A DNA stretch of 64,000 nt from a virus (IMGVR_UViG_3300028591_003737:32001-96000), one strand, 5' to 3'. Shown: positions 1 to 64,000, counted from the first letter of the stretch. Notes: generated by a model not told the origin, from the letters alone. Translations and numbers: made by a program.

Positions 1-3000
1 TATAATCCATTAATTTGCATTATTTCATAATACTTATTAATGTTTCCAGTTTTTACTTTATATAAATATTTACTTAATAATTTACTATTACCTTTTCTTA
101 AATATTTATAATTATCAGATAATTCATTTGCTGTTAATTTACTTAATAAGAGTGTATATAACTTATTATTTGTTTTATATGTTTGAAGATTTGCAATACA
201 TAATCTATCTCCATAATTATATTTTGTTATAAGTTTACCTGTTGAGTCAGTAGCAGTATTTCCAGTATTTTCATCAGTTACATATCCAGTATGCTTAAAT
301 GTATTGAAACCTGTTTCTTTAATATATAATCCAGTTGTTTCATTACCGATATTACTATTATAAATACCTTTAGCTTCTACATAATCAATTTCTTTATATA
401 CACCTTCTAATGAAACAATATATTTAATATTTACTTTTTGATCATGTTCTATAAGTTCTTGTCTATTTGAAACAGAAAACTTTGTAGAAATAGTTATATC
501 AAAATTACTTAATAAATAAGAAGAATTTGTATCTCTCTTAATTTTATTTTCATCAGCTTCACTATACCATTTATCTTTAGGTATATTCTTGTATATAGAA
601 TCTTTAATTTCATCTAAAGATATAATACCATATCTATTATCATCAAATGCATAAATAGTATTTCCTGATAAATCAAGATCATATATATTAGCAGTTTGTT
701 CTACTGGTATAAATTCTAATACATCACCAATTGTTTCTGCATTTTTATATAACTGAATATTCTTAACTTTAAATTCAGGTAATTTTTCAAGATTAATTTC
801 AGATGTTTCTAATAATCTATAATTTTGTTTTAAATAATAGAATGAATTATCATCAAATCTCTTATTTAATATTGTTGTACTATTAGATGTATCTTCTTCT
901 GATATTTCCCTGAATTTAAATCCATAATATTCTACAGAACCATCATGTACAAAACCTTTATAAGGAATATATGTATTATCTACTTTTTGATAATATTTAT
1001 CACTAGAATTTAATAAATTATTTAATTCTTCTCTAAATTTATTTACATTAGAAGAATTAATAGAATATGATGTAAAATTATAATTGTTTTTATATCTCTT
1101 ATATTTACTAAGATTTACATTTTCTTTATGTTCTCCAGTCTTTAAATAATATCCATATTTTACATAAATATTTAAAGGAAGTTCATTTAAATCCTTTACA
1201 TCATTATATCTATATGGAATATAACTATTATTTACTACAGAATATTTATAATACTTATTATAATCATTTTCTATAGTCTGAGAATTTTTAACAACTTGTT
1301 TAAATGAATCTAATGATAATATACTTGGAGAAATTTTAACATATTGTTCTACTTTCTCATAAAGATTATCTTCATCAATATCATTTATATCAGAATATTC
1401 AACAAACTGATAAGTATAAACATTATCATCAATAGTTTCATTAATATTATATTCTATTGGATAATCTGCTGATACATTTATAAGTTTATTATATATAGGA
1501 GTATTTAATGTTTCTGAATATGTATATGAAATATATGCAAAATATAATCCACTATTAGAATTATTAAATATTTTATCTTTAATATTTTGATATGTTGTTT
1601 CAACTAAATTCTTATTACTATATAATAATTTAAATCTAAGATTATAATCTGTATTATCATTATTTTCTGGTTTCTTATTTTCTACAATATATTCATATGA
1701 GAAAAGATATGTAGGTAATACTTCATGAGATTCTATTGTTTCTACATTATTTTCTTTTTTATAGTTAATAAGATCACTATTTAATACTAATAATTGTTCA
1801 CCATTCTTAAATGAATAAATAATCTTCTGTTCATTAATTGGATTTAATTTAACAATATTAGCATTTACATTATATGATAATCCTTCAATACCAATATTTT
1901 TTATTGTAGGATCTAAATATTCTATTTCATTACCATTAATATAAGCATATGCTCTTATACCATAGTAAGTATAACCATTTACTGTAGGTAATTTACTATA
2001 GTTAGTATAATGTTTAGTTTTATTATTTGAAGAATTATCAATATATACAGATTCATCACCAGCTGATACTTGTGGAATACTTATATCAACTGTATGAACT
2101 GTAATCTCATCTTGAGAAATTGTTGTCTTTACATTTGTATATTCTTCCTCAACTGTTGTTTCTTCTTCAGTATGTTTATCATCATCAGATAAATATATAT
2201 TTACAAATTTCTTAAGTTTAAAACTATTAGAAAGAGTTTTTAAATAAATATATATTCTATCTTCATGACGTTCAGTTTGATAATAAAATACAGATGTATC
2301 ATATGGTTGACCATCTCCTTTAACAATATTAGTACCAGCTTTTTTATATGGATATACTAAATCATTACCATAAAATACTGTTATATTACCATTAAATTCT
2401 TCTTCACCATCTTTCAATTCATATATACAAGCTAAAGTTCTTGCAGCTCCACCAATATTTGTATATAATTTTACAGGATTAACATAATAAATATTAGTAT
2501 GAGTATTTGCTGATACTTGTATAGCCCTATTAGTACTTGTTGCTTCTCCAGTTTGTTCTGTACCATCAGAAAAATTTAAAGTAATATTTAATTTTGAAGC
2601 ATTTTTTGTATTTTGACTATTATTTAATGAATATAAAAAGTTTTCACCACATAACCATACTGCAGGAGGAATACTATTAGTTGTTATTCTTGCATCATTA
2701 TTTAAACCTATAGTATTTAATTTAAATTCAAAAACATAAGTTTGATTAGTATTATCAAATTCTGATTTATACCAATTTATAGAATTTATATTATTACAAG
2801 TACTAACAGATACTGTTTGTGTAGATTGAGTATTACCCCATTCAGGATTTTCAGATTCTTGTGTTACTTGTATAGTTTCTGTAGAATTATATATATATGC
2901 ATTATATGATGATTTATAATATTTCCAATTATGAGTATTACCATAATATGTATAATCAATATCTTCTAATCCATCACCATTATTTATTTTAATTTCAATA

Positions 3001-3884
3001 TTATTATACATATTATTTGCTACATATGAATAGCAAGTTAATATATCTTTATGTTCAGGATTATAATGATTATTATGAACAAAATTATTATCTAATTTAA
3101 TATTTTTTATTTCTGTTTTAGATTTTACTCTAAACCAAATATAATTAAATAAATCACAATATTGTATATTAATATCATCAATATCAATATTTGAATTAAA
3201 TTCTACTGCATATTTATTATAAAATAATTGATTAACATCATTTAATTCTACTTCTTTTCCATTAAATGGTGTTATTTTTTTAAATATTATTTGAAAGTAT
3301 GCAACAACATGACCATTACTGTCATTATGTTTTTTATATATTAAAGTATATATATTTTTTGATGTTTCTGATTCATTTCTTTTATAAAATTTAAAAACAC
3401 CATCTTTTCTTGTTGATTCATAATTATATTTAGTAGTAATATTACTAAAAAATGTTTTATAATCTATATTATTAAGAAATACAGGAGTTGTAAGTTTATT
3501 AATTGTAGTAGTATCAACTTCACCATGACTACTATCATCCCCATATTCTATATTATTACTAAATACTGTTTTACAAGAATTTAATAATAAATTTGCTTGT
3601 TCATAATCAATATTAAATAAATTTTGTAAAACATATTGAGTAAATGTACTATCACCACCTCTATTATAAATTTTAGAATATAAATAAATACCATAATAGT
3701 TATCACTATCATATGAAATAGCTGTATTAGGATGTGATTCATAATATTCTAATGTTCCTTTTGTTTCAGTATTAGATATACCACTAAATACATTACTATT
3801 TTGTTTTGTTGATTGTGAATAATTACTATTTGAAATACTTGTTCCAACTGTTCTAGTTGTTGTTCTTGCTGGTTTTCTAGCCAT
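1..3884 (-). CDS. Large putative virion structural protein (>1290 aa, 3' end beyond window)
   Basis: ATG at 3884 (MARKPARTTRTVGTSISNS...). The frame is open where read, and no stop-terminated ORF appears in the track, so it runs off the window. Asn/Ile/Tyr/Thr-rich; preceded by a TATTTTTA late-type motif. Confidence 0.7.
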   Translation of the reverse strand, partial: MARKPARTTTRTVGTSISNSNYSQSTKQNSNVFSGISNTETKGTLEYYESHPNTAISYDSDNYYGIYLYSKIYNRGGDSTFTQYVLQNLFNIDYEQANLLLNSCKTVFSNNIEYGDDSSHGEVDTTTINKLTTPVFLNNIDYKTFFSNITTKYNYESTRKDGVFKFYKRNESETSKNIYTLIYKKHNDSNGHVVAYFQIIFKKITPFNGKEVELNDVNQLFYNKYAVEFNSNIDIDDINIQYCDLFNYIWFRVKSKTEIKNIKLDNNFVHNNHYNPEHKDILTCYSYVANNMYNNIEIKINNGDGLEDIDYTYYGNTHNWKYYKSSYNAYIYNSTETIQVTQESENPEWGNTQSTQTVSVSTCNNINSINWYKSEFDNTNQTYVFEFKLNTIGLNNDARITTNSIPPAVWLCGENFLYSLNNSQNTKNASKLNITLNFSDGTEQTGEATSTNRAIQVSANTHTNIYYVNPVKLYTNIGGAARTLACIYELKDGEEEFNGNITVFYGNDLVYPYKKAGTNIVKGDGQPYDTSVFYYQTERHEDRIYIYLKTLSNSFKLKKFVNIYLSDDDKHTEEETTVEEEYTNVKTTISQDEITVHTVDISIPQVSAGDESVYIDNSSNNKTKHYTNYSKLPTVNGYTYYGIRAYAYINGNEIEYLDPTIKNIGIEGLSYNVNANIVKLNPINEQKIIYSFKNGEQLLVLNSDLINYKKENNVETIESHEVLPTYLFSYEYIVENKKPENNDNTDYNLRFKLLYSNKNLVETTYQNIKDKIFNNSNSGLYFAYISYTYSETLNTPIYNKLINVSADYPIEYNINETIDDNVYTYQFVEYSDINDIDEDNLYEKVEQYVKISPSILSLDSFKQVVKNSQTIENDYNKYYKYSVVNNSYIPYRYNDVKDLNELPLNIYVKYGYYLKTGEHKENVNLSKYKRYKNNYNFTSYSINSSNVNKFREELNNLLNSSDKYYQKVDNTYIPYKGFVHDGSVEYYGFKFREISEEDTSNSTTILNKRFDDNSFYYLKQNYRLLETSEINLEKLPEFKVKNIQLYKNAETIGDVLEFIPVEQTANIYDLDLSGNTIYAFDDNRYGIISLDEIKDSIYKNIPKDKWYSEADENKIKRDTNSSYLLSNFDITISTKFSVSNRQELIEHDQKVNIKYIVSLEGVYKEIDYVEAKGIYNSNIGNETTGLYIKETGFNTFKHTGYVTDENTGNTATDSTGKLITKYNYGDRLCIANLQTYKTNNKLYTLLLSKLTANELSDNYKYLRKGNSKLLSKYLYKVKTGNINKYYEIMQINGL

Positions 3885-3958
3885 AAATTATTTAATATAT
3901 ACTTATATATATAAAAATAATTTTTACTAGTTTAATATAAATAAAAAAGAGAACCATT

Positions 3959-4534
3959 TTATGATTCTCTTATGATGTCTTCTAAACTATTTATTAAGTA
4001 TTCTTTATTTTCTTTAGTTAGTTTAGTATTTTCATTTAATTTATTCCTAATATAATTAATGATAGTACTTTGCAATATTTCTCGTTTATCATTATTCTCT
4101 ATTTTATAAAATATATCTTTTATAATATCTTTACTTGTTAAATCTTCAATATCACTAATTATATACTTTTCTTTAAAGAATTTTTCATATAAATCAGTAA
4201 CTATATTTTGAAGATACATAAACATAAAATCTTTATTAAGATTTTCTAAGGAATATAGTTCTTGAATACTTACTTCTTTTTGATTATAAATATTCTCATT
4301 CCCAGTATTTATAAATGATAATTTAAGAAATGTTTTATCATAAGTATCATAATTAAATACATAATTATTTATAATATTTAAGAATTTTTCATCTTTAGAA
4401 ATCTTATCAAATATATCATCAATACCATTCCAATAAAAGATTATAGGAAATCCATTATTGTCATTGAGTAAGACATTTACATTTTCAAGTTCACTTGATA
4501 CAATATTTATTGCTACAAAACATGAATTTATCAT
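3959..4534 (-). CDS. Hypothetical protein
   Basis: 191-aa ORF with a promoter-like motif upstream and a hairpin at the 3' end. Confidence 0.6.
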   Translation of the reverse strand: MINSCFVAINIVSSELENVNVLLNDNNGFPIIFYWNGIDDIFDKISKDEKFLNIINNYVFNYDTYDKTFLKLSFINTGNENIYNQKEVSIQELYSLENLNKDFMFMYLQNIVTDLYEKFFKEKYIISDIEDLTSKDIIKDIFYKIENNDKREILQSTIINYIRNKLNENTKLTKENKEYLINSLEDIIRES

Positions 4535-4656
4535 ATCAAAAGATATATATTATTATATATTTATTATAGAAAACTTCAAAAATATATTCATGTGAAATCA
4601 TTGTAGATATTCGGTGAAAATTTCTATATTTAATAAAAATATTGTTGGTATTGTAG

Positions 4657-5688
4657 ATGCGTGAGCTTTTAATTGGTGATTTACATTTCGGTATAAAATC
4701 AAATTCAACATCTTGGTTAGATACACAAAGAGATTTTTTTGAAAAACAGATATTCAAAATTATAGAAGAAGAGAATATTGATAGAATAGTTTTTCTTGGT
4801 GACTTATTTGATATTCGTTATTCTATAAATCAGCAAATAGGTATTGAAGTAAAAAATATAATTCGTAATCTTGTAAATAGATTTCAATATCCTAAACAAA
4901 TAATATTCTTAGCTGGTAACCATGACTATTATTCTCCTCTAGAAGAGTTCGATTCTTATAATGCTTATGAACTTGTCTTTGGTCCAGAATTTAAAAAGTG
5001 TTATCCAAATATTAGATTTGTAACAACAGAACCATATTTAGATGAGAATGGTGGATTATTCCTTCCATGGTATTGGACAGAAAATCCTGAACATTTTGAT
5101 GAATTACTTTATAGATATAAATTTGGTTCTGAAGTAAAGGCTATTTATTGTCATGCTGATTTGACTATATGGCCTGGTGGTAGAATATCTTGTCTTAAAG
5201 GAATTCCTGTATATTCTGGTCATATTCATTATCTTTATGATGATGAAATAGGAAATCTTCATAATCTTGGAGCAGCTCTTGCTCTTACATTTGGTGATAC
5301 TAATCAAGACAGATATTTATATATTCTTGAAGATTTTAAGATTGTTAAGACTATCACAAATGATACAACTCCTAAATTTAAGAGAATATTTAATGAAGAT
5401 ATATTTACAGTAACTGGAGAGGATTTTAATAATTCTTATATGCAGATTTGTATTAATTCAAGTAATATAAATAAAGCGCAATATATAGATCAAATAAAGG
5501 CTATTAAAACTTCTTATACTGATGCATATATCAGAATTCACGTTATTGATGATGATCAAGAAAGAAATCCTCAGATTATAGCAGAAGGATTTAATACTAA
5601 TATTGGAGATTATATTGAGAATAATATCCCTGACCATCTTAATGATAAATATACTATGATTAAGAACAAATTAAACAATGCTGATTAA
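4657..5688 (+). CDS. Mre11/SbcD-like recombination nuclease (T4 gp47-like)
   Basis: Metallophosphoesterase motifs GDLH, LGDLFD, GNHD, SGHIH; lies upstream of a Rad50-like gene. Confidence 0.9.
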   Translation: MRELLIGDLHFGIKSNSTSWLDTQRDFFEKQIFKIIEEENIDRIVFLGDLFDIRYSINQQIGIEVKNIIRNLVNRFQYPKQIIFLAGNHDYYSPLEEFDSYNAYELVFGPEFKKCYPNIRFVTTEPYLDENGGLFLPWYWTENPEHFDELLYRYKFGSEVKAIYCHADLTIWPGGRISCLKGIPVYSGHIHYLYDDEIGNLHNLGAALALTFGDTNQDRYLYILEDFKIVKTITNDTTPKFKRIFNEDIFTVTGEDFNNSYMQICINSSNINKAQYIDQIKAIKTSYTDAYIRIHVIDDDQERNPQIIAEGFNTNIGDYIENNIPDHLNDKYTMIKNKLNNAD

Positions 5689-5690
5689 TT

Positions 5691-6491
5691 ATGATTAAGT
5701 GTATTTATACAAATATAAAAAATCAACATCGTTATCTTGAACAATGGATAGAATATCATATCCGTTTAGGATTTAATTATTTTATCTTTTATCAAGAGAA
5801 GGATAGTATTTCTCATGAGGATATTATCAATAAATATAATAAAGTATGTAGGATTGATTTTTTTGATTATGTATTAAATAAAGAAACATTTGAACCTAAA
5901 GAGATTACTTGTTTCAAACATTTATTAAAAAATTATAATAATATTGATTGGTTAATAAAATTAGATCCAGATGAGTATATATCACTTCCTGGTGATATGA
6001 CTATTGATGATGTATTTTATAATGTAAATGAAGAAGTAATTAAAGAGATAATTCTTGAGAGAAAAATATATAATGCTAATGGATTTATAAATGAACCATC
6101 ACATAATAATTATGATTTAGTAGATACATATATAGATTCTATAAATGAAGATAAATTAGCAACATTTTATAATACTAATATTTCATTTAAAGAATTTAAA
6201 AATACTAAAGCAATTTTAAATTATAAAAGTTTTATACAAGAATATTCTGAAGATGATTTAAGTATGAATTATCCATATAGTTTTTATGATTATACAGATG
6301 AAGATGTTTTGTATTTAAATGGTATAGTCATAAATTACTATATTACTAAATCATTTGAAGAATTTTATAGTAAGATAAATCATAATGAGATTAATATGAA
6401 ACTTGGAGATTTCTTCATATTTAATCCAGATATGATTGATAGAATTCCTGAGATAGAAAATAAATTTAATATAAATGTTTTTACAGCATGA
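5691..6491 (+). CDS. Glycosyltransferase, GT-A fold (GT92/GT2-like)
   Basis: YLEQWIEYH..LGF N-terminal signature; DWLIKLDPDEY (DxDE); late YxTKSFEEF motif. Confidence 0.7.
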   Translation: MIKCIYTNIKNQHRYLEQWIEYHIRLGFNYFIFYQEKDSISHEDIINKYNKVCRIDFFDYVLNKETFEPKEITCFKHLLKNYNNIDWLIKLDPDEYISLPGDMTIDDVFYNVNEEVIKEIILERKIYNANGFINEPSHNNYDLVDTYIDSINEDKLATFYNTNISFKEFKNTKAILNYKSFIQEYSEDDLSMNYPYSFYDYTDEDVLYLNGIVINYYITKSFEEFYSKINHNEINMKLGDFFIFNPDMIDRIPEIENKFNINVFTA

Positions 6492-8185
6492 TAATTAAAG
6501 ATATTAAGATAACTAATTTTAAATCACTATATGGTGAGAATTATTTTAATTTCCAGCAATTAGATGGACTTATTAAATTATCTGGTCCAATTGGTAGTGG
6601 AAAGACTAGTCTTGCTGAAGCAATTCTTTATGGTCTTTATGGTACTATTCAAGGACAGACAAATACAAGTCTTGTTGCTTGGAATATGAAGAGTTGTACA
6701 GTAGAGATAAATCTTGTTTCAAAAAATAAAGAAGTTCATATTATTCGTAATTCTATAGAGCCTCTTATCATTGAAATAAATGGTAAGACACTTTCAGCAT
6801 CAAGTAAGAGAAATACTCAAGAAATTCTTGAAGAAGAGATTTTTGATGTACCTAAACTTGCTGTAACAAAGATGTGTATTATTTCATTTAATGAATTTAG
6901 TAATAGTCTTGCTAAGATGAATCCTCAACAGACTAAGCAATTTCTTGATGATATTTTCGGATTTAAACTTTTTACTGAATATAATGATGAAGTTGTAATT
7001 GAAAGAAAGAATCAGATTAATGAATCGACAAAACTTAATGCTATTTATACTGAAACCGAAAATCAGATTAAGAGATTAAAAGAGAAGAAAGAACAACAAC
7101 AGAATGAGATTAAACTTTCAGTTGATACACATGCTCTTGACAATGAAAGAAAGCAATATGTTGAACAAGGTAAGAAATTAAAAGAAGACAGATCTAATTT
7201 AGAAGCAGAACAACAGTCAAAAGTTAATGAAGTAAATAAAAAGATTGATGAGATAAGTCAAAAGATTACTGAATATTCTACATTAGGTCGTCAAGAAAAA
7301 TCATATTATAATACATTTAAATCTGGTATATGTCCAACTTGTGGTAGTAAGATTGATGAGTCACATATTGAAGAACATAAGAATAAGATGTTAGAATATG
7401 CTGCTAAAGTAAATGAATGTAATGCTACTAAAGAAGAATATAAGAAAGAATTAAGTGTTATTGCTCAAGAATATAAACCTAAATTTGATGAGATAGCAAC
7501 AAATATTAAAGAATTAGTTAATAAGATAAATAATATTGACTCAGAATTAAAGATATTTGAGAATAATCTTAAAGTTATTAATGCTAATTATGATGATTTA
7601 ATTACTGAGCAAGAACAGAAATTAAAAGATATTAAAGAGAATATTGATAAGAATGATCTTGAGATTGGTGAATGGAATGAGATGAATGAATTATTTACAA
7701 AAACACTTAGATATAATCTTCTTGATACACTTATTCCTCATATTAATAAATCAATTCAATATTATATCAATAAACTTGACCAACCATATAAGATTGAATA
7801 TGACCAAGAGTTTAAACCTCATATTTTTGTAGATACATTTGGTAAAGAAATATCTTATGGTAACTTAAGTACAGGACAAAAGAAGACTCTTGATATTGCA
7901 ATTATATTTGGTATTCTTCAGAATATTATTGCTAATGTTAACTTTAATATTATATTCCTTGATGAGTTATTCTCAAATATGGATAGTGATTCTAGAAATA
8001 CTATGTTAGGTCTTATTAAAGAAAACTTTAAAGATGATAAATCAGTATTTATTATGAATCATGCTGAAATGAGCGATGATTATTTCAAACATAAGATTAG
8101 AGTATCATTACAACAAAGAAAAATTACAGTGAAGAAACTTGGTGATATTGTAGTTAAGAAATCAATTTATGATCAGATATTATAA
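6488..8185 (+). CDS. Rad50/SbcC-like ATPase (T4 gp46-like)
   Basis: Walker A GPIGSGKT, coiled coil with CPTCG zinc hook, LSTGQ signature, Walker B FLDE. Confidence 0.92.
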   Translation: MIIKDIKITNFKSLYGENYFNFQQLDGLIKLSGPIGSGKTSLAEAILYGLYGTIQGQTNTSLVAWNMKSCTVEINLVSKNKEVHIIRNSIEPLIIEINGKTLSASSKRNTQEILEEEIFDVPKLAVTKMCIISFNEFSNSLAKMNPQQTKQFLDDIFGFKLFTEYNDEVVIERKNQINESTKLNAIYTETENQIKRLKEKKEQQQNEIKLSVDTHALDNERKQYVEQGKKLKEDRSNLEAEQQSKVNEVNKKIDEISQKITEYSTLGRQEKSYYNTFKSGICPTCGSKIDESHIEEHKNKMLEYAAKVNECNATKEEYKKELSVIAQEYKPKFDEIATNIKELVNKINNIDSELKIFENNLKVINANYDDLITEQEQKLKDIKENIDKNDLEIGEWNEMNELFTKTLRYNLLDTLIPHINKSIQYYINKLDQPYKIEYDQEFKPHIFVDTFGKEISYGNLSTGQKKTLDIAIIFGILQNIIANVNFNIIFLDELFSNMDSDSRNTMLGLIKENFKDDKSVFIMNHAEMSDDYFKHKIRVSLQQRKITVKKLGDIVVKKSIYDQIL

Positions 8186-8219
8186 AAAAAGAGAGGTATT
8201 AAACCTCTCTTTCTTTTTT
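8184..8219. terminator. Bidirectional intrinsic terminator
   Basis: A7-GAGAGGT-ATTAA-ACCTCTC-T-rich tail between convergent genes. Confidence 0.8.
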
Positions 8220-8233
8220 ATATATTATATTGA

Positions 8234-9229
8234 TTACTTGTTAATTCCAAGCATAATACTCTGTCCATTTCCAAGCATATAGGTAGGAAGCTCACCATTC
8301 CACTTGTTAATCCACTCAAGTTCAACAATTCGAGGGTTAGTAGAAATTGACTGTCCCTTAATCTTAAGTGCCTGTGCTTCAGCTTCAGCCTGAGTAATAT
8401 CAATATCCTTCTGAATCTGTGCCTGCTTCAAAAGCTCATTCTTCTGCTTAGTTACCTCAATAAGAGTAAGTGCCTTCTGTTCCTCAAGTTTCTTCTGGTT
8501 AATAGACTGCTCATATTCCTGATTGTAATAAACCTCACGAATATCAATCTGCTCAAGAATAAGATGATATGCCTCAATATCCTTCTTCATCTTATCATAA
8601 GTAAGCTGCTGAATTTCCTCACGCTTATTAGAATAAACTTCAATAGGAGTATACTTAGAAGCAGTAAGAGCAAGTGCAGACTTCAACTTAGCTTTAATAA
8701 CATTCTCTTCAAGCCAAAGGAATCGCCCATTATTAGAGTCATCAAGTTCAGATACATTGTCATAAATCCACCATGCATATTCCTCATCAATCTTCCAGGA
8801 TGCAGAGATAGCAAATCCCATCTTAATACCATCAACAGTAGGTGCCCAGATTGTAGTGCCCTGTACAGAACTCTTCTTAGCATCAGTCATACGAGTATCA
8901 TCTGTAGAAGCATCAGTACGAGAACCAAGATTAGCACAAGTATAAACCTGAACAGTCTTATCCATCTTTACAACCTTATACCAAGGCATTACCATATGCC
9001 AACCAGTCCTATAAGATTCATGTTTAACACCTCCAGGAGTAACTACAACACCACATTCCTGTGCAGGAATAACTGCGACAAAACTAAGACTGATAGCAAC
9101 TACAATACCAGCAATAAGAATCATAATATGGTTAGGAAGAACCTTCTCGTCCTGAACCTTGTTAGTAATAGCAGCAATAACCCAATAAAGGATTGCAAGA
9201 ATTGCAAGAATAGTAATAAATGTAAGCAT
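8234..9229 (-). CDS. SPFH/Band-7 (prohibitin-like) membrane protein
   Basis: Two N-terminal TM segments, GVVVTPGG, GWH..PW, coiled coil with AEAEA, KWNGELP C-terminal motif. Confidence 0.88.
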   Translation of the reverse strand: MLTFITILAILAILYWVIAAITNKVQDEKVLPNHIMILIAGIVVAISLSFVAVIPAQECGVVVTPGGVKHESYRTGWHMVMPWYKVVKMDKTVQVYTCANLGSRTDASTDDTRMTDAKKSSVQGTTIWAPTVDGIKMGFAISASWKIDEEYAWWIYDNVSELDDSNNGRFLWLEENVIKAKLKSALALTASKYTPIEVYSNKREEIQQLTYDKMKKDIEAYHLILEQIDIREVYYNQEYEQSINQKKLEEQKALTLIEVTKQKNELLKQAQIQKDIDITQAEAEAQALKIKGQSISTNPRIVELEWINKWNGELPTYMLGNGQSIMLGINK

Positions 9230-9261
9230 AATGTTTTAATGTTTAAAGTTAATATTAATAT

Positions 9262-9525
9262 TTATCGAGATTCAATAAAATATACGGTGCTTTCCATTAC
9301 ACCCCAACTAGAACTTTCCTGGAATGTCTTTGTTACTGGAACATAATCAGGAGTCATAGGACGTGTAAGATAGAACAAGTCATCATCTTTCCACGTAACC
9401 TCCATAAGTTCCTGTCCAGCAGGAAGATTGATAGTCATTTCACCACCAAACTGACGAGTACGAATCTGCTCAGTACATCCACAGAGACAGATAATTGCAG
9501 CAATGATTAAAATAAATTTCTTCAT
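9262..9525 (-). CDS. Small lipoprotein
   Basis: Signal peptide with lipobox LCGC. Confidence 0.7.
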   Translation of the reverse strand: MKKFILIIAAIICLCGCTEQIRTRQFGGEMTINLPAGQELMEVTWKDDDLFYLTRPMTPDYVPVTKTFQESSSWGVMESTVYFIESR

Positions 9526-9563
9526 AATATTTTTAATAATTTAAAGGATTAATATATTAAACT

Positions 9564-10045
9564 TTAATATTCTAATAGACCTTTAGAATAAATCCAACAC
9601 TGACCAGTTGCATATTCACAACCATTTGGAGTACGATGAGAAACAGTAAGACTTGCCGGAACATCAACCTCCACATAGTCTCCTTCATCTTTGAACTGAA
9701 AAATTTCTTCCTTATCAACAATAGAATGAAGCATAACTTCATCTGAATCATTGAATCCATTAAGCATTCTTTTTAGATCACCTACTGTCAAGGTTTTTGC
9801 AGGAAATACTTTATCCATAATGTTTATTTTAATTACATATCTTCAGGTGCATATTCATATTCATCACCAGCAGTATATTCATGATTCTTATCAACTATTC
9901 CAAATAACATTAAAACAGTTTCAGAACCTTCATAAAAAGCTTTCTCTATATCAGAAACAGTAAAAGTTGACTTTTCACAAAATAACTTAGCACTAAACTC
10001 ATTCCATGCATTGTGAATATTATTTGCAATATCTATATTCGTCAT
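9564..10045 (-). CDS. Two small hypothetical proteins (9564-9818, 9833-10045)
   Basis: Tandem ORFs downstream of the promoter at 10072-10099. Confidence 0.6.
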
Positions 10046-10071
10046 AATGTTTGTTTTTTAATTACATTATA

Positions 10072-10099
10072 AATATAGTAAATAGTTAAAAAAATTCAA
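10072..10099 (-). promoter_or_regulatory. Class I phage promoter TTGAA-N16-CTATATT
   Basis: Same bipartite motif recurs upstream of many operons. Confidence 0.7.
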
Positions 10100-10250
10100 T
10101 GAAATACAGTAGAAATTCAAATGTTTTTTCTATTTTTATATAAAGATATTATTTTATAGATTTGTAGAGAAGTATTTATGCTTCCCTTGAGATTTATAAC
10201 AGAATCGAATACATTTCTATGAAGTTTATAAATATATCCAATAAACTTTT

Positions 10251-11225
10251 ATGAATACTTTAAAAACTAAGTCAAATGATGACAAAAACTTTTCTAAATT
10301 AGCAGTTAACAAATCATTGTTAAAAGAGTACAAAACTTCTGATTGTACAAGAACCGTATATCTTAATGACGGTGATGAATTTCAAATTCAGTTATTTAAT
10401 CCTGAAACTACAGAAATTGGAGCAGAGATTTTTATTGATGGTGAACCACTATCTAATATCATTATCTTAAATCCAGGTGAAAGAATGTGGTTAGAGAGAT
10501 ATACTGATAAAGCAAAGAAATTCAAATTTAAGGTTTATACAGTAGATGGTGAATCTAAGGCAGTAGAAAAAGCAATTGCTCATAATGGAGAAATTGAAAT
10601 TAAGTTCTATAGAAAGCAGAAACCTACTATAATCAATCGTTATCATTATCCTGATTATATATATAGAGATATTACTGTAGAACCTTGGAAACCAAACATT
10701 TGGTATAACTATAACATTACATGTAGTGATGCAAATTCAGTTAATACAGTTGATTCAGGAATAACTAATTTTTCAGCAAATCTTGATTTAAATTCTGTAA
10801 ACTATTGTTCATGTGAACTTGGTGCTGCTACTGGTGTGTATGATGCAAGTGATGTAACAGCAAGTGCTTCAGCATCAAGCGCTACAGCCCTTGAATTTAC
10901 TCCAGAAAAAGCATCATTTAGTTGTGGTGAAACACATTATGAAGATGGTAGTTCATCTAGTTGGGCAGCTTATGATGGTGATGCTGATCCTAATTTAATT
11001 GAAACTGGTCGTGTTGCTGAAGGAAGTCATTCAAATCAGAAATTCCAGAATGTTGATATTGATCTTGAAATATTTGCATTTAGAACTGAAAAGTTTAAGA
11101 TTCTTCCTTATTCAAGAAAACCTTATACAGCAAATGATGCAAAGAAGATTTATTGTTCAAGTTGTGGACATAAATTAAATACAAAGTTTAAATATTGTCC
11201 ATATTGTGGTGCAGAAATCGATTAA
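10251..11225 (+). CDS. Phage protein with C-terminal double zinc ribbon
   Basis: N-terminal beta domain (EFQIQLFNP, WLERY), low-complexity linker, ETGRVAEG, CSSCG...CPYCG. Confidence 0.7.
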   Translation: MNTLKTKSNDDKNFSKLAVNKSLLKEYKTSDCTRTVYLNDGDEFQIQLFNPETTEIGAEIFIDGEPLSNIIILNPGERMWLERYTDKAKKFKFKVYTVDGESKAVEKAIAHNGEIEIKFYRKQKPTIINRYHYPDYIYRDITVEPWKPNIWYNYNITCSDANSVNTVDSGITNFSANLDLNSVNYCSCELGAATGVYDASDVTASASASSATALEFTPEKASFSCGETHYEDGSSSSWAAYDGDADPNLIETGRVAEGSHSNQKFQNVDIDLEIFAFRTEKFKILPYSRKPYTANDAKKIYCSSCGHKLNTKFKYCPYCGAEID

Positions 11226-11282
11226 AATTTAAATATAAAAGTTATTTTTACATAACTAACAAATAAATAATTATATATAGAA

Positions 11283-12374
11283 ATGAGAGAAGTTGATATT
11301 AATGATGTAGAAAAAAATCTTTCAGGTCAAATTCCAGAATTTGAAGGAGAAACAGTAGTTGAAGAAACTACTACTCCATCAAAACCTGAAAATGAAGCTA
11401 CTCAATTTCTTGGAACTAAATTAACTCATAAGATTGGTGGATATGGCGAAAGCGATAAAGAAGCCGATAAAGAAATGGTAGAAGAAAAGAAACTTACCAG
11501 AGTTGGCGAAAAAATTACTCAAAGTACTGAAATCAGAGATGGTTGGATGGATGTTGATAAGCGCTTACTTGGTGATAGAGCTATTTTCTATCCAGAAGAT
11601 TGGCAATTTAAGATTCGTCCTGCTACAGTAGAAGCTGTTAGAAACTGGTCAACTATTGATGATGAAAATCCTAATTCAGTTGATGATGTTTTTAATGAGA
11701 TTCTTAAATCTTGTTTAGCTATTGTAACACCTAATGGTCCACTTCCTTGGGGTAATATTCGTTCATGGGATAGATTCTTCTTCATTCTTCTTATAAGAGA
11801 ATATACATTTATTGATGGTGAAAAGAAAGTTGAATTTACTGAAGATTGTCCAAACTGTGATAATCCTGTAACATTTACTCTTAATTCTCAGAGTCTTATG
11901 TATGATATGCCTGATCCTGATGTAATGAAGTATTTCTCATCAGAAGAACAGAATTGGTTAATTGATCCTGAAGAATATGATGTAGAATGGCCAGAAAAGA
12001 TTGTTCTTTATCTTCCTACTCTTGAAAAGGATGCTAATATTAAAGCATGGCTTATTGATAGAGTACAGAATAAGAAAAAGGTTGATAATGTATTTGTTAA
12101 ATTCCTTCCTTGGCTTGCACCAAAGATTTCTAAGGATTTACAAATTGCTCAGCGTCAGATTAGAGAATATGAAGTTAAGTTTAAGAGTTGGGACACAGAA
12201 ATGTTCTCATTTATGGATGAAGTAATAAATAATATTACTGTTATGCCATCAACAAATTTAGTTCAAACATGTCCAACTTGTGGTGAGGAGGTAACCGCAG
12301 CTATTTCCTTTCAAGATGGAATCCGTTCTCTATTCAATATGGCAGGTGGACGTAAGAAATTTGGTAAAAAGTAA
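11283..12374 (+). CDS. Baseplate hub subunit, T4 gp26-like
   Basis: IRP...ILKSC...DRFFFILLIR...CPNC...LYLPT...CPTCG pattern; followed by a small gp51-like ORF. Confidence 0.6.
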   Translation: MREVDINDVEKNLSGQIPEFEGETVVEETTTPSKPENEATQFLGTKLTHKIGGYGESDKEADKEMVEEKKLTRVGEKITQSTEIRDGWMDVDKRLLGDRAIFYPEDWQFKIRPATVEAVRNWSTIDDENPNSVDDVFNEILKSCLAIVTPNGPLPWGNIRSWDRFFFILLIREYTFIDGEKKVEFTEDCPNCDNPVTFTLNSQSLMYDMPDPDVMKYFSSEEQNWLIDPEEYDVEWPEKIVLYLPTLEKDANIKAWLIDRVQNKKKVDNVFVKFLPWLAPKISKDLQIAQRQIREYEVKFKSWDTEMFSFMDEVINNITVMPSTNLVQTCPTCGEEVTAAISFQDGIRSLFNMAGGRKKFGKK

Positions 12375-12609
12375 ACTTTATATTTGTAGAGACTGGCATA
12401 TACAACCATCTGAAATTGATAGAATGATGTATTTTGAATATGAATATATTATTCAAGATATCAATAAAGAAAATAAGGAACAAGAAAAGAGAAATAAAGA
12501 GGATGAAAAGAGATATGGTAATATCGGAAAACTTCCAAATTATAACTCAATGAAAACTCCTTCAGTTAATATGCCTAAAATGCCAACATTTAATATGCCT
12601 AAAATTTAA
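12316..12609 (+). CDS. Small baseplate hub assembly protein, T4 gp51-like (start uncertain)
   Basis: PSEIDRMMYFEYEYII..KENKEQ pattern; overlaps the end of the gp26-like gene. Confidence 0.5.
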   Translation: MESVLYSIWQVDVRNLVKSKLYICRDWHIQPSEIDRMMYFEYEYIIQDINKENKEQEKRNKEDEKRYGNIGKLPNYNSMKTPSVNMPKMPTFNMPKI

Positions 12610-12637
12610 GAGATTTGCAATGCAAATCTCTTTTTTT
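12608..12637 (+). terminator. Intrinsic terminator
   Basis: AAGAGATTTGCA-A-TGCAAATCTCTT followed by a T run. Confidence 0.8.
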
Positions 12638-12691
12638 ATTTATATAAATTTTATTTTTATACATAAAGAAGTATAATTTTATTAATAAAAT

Positions 12692-15600
12692 ATGGCTAAT
12701 TCTAATGTTGATATTTCAAATAAACTTTTTACATATGTAAAACATGGAGTTGATATATCACAAACTATAAAAGATATATATTATAATTCATTAATATTTA
12801 TAGGTGATGAACAACAAATATATGTTCCAGCTATTGATACTTATGTAGGTGTAGGTAAATCTAAATATAATGAATTATCAAAAAATATTCTTTGGATTCC
12901 TTCATTAGGTGCATATAGTATTACTACTAAAGAAGGCGGTAATTCTGCTTCTGGTAAATATTCATTATCTATTGGAGAAAATACAGTTGCTTCTGGTAAA
13001 AGTTCATTATCTGGTGGTACTGAAACAAGAGCTTCTGGAGAAAATGCTGTTAGTTTTGGTAATTATACATTAGCTTCAGGAGATAATTCATTTGCCAGTG
13101 GTGATCATACAAAAGCAACAGGAGATTATTCATTTGCTGAAGGTGTTCTTACTGAGGCAAATGGAGATAACTCTCATGCTGAAGGACTTTTAACTTATAG
13201 TAATGGTATAAATTCTCATGCTGAAGGTAATAATACATATTCATTAGGAGAATCTTCACATTCAGAAGGAAATTCTTCAGTAGCTTATGGAGAATCAACA
13301 CATTCTGAAGGTAAAAATACATATTCTATTGGAAATTATTCACATGCTGAAGGTTTATATACTTATACATATAATAATGCTGAGCATGCTGAAGGTAAAT
13401 ATAATAAATCAAATAATAATACAATATCATCTATTGGTATTGGTACAAGTCAAAGCAATCGTAAAAATGCTTTTGAAGTAGTTGATAATGGTAATGCATA
13501 TCTTATTAATGTTGGTGGATTTAATGGTGCTAATAGAGATTCAGCTACAACACTTCAAGATATAGTTAATAGAGCTATATCAAGTACAAATACTGGAACT
13601 GTTAATAATTCTGGAACTCATGTTATTAATAATGTTCATATAAATAGTTATGGTGATTTATCTTATACTTATCATGACTTAAGTGGTTTTGAATCAAGTG
13701 ATTTTTTAACAGGATATACTCAAACTGGTGATGGTAAAGTATCTGTTTCTACTCAAGTATTTACTAATCAAGGTCATCAAAAAACTACTAATCAAACATA
13801 TGTTATAACATATACATATATTGATCATTCTGGTAAATTACATTATGATTATAGAGATATAAGTGGTTCTGATAGTGGAAATTTTGTAACAGGATATACA
13901 CAGACAGCTGATGGTAAAATAAGTATATCAAAAGGAACATTTGCTACAGAAGGTCATGTAAAAACAACAGAACAAAATTATGTAGTTACTTATACTTATA
14001 TTGATGCTAATGGTAAGATACATTATGATTATAGAGATATTAGTGGTTCTGATTCTGATAATTTCTTAACAGGATTTAGTCAAACTAAAGATGGTAAAGT
14101 AAGTGTATCTAAAGGTAAATTTACAAATTCATTTACTAATGAAGGTAAACATAATTTAGTTACATATTCAAGTAGTAATCCACATAAGTTTGTTTCATAT
14201 ACATATATAGATACTACAGGTAAAGTTCATCAGACATATGATACTATTTATGTAGATCCTGAAAATGATTTTAAATATCATGATTTAAGCATAACTCAAG
14301 TAACATATCAAGGTGATGCTAATTTTGTATATGCTCTTACTGGAGTTTCAACAACTAATGGAAATGCTACATCACATACAATTGCTTATCAAATTTCAGG
14401 ACTTCCAACAAAGAAATATGTTGATGATCAATTTAGAGCAAATGATGCTTTAAGATATTGTGGTACAGTTACTCCTTCACAAGCGCAAAATGGAACAGTT
14501 ACATTTACTCATAATACTGTCCATCCAGGTCATGAAACACCTGATTATAGTGCTGGTGCAGTTTATAAAGTAAATGGAACTGGTTATTTTTACGGAGAAA
14601 GAGTATCTGCTGGTGATATGGTAATATCATATTCTGATTCTGCTGCAGCAACATCAAGTGATGGATGGAATGTAATTAATCAGAATATTGATTTAAGACA
14701 ATTAACTCCTACACAAGTATATAATGGTGGTTCAAAATCATCTAATGTAATTACTAATGTTAATTTAACATCTGATGGTACATTATCTTATACATATTAT
14801 CCATTAGATATTACTAATAAGACTCATACATTCTCTTCAGCAACTGAAGTAACAAATACTAATTCTCAAGATTTATTAAGAAATGTTAAGAATAAAGGTT
14901 TAAGAGTTATAACTGGAGTTAGTTTAACTCAAAATGGTCTTACAACAGAATTAGATACTTCTTATACATATCTTTATTCATATCAAGGACATCATAGTGG
15001 TTCATTAAGTAAACCAGAAGGATTTATATATAGTGTTTCATTAAGTTCTGATGGTGAATTAAGTGCATCAGGTAGAGATTTTGGAACTCAACCAAATGAA
15101 AAGAATGGTAATTATGTTATAACTAATGCATATATTACAACTACTGGTGTATTATATTATGATTATAGAAATCTTGAAACAACATCTGCTAGTGGAGTTG
15201 CTGGAAGTACTACAACTATAACAAATAGTACTAAAGTAAATGTTCTTACAGGACTTACTCAAACTAAAGATGGTAAAGTATCATATGCTTATACTTTATT
15301 AAATACATCTCATAGTACAAATAGTGGTTCTGCTACAAATAATGGTACACTTACAACAAGTTATACAAATGTAATAACAGGTGTTTCTATTTCAAGTGAT
15401 GGTGTATTATCTTATTCATATACTCCTCTTAATGTAACTGAATCTGGTCACTCAACATCTTCTGTTGGTCTTGACTCAGTAAATCATTCAGGAGCAACAA
15501 CAGGTGTTGTAACAAGTGTATATGTTGGTACAAATAATGTACTTTCATATGTTACTAGAGATATTTCTGGAAGTGGAAGTGGTAATTTTGCTATATCATA

Positions 15601-16585
15601 TACTCAAGATACTGAAGGACATGTATCAATGGGTTTTGGTTCATTTAGTACAAGTAAAGCTGCTTCAGCAACAACACATACAGCATATGTTGTAGGAGTT
15701 TCTATTGGAAGTGATGGTACATTATCATATAATTATGCTAATGTAAATCATACCAATACTGGTACATCTGCAGAAAATACTGTACAAACTAAGAGAGTAA
15801 TAACTAATGTAGCTCTTAGTACTGCTGGAGCATTAACTTATTCATATTATGATTTATCTGTTGATACTGCAAGTTCACAGAATAAAAATGGTTTAAGTGC
15901 TAAAACAATTAATACTAATAATGATCAAGTAGATATTTTAAGAACTAATTCAGCAAATACTGGTGTAAAAGTATTAACTGGAGTTGTATTAACTCAAACT
16001 GGTACTCAAACTAAATTATCATATGAATATACAGATATTTATGCTAATTTATCTCATCATTCAGGAAGTATTAATCAAAGTAGTGGTTTTGTATACAGTA
16101 TAACAATGGGTACTGATGGTACTCTTAGTGCATCTGGTAGAAACTTTGCTAATACAGGAACAAAATCAGATAATACTGTTGTAAATAGTTTTGCAATTGA
16201 TTTTATAAAGAATGTTAATCTTTCTTCAACTGGAGAATTATCTTATACTTATGGTACAGTAACATTTGGTATTAGTAATGAAGTTAAAACAGTTAAGAAT
16301 ACAAGTAATGCAATATATTTAGCTGGTATAACATCAACACCTAATGATAATACTATTAGTTATCAATATTATACTCCTAATACTTATACAACAAATGGAG
16401 CATTCTATACAAGTAGTGGTATAATTGGTGGTGCACTTACAGTACATGGTAATTTAACACTTAATGGTAATACTACTATTGGAGATGCTAATACAGATTC
16501 AGTAACATTAAAATCTGGTTTAATAACAATTACAAATAATACTGAATTTAGTGGACTTTCAAAACTTTGGGGAACTATAAGTTAA
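12692..16585 (+). CDS. Tail fibre / adhesin-like protein (1297 aa)
   Basis: 14-aa SHAEG repeats (YadA-head-like beta-roll), then many VITxVxLSSDGxLSYxY repeats; Ser/Thr/Gly/Asn-rich. Confidence 0.75.
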   Translation: MANSNVDISNKLFTYVKHGVDISQTIKDIYYNSLIFIGDEQQIYVPAIDTYVGVGKSKYNELSKNILWIPSLGAYSITTKEGGNSASGKYSLSIGENTVASGKSSLSGGTETRASGENAVSFGNYTLASGDNSFASGDHTKATGDYSFAEGVLTEANGDNSHAEGLLTYSNGINSHAEGNNTYSLGESSHSEGNSSVAYGESTHSEGKNTYSIGNYSHAEGLYTYTYNNAEHAEGKYNKSNNNTISSIGIGTSQSNRKNAFEVVDNGNAYLINVGGFNGANRDSATTLQDIVNRAISSTNTGTVNNSGTHVINNVHINSYGDLSYTYHDLSGFESSDFLTGYTQTGDGKVSVSTQVFTNQGHQKTTNQTYVITYTYIDHSGKLHYDYRDISGSDSGNFVTGYTQTADGKISISKGTFATEGHVKTTEQNYVVTYTYIDANGKIHYDYRDISGSDSDNFLTGFSQTKDGKVSVSKGKFTNSFTNEGKHNLVTYSSSNPHKFVSYTYIDTTGKVHQTYDTIYVDPENDFKYHDLSITQVTYQGDANFVYALTGVSTTNGNATSHTIAYQISGLPTKKYVDDQFRANDALRYCGTVTPSQAQNGTVTFTHNTVHPGHETPDYSAGAVYKVNGTGYFYGERVSAGDMVISYSDSAAATSSDGWNVINQNIDLRQLTPTQVYNGGSKSSNVITNVNLTSDGTLSYTYYPLDITNKTHTFSSATEVTNTNSQDLLRNVKNKGLRVITGVSLTQNGLTTELDTSYTYLYSYQGHHSGSLSKPEGFIYSVSLSSDGELSASGRDFGTQPNEKNGNYVITNAYITTTGVLYYDYRNLETTSASGVAGSTTTITNSTKVNVLTGLTQTKDGKVSYAYTLLNTSHSTNSGSATNNGTLTTSYTNVITGVSISSDGVLSYSYTPLNVTESGHSTSSVGLDSVNHSGATTGVVTSVYVGTNNVLSYVTRDISGSGSGNFAISYTQDTEGHVSMGFGSFSTSKAASATTHTAYVVGVSIGSDGTLSYNYANVNHTNTGTSAENTVQTKRVITNVALSTAGALTYSYYDLSVDTASSQNKNGLSAKTINTNNDQVDILRTNSANTGVKVLTGVVLTQTGTQTKLSYEYTDIYANLSHHSGSINQSSGFVYSITMGTDGTLSASGRNFANTGTKSDNTVVNSFAIDFIKNVNLSSTGELSYTYGTVTFGISNEVKTVKNTSNAIYLAGITSTPNDNTISYQYYTPNTYTTNGAFYTSSGIIGGALTVHGNLTLNGNTTIGDANTDSVTLKSGLITITNNTEFSGLSKLWGTIS

Positions 16586-16620
16586 AAAAAAGAGGAAGAA
16601 ATAAATTCTTCCTCTTTTTT
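16584..16620. terminator. Bidirectional intrinsic terminator
   Basis: A-run AGAGGAAGAA-ATAAA-TTCTTCCTCT T-run between convergent genes. Confidence 0.8.
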
Positions 16621-17878
16621 ATGATATTGAAATTGAATTTTCTGATTCCATTTCAGATAGTATTTTATCATATGTTTCTTTAGATACATCAAGAATATAA
16701 TTTCCTACTTCAACAATATATAATTTCATATTATTTAATTCTTCTTCTCTCTTTTTATATTTTTCAGTACCATATTCTTCATCATTCTTTAGAAACCAAT
16801 ATCCTGTAGTTTCACATATAGCATGTACAAGAGAAGAATTAAATCTGGTTTTACTTAGAGTATAACTATATGTTTTTTCATATCTATCACTACTCCAACC
16901 ACCAGATTCTTTTTTATATGAATTATTTGCTTTAAACCAAAACATAATTATTCTTCATCTAAATTATCATATGTAGGAATATAAGATACTATATTTGTTT
17001 TAAATGGATTATATTTAGGAAAATAAATTTCTTTATCATTATCAAATGTAATTTCTCTTAAAGAATTAACTAAACAACTTAACCCATTATCTATAAACCA
17101 TTGTTTAGGACCAGTTATAAAAAATATATATTCACCATCTTCTCTTTTATAAAAATTCCAATTAAATGCTGGTTTATATTTATCATATTCACCAGAATTA
17201 ACAAAAGATTTTAATGTCTCTTTAAGAACTTTTACTTTATGAGAATCTTCACTTGAAGTATAATTATCTTCTGGTTTTAATTCAATAAATACAATATCAT
17301 CGTAGTCTACATCGATATATGTAAACTTAAATCCAAATAACCACCAATTCTTTTCTATATATGAATTGATACCTTTAACTGAATCTGTATTATTTACTCT
17401 AAATATATTATACCAAGTAAATTTATCAAATTCTACACAGAAACATTTGTTTCCATCTTTACTCCATTTAACTAACATAGGACATATATTTACTTTCATT
17501 ATCTAATAAAGGAAAAACATATCTATTTTGTTCAGTTGTCATATATGAATAAGATAAAATCTTTTCATTTGTGATAAGTTTATCAAGTTTATGTTGTTTC
17601 AACTCTTTAATAGTTGTAGATACAAAGAAAATTTTTTCTTTTTGATCAGGATTTGAATAAATCCAATCATACTTAATATTAGTATGACAATTATTCATAT
17701 CCTTAGACCATTGAGATAAACATTCTTTAAATATATTTAAATCATGATCTTTATAATCAAAAGTAGAATTAATTACAATATTAACTCTTTGATTTTCTGC
17801 TTTCTTTAGTTTATATTTTTCAATAATATTCATAATTTTATAGTTTTTAATAAAGTCTAATTTCAATTCCTTTTTCAC
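16619..17878 (-). CDS. Three hypothetical proteins (16619-16945, 16948-17499, 17468-17878)
   Basis: Tightly packed ORFs downstream of the ligase. Confidence 0.6.
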
Positions 17879-19739
17879 GAGCTTTCTTCATCTTTCCAGT
17901 ATTACTATCAAGAGAATTAGTAAATACAATCTGAACTTCTTTCCATGAACCAGTATTACGATATTCAGGATGTTTATTAAGGAAATCTCCCTTAGAAAGA
18001 TAATCATTGGGTTCACCAGTCATAATGATTGGAATCTGATCTCCACGAATTGCTTTAGCTTCTTCTACCTGAATACGATACTGATCCATATCAAATCCAA
18101 TAGAATTAATTATACTCATAACTTGATGATATTTAGGATTTTGAATATCAAAAACCCATTCATAAGCAATTTTTGGAAGTGATGTCCAATCACCATCACC
18201 AGATTTAATCATTTCTTTTTCAATCTGTTCTGCAACTTTTATACCACAAAGAGGGAAAGAGCAAGAAACAATAATATCTTTTAAAGTAAGCTTTTTAAGA
18301 TATTCATTAAATGATTTCTTGGCATTAGTTCCAAGTTTACCACCAAGAGCACTATCTATTTCATTTCCAGAAACAAAGAGAATATTATTTGGAACAGGTT
18401 TTTCTGGAATATCAAAGAATTCATCTCCCTTACACTGTTCTTTTACATATTCAAAAATTGTTTCAGCAGCAGAAGGACCAATACTTGGAATATTAAGAGC
18501 TTCTGCAGAAGCAAGAAAACTGTTTTTAATAATTTCTTCTTCAGAAAGTTTCTTATAAAGATGAACACCATCTATAATACAATCATTAATATCAATAAGT
18601 CCGATATTAGATTCATTATATTTAGATGTATCAGTAATCTTATAAATAAAAGGAATAATATCACCAGCAAGTGAAAGAATTACTTTAGTTCCAATACTGA
18701 TTTTATTTTCAAGAATATAACCATAATTATGTGCAGAAGCTCTTGTAACTTCTTTACCATCCATAATTACAGGATTTACAATAATAACTGGAGTATATTC
18801 ACCAGTTTTATTAGAAAGCTGCCATTTGATATCTACAATTTCAGTTTCTTTAAGTTGAGGAGCAAACTTAACAGCAACACAATCTTTAGGACGATGTTCT
18901 GTAAGATTATTCTCTCTTAGACCAGCGACTGGTTTTAAAACAATTCCATCAAGAGCAAATGGACAATCTTCATTTCTATAAGATTCAAATTTATGATAAA
19001 GTCCTTCAAGCATTTTACTATCAAATTTATCAATAGTAAAATAAAATTGAGGTTTATCAGGATAATCATAACCCATCCAATCCATATCAATCCATCTGGC
19101 ATGATCATCCATAATTCTGATATCATAAATGACAACAGAAAGGTCATTAATCATATCTTCAATTTCAGGAGTATAATCCCTATTAAGAAGACCAGATACG
19201 AATGAACGAGGATTTACAAATTCTGAATATTTATTTTCAAAAATAAATCTATCAATAAGAACTTCTCCACGAAGAACATAATCTTCTGGAATTTGTTTAT
19301 TAAGTTTATTAATATCAGGAAGAAGTTTATTAATCAGATGTTTGTTCAAATCTTTACCATACTCACCATCTCCACGAGAAGAAATAAAAATAACATTATT
19401 CTTCTCTCCACTTACAGAACATTCAAATGAACAACCATCAAATTTAGGAGTAACAATAAACCAATTAGCATTATTCCTAAGAAGATATTTATTAATATCA
19501 TTTACATAATCACTAAAGATAATCTTTCCTTCAGAATTCTCTTTAATCTGAACCTTAGAAAGACTACCCATAATAAATGGATGTTTAATTGTATAAGTGG
19601 GATTTTTCTTAGCACCAATATATGATTTATTTTCAAGTCCAAGACGCTTTTCAAGCTCATCGAACTCAAAGTCTTCCATAATTGGAGTACCGTTGTAATA
19701 CGCTTCTTTTGCTTTATTATAAAGTTCTAAATCGGTCAT
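17847..19739 (-). CDS. ligA: NAD-dependent DNA ligase
   Basis: AYYNG..DFEFD domain Ia, HPFIMGSL, KFDG adenylation motif, SRGDG, RGEV, NPR, DGIV, AVKF, C-terminal BRCT-like GKMKKA. Confidence 0.93.
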   Translation of the reverse strand: MTDLELYNKAKEAYYNGTPIMEDFEFDELEKRLGLENKSYIGAKKNPTYTIKHPFIMGSLSKVQIKENSEGKIIFSDYVNDINKYLLRNNANWFIVTPKFDGCSFECSVSGEKNNVIFISSRGDGEYGKDLNKHLINKLLPDINKLNKQIPEDYVLRGEVLIDRFIFENKYSEFVNPRSFVSGLLNRDYTPEIEDMINDLSVVIYDIRIMDDHARWIDMDWMGYDYPDKPQFYFTIDKFDSKMLEGLYHKFESYRNEDCPFALDGIVLKPVAGLRENNLTEHRPKDCVAVKFAPQLKETEIVDIKWQLSNKTGEYTPVIIVNPVIMDGKEVTRASAHNYGYILENKISIGTKVILSLAGDIIPFIYKITDTSKYNESNIGLIDINDCIIDGVHLYKKLSEEEIIKNSFLASAEALNIPSIGPSAAETIFEYVKEQCKGDEFFDIPEKPVPNNILFVSGNEIDSALGGKLGTNAKKSFNEYLKKLTLKDIIVSCSFPLCGIKVAEQIEKEMIKSGDGDWTSLPKIAYEWVFDIQNPKYHQVMSIINSIGFDMDQYRIQVEEAKAIRGDQIPIIMTGEPNDYLSKGDFLNKHPEYRNTGSWKEVQIVFTNSLDSNTGKMKKAREKGIEIRLY

Positions 19740-19764
19740 ATATAGTTTAAATTATTTTCAATTT

Positions 19765-19792
19765 AATATAGTTGATAAATTATAAAATTCAA
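19765..19792 (-). promoter_or_regulatory. Class I phage promoter
   Basis: TTGAA-N16-CTATATT upstream of the ligase. Confidence 0.7.
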
Positions 19793-20088
19793 TCTTTTAT
19801 CAATGTAATATAATAAAACCAACCACCATATTTACTTTCATGTGGTACAATAGAAATTATAGAATAATTAAGAAGATTACAAAAATATGATAAAAAGCCT
19901 GCTAAAGTATAAACTCTAACTTTACTATCTTTTTTAATTATCTCTAATTCTTTTTCAAAAAATCCAGTAGAATTTCCTTCTGCTGATGCTATAGTATAAG
20001 GACACACTCCCTTATTTGTATTATAAGGGAGTGAAATCCACATAGTACGATATTCTTTTAATTCGGAATATTTTTTAGACTTAGCCAT
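19789..20088 (-). CDS. Hypothetical protein
   Basis: 99-aa ORF within the operon. Confidence 0.55.
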   Translation of the reverse strand: MAKSKKYSELKEYRTMWISLPYNTNKGVCPYTIASAEGNSTGFFEKELEIIKKDSKVRVYTLAGFLSYFCNLLNYSIISIVPHESKYGGWFYYITLIKD

Positions 20089-20091
20089 TTA

Positions 20092-20589
20092 TTAGCTTTT
20101 TACGACCCAGTCAGCAAGAGAAGTAATAAGATAACCTAGAGTCTTATAACGACACTCAAATCCTTCTCCTTCTACCCAACCCTTTGCAGCAGTAAAAACT
20201 TCATTGGACTTATTCTGTCCTCTTGAACCAGGATTAGGATTAATATCGATATCAACATATGCAATAGGAACGCCATATTCGCGAAGTGACTTTGCAACAT
20301 TGATAGACTCTTCAACTTCCTTAAGAAGTCTTTCGGCACGCTGTTCTCTACGATAACGAGGTACATACCAACGACGGAAAATACAGTGAGCACCATGTCC
20401 ATGTTCACCATCTCCCTTATCGTACATTGCAATAATAGTTGAGAAGCAAGTCTTGCTACCCTTACTCTGTGAGTCAGTACCAACCATTATATCAATGTTA
20501 CGATGTGACTTATAATAGTCACGCACATACTCTTCCACATTAGGAAGCTTTTCTCCTGTGAACTTTTTAAAATCAATTGTTCCAGTCAT
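20092..20589 (-). CDS. RNase H-like YkuK-family protein
   Basis: MVGTDSQ, ERLLKEVEES, VDIDIN, LAD motifs. Confidence 0.8.
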   Translation of the reverse strand: MTGTIDFKKFTGEKLPNVEEYVRDYYKSHRNIDIMVGTDSQSKGSKTCFSTIIAMYDKGDGEHGHGAHCIFRRWYVPRYRREQRAERLLKEVEESINVAKSLREYGVPIAYVDIDINPNPGSRGQNKSNEVFTAAKGWVEGEGFECRYKTLGYLITSLADWVVKS

Positions 20590-20620
20590 AATTTTAATTT
20601 GTTTGTTTTATTTATATTTA

Positions 20621-20779
20621 TTAAATGAAATATCCCCAAGTAATAATCAAACCAAAAATCATTACAGAGGTTTGTTTGCATTTCTTTCCATAAGTTGTGA
20701 GCTTATGAATTCCATACTTAATACATTCTTTATCAAAATCTACACTAAGTGCATACGGGTTTAAAAATGTAGTTGTCAT
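20621..20779 (-). CDS. Small hypothetical protein (52 aa, not in ORF track)
   Basis: MTTTFLNPYALSVDFDKE...WGYFI*, directly downstream of the promoter at 20807-20835. Confidence 0.5.
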   Translation of the reverse strand: MTTTFLNPYALSVDFDKECIKYGIHKLTTYGKKCKQTSVMIFGLIITWGYFI

Positions 20780-20806
20780 AATAAATTAATTTAAATATTC
20801 AAAAAT

Positions 20807-20870
20807 AATATAGATAATAAATCTGTAAATTCAAAATAAAGTGAATTAAATGTTATAATTTTTCTATTTT
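20807..20870. promoter_or_regulatory. Divergent pair of class I promoters
   Basis: Minus strand TTTGAA-N16-CTATATT (20807-20835); plus strand TGAA-N18-CTATTTTATAAT (20842-20870). Confidence 0.65.
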
Positions 20871-20894
20871 ATAATATATAAATGTATATCTGAT

Positions 20895-21116
20895 ATGACT
20901 TTGTTAATATTTTTAATAATAATTTTTTTAATATTAATATTTATATATTTCAAATATAAAAGTATTGTATTATTTGATGCATTATATTGGGGTCCTGGTT
21001 GTGGAGCCCCTGTTAAAGTTATTGACAAAACATTATTTAATGTTACTATAAGTACTTATGATGGTACATATAATATAGGAATAATTGAATTTTTAACAAC
21101 ATATAGAAAATCATAA
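20895..21116 (+). CDS. Small membrane-anchored protein
   Basis: N-terminal hydrophobic helix. Confidence 0.55.
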   Translation: MTLLIFLIIIFLILIFIYFKYKSIVLFDALYWGPGCGAPVKVIDKTLFNVTISTYDGTYNIGIIEFLTTYRKS

Positions 21117-21126
21117 CATAGTTTAT

Positions 21127-21948
21127 ATGGAAGAAATAAATTTTAATAAACAGATAGATAAGAGTTTAAAAACTTTAAGTATATCTGCAACTCTTAGTCT
21201 TATTGCTAAACCTGTTGATCAGGAAGCAATGTTGGAAAAGACATATAATAAACATTATAATAATCCTGAAAGTGAATATTATCATTTATCTAAAGATGAG
21301 ATAAAAGCTATTTGGGAGTCTAAAGGTGCAGCATCAAGACAATATGGTTCTCTTCTTGATGATTATATTGGTATTAAATTAACTGGTACTCCAGATGATT
21401 TAGAAATGTATAAACTTGATAATGATGTAGATGGAGATGAAAGATTGAAGGGTCTTATTTCATCATTTGAAAATTTCTGGAGTGTTCTTACAAAATCTGG
21501 TGATATGGAATTTGTTACTAGAGAAAAGACTATATATTATAAAGTAGGAGATTATTATATTAAAGGTCGTTTTGATGCATTATTCAGAAATAAGAGAACA
21601 GGTAAATGGATAATCATTGATTGGAAGAGTAGTAAAAGTATTGATTATAAGAATGTATGGGAAAAACTTCTTGGACCTGCAAAAATGTATGATAACTGTA
21701 ATCATGTAACATATACAATGCAAGGTTATTTCTATAAGACAGGATTAATATATTCTGATTATCTTCCAGAAGGTACAACTGAAGATGATGTAGAATTCTT
21801 AATAGTACAACTTCCTGGTTTTGTAATTGATGGTGATAAAGATTTTAAGATACATAAACCAGCATTTAAATATGACAAAGAATTCATGGATAGAATATTT
21901 GAATTCGCTATTAAGAAAAATATGTTACTTGAGAAAAAAGATGAGTAA
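21127..21948 (+). CDS. PD-(D/E)XK nuclease (RecB/Cas4-like exonuclease)
   Basis: REK...IKGRFDALF...IIDWKS...YTMQGYFY. Confidence 0.8.
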   Translation: MEEINFNKQIDKSLKTLSISATLSLIAKPVDQEAMLEKTYNKHYNNPESEYYHLSKDEIKAIWESKGAASRQYGSLLDDYIGIKLTGTPDDLEMYKLDNDVDGDERLKGLISSFENFWSVLTKSGDMEFVTREKTIYYKVGDYYIKGRFDALFRNKRTGKWIIIDWKSSKSIDYKNVWEKLLGPAKMYDNCNHVTYTMQGYFYKTGLIYSDYLPEGTTEDDVEFLIVQLPGFVIDGDKDFKIHKPAFKYDKEFMDRIFEFAIKKNMLLEKKDE

Positions 21949-22113
21949 TATTATTGAAGATATATATCATTATATAAAAGATATAAAAGTTGAAAAAGAT
22001 AAAGAAAAGGAAAGTGAATTAATATATGTAAATGTAACTCCAGAATTTTTAAATCCAGAGACAATAGGTAATTATAATAAAGAAACAGCTGAAAAATATA
22101 AAATTAATTAATT

Positions 22114-22410
22114 ATGTTTATTGAAATTAATGAAATTAGCCGTTATTGTAATAATAATGAAACCGATAATGGAGGTAATTGGAAATATAAACAAGTTATT
22201 ATAGGTAAAATAATTATAAATACTGATGAAATTAGATGTATTTCAATTGATGGATTTGAATGGGAAAATAAAGAAAAATATATTGTTAAAGAAGGTTCTC
22301 AAAGATATTGTATATATTTCGATAAAAATAGATCAGTAAATATAGATATTGAATCATACAATAAGATTAAAAAATATTTAATTAATGAAACAAATGATAA
22401 ATCAATTTGA
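22114..22410 (+). CDS. Hypothetical protein, paralog of 23129-23353
   Basis: Shared MFIExxEI...INTxxI...Y.K.KK pattern. Confidence 0.6.
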   Translation: MFIEINEISRYCNNNETDNGGNWKYKQVIIGKIIINTDEIRCISIDGFEWENKEKYIVKEGSQRYCIYFDKNRSVNIDIESYNKIKKYLINETNDKSI

Positions 22411-22543
22411 ATCAAATGTAATAGATATTAAATATGGTCCTTGGTATTGTGAAGATATAAGTGTTGATATAGAACATGAAACTATAAATCTTATATATTA
22501 TAGAGATATTGAAAGTATTACAATACAATTTAACATAAAATAA

Positions 22544-22573
22544 TTTGAATTTTAACACATTTATAACCATATT
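22544..22573 (+). promoter_or_regulatory. Class I phage promoter variant
   Basis: TTTGAA-N17-CCATATT upstream of the HAD gene. Confidence 0.55.
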
Positions 22574-22592
22574 ATATTGGAATTAAAAAAAT

Positions 22593-23108
22593 ATGAAAAA
22601 GTATAAAATATTATTTGCAGATCTTGATGATACTTTAATCAAGACTCATTCTGGTAAAACTTGGGCTCAAGGTATTTGGGATATGGATCTCAAATTTGAT
22701 GTTCTTAATAAGATTAAAGAACTTGAACCTGAATATATGTTCATTGTAACTAATCAAGGAGGAATTGGTAAGTTTGTCACTGAAAGTGATTTTGTCAAGA
22801 AACTTGATTATGTTGAGGCAAGTATTCGTGGATATATTAAACATCCTAAGTTTATAGATATTCAGTCAATGTATTGTGACAGTATGGATAAAGAAGATCC
22901 ATTCCGTAAACCAAATCCTGGAATGATTAAATATTTTATTGATGAATATAAACTTAGAGAAAATGGATATACATCAGATGATATGTTAATGATTGGAGAT
23001 GCATCTGGTAAAGAAGGAGATTTTAGTGATAGTGATAAGAAATCAGCGGAGAATGCAGGGATAAATTATCTTGATGTAAATGACTTCTTGAAATGTGTAT
23101 TTTTTTAA
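22593..23108 (+). CDS. HAD-IIIA phosphatase (polynucleotide 3'-phosphatase-like)
   Basis: DLDDTL, VTNQGG, RKPNPGM, IGDASG..FSDSD. Confidence 0.85.
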   Translation: MKKYKILFADLDDTLIKTHSGKTWAQGIWDMDLKFDVLNKIKELEPEYMFIVTNQGGIGKFVTESDFVKKLDYVEASIRGYIKHPKFIDIQSMYCDSMDKEDPFRKPNPGMIKYFIDEYKLRENGYTSDDMLMIGDASGKEGDFSDSDKKSAENAGINYLDVNDFLKCVFF

Positions 23109-23128
23109 CCATTTAAATATTTAAAGTT

Positions 23129-23353
23129 ATGTTTATTGAATTAATTGAAATTGAAAAAACAAAGGAAGTTGTTGGTCCCTTTATGATTAATACCAATAAT
23201 ATTTCCTTCATTGACACAGTCGTTCTTGATGACAATTCAACTGTCAAACGAGTAAGGACAAATGATCAGGTAACATTTTTCATATCTGATAAAGATTATG
23301 GAAAACTAAAGAAGTTGCTATCTGAAAATAATTTGGGACCTACTTCAATGTAA
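23129..23353 (+). CDS. Hypothetical protein, paralog of 22114-22410
   Basis: See paralog entry. Confidence 0.6.
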   Translation: MFIELIEIEKTKEVVGPFMINTNNISFIDTVVLDDNSTVKRVRTNDQVTFFISDKDYGKLKKLLSENNLGPTSM

Positions 23354-23376
23354 AATTGAAATCATAATTCTTAAAG

Positions 23377-23405
23377 AAAATGTAGACGTAAGTCTACATT
23401 TTTTT
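23377..23405 (+). terminator. Intrinsic terminator with GTAA tetraloop
   Basis: AAAATGTAGAC-GTAA-GTCTACATTTT plus T run. Confidence 0.8.
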
Positions 23406-23420
23406 ATTTTTATATATAAT
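23405..23420 (+). promoter_or_regulatory. Class II (late-type) motif TATTTTTATATATAAT
   Basis: Same 8-mer precedes structural genes at 11243, 12652, 61441 (+) and 3912 (-). Confidence 0.5.
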
Positions 23421-23432
23421 ATAATAGAAGTT

Positions 23433-24041
23433 ATGAGAGATTTAAAAGAATATATGTTTGAAGGAGCATGGGGATATGATCCACAACAAACAGACTCAGC
23501 TCTTGATTTAAGAGCAGGTATAAATATGTCAATATTAGAAACTATATATGATGAATGCTTCAAAAGAGTGTGGTCTAATAGTGAAGGAATAGATTTAGAT
23601 GGTAATTCTGCTTGGGAAGCAATTGCTCAGATAGAATACTTTTTTGAAAAATGTGCTAACTTATTTGATATACATAATGAAAAAGATCCTGAATATGAAA
23701 GATACTATTATTGGTGGAGATTGAAAAAAGATAAGAAGAAAGATATAGTTGATTTATATTCAGAAGCAATTCAAAGATGCGCATCAGATGATGAGTTTAT
23801 CAATTCTTGGAAAGAACCAGATAAGATGAGAAAGGCATTAACAGAAAGAGGTAAGATATTAAAGAAGTATGCTAAGTTAAGAGATGATTATTTTAAGCAT
23901 GAACTTGAATTAGATAAACAAAGAACAGATGCAACTATAAAATTTGTAAAAGATCCTAACAATAAAACAATTGCTTATGGTAAAGAGGGTTGGTGTGTTG
24001 TTGGTTTTGATGATAAGACACCTGAAGTAGCAGAAGAATAA
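23433..24041 (+). CDS. Putative capsid-internal protein
   Basis: Leader MRDLKEYMFE resembles the T4 capsid-targeting sequence. Confidence 0.55.
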   Translation: MRDLKEYMFEGAWGYDPQQTDSALDLRAGINMSILETIYDECFKRVWSNSEGIDLDGNSAWEAIAQIEYFFEKCANLFDIHNEKDPEYERYYYWWRLKKDKKKDIVDLYSEAIQRCASDDEFINSWKEPDKMRKALTERGKILKKYAKLRDDYFKHELELDKQRTDATIKFVKDPNNKTIAYGKEGWCVVGFDDKTPEVAEE

Positions 24042-24056
24042 TAGATAAAAAATAAT

Positions 24057-24485
24057 ATGAAAACACTTAAAGAATATTTGTTAAAAGAAAATAAAAAGAA
24101 TATACCTGATGTAGTATATCATGCAACAATAAAACAAAGATTAAGTGATATAAAGAAATATGGATTAGGTGGTAAAATTCCTAAGAAAAGATTCTGGGAT
24201 TATGAAGGAACTGAATATGAACATATAAAACAAGGATTTTTTGTTGATGTTAATCCAGAAAATGCATACTATTATGTTGAAAATTCAGATGAAATTTGGG
24301 ATGCATATGAAGATTTTGATTCTTCTGATATTATATTATTTAGTATAAAAACAAAAGATTTAGATTTGTCAAAACTTCATATTGATTCAAATGATGATTC
24401 AAATGAAGATGAACCTCATTCATATTTTTATGATGGAGTAGTTCCATTTGAAAAATTAACAAAAGAAAGTACAAAAGAATATTAA
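24057..24485 (+). CDS. ADP-ribosyltransferase-fold protein with capsid-targeting-like leader
   Basis: Leader MKTLKEYLLKE; VYHAT...I.KYGL, GFFV...A.YY and Y.G.VP.EKL ART/Tpt1-like strands. Confidence 0.55.
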   Translation: MKTLKEYLLKENKKNIPDVVYHATIKQRLSDIKKYGLGGKIPKKRFWDYEGTEYEHIKQGFFVDVNPENAYYYVENSDEIWDAYEDFDSSDIILFSIKTKDLDLSKLHIDSNDDSNEDEPHSYFYDGVVPFEKLTKESTKEY

Positions 24486-24487
24486 TT

Positions 24488-24877
24488 ATGAAAAGTCTTA
24501 AAGAATATTTATTAGAAGAAAAAGATGATATTACTGCTTCAACAAGTCGTGGTGATATTAAGTTTACTATATGGAAAGCTCCAGATAAAAAAGTAAAATG
24601 GTTAAATGATAATGAAAAATATCAGAAGATAGAATATAAACTTGAAGATAAAGAAGAAGGTTTATATATTGACTTTTTACTTGGATTTAAAGATGGATCA
24701 TGGAAACTTTGGATTGGTAAGATAGGTTCATGTAGTTATGATGATGATCCATATTGCTCTTTTGAAACAAAGAAATTTGAAGAAGGCATTGTTGGTGCTC
24801 TTGATAAAGTAGAAGAATTTATTAAGAAAGTAAAAGATGATCCTGATAGTTATATACAATTTTATAAAACATTATAA
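24488..24877 (+). CDS. Putative capsid-internal protein
   Basis: Leader MKSLKEYLLE. Confidence 0.55.
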   Translation: MKSLKEYLLEEKDDITASTSRGDIKFTIWKAPDKKVKWLNDNEKYQKIEYKLEDKEEGLYIDFLLGFKDGSWKLWIGKIGSCSYDDDPYCSFETKKFEEGIVGALDKVEEFIKKVKDDPDSYIQFYKTL

Positions 24878-25233
24878 TGAATAATTTAACTCAATATATA
24901 ACTGAAAAACTTCATCTTAATAAAAATTTAGTATCTCCAGATGAAGAACTAATAAATAAAGTTAAAGATATTATAATAAAATATCTTGAAGAACATAATT
25001 GGTTTGATTGTTATATGGATGATTTTTCAGTTACGCCAAGAGAAAGTGTTAGTAAAAACGGCAGAAAAGATTTACGAGTATATTTATATTACCCAGAAGA
25101 ATTAAGTAAAAGAATTAGTATTGATAAAATGGGTACAGATGTAGCTGTAACAATTAAAAAAGAATTACATGTTGACTGGGAATGGTCATCAAGTAAAGAT
25201 AATTGTTATCTTTTATTTACAAATGGAATATAA
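24877..25233 (+). CDS. Putative capsid-internal protein
   Basis: Leader MNNLTQYITE-KLHLNKN. Confidence 0.55.
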   Translation: MNNLTQYITEKLHLNKNLVSPDEELINKVKDIIIKYLEEHNWFDCYMDDFSVTPRESVSKNGRKDLRVYLYYPEELSKRISIDKMGTDVAVTIKKELHVDWEWSSSKDNCYLLFTNGI

Positions 25234-25319
25234 TAAATATATATAATCTTTATTAATGGTAATTATCCGGTGTTGATAGAATTTATATTTTAGCTTTTTA
25301 CCAAAAATATTAAATTCTA

Positions 25320-25538
25320 TTGATGATAAAACAAAAACAAACAACAAGATCTGACTGTAATAAACACATTATTAAAAGAGAACATTACACAAGAAAAAAT
25401 GGAACTTGGAAACCCAAGAAGAAATTTGAAACTCAAGAAGAAGCTGATGCATGGATAAATAAATATAAGATGTATAGATATTCTTCTTATTTATGTGAAG
25501 TTTGTAAAAAATGGCATATAGGAATGAAAAAAGAATGA
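25320..25538 (+). CDS. Small zinc-finger protein
   Basis: KKKFET.EEA and YLCEVCKKWHIG motifs. Confidence 0.65.
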   Translation: MMIKQKQTTRSDCNKHIIKREHYTRKNGTWKPKKKFETQEEADAWINKYKMYRYSSYLCEVCKKWHIGMKKE

Positions 25539-26185
25539 ATGAGATTTCTTTAAAAGAAGCTAAAAAGATAAAATTATTTAATAGGGTTGAGAAGAAGTAT
25601 GTACTTACACCTTCTCAACTTTATGATTTTTATAAGTATATAGAATCTGATTGGTATATTGTAAAAGAAGAAAATAATTTTTTATTTGAATATCATTCTA
25701 TTTATTATGATACTATAGATTTAGATATGTATCAAGAGCATAGAAATAATATAAACAATCGACAGAAACTTAGAATAAGAGAATATTCTAATGGTAAGAA
25801 ATATCTTGAGATTAAAACAAAGACTGATGGAATAACTAATAAGATAAGAAAGAAAATAACTAATGAAGATATATCAATACTTCAAGATTGGATTAAAGAA
25901 AATCTTCATTATAATCTTTCACTTGAAAAAGAATTAGATATAAAATATAAAAGAACTACATTTATTTCTAAAGATAAAAAAGAAAGAATAACTATTGATA
26001 CAGAAATAAAATTCTATAATTATAAAACTGGATTATCTAAATCTATAGATGATATTATAGTTGAAATAAAACATGAACAAAATTATCCATCATTGATTGA
26101 ATTATATTTTAATACTCATAATATACAAAAACAAAAGTTTTCAAAATATTATAATGGTATTAATTACACATTAAAAGAGAGCTAA
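25511..26185 (+). CDS. VTC / polyphosphate polymerase (CYTH-like) domain protein
   Basis: RVEKKY, SIYYDT, RQKLRIREY, LEIKTK, RITID, IVEIK, FSKY. Confidence 0.85.
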   Translation: MAYRNEKRMNEISLKEAKKIKLFNRVEKKYVLTPSQLYDFYKYIESDWYIVKEENNFLFEYHSIYYDTIDLDMYQEHRNNINNRQKLRIREYSNGKKYLEIKTKTDGITNKIRKKITNEDISILQDWIKENLHYNLSLEKELDIKYKRTTFISKDKKERITIDTEIKFYNYKTGLSKSIDDIIVEIKHEQNYPSLIELYFNTHNIQKQKFSKYYNGINYTLKES

Positions 26186-26203
26186 ATATATAGCTCTCTT
26201 TTT
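26173..26203. terminator. Bidirectional intrinsic terminator
   Basis: AAAAGAGAGCTA-loop-TAGCTCTCTTTT between convergent operons. Confidence 0.8.
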
Positions 26204-26278
26204 ATTTATTTAGTATTTTAATAAAATATATCGTCTATCTCCTTAAGCTATCCCAGAATTAAAAAGAAGCGCTAAAGA

Positions 26279-26896
26279 TTAAGCTTTTGCTATCTGCTTT
26301 TCAATTATTTCTTTTACTTGAGCAAAAGAAACTGGAGTATAATCATTATTATCTATACCAACATCATATTGTGTAGGAAGAAGATAATTTAATCTTGGCA
26401 TATCAGGAGATGTATATGGATGATTCTTATTTGAATGAACATGTCCAAATAATTGCCATGAAGGCTTATCTTTGAAAATACCATCAAATGTAAGGAAAGG
26501 AAAATGACTCAAATAAATCTTTTGTCCATCAACACAAATATTCATTTGAGCACAAATATCTTCAAATCCTTCTTCAATATTTCCTTCACACATTAACTTA
26601 TAATCATGATTACCATGAATTAAGTAAATCTTTCCATTCAATCTAGAACGATATTCCCAGAAACGATTTATATTACCAAACATAAAATCACCAAGATGAA
26701 ATACAATATCATCTGGACCAACTACAGAATTCCATCTCTTTATAAGATCTTCATTCATTTGGTCAACATTTTCATAAGGACGCATAGCATACTTAATTAT
26801 ATTTGCATGACCAAAATGAGTATCACTTGTAAAAAAGATATTATTCTTTTGAGTAGTAAATTGTACTATATGTGTTTCACACTTAAACATAATCAA
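26279..26896 (-). CDS. Calcineurin-like metallophosphoesterase
   Basis: SDTHFGH, HLGDF, GNHD, SHFP, GHVH, DVGID. Confidence 0.88.
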   Translation of the reverse strand: MIMFKCETHIVQFTTQKNNIFFTSDTHFGHANIIKYAMRPYENVDQMNEDLIKRWNSVVGPDDIVFHLGDFMFGNINRFWEYRSRLNGKIYLIHGNHDYKLMCEGNIEEGFEDICAQMNICVDGQKIYLSHFPFLTFDGIFKDKPSWQLFGHVHSNKNHPYTSPDMPRLNYLLPTQYDVGIDNNDYTPVSFAQVKEIIEKQIAKA

Positions 26897-27480
26897 ACTT
26901 CTCCAACATTAATCTTTGGAACTAATCCTAAATCATCTAATACTTCTTTTAAATTAATACATTTTTCTCTTACTTCATTAAGTATCTTACCAAGTTCATT
27001 TCTGCCCCAATTTTTATAATTATCAAGCTTTAAAGCAGAATCCTGATCACAACCAATTCCCCAAATCCTATCATATGGACTTGCCTCAACAAACTGCTTA
27101 CCATCATATTTAGGATCAATAAGTTTATCTCTAAGTTCTTTATTCTGGATAAACTTAGCTGATACTGCAGTTTTCATATAATGTACTCTGACATCATTCC
27201 ATCTCTTGTCATCATATCCTTTAACTTCACGACCAAGACGGCGAGCTTCTTCTGGATCTGATGTTTTTAATATTTTCTCTGCTGTTTCAGTATCAAAGAA
27301 AAACATTGCTTTAAACCACATAAACATTTGCTCAGATGAAGAAAAGTAAAAAGGATCATCACCGTCAGCAACATAATATGGATTTGCAAATTTTATTTTA
27401 CATTTTGTAAAATTACAAAATGGATGTTCTTTCCAAAAGAATACATATTTATCAGTTGTCCTCATGATAACATTTAGCAA
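26893..27480 (-). CDS. NADAR (YbiA-like) protein
   Basis: FCNF, SSEQMFMWFKA, RLGREVKGY, AKFIQN, EASPYDRIWGIG, GRNELG. Confidence 0.9.
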   Translation of the reverse strand: MLNVIMRTTDKYVFFWKEHPFCNFTKCKIKFANPYYVADGDDPFYFSSSEQMFMWFKAMFFFDTETAEKILKTSDPEEARRLGREVKGYDDKRWNDVRVHYMKTAVSAKFIQNKELRDKLIDPKYDGKQFVEASPYDRIWGIGCDQDSALKLDNYKNWGRNELGKILNEVREKCINLKEVLDDLGLVPKINVGEV

Positions 27481-29481
27481 TTTTTAAATTATTTGTATCT
27501 GTTTCTTGTAAATTATTATAAATTGTTATATATGCATTAGCAAGATTATAATACTCTTCTTGAACCTTCTTAATCTTTTTAATAAGATTTTCCATTATAT
27601 CTTTACTCTTTTCTTTATATAATTCAAGAGCTTGTTCAAGATTAGTAAATATAAATCCACAATCTGTATCATCTAATAATGATTCATGTATAATAAGTGG
27701 ATATGAACAATCTTTTTGTTTAGCTATATATGTACCTTTTATACGTTCATCAGGATGTAAAGGTTCTTCAAGTATATATTCTTCTATTCGAAGATAACCA
27801 GCTGATGTACCTTCATTGATGACATATATTTTATCACTAGCTTTAAGTTCTCTAAACGTTTTCATAATATTTGTTAAAATGACACCAATTTAAAATATCT
27901 TTAACTAATCTATTATATTCTTCTTTAGAAATTTCAACATAATCATCAAAGAAATCACTTACTGAAAGAACAATATTATTTGAATAAGTAAAATTTACAT
28001 CACCAATAGCATAATAATGTAATTTATAACTATTACCTTTTATACAAATAGAATTAATAATATCAACTTTTTTAGGTTTAAATAAAGTTATTGTACCAGT
28101 TCCATCAAATTTTCCACGATAATATTTACCAATACTATCATTCATTTTATTGATTTTATCATTATTAAGTAACTTATTATATTGATAATTTAACTTTTTA
28201 AGTTCTTCAGATTTTTCTTTAATAACATTACTTAATTCATTAATCTGCTCGTTTAACTCCATAAAGCTCTTTATTAATTTCTTGTTTTACATTCTTTTTA
28301 ACAGTAGTTCTAGGTAATGTATTCTCAGCAAAATATTCCCACCAATTACCTACCTTTCTATGATTTTTATCATGAAGATGATAATCTGTTTTCCAAATAC
28401 CACTACCAGGAGTTGTCTTATTTATTCCAAATGGTTTCATTCATTATAATATACACGTGTTTTAGAATCTTTATCATAATTCATACAAATATTAAAACCA
28501 ATATAGCATAATCTTATTTCATTATCCTTCTTTGAAATTGGTCTATAATATGTATATATAAATTCATATGCCTTACATCTTCCTAAAACATCTTCATTAT
28601 TACCAGGATCAACAGTAAATACTTCTCCAGACTTTTTAATCCTGTAGTTTGTCTGAACAAGGCGAACTATAAGTTTATGTTCTCGGCCCTTTGTAAATAA
28701 TGTAGGAATATCCTTAACACTATCTACAAAGGGGTTTCTATCAATATATTTTAATTGATCAAGAAAATATAAGTTTTCTCCTTTTTTGTTTTTTCTCATT
28801 AAGAAATTAACAGTAGACTGAAAATCTTCTCCAATTTTCAGTCTCTTATTTTCCTCAATGTTTCTAATAACATTGTTTATCCTTTTATTTACAAAACATT
28901 TAACTTTATTAAAAATCTTCATAATTTATTATAAATAAATTTATCTATAGTAATTAGAAAATTCTTAATGTCAGATAATGAAGTAGTAACATTATTGACA
29001 AAATCTTTATTTTCTAAATATTTTATAATGTTCTCTCTTAGAGATTCTTCATTATAATATAGTTCAACTAAGTCAACTAATGTTTGAATTGGTCCTAATT
29101 TATTTCTTAATTGTGCTGTAATTGTTTCTGGTACCATAATCAAACCCTTTGATAAAGTGTTTCAATTTCATAAGGAGTTACATTTTCCAACATTTCTTCA
29201 TTAGTTGCAAGAAGCTGTAAATATTTTTCTTCAATACCAGAATAGTCAATATGACGATAAATATCAGTAAATTCATACATAATAACTTCCTCATCATTTT
29301 CAGTTACATCTCTGAACCAATTAGTAATTTCTACAACAGCATCATCACAACTGTCAATATTACCAGGCCAAAGGCACACGTCACCAATTTCAAACTTAGG
29401 CTTAAGAGTATATACTCTCCTTTGATTAAAAAATAAAGATTTTAATAGTTCAAACATAATATAGGATGTTAAAAAGTTCAA
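27452..29481 (-). CDS. Run of six hypothetical proteins (27452-27865, 27852-28262, 28240-28440, 28437-28922, 28919-29143, 29140-29481)
   Basis: Overlapping, translationally coupled ORFs downstream of the promoter at 29486-29513. Confidence 0.6.
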
Positions 29482-29485
29482 ATGT

Positions 29486-29544
29486 AATATAGTAATGTTT
29501 TATTATATTTCATAAAAAAAGAGGAATTATTTTCCTCTTTTTTT
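29486..29544 (-). promoter_or_regulatory. Terminator hairpin plus class I promoter
   Basis: ATGAA-N16-CTATATT (29486-29513) abutting the hairpin AAAAAAAGAGGAA/TTCCTCTTTTTTT. Confidence 0.65.
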
Positions 29545-29546
29545 AT

Positions 29547-29825
29547 TTATTCTTCTTCATCTGCAACTAGATGAAAACATATACTAGTACTATCTTCAGA
29601 TACACTTATAATATTCCAACCATCATTTATAAAATCTGTAAGAAGATTTTCAATTTTATTTGTATCAAATCCAATAGTTATTTTATCACCAGTAGATTTT
29701 TTTAGAAATTCTGAATCAACTCCATATGAATCTAATATATATTGATGAGAAAATCCAGTATCTTCTTTAATACGTAGTTGTCTATATAACTTTTTAAAAT
29801 TTTTTGATTTATTTGATTTACCCAT
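29547..29825 (-). CDS. Hypothetical protein (GWxIISV small family)
   Basis: INDGWNIISVS motif. Confidence 0.55.
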   Translation of the reverse strand: MGKSNKSKNFKKLYRQLRIKEDTGFSHQYILDSYGVDSEFLKKSTGDKITIGFDTNKIENLLTDFINDGWNIISVSEDSTSICFHLVADEEE

Positions 29826-29830
29826 ATTTA

Positions 29831-31027
29831 TTAAATTTTATATGTTATTGGATCAAGTATTTTCTTAGCATAATTAAGTGTAACTTTATACTTAGTTACA
29901 TTCTTAGTAGGTAAACTAAACATAAGTTTAGTCATTAAGTCTTCCATAATAACACGAAGACCACGAGCACCAAGTTTACTAGCAATTGCTCTTTCAACTA
30001 TATAATCAAATACTTTATTTTCAAAGGTTAATTCAATTCCATCAAGAATAAATAACTTCTTATATTGTTTTACAAGAGCATTCTTAGGTTCAGTTAAAAT
30101 TTGACGAAGAGCCTTTTCATCAAGATCATCCATATAAGTAATTACAGGAAGACGACCAATAAGTTCAGGAATAAGACCAAATGATTTCAAATCCATTGGA
30201 GAAACATGTTTAAGAGGATTTTCATTTCCTAAATCTGTCTTTCCAGTATTATTAAAACCAATTGTATGAACATTATATCTTGCTTCAATCTTCTTATCAA
30301 TTCCTTCGAATGCACCACCGCAAATAAAAAGAATATTCTTAGTATTTACATACAAAAGTGGTTGTTCAGGATTCTTTCTACCACCTTGAGGAGGTACACC
30401 AACTACACTACCTTCAATAATCTTAAGAAGAGCTTGCTGTACACCTTCACCAGAAACATCTCTAGTAATAGAAGGATTACCACCCTTTCGACCAATCTTA
30501 TCTATTTCATCAATAAAGACAATACCTTGTTCTGCTCTTTCAATATTATAATCAGCAGCTTGAAGAAGACGAGTCAAAATATTTTCAACATCATCTCCTA
30601 CATAACCAGCCTGAGTTAAAGAAGTACAGTCAACAATAGTAAAAGGAACATCAAGCATCTTAGCAATTGTTCTTGCAATAAGAGTCTTACCAGTACCAGT
30701 TGAACCAATTACTATACAATTAGACTTTTCAATTTCAACATCATCATTGATATTCTGACTTGAAATTCTTTTATAATGATTATAAACTGCTACAGAAATT
30801 CTTTCCTTAGCATTATCTTGACCAATTACATACTGATCAAGAAATTCTTTAATCTGAATTGGCTTAGGAATACCATCAATATTTTTTGCAAAAGCAAATT
30901 CTTTATTTACATTGATATATTGTTTAACAAGTTCAGCACATTCTGAACATATACATGAATCTCCATTACCATATACCATTAATGAAGTTTCACTTTCAGG
31001 CTTTCCACAAAAACTACAATATTTCAT
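29831..31027 (-). CDS. clpX: ATP-dependent Clp protease ATPase subunit ClpX
   Basis: CSFCG/CSEC zinc domain (likely start MKYC at 31027), [37 protein letters not shown] loop, GARGLR. Confidence 0.95.
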
Positions 31028-31029
31028 TC

Positions 31030-31707
31030 TTAATCTCCCCAATAATTTGTACCTTTATAAAAATCTTGAATTGCTTTAGCTAATCTTTCTTCATCTCTTT
31101 TCTGTTCTTCACGAGAAGTTTCATCAAGAAGAAGATCTACATAAGGTCTAAAACTATAAACAGAAACCTTATCTTTTTCACGAGATTCATATTTGAAAGC
31201 CCAACCAGTAGCTTTCTTAAAATATTTACTCTTACTTACTTCATCAAAACACATTTCAAGTTGTTTCTCATCAGTTTTATCAGGATTTAAGATACAAACA
31301 TCTCTAATACCTTGTTCACCCTTCTCAGGTTTAAAATCAAAGAAAATACGTCCATCTTTATCCCAAAACTTTCTTGAATCTTCAGCATTCTTTATAGCAT
31401 TCTGAATATACTTTTCTTTATAAGAAGATCTCTTATATTTCTTTTCAGCATATTCAATAGCTTCTTTCTTTATTTGTTCAAGACGTTTTTCAAAATATTC
31501 ATCATTAGCTTTTTTACAAATCTCTTTGTATTCTTTACCAGCAATATCAAGATCTTCTTTCATCATCTTGACAAAATCTTCTTTAGAAAGATTTTCACAA
31601 TCAACATTCTCTCTTCTTACAAGAGTAACAATTCCAGTTTTACCATAATATGAATCTACAATATCAAATTCAATAGATTCATAAATATAATCAGTAATAG
31701 ATTTCAT
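31030..31707 (-). CDS. Hypothetical protein with capsid-targeting-like leader
   Basis: MKSITDYIYE leader. Confidence 0.6.
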   Translation of the reverse strand: MKSITDYIYESIEFDIVDSYYGKTGIVTLVRRENVDCENLSKEDFVKMMKEDLDIAGKEYKEICKKANDEYFEKRLEQIKKEAIEYAEKKYKRSSYKEKYIQNAIKNAEDSRKFWDKDGRIFFDFKPEKGEQGIRDVCILNPDKTDEKQLEMCFDEVSKSKYFKKATGWAFKYESREKDKVSVYSFRPYVDLLLDETSREEQKRDEERLAKAIQDFYKGTNYWGD

Positions 31708-31716
31708 ATATATAAA

Positions 31717-32401
31717 TTAATAAATTTCATCTTCAGAAGAATATTCAATATTATTAGCAAGATTTAATAAATCTAAATCACTTGCTTCTGATAGATTAAT
31801 ATAATGTGTCCAACCCAAATGTGTGGTATTCAAATGAATATCAACAAGAGGAGATGGACCAGGATAATCAACTAATTCAAAATGAAATACACCATAAGAT
31901 GTATTTACACTTCTCTCTAAGATGTCATTATTCATATTAAAAATTAAAATCAATTTTATATTCAGAAGAATTAGCAATACTTTCTACTTCATCCTGAATT
32001 ATCTTTACAATATACATATCATCAAACCTTTCCGGTTTTGCAATAGTTTTTCTATATTGCTTTGATGCAACATAATAACCCTTTGATAAAACAGTAATAG
32101 CAATATTAATATTATTAGTATTAACTGTTACAATTATAGAAACAATAGTATTATCAGATAATGTGGCTGATGCAGTGTAATTTTTCATATTTTAGTCAAA
32201 GTAATAAATCATTTTCTTTCCTTCGAAAACCATAGCATATGCAGTATTCGTATTCAAAAGTTCCTTCTGATATTTAATCAGTCTTTCAGCAGAAGCTCTT
32301 GCATCTTCTTTTGAATCAAACTTATCACTACCAAGAATATAGTCTAAACCATCAAAGATTTTAACTGAAATAGTGGAAGAAATTACATTTGACTTTTTCA
32401 T
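31717..32401 (-). CDS. Three small hypothetical proteins (31717-31977, 31937-32188, 32192-32401)
   Basis: ORFs downstream of the promoter at 32425-32452. Confidence 0.55.
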
Positions 32402-32424
32402 ATGATCTATGTTTTTACATTATC

Positions 32425-32452
32425 AATATAGTAATAAATTATAATAATTCAT
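32425..32452 (-). promoter_or_regulatory. Class I phage promoter
   Basis: ATGAA-N16-CTATATT. Confidence 0.65.
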
Positions 32453-32473
32453 TAAAAATTATTTTTATATATC

Positions 32474-32707
32474 ATGGAATTAGTAAAAAAATATTCAATC
32501 AATTTACTTAGAAATAAACTTCTTGGAAAGAAAGTACACTTTACAAGTGATTGTCAATTATTTCCAAATTTTAATGTTACAGGTAAAGTTATACAAATAA
32601 GTTTATCTGGTACAATTCCATTATTCAAAACTATACTTACATCAGGTAAAACTATTGATATTGATGGTGGAATGTCTAATCTTTCTTTTGAGTTAATAAA
32701 TACATAA
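32474..32707 (+). CDS. Hypothetical protein
   Basis: 77-aa ORF preceded by TATTTTTATAT. Confidence 0.55.
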   Translation: MELVKKYSINLLRNKLLGKKVHFTSDCQLFPNFNVTGKVIQISLSGTIPLFKTILTSGKTIDIDGGMSNLSFELINT

Positions 32708-33164
32708 CTACCCACCACCAATTACAGTTCTCAACATTTTTAGGTGCTTCAAGTCTAATAGTACATCTTATTTTTTTCAAAAATACTATTACTACTTCAG
32801 GACAATATTCCCAAACATTTTCACCCCATTTAGTTTTATATCCCATTGGTTCTACATGTATAGCAAACCATTTATTAAGAAATGATTTATATGAAGCATG
32901 AATATCCATATAATATTCACACCAATTATCATCTGTTACTTCTCCTTTATAAAATACTAATCTTGGTTTTCCATTAATCTTCTTTCTAACTTTCCACCAG
33001 TCTTTCCAAAGTTTATGAAAACCTAAATCAATATATATTTTATGATTATACAATCTATAATCTTTAGATGTATAATATTTTAAATTCATTTTAAATTTAT
33101 TCCAATTTGTATAAAGTACTGTTTCTTTTACTTTAAAATACCATATAATATCTTTCCAAGTCAT
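32676..33164 (-). CDS. Hypothetical Trp-rich protein
   Basis: 162-aa ORF ending at TAG. Confidence 0.55.
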   Translation of the reverse strand: MTWKDIIWYFKVKETVLYTNWNKFKMNLKYYTSKDYRLYNHKIYIDLGFHKLWKDWWKVRKKINGKPRLVFYKGEVTDDNWCEYYMDIHASYKSFLNKWFAIHVEPMGYKTKWGENVWEYCPEVVIVFLKKIRCTIRLEAPKNVENCNWWWVVMYLLTQKKD

Positions 33165-33228
33165 ATTAAATAAAAAATGTTTCTATATAAAAATATAGAA
33201 ACATTTATATATATTATTTATATTCTGA

Positions 33229-33630
33229 TTAACATCCTCCAGATGAATGTGAACTACCACATCCTCCACTATAACTTCTACTATAACCTGATGATCTTCC
33301 GCATCCACCAGAAGAATATGAACTTCCACATCCACCACCACTATAAGAAGAACTTGAAGATCTTGAAGGTTTAGATTGTCTAGATGGTTTATTTTCTTTC
33401 TTCTTTCTTAAAGCATCTTTTGTTTTCTGATTCTTTTTTAATTCTCTTTGAATATCTTTCCATAATTCTGGATTTGCTTTAAGAATATCTTGTAATTTAT
33501 CAGGATCTAAATCAGCTAAATTATAATCACTTGTTAAAGATAGTTTTTCATTTAAAAGTTCATTTCTATTATAATTTGTAGCGATAGTATCACCAATAGA
33601 TTCTGTTAATCTTGTTAATAAACTTCTCAT
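33229..33630 (-). CDS. Protein with capsid-targeting-like leader and C-terminal Ser/Gly/Cys repeats
   Basis: Likely start MRSLLTRLTE at 33630; four GGC repeats at the C-terminus. Confidence 0.6.
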   Translation of the reverse strand: MRSLLTRLTESIGDTIATNYNRNELLNEKLSLTSDYNLADLDPDKLQDILKANPELWKDIQRELKKNQKTKDALRKKKENKPSRQSKPSRSSSSSYSGGGCGSSYSSGGCGRSSGYSRSYSGGCGSSHSSGGC

Positions 33631-33668
33631 AAATTTAATTTTATCTTTATAGATAAAAATAATATATT

Positions 33669-34676
33669 TTAACAATGTGATTTATATGAATGATATCCTG
33701 TACAATCCCAATATCCATCTTCATCATCATTATCACAACCAGATTTTATTGGTTTTCTTTTAGAATAAAGTCCTGAAACATCAAGTGCGTCATTTCTAAT
33801 TTTATTCATTATTTTATTTAATTCAGATTCATCAACTGAATATTTATTTATATACCAAGTAAGTAAAAGAGCAAGAAGTACACTGTCATCTTTACTCTTC
33901 TGTAATTCTTTAATTATTTCAAGAAATGTTGGATTATATTTCTTATTTAATTCAGATATAAGTAAATTATTATCTTCTATCTTTGCAGCGATAAGACCAA
34001 CATTTTTAGTTATTCCAGTAAATAAATCCATATTATAATATTGTCTCTATATTTAATTTCTTTTCATATTCCTTAACATTCTTTATATGTGCTTCTAATA
34101 ATTTATCATGTAAAGCAAGAAATTTAGGATTAGTTTGTGTATAAGTTGGAAGTATAATCTTACCTTTAATTATATCTTTTTGAATATCATATAAATTAAA
34201 TTTATATTGTTGAAATAAAATTAAGGAAAAATCATACCATTTTGAATGGTCTATATAATGTAATTTATCACCTCTACAACAACACCAATTATACAGATAC
34301 TCACTTAGATCTGTAATCATATCTATTAATACATCTACTTCAGAAGTTTTATCCATAATTAGTTTACTGGAACCAATACCTCAACATTCATGTCATTTAA
34401 TATCTGTTTATTAATTGCTTTTGATATCTCATCTACATGAAAGTCAAGTACTTTCTTTGCTTGTTCCTCAATATTTTTAATCTGTCTTTTTGTAAATGGT
34501 TTTTTCTTCTGAAGATGTACACATCCACAACAGTCTTCATATTTATAAAAACCAGCTTCTACAAATCCATTAATTAAATCATCAGTATTACAAGTTAACC
34601 CATTAAACTTTCCATCTTTAACAGGTTTAGATTTCTTAAATAATATATCAAAAAATGTATTCATAATTAAACCCAA
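33669..34676 (-). CDS. Three hypothetical proteins (33669-34031, 34033-34356, 34359-34676)
   Basis: Tandem ORFs; each contains a small Cys cluster. Confidence 0.6.
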
Positions 34677-35554
34677 TGAGGATATATTTTTCCATTTTCA
34701 TGGATTACTCCAAAGAAATATGGTTTAGCAAATATCCATCTTGTACATATTTTTATAAAATCCCAAATATTTGCTTTCTTTAATTTACTTCTATAGAAAC
34801 AACTTCTTTTAATATAAAGATGACCATCAAAATTATCACCATATAATGACCATTTTTTAGCTCCTTTATATTCTGTCTTACAACCCCAAGCAAATGGAGA
34901 ATTCATCTTAATTCCAAGAGTTTTAGGAATATCTATATATAAATCATCTGCATCAAATAATTCACATATCTTTAAATTCTTAAAACCAAGACGATTAAAC
35001 ATCATTACATTATTTATGATATCATCTTTATTTTCAAAATATGGTTTAAAGATATTGATACTACCTAAAATCTTATCAGAACCACAATGTTCAAGAATTT
35101 CTTTATAAAATTCCTTTCTATCAAAATTACTTTTAGATTGTCTTATCATATCACTCATATTATCACTATAATATTGAAGTGATATTTGAATATTATCACA
35201 TTTATCTAGAATTTCAAAAAACTTATCTTTTTCTTTATAACAAATATTAGGTACACTTGTTATAACAAGAATTTTTAAATCAGTATTTTCTTTAATCCAA
35301 TTTACAAAATAAAGTAATTCATCAAGAAATATAAATGGTTCACCACCAGATATACATATATTTTTTACTTTGTCTTTATATTCATTAACAGTTTCAATTA
35401 TTTTATCTATTTCTGGTTTTTTAGTATTTACTCCTATATTTAATTTATCTATACAGAATTCACAATTATTAGGACATAATTTAGTAAAGTGAATCATAAG
35501 TTCACTTATTTTTGGTGAATGATCACATGTATTTATATTATATCTAATTTTCAT
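34667..35554 (-). CDS. Radical SAM protein
   Basis: CPNNCEFC (CxxxCxxC) and SGGEP. Confidence 0.9.
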   Translation of the reverse strand: MKIRYNINTCDHSPKISELMIHFTKLCPNNCEFCIDKLNIGVNTKKPEIDKIIETVNEYKDKVKNICISGGEPFIFLDELLYFVNWIKENTDLKILVITSVPNICYKEKDKFFEILDKCDNIQISLQYYSDNMSDMIRQSKSNFDRKEFYKEILEHCGSDKILGSINIFKPYFENKDDIINNVMMFNRLGFKNLKICELFDADDLYIDIPKTLGIKMNSPFAWGCKTEYKGAKKWSLYGDNFDGHLYIKRSCFYRSKLKKANIWDFIKICTRWIFAKPYFFGVIHENGKIYPHWV

Positions 35555-36515
35555 TTGAATAAGTGAAAGTCAATATATTGTCCAAAATACCATCTTAAAA
35601 ATTCATATTCTTTTTCTCCCCAATATGCAGATCCTTCTGGAGAATCCATCCATGAAAATGCAGATGATATTGTTTCTTTATCAAGAAGTCCAGAAATAAC
35701 TTCAATAACTTTACAATTAATTTCTGCGCTTATTTCAGTAGTAAGTTGAAGACTACCATCATCTAAACGATATTTATTAAGAATATCTTGTTGAATATTA
35801 TCTCTAAAATCTGTATACCATTTTCTAGTCTTTAACCATTCTTCAATTTCTTCAGGATATCGACCATTAATTTTATAATAATTTAAATTATATTTTTGTA
35901 TGAGATAAATTGTAATTGGTAATAAAACCATACAAATTAAAATTAATATTAATAATGTATTACTCATCTTTCTTATCTTTTATACCTTTAGCAATTTCCA
36001 AAATATAAAGTCTTAAATCATGATAACATTCTGGATATGAACCATATTTTTTAATAGCACCAAAAATAAAAGCAAGTGCTTCATCTGCAATACCAGGTCC
36101 ACAAAATTCTCTATCATTATTCCAATCTGGTTCAATAGTACCAATAACTCTTGTTTTAGGATCAAGAATTTCTTTATTATCCTCTGTCAAAAACGCTGTT
36201 AATTTTTTCATAATATTAATTTTTTATATAATCTTCTAAAATCATTGATTCAAATTTTTCAACAAATATTTTACATGTATCTTCATTTAATACATCTAAG
36301 GACAATTGATATGGGTCTCCAGATTTAATATATTGTCCTTCATCATTTTGTTTACATTCAGTACTTAAAAAGAAATATGAATTTTCTTTTTTTATAAATT
36401 CAACCATTACAAATTCACCATCTACATTTATAATGAATTTAACAAATGGTGAATTATCAATATAATTAATTAATTTTTCTTTATACATATTATTTACTCC
36501 ATTTAATATATCCAT
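35551..36515 (-). CDS. Three hypothetical proteins (35551-35967 membrane-anchored, 35960-36211 with MKKLTAFLTE leader, 36216-36515)
   Basis: Tandem coupled ORFs. Confidence 0.6.
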
Positions 36516-37116
36516 AAATACAATTCATAATCCAGAAAATGTATTGTACTATCATAAATATATTTCCAATATTTATCCAAAGAATAAGTGTAGCAATATC
36601 AACAATCAACCACATTATCCATTGTTCTCTATATCTAAACATCAACATAAATTGAGCAATAAATGCTGGTACTGTTGATATTGAGTCAAGAAATGGTCTA
36701 GGATCATTTGTTCTTAAAAGTATTATATATAGTAATATAGTACTTATAATAAATATACTACAACATAGTAACCAATCCTGCTTAGATAGTTTACGAGCAA
36801 TAACTTCTTTTTCCTCTTTATTATAATTCTTAATCCAAATAAAAAAAGCGATTGTTGTGGTAATTACATAAAATATATTTTCAACTAATTCGCCATAAAG
36901 ATGCTGTTGAAATATGATTACTATATAAGTAAACATTTGAATATAAGCAAATAAATAAAATGAAAGTTTCTTTTGAGAACAAAGAACCACATTTATTACT
37001 CCACTTAATCCACAAATAAATGAAAGTAAACTATCACCTGTAAATATATAACATATTATTTGAAGTAATACCCCAAATAACATAAATAACCAATCAAATG
37101 TTTTAATTTTACTCAT
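36490..37116 (-). CDS. pnuC: Pnu-family vitamin/nicotinamide riboside transporter
   Basis: About 7 TM helices; G....V.L...K, LYGE, PFLDS, AQFMLMFRYREQWIMW...D, NCIYGY.KW. Confidence 0.88.
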   Translation of the reverse strand: MSKIKTFDWLFMLFGVLLQIICYIFTGDSLLSFICGLSGVINVVLCSQKKLSFYLFAYIQMFTYIVIIFQQHLYGELVENIFYVITTTIAFFIWIKNYNKEEKEVIARKLSKQDWLLCCSIFIISTILLYIILLRTNDPRPFLDSISTVPAFIAQFMLMFRYREQWIMWLIVDIATLILWINIGNIFMIVQYIFWIMNCIYGYIKWSK

Positions 37117-37167
37117 AATATATCAAAACTATCGTAATAATCAATAATTCTTTGATATTTATCCATA

Positions 37168-37491
37168 TTATTTAAAATATTTTTCTTCAAATGGTCTTAC
37201 TTTATAAGAATTTCTCCATGCAAGTATTTCTTCTTTACTAATTTCTCCATTTTGATATTGAAATTCTTTTGCTAAATCTCTTACCGCTGCCTTAAGATAT
37301 TTTATATCTTCAACATTATCATTTGGATCTCCACTATTAGGACTCATTCCAATTCTTATATTATGAGGTATCATTTGATGGAATCTTTCTTCATAATCCC
37401 AAATAGTAATATGAACATCTCCATCATTTCCAATGACAACTGTCATTTCTTGATCTGGTCCATCTATTGATTTTAATTTAAAACTATTCAT
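37168..37491 (-). CDS. Hypothetical protein
   Basis: 107-aa ORF. Confidence 0.55.
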   Translation of the reverse strand: MNSFKLKSIDGPDQEMTVVIGNDGDVHITIWDYEERFHQMIPHNIRIGMSPNSGDPNDNVEDIKYLKAAVRDLAKEFQYQNGEISKEEILAWRNSYKVRPFEEKYFK

Positions 37492-37843
37492 ATCTTACTA
37501 CTTTAACAGGTATTCCTTTTTGTTTACATAAATCAATTGTATGTTTCGTTCCCTTTGATTTTCCATCCCAGAAACAAATAGCAGCAGAAGCAATATCTAC
37601 CATTTCTTTGTTTCTCCTATAGCCAGCACTTTTACCATATTTATCCCAATCTGCTGGATGAGAATCTATTTTATATCCTCTTTCTTTTGCATATTTCTCT
37701 CCAAGAGAATCAGCACCTCTTGCTGCACCAGATATAATTACTATTTCTGGATTATCTAAATTTGATAAATAGTAATCACATTTATTTTTTAATAATTCAT
37801 AATTATTAAAATCTCTACCACCAGCTATAATTACTTTAAACAT
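37484..37843 (-). CDS. SLOG-family (DUF2493/YspA-like) protein
   Basis: VIIAGGRDF, ISGAARGAD, PADW..YGKSAG..RN, FWDG.SKGT. Confidence 0.85.
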   Translation of the reverse strand: MFKVIIAGGRDFNNYELLKNKCDYYLSNLDNPEIVIISGAARGADSLGEKYAKERGYKIDSHPADWDKYGKSAGYRRNKEMVDIASAAICFWDGKSKGTKHTIDLCKQKGIPVKVVRYE

Positions 37844-37845
37844 AA

Positions 37846-38897
37846 TTAAATTTCATAAGGTCTACTATATAAATATCTTTCAGAATCATATCTTCCTTGA
37901 CGACGAAGTTCACGTACTTCTCTATTCCAAAGTTCTTCATTAGTCCAACCACCTTGAAGATATTTAATATCATAACATACTGGAGTAAATTTATTTACAC
38001 CATAATGTCCACCAAAATAACAAGTATTTCTATTAAAAAATGCACATTCTCCACAATATGCTGGTATTTCATTTGGATTTCTCATAATTTAATCTTGAAA
38101 ATGTTTTATTGTTCCTTCATACCAATCATCTGGTGTAGGTTCAAAATGAACTCCAATTGGTTTATCATAATTATCATTCTTTTCATCATCAGAATGATGA
38201 AAAATATTATAATCATAATCTGGTTGTTTATTACAACCATCATCACTAAAATGTTTCATATTTTTTTAATTATCTTTTATGTAATAATTAAAATCCTTTT
38301 AATCCTCTTAATCCTCTATAGTATTTACCATAGAATTCTTTACCTTTATCAAATTCAGAATGACCACATTTATCAATGTATTTATTTATATCTTTTTGAT
38401 ATTTTTCATAAACATCATTCATAAGTACAGATATATTTACTTGTTCAAAGAAATGTTTATTGTTATCGTAAAAGCTTTTCATACGGAGAGCATGGTCAAA
38501 CTGTTCTCCAATCATAGTTCCATCCATATTAGATGTTGATACATCAAAATATGATACACCATCTTGTAATGCAAGATCTTGAAGATGAAACTTAAAGAAA
38601 GTTTTCTTAAAATCTTCTAAATCTTTACACTCACAAAACTTTAATTCTTTCTTACTCATATTACAATATTTTATATGCTTCTGCTTCAAGTGCAGGATAT
38701 TTACTAAAAGCACCATGTCTTACTTGGAATTCAAAAGAATCAATAGAATCAGGATTAATGTTATTCTCCATCAATTCATTTTTCCATTTATAAATTTCTC
38801 TCTCCCAGTAATGCCTTTCATTTTCTGAGGTTGCTTTATTTCTAAGACTATAACAGTCTTTTAACATTTCTGCTACATTATAAAGTCTGTCTGCCAT
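37846..38897 (-). CDS. Four small hypothetical proteins (37846-38085, 38089-38259, 38288-38716, 38661-38897)
   Basis: Tandem ORFs; 38089-38259 (56 aa) was read by hand. Confidence 0.55.
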
Positions 38898-38917
38898 AAT
38901 TATTAAATTTTTTTAAT

Positions 38918-38976
38918 AATGTTCATTATTTTATTTATGTTCATTAATTTTGAACATTGATATTTTTGTGAACATT
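38918..38976. repeat. Symmetric four-box element ATGTTCA x2 / TGAACAT x2
   Basis: Boxes at 38919, 38937, 38951 and 38969 share one dyad centre at 38947. Confidence 0.7.
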
Positions 38977-40087
38977 ATCCTTCAATTAAACTATTGATAT
39001 AATTCTTTACTTCAATAAAGTTCTCAAGATAAGATCCATTCAAATAAGTTTTATTTACATCAGGATAAAACTCAGCAACAAGTTTCTGAAGTTTTTCAAA
39101 ATTCTTATTTCTTTCTTCCATCGAAGCTTGTTTCATATATCTTACTCCATCATTTACAAAATTCTTAGATGGAGGGAATATGAATATTCTATCCCATTTA
39201 TATTCATAAATTTTATTTAACTCTTTAGCTTTCTCATAAAGGCAATCATAATCTTCTTTAGAAAGATAAATATCATAATCCTCTACATAAGCAAGAGCAT
39301 ACATAAGAGTTACTGTATTATCAGTATCTGAAATAAATACACCATTCTTTGATTTTCTTCTTTCAGTATCACAATAATCTAACTGTCCATTTAAGAAAGC
39401 ATCAAAATCGGCATATGTTAAATCTTTATCAGTTATATTGTCTGCCTTCATATAATCTCTACCATATTCTCTTGCATAAGGTATATCAAAATAATTAGCA
39501 ATATCTCTTACCAGTGTAGACTTACCTTCACTTGCAGTACCAATAACAAGAATATTCTTACAAAGATATGGTTTAAATGGAGCTGTAATTTTATTCCAAT
39601 ACTTAACAGGATTTTTTCTAATCTGTGTACCAGAAACTTGATTTACTTTATCAATAAGAACTACATTACAAGGATAATTATTTCCTTCAATATAAATACT
39701 TTCAAGGCATTTCTTATAAAATGGTTCAGCTACATACCAAGTTATTTTATAGTCTTCTGTTGTAACACTAATTTCATCCTTATTAATATATTCCATTACC
39801 TTTTTAGTCCAGATTTCCCAGTTATGCGTAGACATACTTTCATCAAGACCAAGCTCAGTATCATTAATCTTTCTAACTCTAATCTGCTCATCATATCTGA
39901 AGAAATCATAAATTAAAGTATATCTTTCATCAAGATTAAGATTAATTTCCCAACCACGAGGTTCATTATCATAACCGCATACAATAACATAACAGATGTC
40001 ATTTTCTTTCTTAGCTCTCATAATGACATCCATATGTCCTTGGTGAAGTGGGCAATAACCACCAAAACAAATACCTATATTTTTCAT
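38975..40087 (-). CDS. nadR: NadR-like bifunctional NMN adenylyltransferase / ribosylnicotinamide kinase (no HTH)
   Basis: PLHQGH (HxGH), VSGTQIR, P-loop GTASEGKSTL, EYGR, DTD, DGVR. Confidence 0.88.
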   Translation of the reverse strand: MKNIGICFGGYCPLHQGHMDVIMRAKKENDICYVIVCGYDNEPRGWEINLNLDERYTLIYDFFRYDEQIRVRKINDTELGLDESMSTHNWEIWTKKVMEYINKDEISVTTEDYKITWYVAEPFYKKCLESIYIEGNNYPCNVVLIDKVNQVSGTQIRKNPVKYWNKITAPFKPYLCKNILVIGTASEGKSTLVRDIANYFDIPYAREYGRDYMKADNITDKDLTYADFDAFLNGQLDYCDTERRKSKNGVFISDTDNTVTLMYALAYVEDYDIYLSKEDYDCLYEKAKELNKIYEYKWDRIFIFPPSKNFVNDGVRYMKQASMEERNKNFEKLQKLVAEFYPDVNKTYLNGSYLENFIEVKNYINSLIEG

Positions 40088-40338
40088 ATTACAAATGTAG
40101 TCTTTTTAATACATTCTTCCATTTCTTCTCTAGTCCAAATCTTTGGTTGATCTAACTCATATATCTTAATTCCAAGACAATCATGACCAGCAATCTTAAG
40201 AGTTTTTCTAAGAAAACGTTCAAGTTCTTCATTATTTTCAGAACTATCAACTACAAAATCAAAACCTAAAAATTGAGGTCCACCACACCTAATATCTTCC
40301 CAATCATTTTGTTCGCAATCAATTACAACTCTTTTCAT
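40084..40338 (-). CDS. Hypothetical protein
   Basis: 84-aa ORF coupled to nadR. Confidence 0.55.
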   Translation of the reverse strand: MKRVVIDCEQNDWEDIRCGGPQFLGFDFVVDSSENNEELERFLRKTLKIAGHDCLGIKIYELDQPKIWTREEMEECIKKTTFVI

Positions 40339-40339
40339 A

Positions 40340-40987
40340 TTAAATAAATTTAATTCTTAATGAAACAATTTCTCCTTTACTATTCTTTCCAGCATAAAGA
40401 TTATAACTACCATCACCAAATCCACTAAAACTAATAACACATTTATTATCAAGTGCTATAGCATCTCTTCTTTCTTGACCAGAATATTCCCAGTGGCCTT
40501 CTCTTGGATTACTAATAGTTCCATCTTCATTAAAGGTCCAATCATCTACCCAATGAGGTTCTATAAAATCTTTACCATTAATATCAAAATCATATCTTAA
40601 ATCAAACTGTCTTTCATACCACTCATCACTTTCGGGGTAATCATCAATATATTTACCTTCTTCAAGAGTATGATATTTTTCAAAGTATTCTTTATCATAA
40701 ATACCTGCAGCACCACTATCTACTCCAATATCAATATTTTTATCAAGAAGTTTAGTAGGAAAATTTTTAATATATTTTTCATGTGCTATCCAAAGATCAG
40801 TCTCACGAATACCACCAAATCCACCAGGACCAAAATCTTTCTTATATACAAATCCATAATATTTTCCTGGTTTAAGACCTTCAACAAAGGCTTGACACCA
40901 AGTGCCTACTCCATAACAAGGATCACTTACATAAACTTTATCACTTAATTCTATTGTACCTAATTCTTGTTTATATTTTTTACTCAT
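40340..40987 (-). CDS. DUF4241-like protein
   Basis: VSDPCY, GVDSG, SGFGDGSY motifs. Confidence 0.7.
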   Translation of the reverse strand: MSKKYKQELGTIELSDKVYVSDPCYGVGTWCQAFVEGLKPGKYYGFVYKKDFGPGGFGGIRETDLWIAHEKYIKNFPTKLLDKNIDIGVDSGAAGIYDKEYFEKYHTLEEGKYIDDYPESDEWYERQFDLRYDFDINGKDFIEPHWVDDWTFNEDGTISNPREGHWEYSGQERRDAIALDNKCVISFSGFGDGSYNLYAGKNSKGEIVSLRIKFI

Positions 40988-40992
40988 ATCTA

Positions 40993-41356
40993 TTATATTT
41001 GGTTTTTTATATAATTATATTCATATTGTATTAATTCTTCTTTATGTTCTTCTATATATTGTTCTACAAAGTTACGTATTTTGTCTTCATTAAATAAATT
41101 ATCAAAATTATTATTTGATTTAATAAAATCATTATTATTTGGTTCAATAAAAACTGTATCTTTTTTTAGTATTAACATCCCATTTTAATTTATTAATTTC
41201 ATTTGCAATTTCTTTAGAAACAACTATATAATTTGCTTTACCTCTTTTACTTCTATTATTAATTTCATTAGCATGTTTAAACATTATATTAATAGATTCA
41301 GAAATTATCTTTTCTTCTGGATCTATAAATTGAGTATCTTTTTTAAGTTTTAACAT
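40993..41356 (-). CDS. Two small related hypothetical proteins
   Basis: Similar N-termini MLILKKDTVFIEP and MLKLKKDTQFIDP. Confidence 0.55.
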
Positions 41357-41372
41357 AATTAAAATTATTTAG

Positions 41373-41407
41373 AAGTATATAGAGGAACATTCAACCTCTA
41401 TATACTT
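41373..41407 (-). terminator. Stem-loop after the TonB receptor gene
   Basis: AAGTATATAGAGG-N9-CCTCTATATACTT. Confidence 0.65.
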
Positions 41408-41413
41408 AATATT

Positions 41414-43486
41414 TTAGAAATAGAATTTAAGATCTGCAAAGAAATTAGTACCAGCTTCTCTGAACCAAAGAAGTTCTGTAGCTCCTTCTGCTGCATTATA
41501 ATAATTTACTCTATTAAGTAGATTATTTACTCTAAGACCAAATTCAACATTCTTATATCTATAGTTTCCATAGAAATTAAATGTAAGATAATAAGGAATC
41601 TCATACTTATTATTCTGATCAAGATACATCTTTGAATGATATAAATTATTTAGACCAACCTTAAAATTATTTCCTTTATAATAAATATCATTATTAAGAG
41701 TAAATGCAGGAGTAAGAATATGATACTTATTTGTAAAGTTTTCAGAATTTACTTTATTCTTGCTAAGTGAAGTATTAAGTGCATAATGAATTCCATTCCA
41801 AATATTCCAATCAAGACTTACTTCAACACCCATTCTATATGAATTAGTTGCAGTATCATGAAGAGGAAGACCATTCAAACCATATTGTCCATTAAGAATA
41901 CGCTCATTCTTGAAGTACATGTAATAAAGATTTACATTAGCTTCAATTCTATCTGATGTAACTACATAACCAGTTTCAACATCATATGAACGCTCAGCTT
42001 TATTAGTTGCAAGTTCATTAAGTTGACCAGTAGCTAAATACGCAATTCTGAGATCTTCATTTCCACCAAACATATCAGTTCTTGTAGGCTCACGAGAAAC
42101 CTCAGAATATCTTACATAGAACTTATTATAATTATTAAGATCAAAATCAACATTTAATCCATAGTTTATAAAGTTCCAATCAGTACCATATTTCTTTTTA
42201 CCAAAGGACCAAAGTGGATTCATATTATCAGCATAAGAAAAATCTACATGTCTATACTGAACATTTCCACCAAATGTAAACTTATAAAGCTTATAAGTTG
42301 CTGAAATAAAAGCATTAGCATCAAACTTATTACCAGTATTATCATAATATTCAGAAGGATCAACATTTACAAAATGAGAACTTAGTTTATCATTCATAAA
42401 ATGTTCTCTCTGATACTTATAAACATTTGCACCAGCAGTAAGTGTTACAGGTCCAAGATAAAATTTTCCAGCTAAATTACCTCCATAAAGATAATGTGTA
42501 AGCCCATAAGTATAAAGAATACCAGTAGCTCCCCATGTAGCATCAGCCATTCTAGTCATATAATTATCAAGGTCGAAATTATACCAACCATTCTGATACT
42601 GGAGGTAAGCAGATGCACTTAGAAGAACATTATTAGATAGCCAGCCCTTATATTGAATCTTATTAATACTCTGGAACCATTCATCATCTTCTGACTTAAG
42701 ATTACCATTTGCACGAGGATTAACAGTAAGTTCATTAAGAGTATTACCTAACCAACCTTGACCATTACGATGACGACCATTTAAAGAAATAAAATCAATA
42801 CTATGTTTAGGATTAAAGAAATATCCATACTTAATAGTAAATGCCTGAGAGTTATTGAATCCATAATCCTTAAAACCATCAGTCTGCTGCTGAGTAGCCT
42901 TTACATGAACTGCATTATGATTTCCAATAAGACCAGAATTATAAACTATACTTGTCTTATAAGTATTAAATGAACCACCACCTACATAACCATAACTTTC
43001 AGTATCTTTAAGTAAGTCAATAGATTCAAGATTAATACTACCACCACTAGATGCAGTACCATTATTTGTACTAGAAGTACCACGTTCAACCTTTAAAGTA
43101 TGAAGTGAAGACATAAGGTCTGGAGAATTAGCGAAATAAGTACCATAATCTTCAGCTTCATTCCAAGGCATACCATCAAGAGTAACATTGATACGAGTCT
43201 GATCAAGACCACGAATACGGAAATATCCATAACCAAATTCAGTACCATTATCATTCATACTGAAAATACCAGGCATCTTACGGAATACATGAGAAGGTTC
43301 CTGACCATGATTCTCAGATACAAGAGACTCATGATTTACAAGAGACCCAACATTAACTGTATTACGATAAAATGAAACAACTGACACTGAATCAATACTA
43401 TAAACATTTGTAGTGTCAACATTCTGTCCAAAGACAGAACCCATCATAAGAAAGATGGTAAGAATAAAAATTAAAATTTTCTTCAT
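41414..43486 (-). CDS. TonB-dependent outer-membrane receptor
   Basis: Signal peptide; plug motif FRIRGLDQTRINVTLDGMP.N and VERG....GGSINL; beta-barrel with VNNLLN; terminal Phe. Confidence 0.92.
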   Translation of the reverse strand: MKKILIFILTIFLMMGSVFGQNVDTTNVYSIDSVSVVSFYRNTVNVGSLVNHESLVSENHGQEPSHVFRKMPGIFSMNDNGTEFGYGYFRIRGLDQTRINVTLDGMPWNEAEDYGTYFANSPDLMSSLHTLKVERGTSSTNNGTASSGGSINLESIDLLKDTESYGYVGGGSFNTYKTSIVYNSGLIGNHNAVHVKATQQQTDGFKDYGFNNSQAFTIKYGYFFNPKHSIDFISLNGRHRNGQGWLGNTLNELTVNPRANGNLKSEDDEWFQSINKIQYKGWLSNNVLLSASAYLQYQNGWYNFDLDNYMTRMADATWGATGILYTYGLTHYLYGGNLAGKFYLGPVTLTAGANVYKYQREHFMNDKLSSHFVNVDPSEYYDNTGNKFDANAFISATYKLYKFTFGGNVQYRHVDFSYADNMNPLWSFGKKKYGTDWNFINYGLNVDFDLNNYNKFYVRYSEVSREPTRTDMFGGNEDLRIAYLATGQLNELATNKAERSYDVETGYVVTSDRIEANVNLYYMYFKNERILNGQYGLNGLPLHDTATNSYRMGVEVSLDWNIWNGIHYALNTSLSKNKVNSENFTNKYHILTPAFTLNNDIYYKGNNFKVGLNNLYHSKMYLDQNNKYEIPYYLTFNFYGNYRYKNVEFGLRVNNLLNRVNYYNAAEGATELLWFREAGTNFFADLKFYF

Positions 43487-43507
43487 TATTTATTTTGTTT
43501 TAAAAGG

Positions 43508-44507
43508 TTAAATATTTAAACAAAGTGTTGACTCTGAAACACATTTACCATCAACATAAAGTGCTAAAGCATATCTAGTATTACCTATATCTGTTCTTTT
43601 TGCTTTAAAATCAACTTTAACATGATTTCTCAAAAAATTTGTAAGTATTTCAGGATTATCAGTCAAATATTTTTCAATATAAGTATTTATATTTTCTTGA
43701 GTAATGATTTGTTTTTTCTGTTTTTTACTTTTTCTAGATTTATGAGTAGTAAGTTTTTTGCTTACCTTTTTAGGATAAACATTTTCATCATTAACAGATA
43801 TATTATCTATACTAACATTATTCATTTTCCCAGTTCTATATAATTCATTAATTATATTATCAATAAAACTACTTATACTATCAATACTATTATCTACCAT
43901 ATATTATCATCTTATATTAATTTAATATAGAACTATTCATTCAAAGAATTTCCATCTGGAGAACAACAATATAAATCCTCAGATATAAGTGGTTTATATT
44001 TTCCTATATGTTTTTTATCTACAGGAAGCCAAGTATCTTTAGTATCTGTTTCTGTCCATTTTGGATTCTTTCGTATAACTTGACTACAATTAATTGCTAT
44101 TTCCATTCCTTCTTCGCGAGATACAAATCTACCTTTTGAAGTATAGAATCCCATAGCATTTTGCTCTTGAACAAGTTCATCTCCAAAGCGTAGAAAGATA
44201 TCATGATGACGATATCCTAATTCAATGTTTAGAATATCATTATTAACATGATATGGTTTACTTTCTACTTTTCTTGGTTCTTTTCTTTTCCAAGCAGCAC
44301 AAAGGATATATTCTTTTGTATTATCAATCATAAATTATTTTCATTAGGAGTTTGTCTTTCACATAAACACCAACAATAATGATAACCATTAGATATACAT
44401 GCAGAAATTTGAATAATTTTCCAACCTTCTGTATTTAATTTTTCAACTTTATTATCAACTTCATATTGATAATCTCCATCTATTTTAATTATTTTCTGTT
44501 CAATCAT
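43508..44507 (-). CDS. Three hypothetical proteins (43508-43900, 43933-44331, 44328-44507)
   Basis: Tandem ORFs; 43933-44331 has the RHHD...GFYTSKGRFVSREE motif seen in phage proteins. Confidence 0.55.
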
Positions 44508-44509
44508 AA

Positions 44510-45409
44510 TTAGTCCTCAACAATCTTTCCATTCTCAACAAGGAAATCATATAAATCTTTAACTTTAATCTTCCATTGTGCTTTATATTCACAACCACCA
44601 TAGTAGTCATGATCTCCCCACTCGTCAAGTTGAATATATTTCTTCTTCAACTCTTTGAATTTAAGATATGTAATGTCTGGATATTCATTCTGAAGAATTT
44701 CATCAAGTTCTTCAAAGTCAGATTCAGGTTCAGCAGAACATGTACCTTCATTACCCCAACAATTTGCCCAAGTTCCACCAGTGGTCCAAGAATCAGAAGT
44801 TATATATTCTTTTTCCTGACCATTAAAATCATATCCATATTTGAATTTGAACTTATCCCAAGATGTTGCCTTTTCAATAGAATGGTTATACCACCAGAAA
44901 TCAATGTCAGGAAATTCCTTCTTAAGTTCATCAATACTAACATTAATATTTGCATTCATAATTGTAATTGCAGAATCTATTTCTCTGCGACCTTTATCAT
45001 TATGAAGGCAAAGTTCTCTATTAGGAATCCAAAAGTCTATGATTACCTGATATTTAGCATTTTTATCTGCATAATAATATTCACTATCATTCTTTACGGC
45101 CTTGAAAATATATTTCAATGCATTAATGATAGTCTCATTATTAAGGAATAATCCATCAAGAATAATTTCATCGTATTTAGAATAACTGTCATAATGACTA
45201 GCTTCTTCAAGAACTTCTTCAATAGTATTGATATGCTCTTGTTCAAGATAGTAATCACAATTTACCAGCTTGACACTATTATATCTAATACCATTTCTAA
45301 TGTTTCTTTTTTCAGTTTCATAATCAGACATATACTTTCTTGCCCAAGTAGTTTTACCACTACCTGGAAGACCTACAAGAACGTGAATACTTTTAACAAA
45401 TTCGCTCAT
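44510..45409 (-). CDS. P-loop kinase (polynucleotide kinase-like) with extra C-terminal domain
   Basis: GLPGSGKTT, IILDG, C...D..R lid. Confidence 0.75.
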   Translation of the reverse strand: MSEFVKSIHVLVGLPGSGKTTWARKYMSDYETEKRNIRNGIRYNSVKLVNCDYYLEQEHINTIEEVLEEASHYDSYSKYDEIILDGLFLNNETIINALKYIFKAVKNDSEYYYADKNAKYQVIIDFWIPNRELCLHNDKGRREIDSAITIMNANINVSIDELKKEFPDIDFWWYNHSIEKATSWDKFKFKYGYDFNGQEKEYITSDSWTTGGTWANCWGNEGTCSAEPESDFEELDEILQNEYPDITYLKFKELKKKYIQLDEWGDHDYYGGCEYKAQWKIKVKDLYDFLVENGKIVED

Positions 45410-45434
45410 AATATTTATATTTTAATCCAACTAT

Positions 45435-45468
45435 AATATAGAAAAAGGTTTGAAAAATTCAAACCTTC
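45435..45468 (-). promoter_or_regulatory. Class I promoter overlapped by a hairpin
   Basis: TTTGAA-N16-CTATATT within the AAGGTTTGAA/TTCAAACCTT inverted repeat. Confidence 0.7.
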
Positions 45469-46070
45469 TTAAATAAATTCTCAAATAAATTGTCTCTTGT
45501 AAATATCTGCCTTATATTACACCCAATATAGTTTCCTATAACTACAATTATATAATATATAGTTGGTTTCCATAGACCATAATTTAAAAACAAATTATCT
45601 TCTATTCCAAAATAGAATGCATCAGCAATAGAGTGATTAAAACCACATATAACAAATAAAGGAATACCAATAAGAAGAGGAATTACTGAATTATCTCTTT
45701 TAGATAAAAAGACTGAAATATCAACAATACATCCACACATAATTGCTTTTGATAATGTGACATACCATGGTGACATAAGTTTATTAAATATAATTGGAGA
45801 AAGATTATTTCCAATAGCACCATCATAAGTAAAGTGCATTAACCATGCTCCAAGTGAAGCTCCACCAATATTTAGGGCTAAAACTTCCATTTTAGTCCAA
45901 AACTTCTCTTCTGTACCAGCAATACCTGTATATAGTGGAGTTTGTAATTTGACTACACAAATAATACCAAAAGCAAATAGAAATGCTCCAATTATTCCAC
46001 CAACTTTAAGAAATGCATATCCACCGATAGCAATTAAAAATCCAGCAAAAATTTTTTTAAGAATATTCAT
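45459..46070 (-). CDS. Formate/nitrite transporter (FNT) family channel
   Basis: AGFLIAIG, LFAFG, LYTG, NIGG, KAIMCG, FVICGFNHSIAD, GNYIG. Confidence 0.82.
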   Translation of the reverse strand: MNILKKIFAGFLIAIGGYAFLKVGGIIGAFLFAFGIICVVKLQTPLYTGIAGTEEKFWTKMEVLALNIGGASLGAWLMHFTYDGAIGNNLSPIIFNKLMSPWYVTLSKAIMCGCIVDISVFLSKRDNSVIPLLIGIPLFVICGFNHSIADAFYFGIEDNLFLNYGLWKPTIYYIIVVIGNYIGCNIRQIFTRDNLFENLFKKV

Positions 46071-46241
46071 TATTTTTCTTTTTATTAGGACAACCAGCAG
46101 CTAAATCTAAATTATGACTAAGCATGCATTTTAATTCATTAGTATCTTTAATTATAGAGAAAAAAGCACAATCTTTACACTTTTCTGGAATATTCATAAG
46201 TACAATCAAATAATATATTTGAATATACTTAAAAATAAAGT

Positions 46242-46595
46242 TTAATCTACTACTTTTTCTCTTTTAAATATATACATAATAGCATAAGGTTTACCATCAC
46301 CGCCATAACTAGTTAATGCACTAAAACTTACTAATTCCCATTTAGCAACTTTATTTAAAAATGTTAAAATATCTTTAAATTTTTTAAAATCAAGTTTTTC
46401 ATAATATTTATCAAAATGATCTTCAATAGTTAAAAATCCATTATTTATATATGTTTTAATATCATTAAAATTATATTGATATGGTGTTTGTGGATGTTTC
46501 ATTTCAAGAGAAATAAAACCGCATATTTGCTCATAATCTATAATTATTTGATTATATTCATAATAACTATCTGATGTTGATTTTTTGTCTTTCAT
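46242..46595 (-). CDS. Hypothetical protein (WELVS small family)
   Basis: LNKVAKWELVSF...YIFKRE. Confidence 0.55.
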   Translation of the reverse strand: MKDKKSTSDSYYEYNQIIIDYEQICGFISLEMKHPQTPYQYNFNDIKTYINNGFLTIEDHFDKYYEKLDFKKFKDILTFLNKVAKWELVSFSALTSYGGDGKPYAIMYIFKREKVVD

Positions 46596-47083
46596 TAGAA
46601 TAAATTTAATTGTTCTATCTTCTTTACTTCTTTTTCTGGAAGAGGACCTTTATCTCTAAGATAAGTTAATCTTCCACAGAATTCTGATGTAGTCAACACG
46701 GTTTCATTTATTTTATTCTTTCCTATAGAATGAGTTAATGTACTTCCTTTAGTTGCTTCAAGAGCTTTTCTAAATCCTTCATTCTTATAAAGTTGATTAT
46801 ATGCTCTATTCAAAAGATTCTGATATTCATCACTATCTCTTTTATACGTATCTCCAAGCCAATAAAGTTCTTGTTTTTGAAACCACTTCTTTTTCTTTCC
46901 TTTAAACTTTGCCGCTTTACCTACAAGAGTACATACATATTTCTGCATTTCAACAGATTCAAACTTCAATGACTGAAGAAATCCTTCCATTGAATTACAT
47001 TGTACTCCATCAATCTCAAATGGGTGTGGAGCAAAATTACTTAAGGTTCCAGCAGGATAACCATTACCACTTCCTATATCCAT
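46595..47083 (-). CDS. Phage NADAR, T4 gp30.3-like
   Basis: LSNFAPHPF.IDG....SMEGFLQSLK, LYW.G, ALEAT, LTHSIG, VLT..EF. Confidence 0.8.
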   Translation of the reverse strand: MDIGSGNGYPAGTLSNFAPHPFEIDGVQCNSMEGFLQSLKFESVEMQKYVCTLVGKAAKFKGKKKKWFQKQELYWLGDTYKRDSDEYQNLLNRAYNQLYKNEGFRKALEATKGSTLTHSIGKNKINETVLTTSEFCGRLTYLRDKGPLPEKEVKKIEQLNLF

Positions 47084-47085
47084 AA

Positions 47086-48187
47086 TTATTTATTTATTTC
47101 TTTATAATATTCATCATCAATTCTATTGATATAATCAAGAGGAGATTCACCAACTTTTAAAATATGGATTTTTTCAAATCCATTTTCTTTAGTAATTAAA
47201 GATTCTTCTTCTTTAATACTACCTTTATATTTTAATCCATAATCACCAGACATTTTCTTTGTAGCTGGATCTAAATCACCCCAATAAGTTTTCTCATCTC
47301 CATCAATAGTTTCTACATAATAAGATTTACCAGTCTTTAAAGATTTAACTATAAAACGACCAGTTTCATCTCTATTAAATAAAAATTTTTTACTAAAATC
47401 TTTATCCATTGTCTTTAATTCTATGTTTTACTGCATATTTTGGGAATGAATCAGCTAATGCTTGTGCTATTGTTTCCCAAGGTTGTATACAATTTTCGGT
47501 ATCTTCACAACTATATCCAACACCTTTAAATACAGTTATACCATCATATCTTGCATAATTAAGCATTTTTACTTTTCTACCTTTATCAAAGTAATAATAT
47601 GATAATAAAACTTCATTACCTACTTTTGGTTTTAAAATTCTTTTAACCTTAGTAGATAATTTTACATACTGATATTTTTCAGGATAATTATTAAAACCTA
47701 CTTTATCCCAAAATTCTTTATCATAATGAATCATATTTATTCAACTATTTCAAATCCTTTTAATTCATTATATTCTTTATCAGAAACATATCTCCATGCT
47801 AAAAGTAAAATAGGAGGAATAGTTATTTCTCCATTAAAATGAATTGCTTGATCAAAAACAATATCATTATTTTCATCTACATGACCAACATATTTACCTT
47901 GATTAGTTTTACAATAAATCTTTCGTCCTACTTCTGGCCATGCATCATAATCATCATCTCGTCTATAATACCATTTTTTATTCATACTTACTGTCATCAT
48001 CAATTACTTCATACTGACAATGTAATTTGACTTCTTTAATACCATCAGGAAATATATCAATATCATTTTCATAATATTCTGAAAATTTCTTAATAGCATC
48101 TTGAACATCTTTTGCTACAACAAGTTCACCATCACGTAATCCATAATGATTAACTTTAAATATTTTTATATAATTTCTTGTAATCAT
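47086..48187 (-). CDS. Four hypothetical proteins (47086-47409, 47402-47734, 47737-48003, 47978-48187)
   Basis: Tandem coupled ORFs. Confidence 0.6.
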
Positions 48188-48188
48188 A

Positions 48189-48527
48189 TTACTTTAAACC
48201 AATAACTTTAATTGCTCCTTCTATTTGTTCAATATCAAATTTTTTAAAACATATATTGTTTTCAATTTTAAAACCATTTCCACAACCATAAAAACTATAC
48301 CAGTTTCTTATACTTACAAGACCAAACTTATCTGTAACTTTTTTATATACATGAGTATATCTACACCATTTATTTGCACTTGTAATATCTTTAGAACTAA
48401 ACTTTTCATAAGTTATTGTTCTACAATATACTTTTTCTTTACAAGCATTATTTCTCTCATTAGTTTCTTCTTTAATATATTCAGAGAAACCATGATCTTT
48501 AAACTATTTATCATCAATCTTAGACAT
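48189..48527 (-). pseudogene. 112-codon gene interrupted by one in-frame TAG (codon 8); pseudogene or amber read-through
   Basis: ATG TCT AAG ATT GAT GAT AAA TAG TTT AAA GAT CAT GGT... open to TAA at 48189; fills the gap between its neighbours exactly. Confidence 0.7.
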
Positions 48528-48971
48528 GATTAACCTCCCTATCAATTTCAATTAACTTTTCTGGATGCATTGTCCAAAACTGAAATAAATTACTATCAAA
48601 CATATTTACATCGACTTTCTGATAATAAGCAATGCAATTTGGTTCATTTGCTCTCATTACAGCAAGACCAAGATTAAGGTTCTTTTTTGTAGTAAAAAGA
48701 CCCATAAGCATTCTATTTTTATTAACTAAGATGTACATGGTGAATATGTTTTAATTAAACTTTCAAGATTATTAAATTCAATTCTTCCAGGAATCCACTG
48801 ATAATAACTTACTTCTACATTATAATTCTTTTTAAGTTTATTTAATATAGTATTAATTTCATCAGCACAAATTCCTGAATATAAAGTACCAACCATCTTA
48901 TTGAAAGCTTCTCCACGTTTTTGAAGTTCAATAAGAAGGTCATATATCTTTTTATTACGTCTGCTATCCAT
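48520..48971 (-). CDS. Two small hypothetical proteins (48520-48738, 48726-48971)
   Basis: Coupled ORFs downstream of mdh. Confidence 0.55.
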
Positions 48972-48974
48972 AAA

Positions 48975-49946
48975 TTAAATAAGGGATTCATTTACTTTCT
49001 TTACAGCTTCCACACTTTCAAGAAGTCTTTCTTTCACAGATTCCTCAAATTCCTTATCGATATAAACCTTAGGTGCATTATAAGCATCTTCAGTAAGCTG
49101 AATCAAAGAGCCGATGCAGCAACCATATTCCTCACGCCAGACAGATGCAGTAAACATCTCATCATTACCTTCATAAATAGAAGCACACATATCAGCAATT
49201 GCCTGAGCAGGAGCTTCCCATGCAGAAGTACCAAGCAATCCAGTAAGAATTGCGCCTCCTCTCATAGTACGGTCAACTACATCTTCAATTTCTTCTGTAT
49301 TAAGATAATTAGTAAGAGGATTACCATAAACAGTAACTTCACTTACAATCGGAATCATAGTTTTATCACCATGACCGCCAATAACATATGCATTCTGTAC
49401 ATCATCAGGAACAAATCCAGCATCAGGCATTTTTTCATTAAGCTTTGCCCAAATAGTATACTTGAAACGTGCACTGTCAAGAGATCCACCAAGACCGATT
49501 ACCTTACTGTCAATATCCCACATAGGTCCATAATTCTTAATAAGATAATCACGTACCATCTGAGTCATCGTATCCATTGGATTGGAAACAACAACATATG
49601 TTGCATCAGGAGAATACTTAGTAGCCTGATCAAGAACGGAAGTCATAATCTTAGAATTAACACCAACAAGCTCTTCACGAGTCATACCAGGCTTCCTAGG
49701 CATACCAGAAGTAATAACAATAATATCTGACTTAGCAGTTTTTGTATAGTCATTAGTAGTACCAATAACTACAGTATTGTTATTCCACTTCATCATAAGA
49801 GACTGCATAATATCCATCGCCTTACCTTCGGCAACACCCTCCTTGATATCAAGAAGAACAACTTTATCAAAAATACCAAGTTCAGCAATTTTCATTGCAG
49901 CAGTTGCACCTACATTACCAGCACCAATAATAGAAACTTTACTCAT
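48975..49946 (-). CDS. mdh: Malate dehydrogenase (LDH-like)
   Basis: IIGAGNVG, GKAMD, GMPRKPGMTREEL (MDH Arg), VSNPMD, LDSARF, GGHGD. Confidence 0.92.
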   Translation of the reverse strand: MSKVSIIGAGNVGATAAMKIAELGIFDKVVLLDIKEGVAEGKAMDIMQSLMMKWNNNTVVIGTTNDYTKTAKSDIIVITSGMPRKPGMTREELVGVNSKIMTSVLDQATKYSPDATYVVVSNPMDTMTQMVRDYLIKNYGPMWDIDSKVIGLGGSLDSARFKYTIWAKLNEKMPDAGFVPDDVQNAYVIGGHGDKTMIPIVSEVTVYGNPLTNYLNTEEIEDVVDRTMRGGAILTGLLGTSAWEAPAQAIADMCASIYEGNDEMFTASVWREEYGCCIGSLIQLTEDAYNAPKVYIDKEFEESVKERLLESVEAVKKVNESLI

Positions 49947-50136
49947 ATCTTTTTAAATTAAATTATTACAATTAAAATATAGAAATAAATATTTAAAATT
50001 TATTTTTTGTGATGTTTCTTTTTTGCTTTTATTCGTTCAGCAGTAGTTATATAACCATTTTTACGTGGTATTCCATATTGTTCATAAATAGTAGTCCATT
50101 TATCTCTACTAACTGTAAAATTTCCTAGATACATAA

Positions 50137-50997
50137 TTACTTCTTATTAAGTTTATTAAGTTCAAAAATAGCTTTTATATGAGTATAATCATCAAGAGTA
50201 ATATTAAAATCATCTTTAAAACATTTATCAAGGAAAGGAACTCTAAAACGTTTAAAATAAACTAAATTATATGTTCCAAATTCAATGATATTTTCCATCA
50301 TATCATCAATAGTGATAGGAAAATAATTTTCATTAAGTTCACGTTCCCAATTTACAACCCAACGATATTTAAGAAGGAAATGAACAACATTCTTCATATT
50401 ATCAAAACTACCCCAATGTTTGTTAAACTCTTCTTTCTGTTTAATCAATTGGTTAGAACGATTATAAATATCATTATAAATATCACTTATATTCTGAATA
50501 ATACTTGGGTCTGTAGGACGGTCAAGATCTTCAGAACACATCATATCTCTAATGCAAATATAATCAAATCCAGAGTCAACAACCCTTCTCCAGAAAGTAA
50601 TAATATCATCTTGATCTGCAGCATATGAATAAACTTCATGAATAACAGATGAAAGAATTAAAACTTTCTTACGATATATTGGTTGTTCAGAAAGATTCTT
50701 AACAACATCTTTCCAATCAGAAGTAAAATGAACATTTTTGGCACCACCGTTGAAATTAGTTTTAGCAAGTTCAATCATAGTGTCAGAAATATCATAACCA
50801 ATGTATGTATTGGTATAATAATTATTGTAAATGCCTACAAGATAGTTGATAAGAGTACCATCAGCACAACCAAAATCAACAAATGTATATTCTTGATTTT
50901 TAGGAAGTTCATTCAAAAAGAATAGCTTATCTTCCATTCCTTTTGCCATATTCTCATTATAAGAGAGAATATTCTTGAAATTAGGACCGATTTCCAT
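50137..50997 (-). CDS. Class I SAM-dependent methyltransferase
   Basis: VDFGCADG, GYDIS, LSSVIHEV, IRD. Confidence 0.8.
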   Translation of the reverse strand: MEIGPNFKNILSYNENMAKGMEDKLFFLNELPKNQEYTFVDFGCADGTLINYLVGIYNNYYTNTYIGYDISDTMIELAKTNFNGGAKNVHFTSDWKDVVKNLSEQPIYRKKVLILSSVIHEVYSYAADQDDIITFWRRVVDSGFDYICIRDMMCSEDLDRPTDPSIIQNISDIYNDIYNRSNQLIKQKEEFNKHWGSFDNMKNVVHFLLKYRWVVNWERELNENYFPITIDDMMENIIEFGTYNLVYFKRFRVPFLDKCFKDDFNITLDDYTHIKAIFELNKLNKK

Positions 50998-51245
50998 TAT
51001 TCAACAGATTTATAAATGATATGTTCTGCACGACGAACCCAAGAAAGGAGTTCTTCAACACTAAGATTGTCAACATGAGTAAGACGACCATTCATATTGA
51101 CAAGAACTCTGTCATATTCAACTGTAATACCATTTGTAGTTTCCATATTTTTGTAACCACGAGAATGGAAAATAGTACGAATATCTTCAATCATTTCCTG
51201 ACGAAGTTCAAAAATCTTACGTTCATTTTTAGCGAAATAATCCAT
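50997..51245 (-). CDS. Hypothetical protein
   Basis: First gene after the promoter at 51272-51300. Confidence 0.6.
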   Translation of the reverse strand: MDYFAKNERKIFELRQEMIEDIRTIFHSRGYKNMETTNGITVEYDRVLVNMNGRLTHVDNLSVEELLSWVRRAEHIIYKSVE

Positions 51246-51271
51246 AATGTTATCTTGTTTATTACATTAAT

Positions 51272-51310
51272 AATATAGAATAAAAAAGAGGAAATTCAAA
51301 ATTTCCTCTT
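51272..51310 (-). promoter_or_regulatory. Class I promoter overlapped by a terminator hairpin
   Basis: TTTGAA-N16-CTATATT; AAGAGGAAATT/AATTTCCTCTT stem. Confidence 0.7.
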
Positions 51311-51830
51311 ATTTCTTTTTATTAGGTCCTAAAACTATATACATTCTTTTTCCTTCTAGTTTAGGCATATTCTCAGCCTTACCGAATTCTTCACATTCAA
51401 TAGCAAATCGAAGTAGAAGTTTTTCACCTTGTTCTGTAAAATTAATGCTTCGTCCCTTAAAGAATATAGATGCCTTAACTTTATTTCCATCTTTCAGAAA
51501 TTCTTGTGCATGTTTCAATTTAAACTGAAAATCATGTTCATCAGTATTAGGTCCAAAACGAATTTCTTTAATTTCAACTTGTTTAGAATTAGCTTTCATC
51601 TCTTTGGATTTCTTCTTCTGTTGATAAAGATATTTCTGATAATCTAGTATCTTACAAACAGGAGGATCTCCATTTGGATTTATTTCAACTAAATCTAATT
51701 CTAATTCATCAGCAATTTGCATTGCTTTTCTGGTATCATAAATACCAACTTCAACATTATCTCCTACAAGTCTAACTTTAGGAACTCTAATTTGTTCATT
51801 AATTCTTAAACTGTTTTCTTCTTTCTTCAT
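51309..51830 (-). CDS. infC: Translation initiation factor IF-3
   Basis: [45 protein letters not shown]. Confidence 0.96.
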
Positions 51831-51848
51831 TTATTATAAATTTATTTT

Positions 51849-54074
51849 TTACCAATCTTTTTCTAAAACAATACCATCATCATCGCATAAATGACCATTT
51901 TGTACCCAAGTATAATGAACATGTTTACTTCTTTCGTTGGCAAGTTCATATAATTCACTTTCGGATGGTTCTTCTTCAACAAATAATGAAGATATATTTG
52001 GATGATAATCTGAATCAAGTTTATTTATACGTTTTTCTAATTCTACTCGAATTTCTTTCAATTCAGTTAAATTATCTGAACTATTAATAAAATCAATTAT
52101 TTCTTGTTTATTCATTAAAATAAATTTTTATCTATTTCTTTTGTTAAATATATTTCTTTAATATCACCTTTTAATTTATCTAATCTATCAGAATGTTTAT
52201 AATATTCATTTTTAAGATATTCTAATCTTTTATTCATTTCTTTATAATTACCTACAACAGGTATAACTTTTAATGATTTAGAATAATCTTCATGATATAC
52301 CATCATACACCATTCTGTAGGCATATATGTTGATTCTCCAATAGTATCGGTATTATCTTTATAATTATCACTTTCATTTTGAAGTCTAAAATATAAAATA
52401 TCTTCTAAATTTATCCATGTTTTTCTAGGTTCGTCATGTTCCCCCCTTTTAGTTTTTTCATTATATGATTCACCATGAGTATCATAAACAAATAATTTAA
52501 CTTTAGTTTCTATTTTAGAAACAATTTCTTCATTAGATTCAAAATTTGTATTATAATCTATCGTATTCATTAATATTGTTCTTTTGTTAAACTTTCTAAT
52601 AATTCTTTATACTCTTTTCTATAAGATTCACTACCAAACTTAATTGTTAAATCTTCTTGAGGATAACTTCTATCATAATCAATACTCATTAAATAAAAAT
52701 CATCTGAAATCCAAAAATCTGTATAATTAAGTCCTAATTTCCAATGTTTATAACTATCTAATTCTTTAATCTTTTCAATTTCATTAGAACGTATTTCATG
52801 CATTCTGTCAAGAGTTTCTTTATTATGCTCTAACCATAATTGATGTTTCTCTTCTTTTTCTTTTAATATTTGCCTATGTTTTTCATTCTCTAATTGACAT
52901 AGATAATTATATTCATCAATGTAATCTTTCGTTTCAGAATACATTTTATTTATTGTATCATTAGTATATGGAATTACAGTCATATTTATTCAGAATAATT
53001 TATAATTTTTATCTTCTCTAATTTATCTATTATGTTATAATATTTTGAAATTAGCTTAGTATATTCTTCTATTTTCTTTCTACATAATTCTCTGATATAT
53101 GCTTCTGCATCTTCTTTTGTTGCAAAAATGCGATAATGATATACATCTATATGTGTAGAATTTAATACTTGTTCAAATTCATCATCAAATAGATGATCTT
53201 GTCCATGCATACCAGTATGTTCTGGTGTGGATTCACGAGCATCATTACAAAGACGGATAACTTGAAAATCGGCACCATTGCTAAAATTCTTTGATGAACG
53301 AATTGTACCTTGAATATGTTTAGTTGGTGTTTCTTCACCCCACATACTTCTATCCCATTCTTCGTATTTAAGATTTACCTTACATTTATATATCTTATTA
53401 GGTACTTCATCTTCTTTTAGTTTATAAAAATCTAAAACATATACAAATGTATCTTTATTTAATATATCTAGTACTTTCATATCTATTAATATCTATCTGG
53501 ACTTCCAATATCACCTTTATCATCATTATGTGTATGCCACCAATTCTGTTCTAAATCCATAAGTAATCCTTCTGGATATTCTTCAGGACAATCTGGATCT
53601 TCTTGAAGAGTAGCATCAAGTTCATCAGCAATCATCATAGCAGCACTGCATAATCCTTCACGATAACCTTCCTGAAGATAATATAGTTGTTCTTCAGTCA
53701 TATCATCTGATTTAATTGTATAAGCCCTATAATCTCTAAGTTGATTAATTAATCTTTTAAGAAGTTCAATTTTATTTTCCATATTATTTAATTTTTAAAA
53801 TTTCACCGTATTGTTCTGCTATATATAAAAATTTTTCTACCATTCCTTGAGAATAATAATTTCTTACAATTACTCCATTTTCATATCTTGAATTAGCTAC
53901 AGCAGCAAATGTTATTTCATACGTTTTAGAAGAATCATTTTTATCTCTTCCAATAACATTAAAACTTCTAGTAGGAGGTATTATTTCATTTACAACAAGA
54001 CTTTTAAGATATTTTGTAATATCTTCTTCATTTATAAATTCTTCTACTACTAAATTTTTATTAAGATGTAACAT
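51849..54074 (-). CDS. Six hypothetical proteins (51849-52115, 52115-52570, 52570-52983, 52986-53480, 53486-53782, 53784-54074)
   Basis: Tandem coupled ORFs. Confidence 0.6.
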
Positions 54075-54166
54075 TATTTATTTATTAAATTTTGATGTAT
54101 CTTCAACTCTTCTTTGTGCTTCATCTACTTTACCAAGAATTTTTAATGCTTTATCAGATTTTCTTT

Positions 54167-55933
54167 TTATTTATTTTTTGATTTATTTAATTTTTCTTTT
54201 TGTTTAGCAAGTTTCTCTTTTTCTTTTGCTAATTTTTCTTTTTCTTTTAATTTCTTTTCACGTTCTTTAGCTTTACGTTCTTTTTCTTTCTGTTTTGCTA
54301 ATTTTTCTTTCTCTTTTAATTTCTTTTCTTTCTCTTTTTGTTTAGCTAATTTTTCTTTCTCTTTAGCTGCCTTTTCTTTTTCTTTCTGTTTCTTTGTCTT
54401 TTCCTTTTCTTTAGCAAGTTTTTCTTTCTGTTTCTTTTCTTTTACTTTCTGCTTTTCTCTTTCAAGTTTAGCTTTTTCTTCATCTTGCTTATATACACCA
54501 GTAAACTTTTCTTTCTTAGGATTTTCATCTTCAGGAAAATCAGATTCAAGAAGTTTTTTAAGATCCTTCAAATCCTTAAGATACATATCTTCAATTGTAG
54601 TATTCTTAATATATTCAAGTTCTTTCTTTATCTCTTCATTTTCTTTAAGAAGTGCTTCATATTCTTCCTTGGTGAGCTTAGAAATTGGAACATTAAGCAT
54701 TGTATCTGGAAGTGAATAAAGCTTCAAATCAGCTTTAATATCAGCTCGTGGACGATTATTTATCTTAATCGTTCCTTCAATAACAAGTTTAATGAACTTA
54801 CAAATATCAGTATTATCTTTTAATTTCTTTGTAAGAACATCAACAAGACGAGACTTTCTATCATTATATTTATTAAGTCTAAATGAAGTGAAATATTCAA
54901 TAAGACTATTAGGGGTTTCAAAATGTTTTACTTTACCATTCTCATCAAGAACCCAAAGATTATCATTAGGAACCCTCTTTATAAGTTTAAATTTATTAGG
55001 AAGATGAGTATCAGTATCTTCTTGACCAATCTCTTTCTTTAATTTACCACTATCAAATTGAACTGAATAATTAATCTTATGACCATCAGAGAAATTCTTC
55101 CAATCTTTAATATATCCAGTTTCAAGATATTTATTAAGAAGTTTTTCAAAATCATCAAATGTCATATCATAAGGAAGATCTGTGATAATCATAATATCAC
55201 GACTCTTATTATATGACCATTCGCCATAATTCTCCCAATAAGAAACTTCTTTTTCTTGATCAAATATAAATTTCCAATTATATGTTTTAACTCCTCTGAC
55301 ATATGGACGAGTCAATACATTACATTTTCCTTTCTTAATATATTCAATACAATTATCGATAATATCAATAGGATTATAACTCATTGTACTGAATCTATAA
55401 CCAGGAGCCATACCAATACCTCTACTTGTAAGAACAGTAGGAATAATTGGAAGATAATAAATTGGTTCTAGATATTCACCTTCGTCAAATATATAGTTAA
55501 GACAATCATAATCAGTTTTATATATCAAATTAGCATATTTATTTAGTTTGACATACAAATATCTTGGACTTGATGCTTCAGGAGAACGAAGTGTACCATA
55601 CTGACCTTCAATTGAAAGAGGATTAAGATTATCATTAAAATCTTGAGCAAGAGTAATGATAGTTGAATTAAGTGAAGCATCACCATGAGCATAAAGTGAA
55701 AGTTTAAGAGTATCACCAGAAAGATTAAGAAGTTTTACTGTAGAACCATTTTTAATAGTACCATTAAATGCTGCATGCATAATCTTTCTAGCACCTACTT
55801 TAAAACCATCAATAAGTGAAGGACAAGCACGTGTAGAAATAGTATATTTAGTAAAATCGGTATAATCAGAATTAAAGAATTCAGTTACACTTTTATTTTC
55901 TATTGTTACAATATTTTCTTTCTCTTTTGCCAT
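54167..55933 (-). CDS. Type IIA topoisomerase breakage-reunion subunit (T4 gp52-like) with Lys/Glu-rich tail
   Basis: SRACPSLIDGFK...RK, YAHGDASL, GQYG, ASSPRY catalytic Tyr, EP.YYLP. Confidence 0.92.
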   Translation of the reverse strand: MAKEKENIVTIENKSVTEFFNSDYTDFTKYTISTRACPSLIDGFKVGARKIMHAAFNGTIKNGSTVKLLNLSGDTLKLSLYAHGDASLNSTIITLAQDFNDNLNPLSIEGQYGTLRSPEASSPRYLYVKLNKYANLIYKTDYDCLNYIFDEGEYLEPIYYLPIIPTVLTSRGIGMAPGYRFSTMSYNPIDIIDNCIEYIKKGKCNVLTRPYVRGVKTYNWKFIFDQEKEVSYWENYGEWSYNKSRDIMIITDLPYDMTFDDFEKLLNKYLETGYIKDWKNFSDGHKINYSVQFDSGKLKKEIGQEDTDTHLPNKFKLIKRVPNDNLWVLDENGKVKHFETPNSLIEYFTSFRLNKYNDRKSRLVDVLTKKLKDNTDICKFIKLVIEGTIKINNRPRADIKADLKLYSLPDTMLNVPISKLTKEEYEALLKENEEIKKELEYIKNTTIEDMYLKDLKDLKKLLESDFPEDENPKKEKFTGVYKQDEEKAKLEREKQKVKEKKQKEKLAKEKEKTKKQKEKEKAAKEKEKLAKQKEKEKKLKEKEKLAKQKEKERKAKEREKKLKEKEKLAKEKEKLAKQKEKLNKSKNK

Positions 55934-55935
55934 AA

Positions 55936-57831
55936 TTAAACCTCATCTTTAAGTGCATTTCTTCTCTCATCAGCAATACCTTTTGCAAGCCAATGTCTGA
56001 ATGTAGAATCAGCAAGTTCATCTTTTGAATAAACTTGAAAATGTGGATTTTGCATCATATCACGATAATATCCACCTTCAAGAGTACCAAGTCCTTTAAT
56101 ATATTTAATCTTAAATCCCTTTAAACTCTTTTCATCTTTTTTATATTCTTTAAGAGTAAAATAACTTCTATGATCTTTTCCTTTCTCTGCAATGATAATA
56201 GGAGATATACTTCTACAAATTATACCTTGTTCAAATAATTCTGGGAAATGATTACAGAACTGCATAAGAAGACCAGCAATATGGTGACCATCTGCATCAG
56301 CATCAGAACTAATTACTATTCTATTAAAATTCAAAGTTTCTTTAGAATTCTTTTCACCCCATTTAAGATTCATTATATTAATGATATCACTAAATACTTG
56401 GTTTTTCATAACTTGAACAGCACTCATACCATAAGTATTAAGTGGAACACCTCTCATAATATATGCTGCTTGAGTAATAGGATTTCTTGAAACACGGAAA
56501 CCAGCTTTAGCAGAATCTCCCTCAAATATCCAAAGTTCTTTCTCACTTCTATTTCTAGAAGTACAGTTAATAAACTTATCAGAACGAAGAAGTTTCTTAC
56601 CGGCTTCTTTATTAAGTTTACGTATCTTTGCTAAATCTTCTGCTTCACTCTTCTGTTGATACCAATCAAGAACAATATTGATAATTTCAGATTTTGTAAT
56701 AGCATTTAAAAATTTATCTGGACAAGGAATATAACCATATTCTCTTGAGAATAATTCAGCACTTGTAGTTAATTCTTCTTTAGTCTGAGATGAATATGCT
56801 GGATTAGAAACATCAATACTCATAAACATTGAATACTTATTATCTACACCAACACTAGATTTGAGTTCAATCTTATGCTTCTTTTCCATGAATTCAATAA
56901 TCTTATTATTGATTTCATTTCTAACTGCTTTAATATGAGTACCTTTACTACATTCTGCACCATTAACAAAACCAATATTGATATTTCCAGAAGGATATAC
57001 CCATACTGCTTTCTGAGAGTCTTCAAATTTAATACCTTCTTGAATATCTACAAAATTTGAATATAAGTCAATATACTCATCAAATTTCTTAAACTTCCAT
57101 TTACTCTTCTTTGAATCTTCATCATCTTTATATTCAAAATGTACTGTAAGACCAATATTTGCAGCTGCTGCATCAATACATCTCTTTTCTATAATATCTA
57201 CAAAATCAAGATTAAAACATTCTTGATTGTCAAATCTCTTATAATCAAGTAAAAATGTTGTCTTCGTATAATGTTGATCTGATTTTTCAACTTTAAGATC
57301 ATCATTAACTACTCCCATATTATCACTCCAAGAACGATAAAACTTATGTTTCTTATCACAAGTTTCAATAATAAATTGTTTTGAAAATACATTACAAAGA
57401 GCAGAACCAACACCATTTGTACCAATTACATTTCTATCTTCAGTATCATCATAATTACTTGATGTACGAAGTCTACCAAATATAAATTCAGGAACATATA
57501 TACCTGCTTCTTTATGTTTTACTACAGGAATACCACCATTATCTTTAATGGTTATCCAACCATCATCTGATAATGTTACCCAAATATCTGTAAGTCCAAG
57601 ATTATCTTTTCTACGAAATTCATCACAAGAATTAGAGATAACTTCATCTACAACTTTAAGCATTGCAGGAGTATACTTTACTTCTCTAATTTCCATTGTT
57701 TCAGAATGAGAATCATATAAGAACATAGTCTTTTCTTCCTCTTTGATAGAACCAACCCACATACCAGGTCTTAATAGGATATGTTCTCGTTCTGATAATT
57801 CTTTATATTTTTCTTCTATCTTTTTCGCCAT
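55936..57831 (-). CDS. Type IIA topoisomerase ATPase/TOPRIM subunit (fused gp39+gp60-like)
   Basis: EHILLRPGMWVGS, DEVISNSCD, DNGGIP, GTNGVG, EGDSA, DADADG.HI, KGLG. Confidence 0.93.
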   Translation of the reverse strand: MAKKIEEKYKELSEREHILLRPGMWVGSIKEEEKTMFLYDSHSETMEIREVKYTPAMLKVVDEVISNSCDEFRRKDNLGLTDIWVTLSDDGWITIKDNGGIPVVKHKEAGIYVPEFIFGRLRTSSNYDDTEDRNVIGTNGVGSALCNVFSKQFIIETCDKKHKFYRSWSDNMGVVNDDLKVEKSDQHYTKTTFLLDYKRFDNQECFNLDFVDIIEKRCIDAAAANIGLTVHFEYKDDEDSKKSKWKFKKFDEYIDLYSNFVDIQEGIKFEDSQKAVWVYPSGNINIGFVNGAECSKGTHIKAVRNEINNKIIEFMEKKHKIELKSSVGVDNKYSMFMSIDVSNPAYSSQTKEELTTSAELFSREYGYIPCPDKFLNAITKSEIINIVLDWYQQKSEAEDLAKIRKLNKEAGKKLLRSDKFINCTSRNRSEKELWIFEGDSAKAGFRVSRNPITQAAYIMRGVPLNTYGMSAVQVMKNQVFSDIINIMNLKWGEKNSKETLNFNRIVISSDADADGHHIAGLLMQFCNHFPELFEQGIICRSISPIIIAEKGKDHRSYFTLKEYKKDEKSLKGFKIKYIKGLGTLEGGYYRDMMQNPHFQVYSKDELADSTFRHWLAKGIADERRNALKDEV

Positions 57832-57854
57832 ATATAAAAAATATTATTCAATAT

Positions 57855-57890
57855 AATATAGAAAACAGATGAAAATATTTTCATCTGTTT
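57855..57890 (-). promoter_or_regulatory. Class I promoter embedded in a 28-bp perfect palindrome
   Basis: AAACAGATGAAAAT-ATTTTCATCTGTTT (57863-57890); TGAA-N18-CTATATT. Confidence 0.65.
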
Positions 57891-57914
57891 CATAATATAT
57901 TAATATTTAATTAG

Positions 57915-58856
57915 TTATAATAATTCAATTCCATCTCGTTTACATTCATCAATCATCTCTTTTGGCCAAACTGAAGCTTGAACTTCACCAATATGCTTCT
58001 TTTGTAAGATTAACATACATAATCTTGACTGACCTATTCCACCACCGATTGTATAAGGAACATTTTTATTTAGAATATCTTCATAATATTCACATTTTTG
58101 AAATAGTATATTATTTTTTCCAACATAATTTAATTGATCAAATAATGAATCTCTATCTACTCTAATTCCCATACTTGATATTTCAATAGGAGCTTGTATT
58201 GCATCAGACCAATATAGTAAATCTCCATTTAATTGCCAATCATCATAATCAGCAGCTCTTAAATCATGTGGTTTACCATCTGGAAGTGGCCATCCTATTC
58301 TTTCAATAAATACTACTTTATTTTCTTTACATATTAAATATTCTCTTGACTTTGGAGCTACTGCTGGATATAAATCATATAAATCTTTTGAATTAATAAA
58401 ATATACATTTTCTGGATATTTTTTATTAATATCAAAAAATGAATTTATAACTTTATGTATTATTGAAACTGTTTCTTCTAAATAATTTTTAGTTCTATTA
58501 CTTTCATTAATTATTTTTTCCCAATCCCATTGGTCAACATAAATTGAATGAAGATTGTCAGGAGTTTCATCAGGACGAATAGCATTCATATCAACATATA
58601 TTCCTTGGTATTTTGATGAATCAAAATCTTTAAGTCTCATTCTTTTCCATTTAGCAAGACTTTGTACAACTTGTAATTTTCCAGATTGTGTATTAAATGT
58701 TACAGGATTACTGTTTCCAAGATCATCATTAATATTTGATTCTACAGATACAAAAATTGGACCAGAAACTCTAAGTAAATTTAACTCATAAGCAAGTTTT
58801 CTTTCAAAATTATCTTTAATTTGTTTTATCTTTTCTTCTGTCTGTTCTCTATTCAT
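57915..58856 (-). CDS. asnA: Aspartate-ammonia ligase (asparagine synthetase A)
   Basis: VVQSLAKWKR, DMNAIRPDE, HSIYVDQWDWEK, RAADYDDW, SSMGIRV, TIGGGIGQSR. Confidence 0.95.
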   Translation of the reverse strand: MNREQTEEKIKQIKDNFERKLAYELNLLRVSGPIFVSVESNINDDLGNSNPVTFNTQSGKLQVVQSLAKWKRMRLKDFDSSKYQGIYVDMNAIRPDETPDNLHSIYVDQWDWEKIINESNRTKNYLEETVSIIHKVINSFFDINKKYPENVYFINSKDLYDLYPAVAPKSREYLICKENKVVFIERIGWPLPDGKPHDLRAADYDDWQLNGDLLYWSDAIQAPIEISSMGIRVDRDSLFDQLNYVGKNNILFQKCEYYEDILNKNVPYTIGGGIGQSRLCMLILQKKHIGEVQASVWPKEMIDECKRDGIELL

Positions 58857-58857
58857 A

Positions 58858-60108
58858 TTAATCTAATAATGTAATTATCATTTCTTTTTCCTTTGAAGTC
58901 AATGAATTACCAATATTTTTTAATGCTTGTGTTATAATATACTTTACTTTATTTGCTGGTATTCCTTCTGACTCTGAAATTTCATTTATTGAAAGTTGAT
59001 ATGGCATTCCTACACCAAAACGTTTTTTAATTATTCTTCTATCAGTAACAGATAAATTACATAATGCCTTTTCAACTACTTCTTTAAGTATATCTTGTTT
59101 TTCAAGATTTTCTACATATTCATCTTCAATAATGAATTCTTCATTAGTTACTTTAGCAAGTTCATCATCATAATAAGTATCATCAGTATAAGGATTTACA
59201 CTATCTAGATTTATTATAGTAATACTTGAATTAACTTTATTACCTTCTTCATCAGTTTTCTTTCTTGCAGATTTTGGAACTCTAACAACTTTACTTAACT
59301 TATTTAACTCTAATAAGATATAAGCTCTAATCCATTGGAATGCAACAGATGCAAATATTGCAGTCTTAATATTCTTATTTGTCCAGTTTAAGAATTCATC
59401 TTTATCTACAAACCCATCTTCAGGAATAAGATTAAGTGTTCTTTCAAGATCTTTTGAATATGTGAATGATTTTTTAATTATTTCTTCAGCATCTTTATTA
59501 GTAAAACTTTCTAAAGATGACTCTTTAATATTTTTAACAATTGTATTCTTTAAATTTGCCTTTTCAGTATCAAACTTATCAAATGCTACACAAAGACCAT
59601 AATTTCCAATTTGAATTAAATCTTCAAATGGAAGTCCTAAATTTTGATAACGTTTTGCACAATTGATTACAAGTTTAAGATTATTCTTGATGAAAGTATC
59701 TCTATTCTCTGGTAAGAATTCCAGATTATCACTATCAGACATAGGAGATTTGATATACTCTCTTTTTACATCATTGAAATAAATATCAATGTTATTGTCA
59801 TATGTTTTATAATCTGTATAATGTCGTGCAAGTTTTCCTCTTGCTACTACTTTCAATCTATCAAAAAAATCTTCATCAATCTCATTACAATTATTCAATT
59901 GTTCTTTGATTGACTCTAAATAATAATCAGTTATAGCACGTTCGCTACAACCTTTTAATGCTTTTATTTCTGATTTTAATACTTCTGAAAATACTGATAT
60001 AAATCTATCAGGATCATCTATACAAATAATTTCATCTAAAGTCTTTCTAAATTTTTTAAGTTTAGTCTGACTGGTTTTGTTTAAATTAATACTACTACTT
60101 CTACTCAC
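58858..60108 (-). CDS. RpoD-like sigma-70 factor with insertion
   Basis: GTG start; NLKLVINCAKRY, DLIQIGN.GL..AFDKFD, F...A.QWIR, VRVP, region 4 IIKKRFG...EI. Confidence 0.85.
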   Translation of the reverse strand: MSRSSSINLNKTSQTKLKKFRKTLDEIICIDDPDRFISVFSEVLKSEIKALKGCSERAITDYYLESIKEQLNNCNEIDEDFFDRLKVVARGKLARHYTDYKTYDNNIDIYFNDVKREYIKSPMSDSDNLEFLPENRDTFIKNNLKLVINCAKRYQNLGLPFEDLIQIGNYGLCVAFDKFDTEKANLKNTIVKNIKESSLESFTNKDAEEIIKKSFTYSKDLERTLNLIPEDGFVDKDEFLNWTNKNIKTAIFASVAFQWIRAYILLELNKLSKVVRVPKSARKKTDEEGNKVNSSITIINLDSVNPYTDDTYYDDELAKVTNEEFIIEDEYVENLEKQDILKEVVEKALCNLSVTDRRIIKKRFGVGMPYQLSINEISESEGIPANKVKYIITQALKNIGNSLTSKEKEMIITLLD

Positions 60109-60155
60109 GGTAATTACTAATCTATATTTATAGATTTTATACCGTTCTATATTAT

Positions 60156-60215
60156 AAAATAGTAAATATATAACAAAATATTCAAAAAATTTAATAACTT
60201 TTTGAATATCTTGTT
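60156..60215 (-). promoter_or_regulatory. Class I promoter plus inverted repeat upstream of the sigma gene
   Basis: TTTGAA-N18-CTATTTTATAAT; inverted repeat at 60172-60215. Confidence 0.6.
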
Positions 60216-60241
60216 GAAATATTTTAACTTTTTTAATTAAA

Positions 60242-60478
60242 TTACTTCATATATGTAACAAATCTTTTCTTAGATTGAGTATATGAATATTCTTCAATAT
60301 ATTCTCTCCATGTTTCAGATATCTTATATTTATTATTTGATTCTTTTACAACCCATACAAGATACTGAGGATCTGTTATCATAACAGTAGATAATGTTCT
60401 TCCTTGATATTTACCAAAGTTTAATTTTTCTGTTTTATCTACTAGTAATTTACCTGTAAAAAGGTCTCTTTCAATCAT
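60242..60478 (-). CDS. DUF3820 / exonuclease X C-terminal-like small protein
   Basis: FGKYQG...DPQYLVW. Confidence 0.65.
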   Translation of the reverse strand: MIERDLFTGKLLVDKTEKLNFGKYQGRTLSTVMITDPQYLVWVVKESNNKYKISETWREYIEEYSYTQSKKRFVTYMK

Positions 60479-60484
60479 TTTTAT

Positions 60485-61354
60485 TTAAATTTGAAAAACA
60501 CTTCCCATAGGGAAACCACGACGATTAATTACATTATAAAGTTTCTTAGTAACTTCTTTTCTTACTTCAGGAGTGTTCTCAGCATTTGCAAATTCATCAA
60601 GAACTTTATCAACTTCATGATTAATAGCTCTTCTTTCAGCAACTATCTCATTAAGTATTTCTTGTTCTTCTGAATATTTTGTCTGAGGAGGAGCAATAGG
60701 AGCAGTTTTTATTTCCTCAACAAAATGAGGAGTACCTTTAATAACAGTAGGATCTTCTTCTACTTGGACAACTCCAGGTTCTTCTACTGTTTTAACTTCT
60801 GGTTCCTCATCTACAAGAGGAGCAGATTCAGCAACTACTTCAATAGGATCAATATTCTCAGAAACAAGTTCTTCTGGATTAGGAAGTACAGGATCTTCTA
60901 CAATAGGTTCTCTATGGTCATAGATAGTTACATCAAGTCCTTCACACTGATTAAGATACTTTTCCATAATAGGAATTACTTCATCAGGATTAAGTCCACC
61001 ATTTGAACAACCAAGAAGAGGGAATGCAACAGAAGTTATACCCTTCTCTGACCAAATTTCTACAAATTTCTTAAGTCCTTCTTCAATATATTCAATTTTA
61101 GAAGGATTCTTCCAATCAATCTTAGTAGGGAAATTTAAAATCCACTTACCATCTTCTGCTTTATAAATCCAAAGAACACCAGGTTTAAAGACTCCTTTAT
61201 CACAGAAACTTTTATATTTGTCAAACATTGCTGGGTATCTGTTTTTAAACTCAAGAGCGAGTCCTTTACCCATAACACCTACACAGTTAATTGTATTTAC
61301 TAGAGTTTGTGCAGATGAATCAAAAATAGTTTTACCACGTTCAATTTTAACCAT
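60485..61354 (-). CDS. Macrodomain protein (DarG/TARG1-like) with acidic Pro-rich tail
   Basis: NTINCVGVMGKGLA, NFPTK.DW, FPLLGCSNGGL. Confidence 0.88.
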   Translation of the reverse strand: MVKIERGKTIFDSSAQTLVNTINCVGVMGKGLALEFKNRYPAMFDKYKSFCDKGVFKPGVLWIYKAEDGKWILNFPTKIDWKNPSKIEYIEEGLKKFVEIWSEKGITSVAFPLLGCSNGGLNPDEVIPIMEKYLNQCEGLDVTIYDHREPIVEDPVLPNPEELVSENIDPIEVVAESAPLVDEEPEVKTVEEPGVVQVEEDPTVIKGTPHFVEEIKTAPIAPPQTKYSEEQEILNEIVAERRAINHEVDKVLDEFANAENTPEVRKEVTKKLYNVINRRGFPMGSVFQI

Positions 61355-61386
61355 ATATCTAATAATTATAGTTTATTTCATAATTC

Positions 61387-61448
61387 AATATAGAATAATA
61401 ATTTTACTAAATTCATGAAAATATCAATCTTCTAAAGTTTTATTTTTA
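61387..61448. promoter_or_regulatory. Divergent class I (minus) and class II (plus) promoters
   Basis: ATGAA-N18-CTATATT at 61387-61416; TATTTTTATATAAATA from 61441. Confidence 0.6.
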
Positions 61449-61478
61449 TATAAATACAATTATGTTTGAATTAAAGAT

Positions 61479-61658
61479 ATGGCAAAAGTGTATATTTTTA
61501 TTGATGAAGATGACGCTGCTGAATATGGTGGTGAGATATTAGACGAATATTTATCAGCTGAATTTGGTGATAAAATATTTCTTATATCAGAAGATGGTAA
61601 ATCCTTGTTTTTAACAGAGGATGGTGCTTCTTATTTAATTCAAGAATACTTTGAATAA
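61479..61658 (+). CDS. Small acidic virion-associated protein (59 aa, not in track)
   Basis: MAKVYIFIDEDD...LISEDG..LFLTEDG..YLIQE; LxxEDG repeats. Confidence 0.55.
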   Translation: MAKVYIFIDEDDAAEYGGEILDEYLSAEFGDKIFLISEDGKSLFLTEDGASYLIQEYFE

Positions 61659-61685
61659 AATATAAAATAATAAAAGATATAAATT

Positions 61686-62231
61686 ATGGCTATAAGTTCA
61701 AAAAAGATTTCTGGTTTTAGAGAATTACAAACATTAAGTGGTGATGAATACTTAATGGTTGCATTTAATAACCGTTCATATAAGGTTAAAACCTCTTTAT
61801 TTACATCAGATATTATTAGAAGCATTGATCAGAAAGTTGTTACTGGTGATGAAGCTGCAAATACTATTACAATTACAACTGGTAATGGTCAAGAGTATGT
61901 TTTCACAGTAAAGAATGGTGCTAAAGGTTCAACTGGTGCAACTGGTGCAACTGGTGCTAAGGGTGAAACAGGTAATACTGGTATTGCTCTTTATAATACT
62001 GATTTTGATGATAGAGTTATTAATACATTAGATGGTACAGATAATGAAGGTAATTTATTAGAAGATGATGAATTAACATCATATGCTTTATCTGCTATGC
62101 AAGGTTATGTATTAAATAACAAATTAGATTCTTTAGCAGAAGAATATATTTCACAAGACGAATATGATGAAAGAGTAAGAACAAATAATATCTCTGCTAA
62201 TACAAAATATTTCATAATAGATGAAGATTAA
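61686..62231 (+). CDS. Collagen-repeat fibre/structural protein
   Basis: Gly-X-Y run GAKGSTGATGATGAKGETGNTG; ALSAMQG motif. Confidence 0.75.
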   Translation: MAISSKKISGFRELQTLSGDEYLMVAFNNRSYKVKTSLFTSDIIRSIDQKVVTGDEAANTITITTGNGQEYVFTVKNGAKGSTGATGATGAKGETGNTGIALYNTDFDDRVINTLDGTDNEGNLLEDDELTSYALSAMQGYVLNNKLDSLAEEYISQDEYDERVRTNNISANTKYFIIDED

Positions 62232-62253
62232 AAAAATATTCTTGATATAAACT

Positions 62254-62457
62254 ATGGCACTTTACGTACAATTAGAACAAGGTAAACAACCAAAACAAGT
62301 TACCGGTATTTATAAAGGAACTAGTGAAGGTCCTAAGGTTGTTTCTGCTGTATATCAAGGATTAAAATTATTATGGCAGTTCATTAAGTCATGTTTTGGT
62401 CGTGGTTATTGGATTAATGATAAAATGTGGTCAAACAATGACGGTTGGGCAAATTAA
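62254..62457 (+). CDS. Small virion-associated protein
   Basis: VSAVYQG...LW and SCFG.GYW..D..W motifs; lies within the structural operon. Confidence 0.55.
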   Translation: MALYVQLEQGKQPKQVTGIYKGTSEGPKVVSAVYQGLKLLWQFIKSCFGRGYWINDKMWSNNDGWAN

Positions 62458-62484
62458 AAAAGAATAATATAATTAATATAAAAT

Positions 62485-64000
62485 ATGGCTAATAAAAAGA
62501 CACAATCAAAGATATTAAGAGTTAGTGATCTTCCTATTATGAATAAAATATGGGATGGTATGTATACTATCCTTGCTTATAATAAGCAGAACTATCTCTT
62601 AGATGTATCTAAGATAAAAGGTAAAAAGATATTTGATATTACTGCTAGTGAATCAGAAGAATCTGGTGGAAAAAATATTATTTATATAAAATTTACTGAT
62701 GGTACTTCAGAATCATTTAGTGTATGGAATGGTACACAAGGTGAAACTGGTAAAACAGGTCTTACAGGTCCAGATGGTAATCAAGGTGAAGATGGTTTCA
62801 TTGATGAAAGAAAAGATGGTATCAGTGGAACATTATATATCATAAATAATACAACTACACAAGATCCTGATTCTCCTTGGTCAGCTTATAGAGGTAAAGT
62901 AATGAATGATTCTATTTATGAATTAAATGAAACTTTCATTACTGAAAATGAATTTGATGTTTTATTTAATAACATCAGATATATGTATGCAGAATTTAAA
63001 ACAACTTCTGATAATCAGTCAACTGCTCTTTTCAATAATGATACTAATAATCACTTAGTATATAAGAAATATTGGACATATGAAGATGAAGGTCTTGAAA
63101 CATATTATATTTATAATCCTGTTTCAGATACTTATGATACTGTATTAGCAGATCTTTGGAAAGATATTTATCTTGGTGCTACAGAAGGTTATTTCTTAGC
63201 AACAACAAGTATGTTAAAAGATGATACAGTTTTATACTATTTAGATAAACAAACAAATCAATATTTTACAATTACAAAACTTGTATCAGTAAGAACAACT
63301 ACTGTTGATGGAGTAACAACAACTGAAGAAGTTGGTTATTTAGGTGATAAGAGAATTGATAGCTATTATCTTCCTGAAATTGATGCAAGTATTTCTGCAG
63401 AATTTTCAATTCAGACAAATAAATGGACTCTTGAATTAAATTCTGCATCAGAATTAGTTCCTGAAGTTTATGTTACTGAAGATGGTGAACATTTCACAAA
63501 ACTTACTGATGAAGAAGTATTAGCAATTGATACAAGTGTTTATGCTGAATATTTCCAAAAAGTTGATGGTGAATATGTTACAATTCCAAATATTGCTTCA
63601 TATCTTGCTACTAAAGAAGTAAGATATTATAAGAGAACTAATGGTATAATAAATGAAGTTAATGAAGAAGATATTTCTGAAGTAAATTATGATGATTATA
63701 TCATTGTATCAAGAAATAGATTAACAAATACTTATACATTTGAAAGACATCATGCAGAACTTGTATATGATGAAATGGTTTATTTCACAGATACAGTTTC
63801 TTTAAGTAGTATTGATTTATATTATCATACTTCTTCTAGAGATTATTATACTCTTTCTCTTGAAAAAGAAGAAACTCTTGCACCAGATGGAGAAACAATA
63901 ATTGAAACATTTAAACAAGTTTATACAAAGATTGCTATTCCATCATGGATTTATGCTGAATTTAAGACAAATGATGAAGACCAATTATCATTAATTCTTA
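62485..64000 (+). CDS. Large collagen-repeat structural protein (runs off window)
   Basis: MANKKTQSKILRVSDLP...; GTQGETGKTGLTGPDGNQGEDG; N-terminal layout parallels 61686-62231. Confidence 0.7.
   Translation, partial: MANKKTQSKILRVSDLPIMNKIWDGMYTILAYNKQNYLLDVSKIKGKKIFDITASESEESGGKNIIYIKFTDGTSESFSVWNGTQGETGKTGLTGPDGNQGEDGFIDERKDGISGTLYIINNTTTQDPDSPWSAYRGKVMNDSIYELNETFITENEFDVLFNNIRYMYAEFKTTSDNQSTALFNNDTNNHLVYKKYWTYEDEGLETYYIYNPVSDTYDTVLADLWKDIYLGATEGYFLATTSMLKDDTVLYYLDKQTNQYFTITKLVSVRTTTVDGVTTTEEVGYLGDKRIDSYYLPEIDASISAEFSIQTNKWTLELNSASELVPEVYVTEDGEHFTKLTDEEVLAIDTSVYAEYFQKVDGEYVTIPNIASYLATKEVRYYKRTNGIINEVNEEDISEVNYDDYIIVSRNRLTNTYTFERHHAELVYDEMVYFTDTVSLSSIDLYYHTSSRDYYTLSLEKEETLAPDGETIIETFKQVYTKIAIPSWIYAEFKTNDEDQLSLIL

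Follow-up and report, generated by a model that had tools for sequence, protein, structure and literature searches.

The three genes for a TonB-dependent receptor, a PnuC-family channel and an HTH-less NadR in a large gut phage quite probably form a route for importing NAD precursors and converting them to NAD+, which an ancestor of the Lak-like megaphages would have taken as a block from a receptor-pnuC-nadR operon of Bacteroidota. The trio lies in a window of 64,000 nucleotides, the whole stretch of DNA that was analysed, and belongs to a record of 170 kb that is a fragment only. This record is identified as phage by a homologue of a major head protein, a tail-spike-like protein and gp30.3, and sequence comparison places it close to the Lak megaphages. 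The host is probably a Prevotella-like member of the Bacteroidota.

Organization of the locus

The original prediction placed a receptor, NadR, a SLOG protein and a Pnu transporter within 7 kb on the same strand, and all four genes are indeed intact and on the minus strand (Table 1). Its central claim, that the receptor, PnuC and NadR constitute one unit of NAD-precursor uptake and conversion, is supported by the operon orthology and co-inheritance described below. The SLOG gene, which it had counted with the unit, is not a conserved member: the YAcAr gene occurs only in the closest relatives (L002, L005 and L102 among 136 loci).

Table 1. Features of the phage locus (window coordinates).
Feature	Length (aa)	Position	Strand	Family evidence	Location
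Radical SAM protein	295	34667..35554	-	Pfam Radical_SAM + Fer4_12	downstream of pnuC
PnuC-family inner-membrane channel	208	36490..37116	-	PF04973 8.2e-41; TIGR01528 137 bits (cut-off 42)	
YAcAr-type SLOG protein	119	37484..37843	-	PF10686 1.6e-16; phrog_289	between nadR and pnuC
HTH-less bifunctional NadR	370	38975..40087	-	CTP_transf_like + AAA_28	
DUF4241 protein	215	40340..40987	-	PF14025 1.7e-10	between receptor and nadR
TonB-dependent outer-membrane receptor	690	41414..43486	-	Pfam Plug 6.4e-10 + TonB_dep_Rec_b-barrel 1.1e-16	
NAD-dependent DNA ligase, LigA-like	630	17847..19739	-	PF01653 over cut-off; TIGR00575 1.3e-42	

The three genes are not adjacent in the window. Ten ORFs are interspersed among them, four between the receptor gene and nadR and six in the gap between the end of nadR (38975) and the start of pnuC (37116). 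The DUF4241 gene, found only at L002 among the compared loci, is a lineage-specific insertion outside the core module; it, the YAcAr gene and the small intervening ORFs are confined to the closest relatives and missing at other loci. Later insertion of small genes in this lineage has probably spread the module across 7 kb. The radical SAM gene is a more recurrent neighbour, lying on the downstream side of pnuC at 11 of the other 21 loci in the Lak clade. It is not among the conserved neighbours of the bacterial operons, and an NCBIfam search of its product returned no family at its cut-off.

The outer-membrane receptor

The receptor has all the features of a TonB-dependent transporter: a Sec signal peptide (MKK...VFG/Q), a TonB-box-like segment, a plug, a barrel of about 22 strands and a C-terminal aromatic residue. 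The TonB-box-like motif DSVSVVS aligns with (D/Q)EV(T/V)V(T) in relatives, and the last residue is Phe, with both termini aligned to those of relatives. An AlphaFold2 model (pLDDT 85.8, pTM 0.84) is a barrel of approximately 22 strands that encloses the plug. In Foldseek searches this model matched solved TonB-dependent transporters with E-values down to 6e-34; the top structural match was PqqU/YncD (TM 0.79-0.83 at 16% identity), and FhuA, FecA and BtuB were also matched.

Is this protein maintained as a transporter? The dN/dS of the receptor is 0.15-0.30, with the tightest constraint on the plug, which is 90-92% identical to that of close relatives and has an omega of 0.11-0.17, compared with 0.22-0.33 for the barrel. 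Constraint of this kind on the plug, along with retention of the TonB-box-like motif, fits transport better than surface display. The role proposed for the receptor is uptake of a pyridine nucleoside or nucleotide across the outer membrane.

TonB receptors in phages are not new. They have been reported from Lak phages (10.1101/356790) and Mar_Mega_1/LR745206 (PMC9723777), as well as by a huge-phage survey in which metatranscriptome data indicated that a Lak phage receptor is transcribed (bioRxiv 10.64898/2026.10.24.761521). The view that a complete phage-borne receptor is unusual was therefore overstated. The LR745206 homologue has been published as SusC-like, an identity that does not fit the receptor in the window: it has 690 rather than approximately 1000 residues, lacks the N-terminal extension, and has no SusD family match in Pfam among the neighbouring ORFs searched. 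The genes that adjoin the LR745206 homologue are pnuC and nadR, not one for a SusD-like lipoprotein.

NadR and PnuC

NadR consists of an N-terminal NMN adenylyltransferase domain followed by a C-terminal ribosylnicotinamide kinase domain (Pfam, NCBIfam). It is considered to lack the HTH domain because its match to NF005988 spans profile positions 63-407 of 411. The protein retains the HxGH and SxTxxR motifs, Walker A, Walker B and the DGxR lid; HxGH, SxTxxR, GxxxxGK[ST], DTD and DGxR are kept in all 22 copies of the Lak clade and in almost all of the 69 copies from bacteria. The closest solved relative, Lactococcus lactis 6gye, is matched over both domains (6.5e-52). Against TIGR01526 the protein scores 206 bits, under the curated cut-off of 341. 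Its dN/dS is 0.13-0.25.

PnuC (dN/dS 0.15-0.17) is proposed to be a nicotinamide riboside (NR) permease. It matches 4QTN at 1.3e-29 and retains the WxxW motif. The NR contacts Q99, Q171, N189 and Y217 of Neisseria mucosa PnuC correspond here to T87, Q155, D173 and W195, so that only the Q171 equivalent is kept. The receptor-linked bacterial PnuCs also differ at these four positions (T/S, T, D and F), and Bas30_87, the PnuC-like protein of an enterobacterial phage, has a different, reduced contact set (PMC13464706). Because the contact residues differ, the assignment of NR specificity draws on gene context.

A bacterial operon and its counterparts in phages

In which company is the receptor found? 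A set of 79 Bacteroidota-type loci was picked by receptor similarity alone (30-34% identity), without reference to nadR. Nevertheless, nadR lies directly downstream of the receptor gene in 70 of them, and pnuC lies between the two in 44. The only conserved neighbours are pnuC, nadR and, at 16 loci, an upstream gene for an NrtR-like NAD regulator. The operon was seen in Chitinophaga, Hymenobacter, Chryseobacterium, Zobellia, Flammeovirga, Dysgonomonas, Prevotella and others; no paper describing it was found in the literature searched.

Phage loci show the same company. Within 10 kb of the receptor gene, nadR is present at 48 and pnuC at 41 of 53 IMG/VR phage loci, and at most loci the receptor gene directly adjoins pnuC or nadR. 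Further NAD genes occur at some of the 53 loci (pncB in nine, nadE in eight, pncA in seven). Among four published genomes of huge phages, receptor, pnuC and nadR are contiguous in LR745206 and LR756502, and LR756501 has the cluster pncB-x-nadE-receptor-x-pnuC-nadR-pncA. In Lak-A1 the receptor gene is followed 5 kb downstream by nadR, which overlaps pnuC; the two genes are likewise adjacent or overlapping in the relatives L085-L094. At one related phage locus, L102, the receptor is truncated and nadR is absent. Given that nadR accompanies the receptor at 48/53 phage and 70/79 bacterial loci, all picked by receptor, chance is far from enough to explain the grouping.

The three gene histories agree. 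In the receptor tree (FastTree and an IQ-TREE mixture model), 22 Lak-like loci form one clade with support of 100; the same 22 form one clade in the NadR tree, and in the PnuC tree they are joined by one other locus, again with support of 100 in each. Receptor identity within the clade falls to 41%, although each of the three genes is full length and keeps its motifs intact. The receptor, PnuC and NadR are co-inherited in phages and under purifying selection (dN/dS 0.13-0.30).

On these comparisons, the phage receptor is assigned as an orthologue of those that stand first in the receptor-pnuC-nadR operons of Bacteroidota, and the phage module was probably taken from such an operon. Module and operon are built from the same three gene families, their receptors belong to one orthologous group, and NadR lacks the HTH in both. 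However, the bacterial operons are compact, with the order receptor-pnuC-nadR and sometimes an NrtR-like regulator in front, whereas the order in Lak-like phages is receptor-nadR-pnuC, with a radical SAM gene as an added neighbour and no regulator; the window further differs by its 10 inserted ORFs.

Relation to known NAD+ pathways

Import of an NAD precursor by phage proteins has a precedent. In phage TrudiRoth, the PnuC-like transporter Bas30_87 and the HTH-less NadR-like enzyme Bas30_86 constitute NARP3; in experiments this pair brought in NR, restored NAD+ and overcame Sir2-HerA (Yan et al., Sci Adv 2026, PMC13464706). This overturns the earlier statement that the described NAD reconstitution pathways import no precursor. 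A phage PnuC-family channel and an HTH-less NR kinase/NMN adenylyltransferase are common to NARP3 and the window. By contrast, NARP3 is a two-gene operon of Enterobacteriaceae phages with its genes adjacent, and no outer-membrane component is mentioned in PMC13464706; in the window, six ORFs separate nadR and pnuC, a TonB-dependent receptor is inherited along with them, and the hosts belong to the Bacteroidota. The window trio most likely represents the NARP3 pathway with an outer-membrane step added. The phage NadR scores 180 bits to bacterial 6gye and 59 bits to structure 9x6f, which is presumably Bas30_86; being far closer to the bacterial enzyme, it suggests that the module was captured independently of NARP3.

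Haemophilus influenzae takes up NAD by means of the OmpP2 porin, the periplasmic enzymes NadN and e(P4), PnuC and NadR. As in the route proposed for the window, two membranes are crossed: a pyridine nucleotide or nucleoside passes the outer one, NR goes through PnuC, and NadR makes NMN and then NAD+ (NadR structure 1lw7). However, Haemophilus uses a passive porin and then periplasmic hydrolases for the outer-membrane step, in contrast to the energised TonB-dependent transporter predicted here, and the conserved bacterial neighbours include no periplasmic nucleotidase. KVP40-type salvage and NARP2 (NadV with NMNAT/Nudix) are also phage-encoded means of NAD+ rebuilding, but their starting materials are PRPP and nicotinamide already inside the cell. 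The 170-kb fragment yielded no gene of the NadV/PncB type, and TonB/ExbBD, pncB, nadE and pncA were not found in it either.

What does the module do?

The receptor might instead remodel the outer membrane of the host cell during infection, as a decoy or by masking or displacing receptors used by superinfecting phages, leaving PnuC and NadR as a NARP3-type pair. Receptor interference, with lambda Lom as the cited example, has been proposed for phage outer-membrane proteins in a preprint on huge-phage envelopes, and genes for OmpA- and OmpX-like proteins are also found in Lak phages (bioRxiv 10.64898/2026.10.24.761521). In the window and Lak-A1, moreover, 1.3-5 kb with unrelated ORFs separates the receptor gene from nadR. 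This role is nevertheless unlikely, given the orthology to receptors heading bacterial pnuC-nadR operons, the direct adjacency in most phage loci and the concordance of the three gene trees. Conservation of the receptor is highest in the TonB box and in the plug, which faces the periplasm; a mask on the cell surface would have no use for either.

Could the receptor and the Pnu channel carry another micronutrient, such as thiamine (via a PnuT type), iron or a siderophore, or a carbohydrate, with NadR close by incidentally? In Bacteroides, thiamine uptake depends on a TonB receptor under TPP-riboswitch control, paired with PnuT; the window shares with this system a small TonB receptor and a Pnu channel, and would share a cationic vitamin as substrate and its trapping by phosphorylation. 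The PnuC pocket is unlike the NR-binding pocket of 4QTN, the closest receptor structure is a transporter of the cofactor PQQ at just 16% identity, and the published labels are iron-complex receptor (KEGG, Lak) and SusC (LR745206). Yet Rfam gave no match of any kind, to a TPP or other riboswitch included, in 34000-46000 at E up to 1, and no thiamine genes or enzymes, thiamine pyrophosphokinase among them, were found among the neighbours searched; the partner enzyme here is NadR. A carbohydrate is opposed by the size of the receptor and its lack of a SusD partner or N-terminal extension. The consistent presence of nadR in bacterial and phage loci, with pnuC as the other conserved partner and the NrtR-like regulator, pncB, nadE or pncA in some clusters, makes a different substrate very improbable. 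That the trio is a captured passenger without a role in infection and heading for decay, as the inserted ORFs in the window and the state of L102 might suggest, is hardly credible for full-length genes with intact motifs despite receptor divergence to 41% identity, dN/dS of 0.13-0.30 and a transcribed Lak receptor (bioRxiv 10.64898/2026.10.24.761521).

If the trio is an NAD-precursor route, the receptor would leave the cytoplasm by Sec, enter the outer membrane by BAM and draw its energy from the host TonB-ExbBD. It would let a pyridine nucleoside or nucleotide pass into the periplasm from the lumen of the gut; the substrate is most likely NR, as judged from the associated genes, and NMN or NAD is possible. 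NR would then diffuse through PnuC across the inner membrane, to be trapped as NMN by the kinase domain of NadR and converted to NAD+ by the adenylyltransferase domain. What the phage gains, we infer, could be a refill of NAD+ against SIR2/TIR-type defences, by analogy with NARP3, and/or a supply for LigA and dehydrogenases during a long infection. The NAD-dependent ligase that had been predicted is present (Table 1) and would be an NAD+ consumer on the side of the phage.

Implications

It is a serious, if tentative, possibility that the receptor defines a Bacteroidota family of TonB-dependent transporters that carry ribosides or nucleotides of vitamin B3. Captured together with pnuC-nadR by giant gut phages, it would provide a self-contained two-membrane NAD+ reconstitution route, which would be the first among counter-defence or auxiliary pathways to include an energised outer-membrane importer installed by the phage. 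If this is true, NAD precursors would be a substrate class for a widespread transporter family, and the labels 'iron complex receptor' and 'SusC' on receptors of Lak and other huge phages would be corrected. NAD+ rebuilding of the NARP3 type would reach from enterobacterial phages to gut megaphages, and the added outer-membrane step would suit hosts whose outer membrane passively admits few small nutrients. NAD-precursor import would offer a concrete, testable alternative to the superinfection exclusion proposed for the outer-membrane proteins of huge phages.

Gene content of the module

The parent record is linear, 169.6 kb long and 60% complete by CheckV, and the window covers its bases 32001-96000. 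Its genes include a major-head-protein homologue, a tail-spike-like protein, gp30.3, IF3 and ClpX, for which Prevotella Lak megaphages are the nearest GenBank relatives; the record is that of a phage. The G+C content of the window is approximately 27%, and the minus strand carries nearly all genes between 26 and 61 kb. The original prediction placed here a two-membrane module for import of an NAD precursor and rebuilding of NAD+, made up of a TonB-dependent receptor, PnuC, NadR and a SLOG protein and possibly directed against host defence. Pfam and NCBIfam confirmed the genes and their coordinates, and the feature runs exactly from the stop of the PnuC gene to the start of the receptor gene. 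NadR lacks an HTH domain, since its match to NF005988 spans only profile positions 63-407 of 411. The eight small ORFs interspersed in the module belong to no informative family in Pfam or PHROGs. TAG=Gln recoding, a habit of Lak phages, leaves all of the module ORFs unchanged.

An Rfam scan of 34-46 kb (E up to 1) returned neither a riboswitch nor any other RNA family. A sigma-70 promoter scan was uninformative in such AT-rich DNA (62 sites versus 67 expected), and terminator-like hairpins numbered 4 versus 1.3 expected. The largest gap in the module, of 202 bp, contains a terminator-like hairpin, and nadR and pnuC may therefore have separate transcripts in the window.

Features of the module, its surroundings and compared loci (window positions unless another sequence is named)
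Feature	Position	Strand	Evidence
LigA, NAD-dependent	17847-19739
Radical SAM protein	34667-35554	minus
PnuC	36490-37116	minus	PF04973 8.2e-41; TIGR01528 137 bits (cut-off 42)
YAcAr SLOG protein	37484-37843	minus	PF10686 1.6e-16
Largest intergenic gap	38086-38287
Terminator-like hairpin	38239-38221	gene strand
NadR, 370 aa	38975-40087	minus	cytidylyltransferase-like and AAA_28; NF005988
DUF4241 protein	40340-40987	minus	PF14025 1.7e-10
ORF, 70 aa	41144-41356	minus	phrog_138 5.7e-5
TonB-dependent receptor, 690 aa	41414-43486	minus	Pfam Plug 6.4e-10; barrel 1.1e-16
FNT channel	45459-46070	minus
gp30.3/NADAR-type protein	46595-47083	minus	PF08010 9e-55
MDH-like protein	48975-49946	minus	NF004863 2.6e-76, below cut-off
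DarG-like macrodomain protein	60485-61354	minus	NF048014 7.9e-54, below cut-off
NAD island of LR756501 (L004)	8854-17327		NAPRTase, NAD synthase, receptor, PnuC, NadR, isochorismatase-type nicotinamidase
Truncated receptor and pnuC, L102 (IMGVR_UViG_3300022654_000841)	10001-11929
NrtR-like Nudix regulator, bacterial locus L009	2798-3496		NF050029, 146 bits, below cut-off

The receptor

The receptor is intact. It opens with a Sec signal peptide (MKK, then a hydrophobic stretch and VFG|Q), carries DSVSVVS at the position of the TonB box, where relatives show DEVTVTS or QEVVVT, and ends in Phe. The IMG gene call P0005 (677 aa) starts 13 codons later, at Met14; without the intervening stretch (window 43448-43486) the protein would have no signal peptide. 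The start at 43486, and with it the longer protein, is supported by the aligned relatives. AlphaFold2, given an alignment of 40 sequences, models a plug within a barrel of ~22 strands (pLDDT 85.8, pTM 0.84). Foldseek matches this model to solved TonB-dependent transporters, the best being the PQQ transporter PqqU/YncD (TM 0.79/0.83); with an identity of only 16%, the match was rejected as a guide to the substrate. Just downstream of the receptor, a 70-aa ORF weakly resembles part of the major head protein family.

Is the protein a transporter or a surface mask? In comparisons with close relatives, the strongest constraint within the receptor falls on the plug (90-92% identity, omega 0.11-0.17), with less on the barrel (69-75%, 0.22-0.33). 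As a pattern of substitution, constraint on the plug fits the needs of a gated transporter, whereas a surface mask has no such need.

The original prediction regarded a phage-borne TonB receptor as unusual; as an observation, it is not new. Michniewski et al. labelled the homologue in LR745206 as SusC and suggested carbohydrate uptake (PMC9723777). A preprint of October 2026 surveys the outer-membrane proteins of huge phages, notes genes for NMN transport near 22-stranded barrels, and reports that a Lak receptor is transcribed, with superinfection exclusion as the suggested role (bioRxiv 10.64898/2026.10.24.761521). None of these reports ties the receptor to NadR or NAD salvage.

Bacterial relatives and operon structure

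Among 5.8 billion proteins searched, 1482 are related to the receptor at E < 1e-10. The best 120 share 66-100% identity, and several come from contigs 325-474 kb in length, which places the receptor in a large phage clade. One 473-kb relative (L002) has the gene order of the window, including the upstream genes for a malate/lactate dehydrogenase-like (MDH-like) protein and a short formate/nitrite-family (FNT) channel.

Forty more distant receptor representatives were aligned, and 80 loci were taken from species-representative bacterial genomes by receptor similarity alone. L005, a contig of a 'Clostridia' MAG, was left out because it is clearly a phage relative (its receptor is 75% identical to that of the window), leaving 79 bacterial loci, nearly all from Bacteroidota. 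The nadR gene lies immediately downstream of the receptor in 70 of them, and pnuC is found between the two in 44. Clustering of neighbouring ORFs gave nadR and pnuC as the only conserved partners, plus an NrtR-like Nudix regulator upstream in 16 loci. The phage receptor thus falls into a group of receptors that, in bacteria, stand at the head of receptor-pnuC-nadR operons. No description of this operon, in bacteria or in phages, was found in the literature searched, and papers beyond it may exist.

In L009, as in the 15 other bacterial loci that have it, the Nudix regulator of NAD metabolism is directly upstream of the operon. L005, L009, L050 and L056, binned as Clostridia, Thalassovita, Bdellovibrionales and Staskawiczbacteria, bear a receptor of Bacteroidota/phage type, and these bins look contaminated.

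Distribution and evolution in phages

A relative of the receptor is encoded at 53 IMG/VR loci, with nadR within 10 kb in 48 and pnuC in 41; most loci that depart from this pattern are truncated at a contig end. The three genes are contiguous, in the order receptor-pnuC-nadR, in LR745206 and LR756502. The 735-kb phage LR756501 has a full NAD island with the order pncB-x-nadE-receptor-x-pnuC-nadR-pncA, and approximately nine IMG/VR loci have similar sets with pncB, nadE and pncA. Lak-A1 carries nadR overlapping pnuC 5 kb downstream of the receptor on the same strand, and in more distant Lak-like loci the trio is packed into ~4 kb.

The receptor trees were built with FastTree, and with an IQ-TREE mixture model on a subset. 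The 22 Lak-like loci, including the window, form one clade with support of 100 in the receptor, NadR and PnuC trees (with one extra row in that of PnuC). Within this clade the receptor has diverged to 41% identity. The trees fit a single ancestral capture of the trio and its joint retention during receptor divergence. Across the three genes, pairwise comparison with close relatives gives dN/dS values of 0.13-0.30. The reading of receptor, PnuC and NadR as an import-and-salvage unit is supported by bacterial context, phage co-occurrence, congruent clades and dN/dS. In one phage relative, L102, only the first 271 residues of the receptor remain; pnuC comes next and nadR is absent, which suggests decay of the module in this lineage.

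Only the two or three nearest relatives share the small ORFs, the DUF4241 gene and the YAcAr SLOG gene with the window. SLOG and DUF4241 were rejected as module members for this reason, which leaves the SLOG component of the original prediction unsupported.

Downstream of pnuC lies a radical SAM gene that is also found there in 11 of the other 21 Lak-clade loci, fits no curated family and is absent from the compared bacterial operons. The MDH-like gene and FNT channel may act as another NAD-linked pair, for redox and export. The gp30.3/NADAR-type and DarG-like proteins are candidate ADP-ribosylation erasers in the same gene run, and their nearby genes show only a regional richness in functions related to NAD and ADP-ribose. 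Neither pncB, nadE, pncA nor TonB was found in the ~170-kb record, itself a fragment.

NadR, PnuC and the proposed pathway

Both NadR domains align with the NadR proteins of Lactococcus lactis (6gye, 6.5e-52) and Haemophilus (1lw7). The protein keeps HxGH (H15, H18), SxTxxR (S152, T154, R157), Walker A (G183-K189), the DTD Walker B and the DGxR lid, motifs that do not vary among the 22 Lak-like copies and hardly vary among 69 bacterial ones. PnuC can be aligned with its counterpart from Neisseria mucosa (4QTN, 1.3e-29) and retains the WxxW motif.

In the published NARP3 pathway, phage TrudiRoth uses a PnuC-like transporter together with an HTH-less NadR-like enzyme to import nicotinamide riboside (NR), make NAD+ and overcome Sir2-HerA (PMC13464706). 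The inner two steps of the proposal are therefore already known as an anti-defence pathway, and the earlier claim that such NAD pathways import no precursor is outdated. The NARP3 paper does not mention TonB, the outer membrane, Bacteroidota or megaphages (PMC13464706). Of the four NR contacts that it lists, one is kept (Q99, Q171, N189 and Y217 correspond to T87, Q155, D173 and W195, chain numbering), so NR specificity rests on gene context and not on pocket residues. Asp at the N189 position is common to 41 of 42 bacterial receptor-linked PnuCs.

Most likely, the receptor would reach the outer membrane by way of host Sec and BAM and draw its energy from host TonB-ExbBD. A pyridine riboside would then enter the periplasm through the receptor, for which NR, NMN and NAD are the candidate substrates; PnuC would pass the riboside over the inner membrane, and NadR would trap and then adenylate it. 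By analogy with NARP3, the benefit to the phage may be evasion of defence, and the module may also supply the NAD-dependent LigA and the MDH-like enzyme during a long infection.
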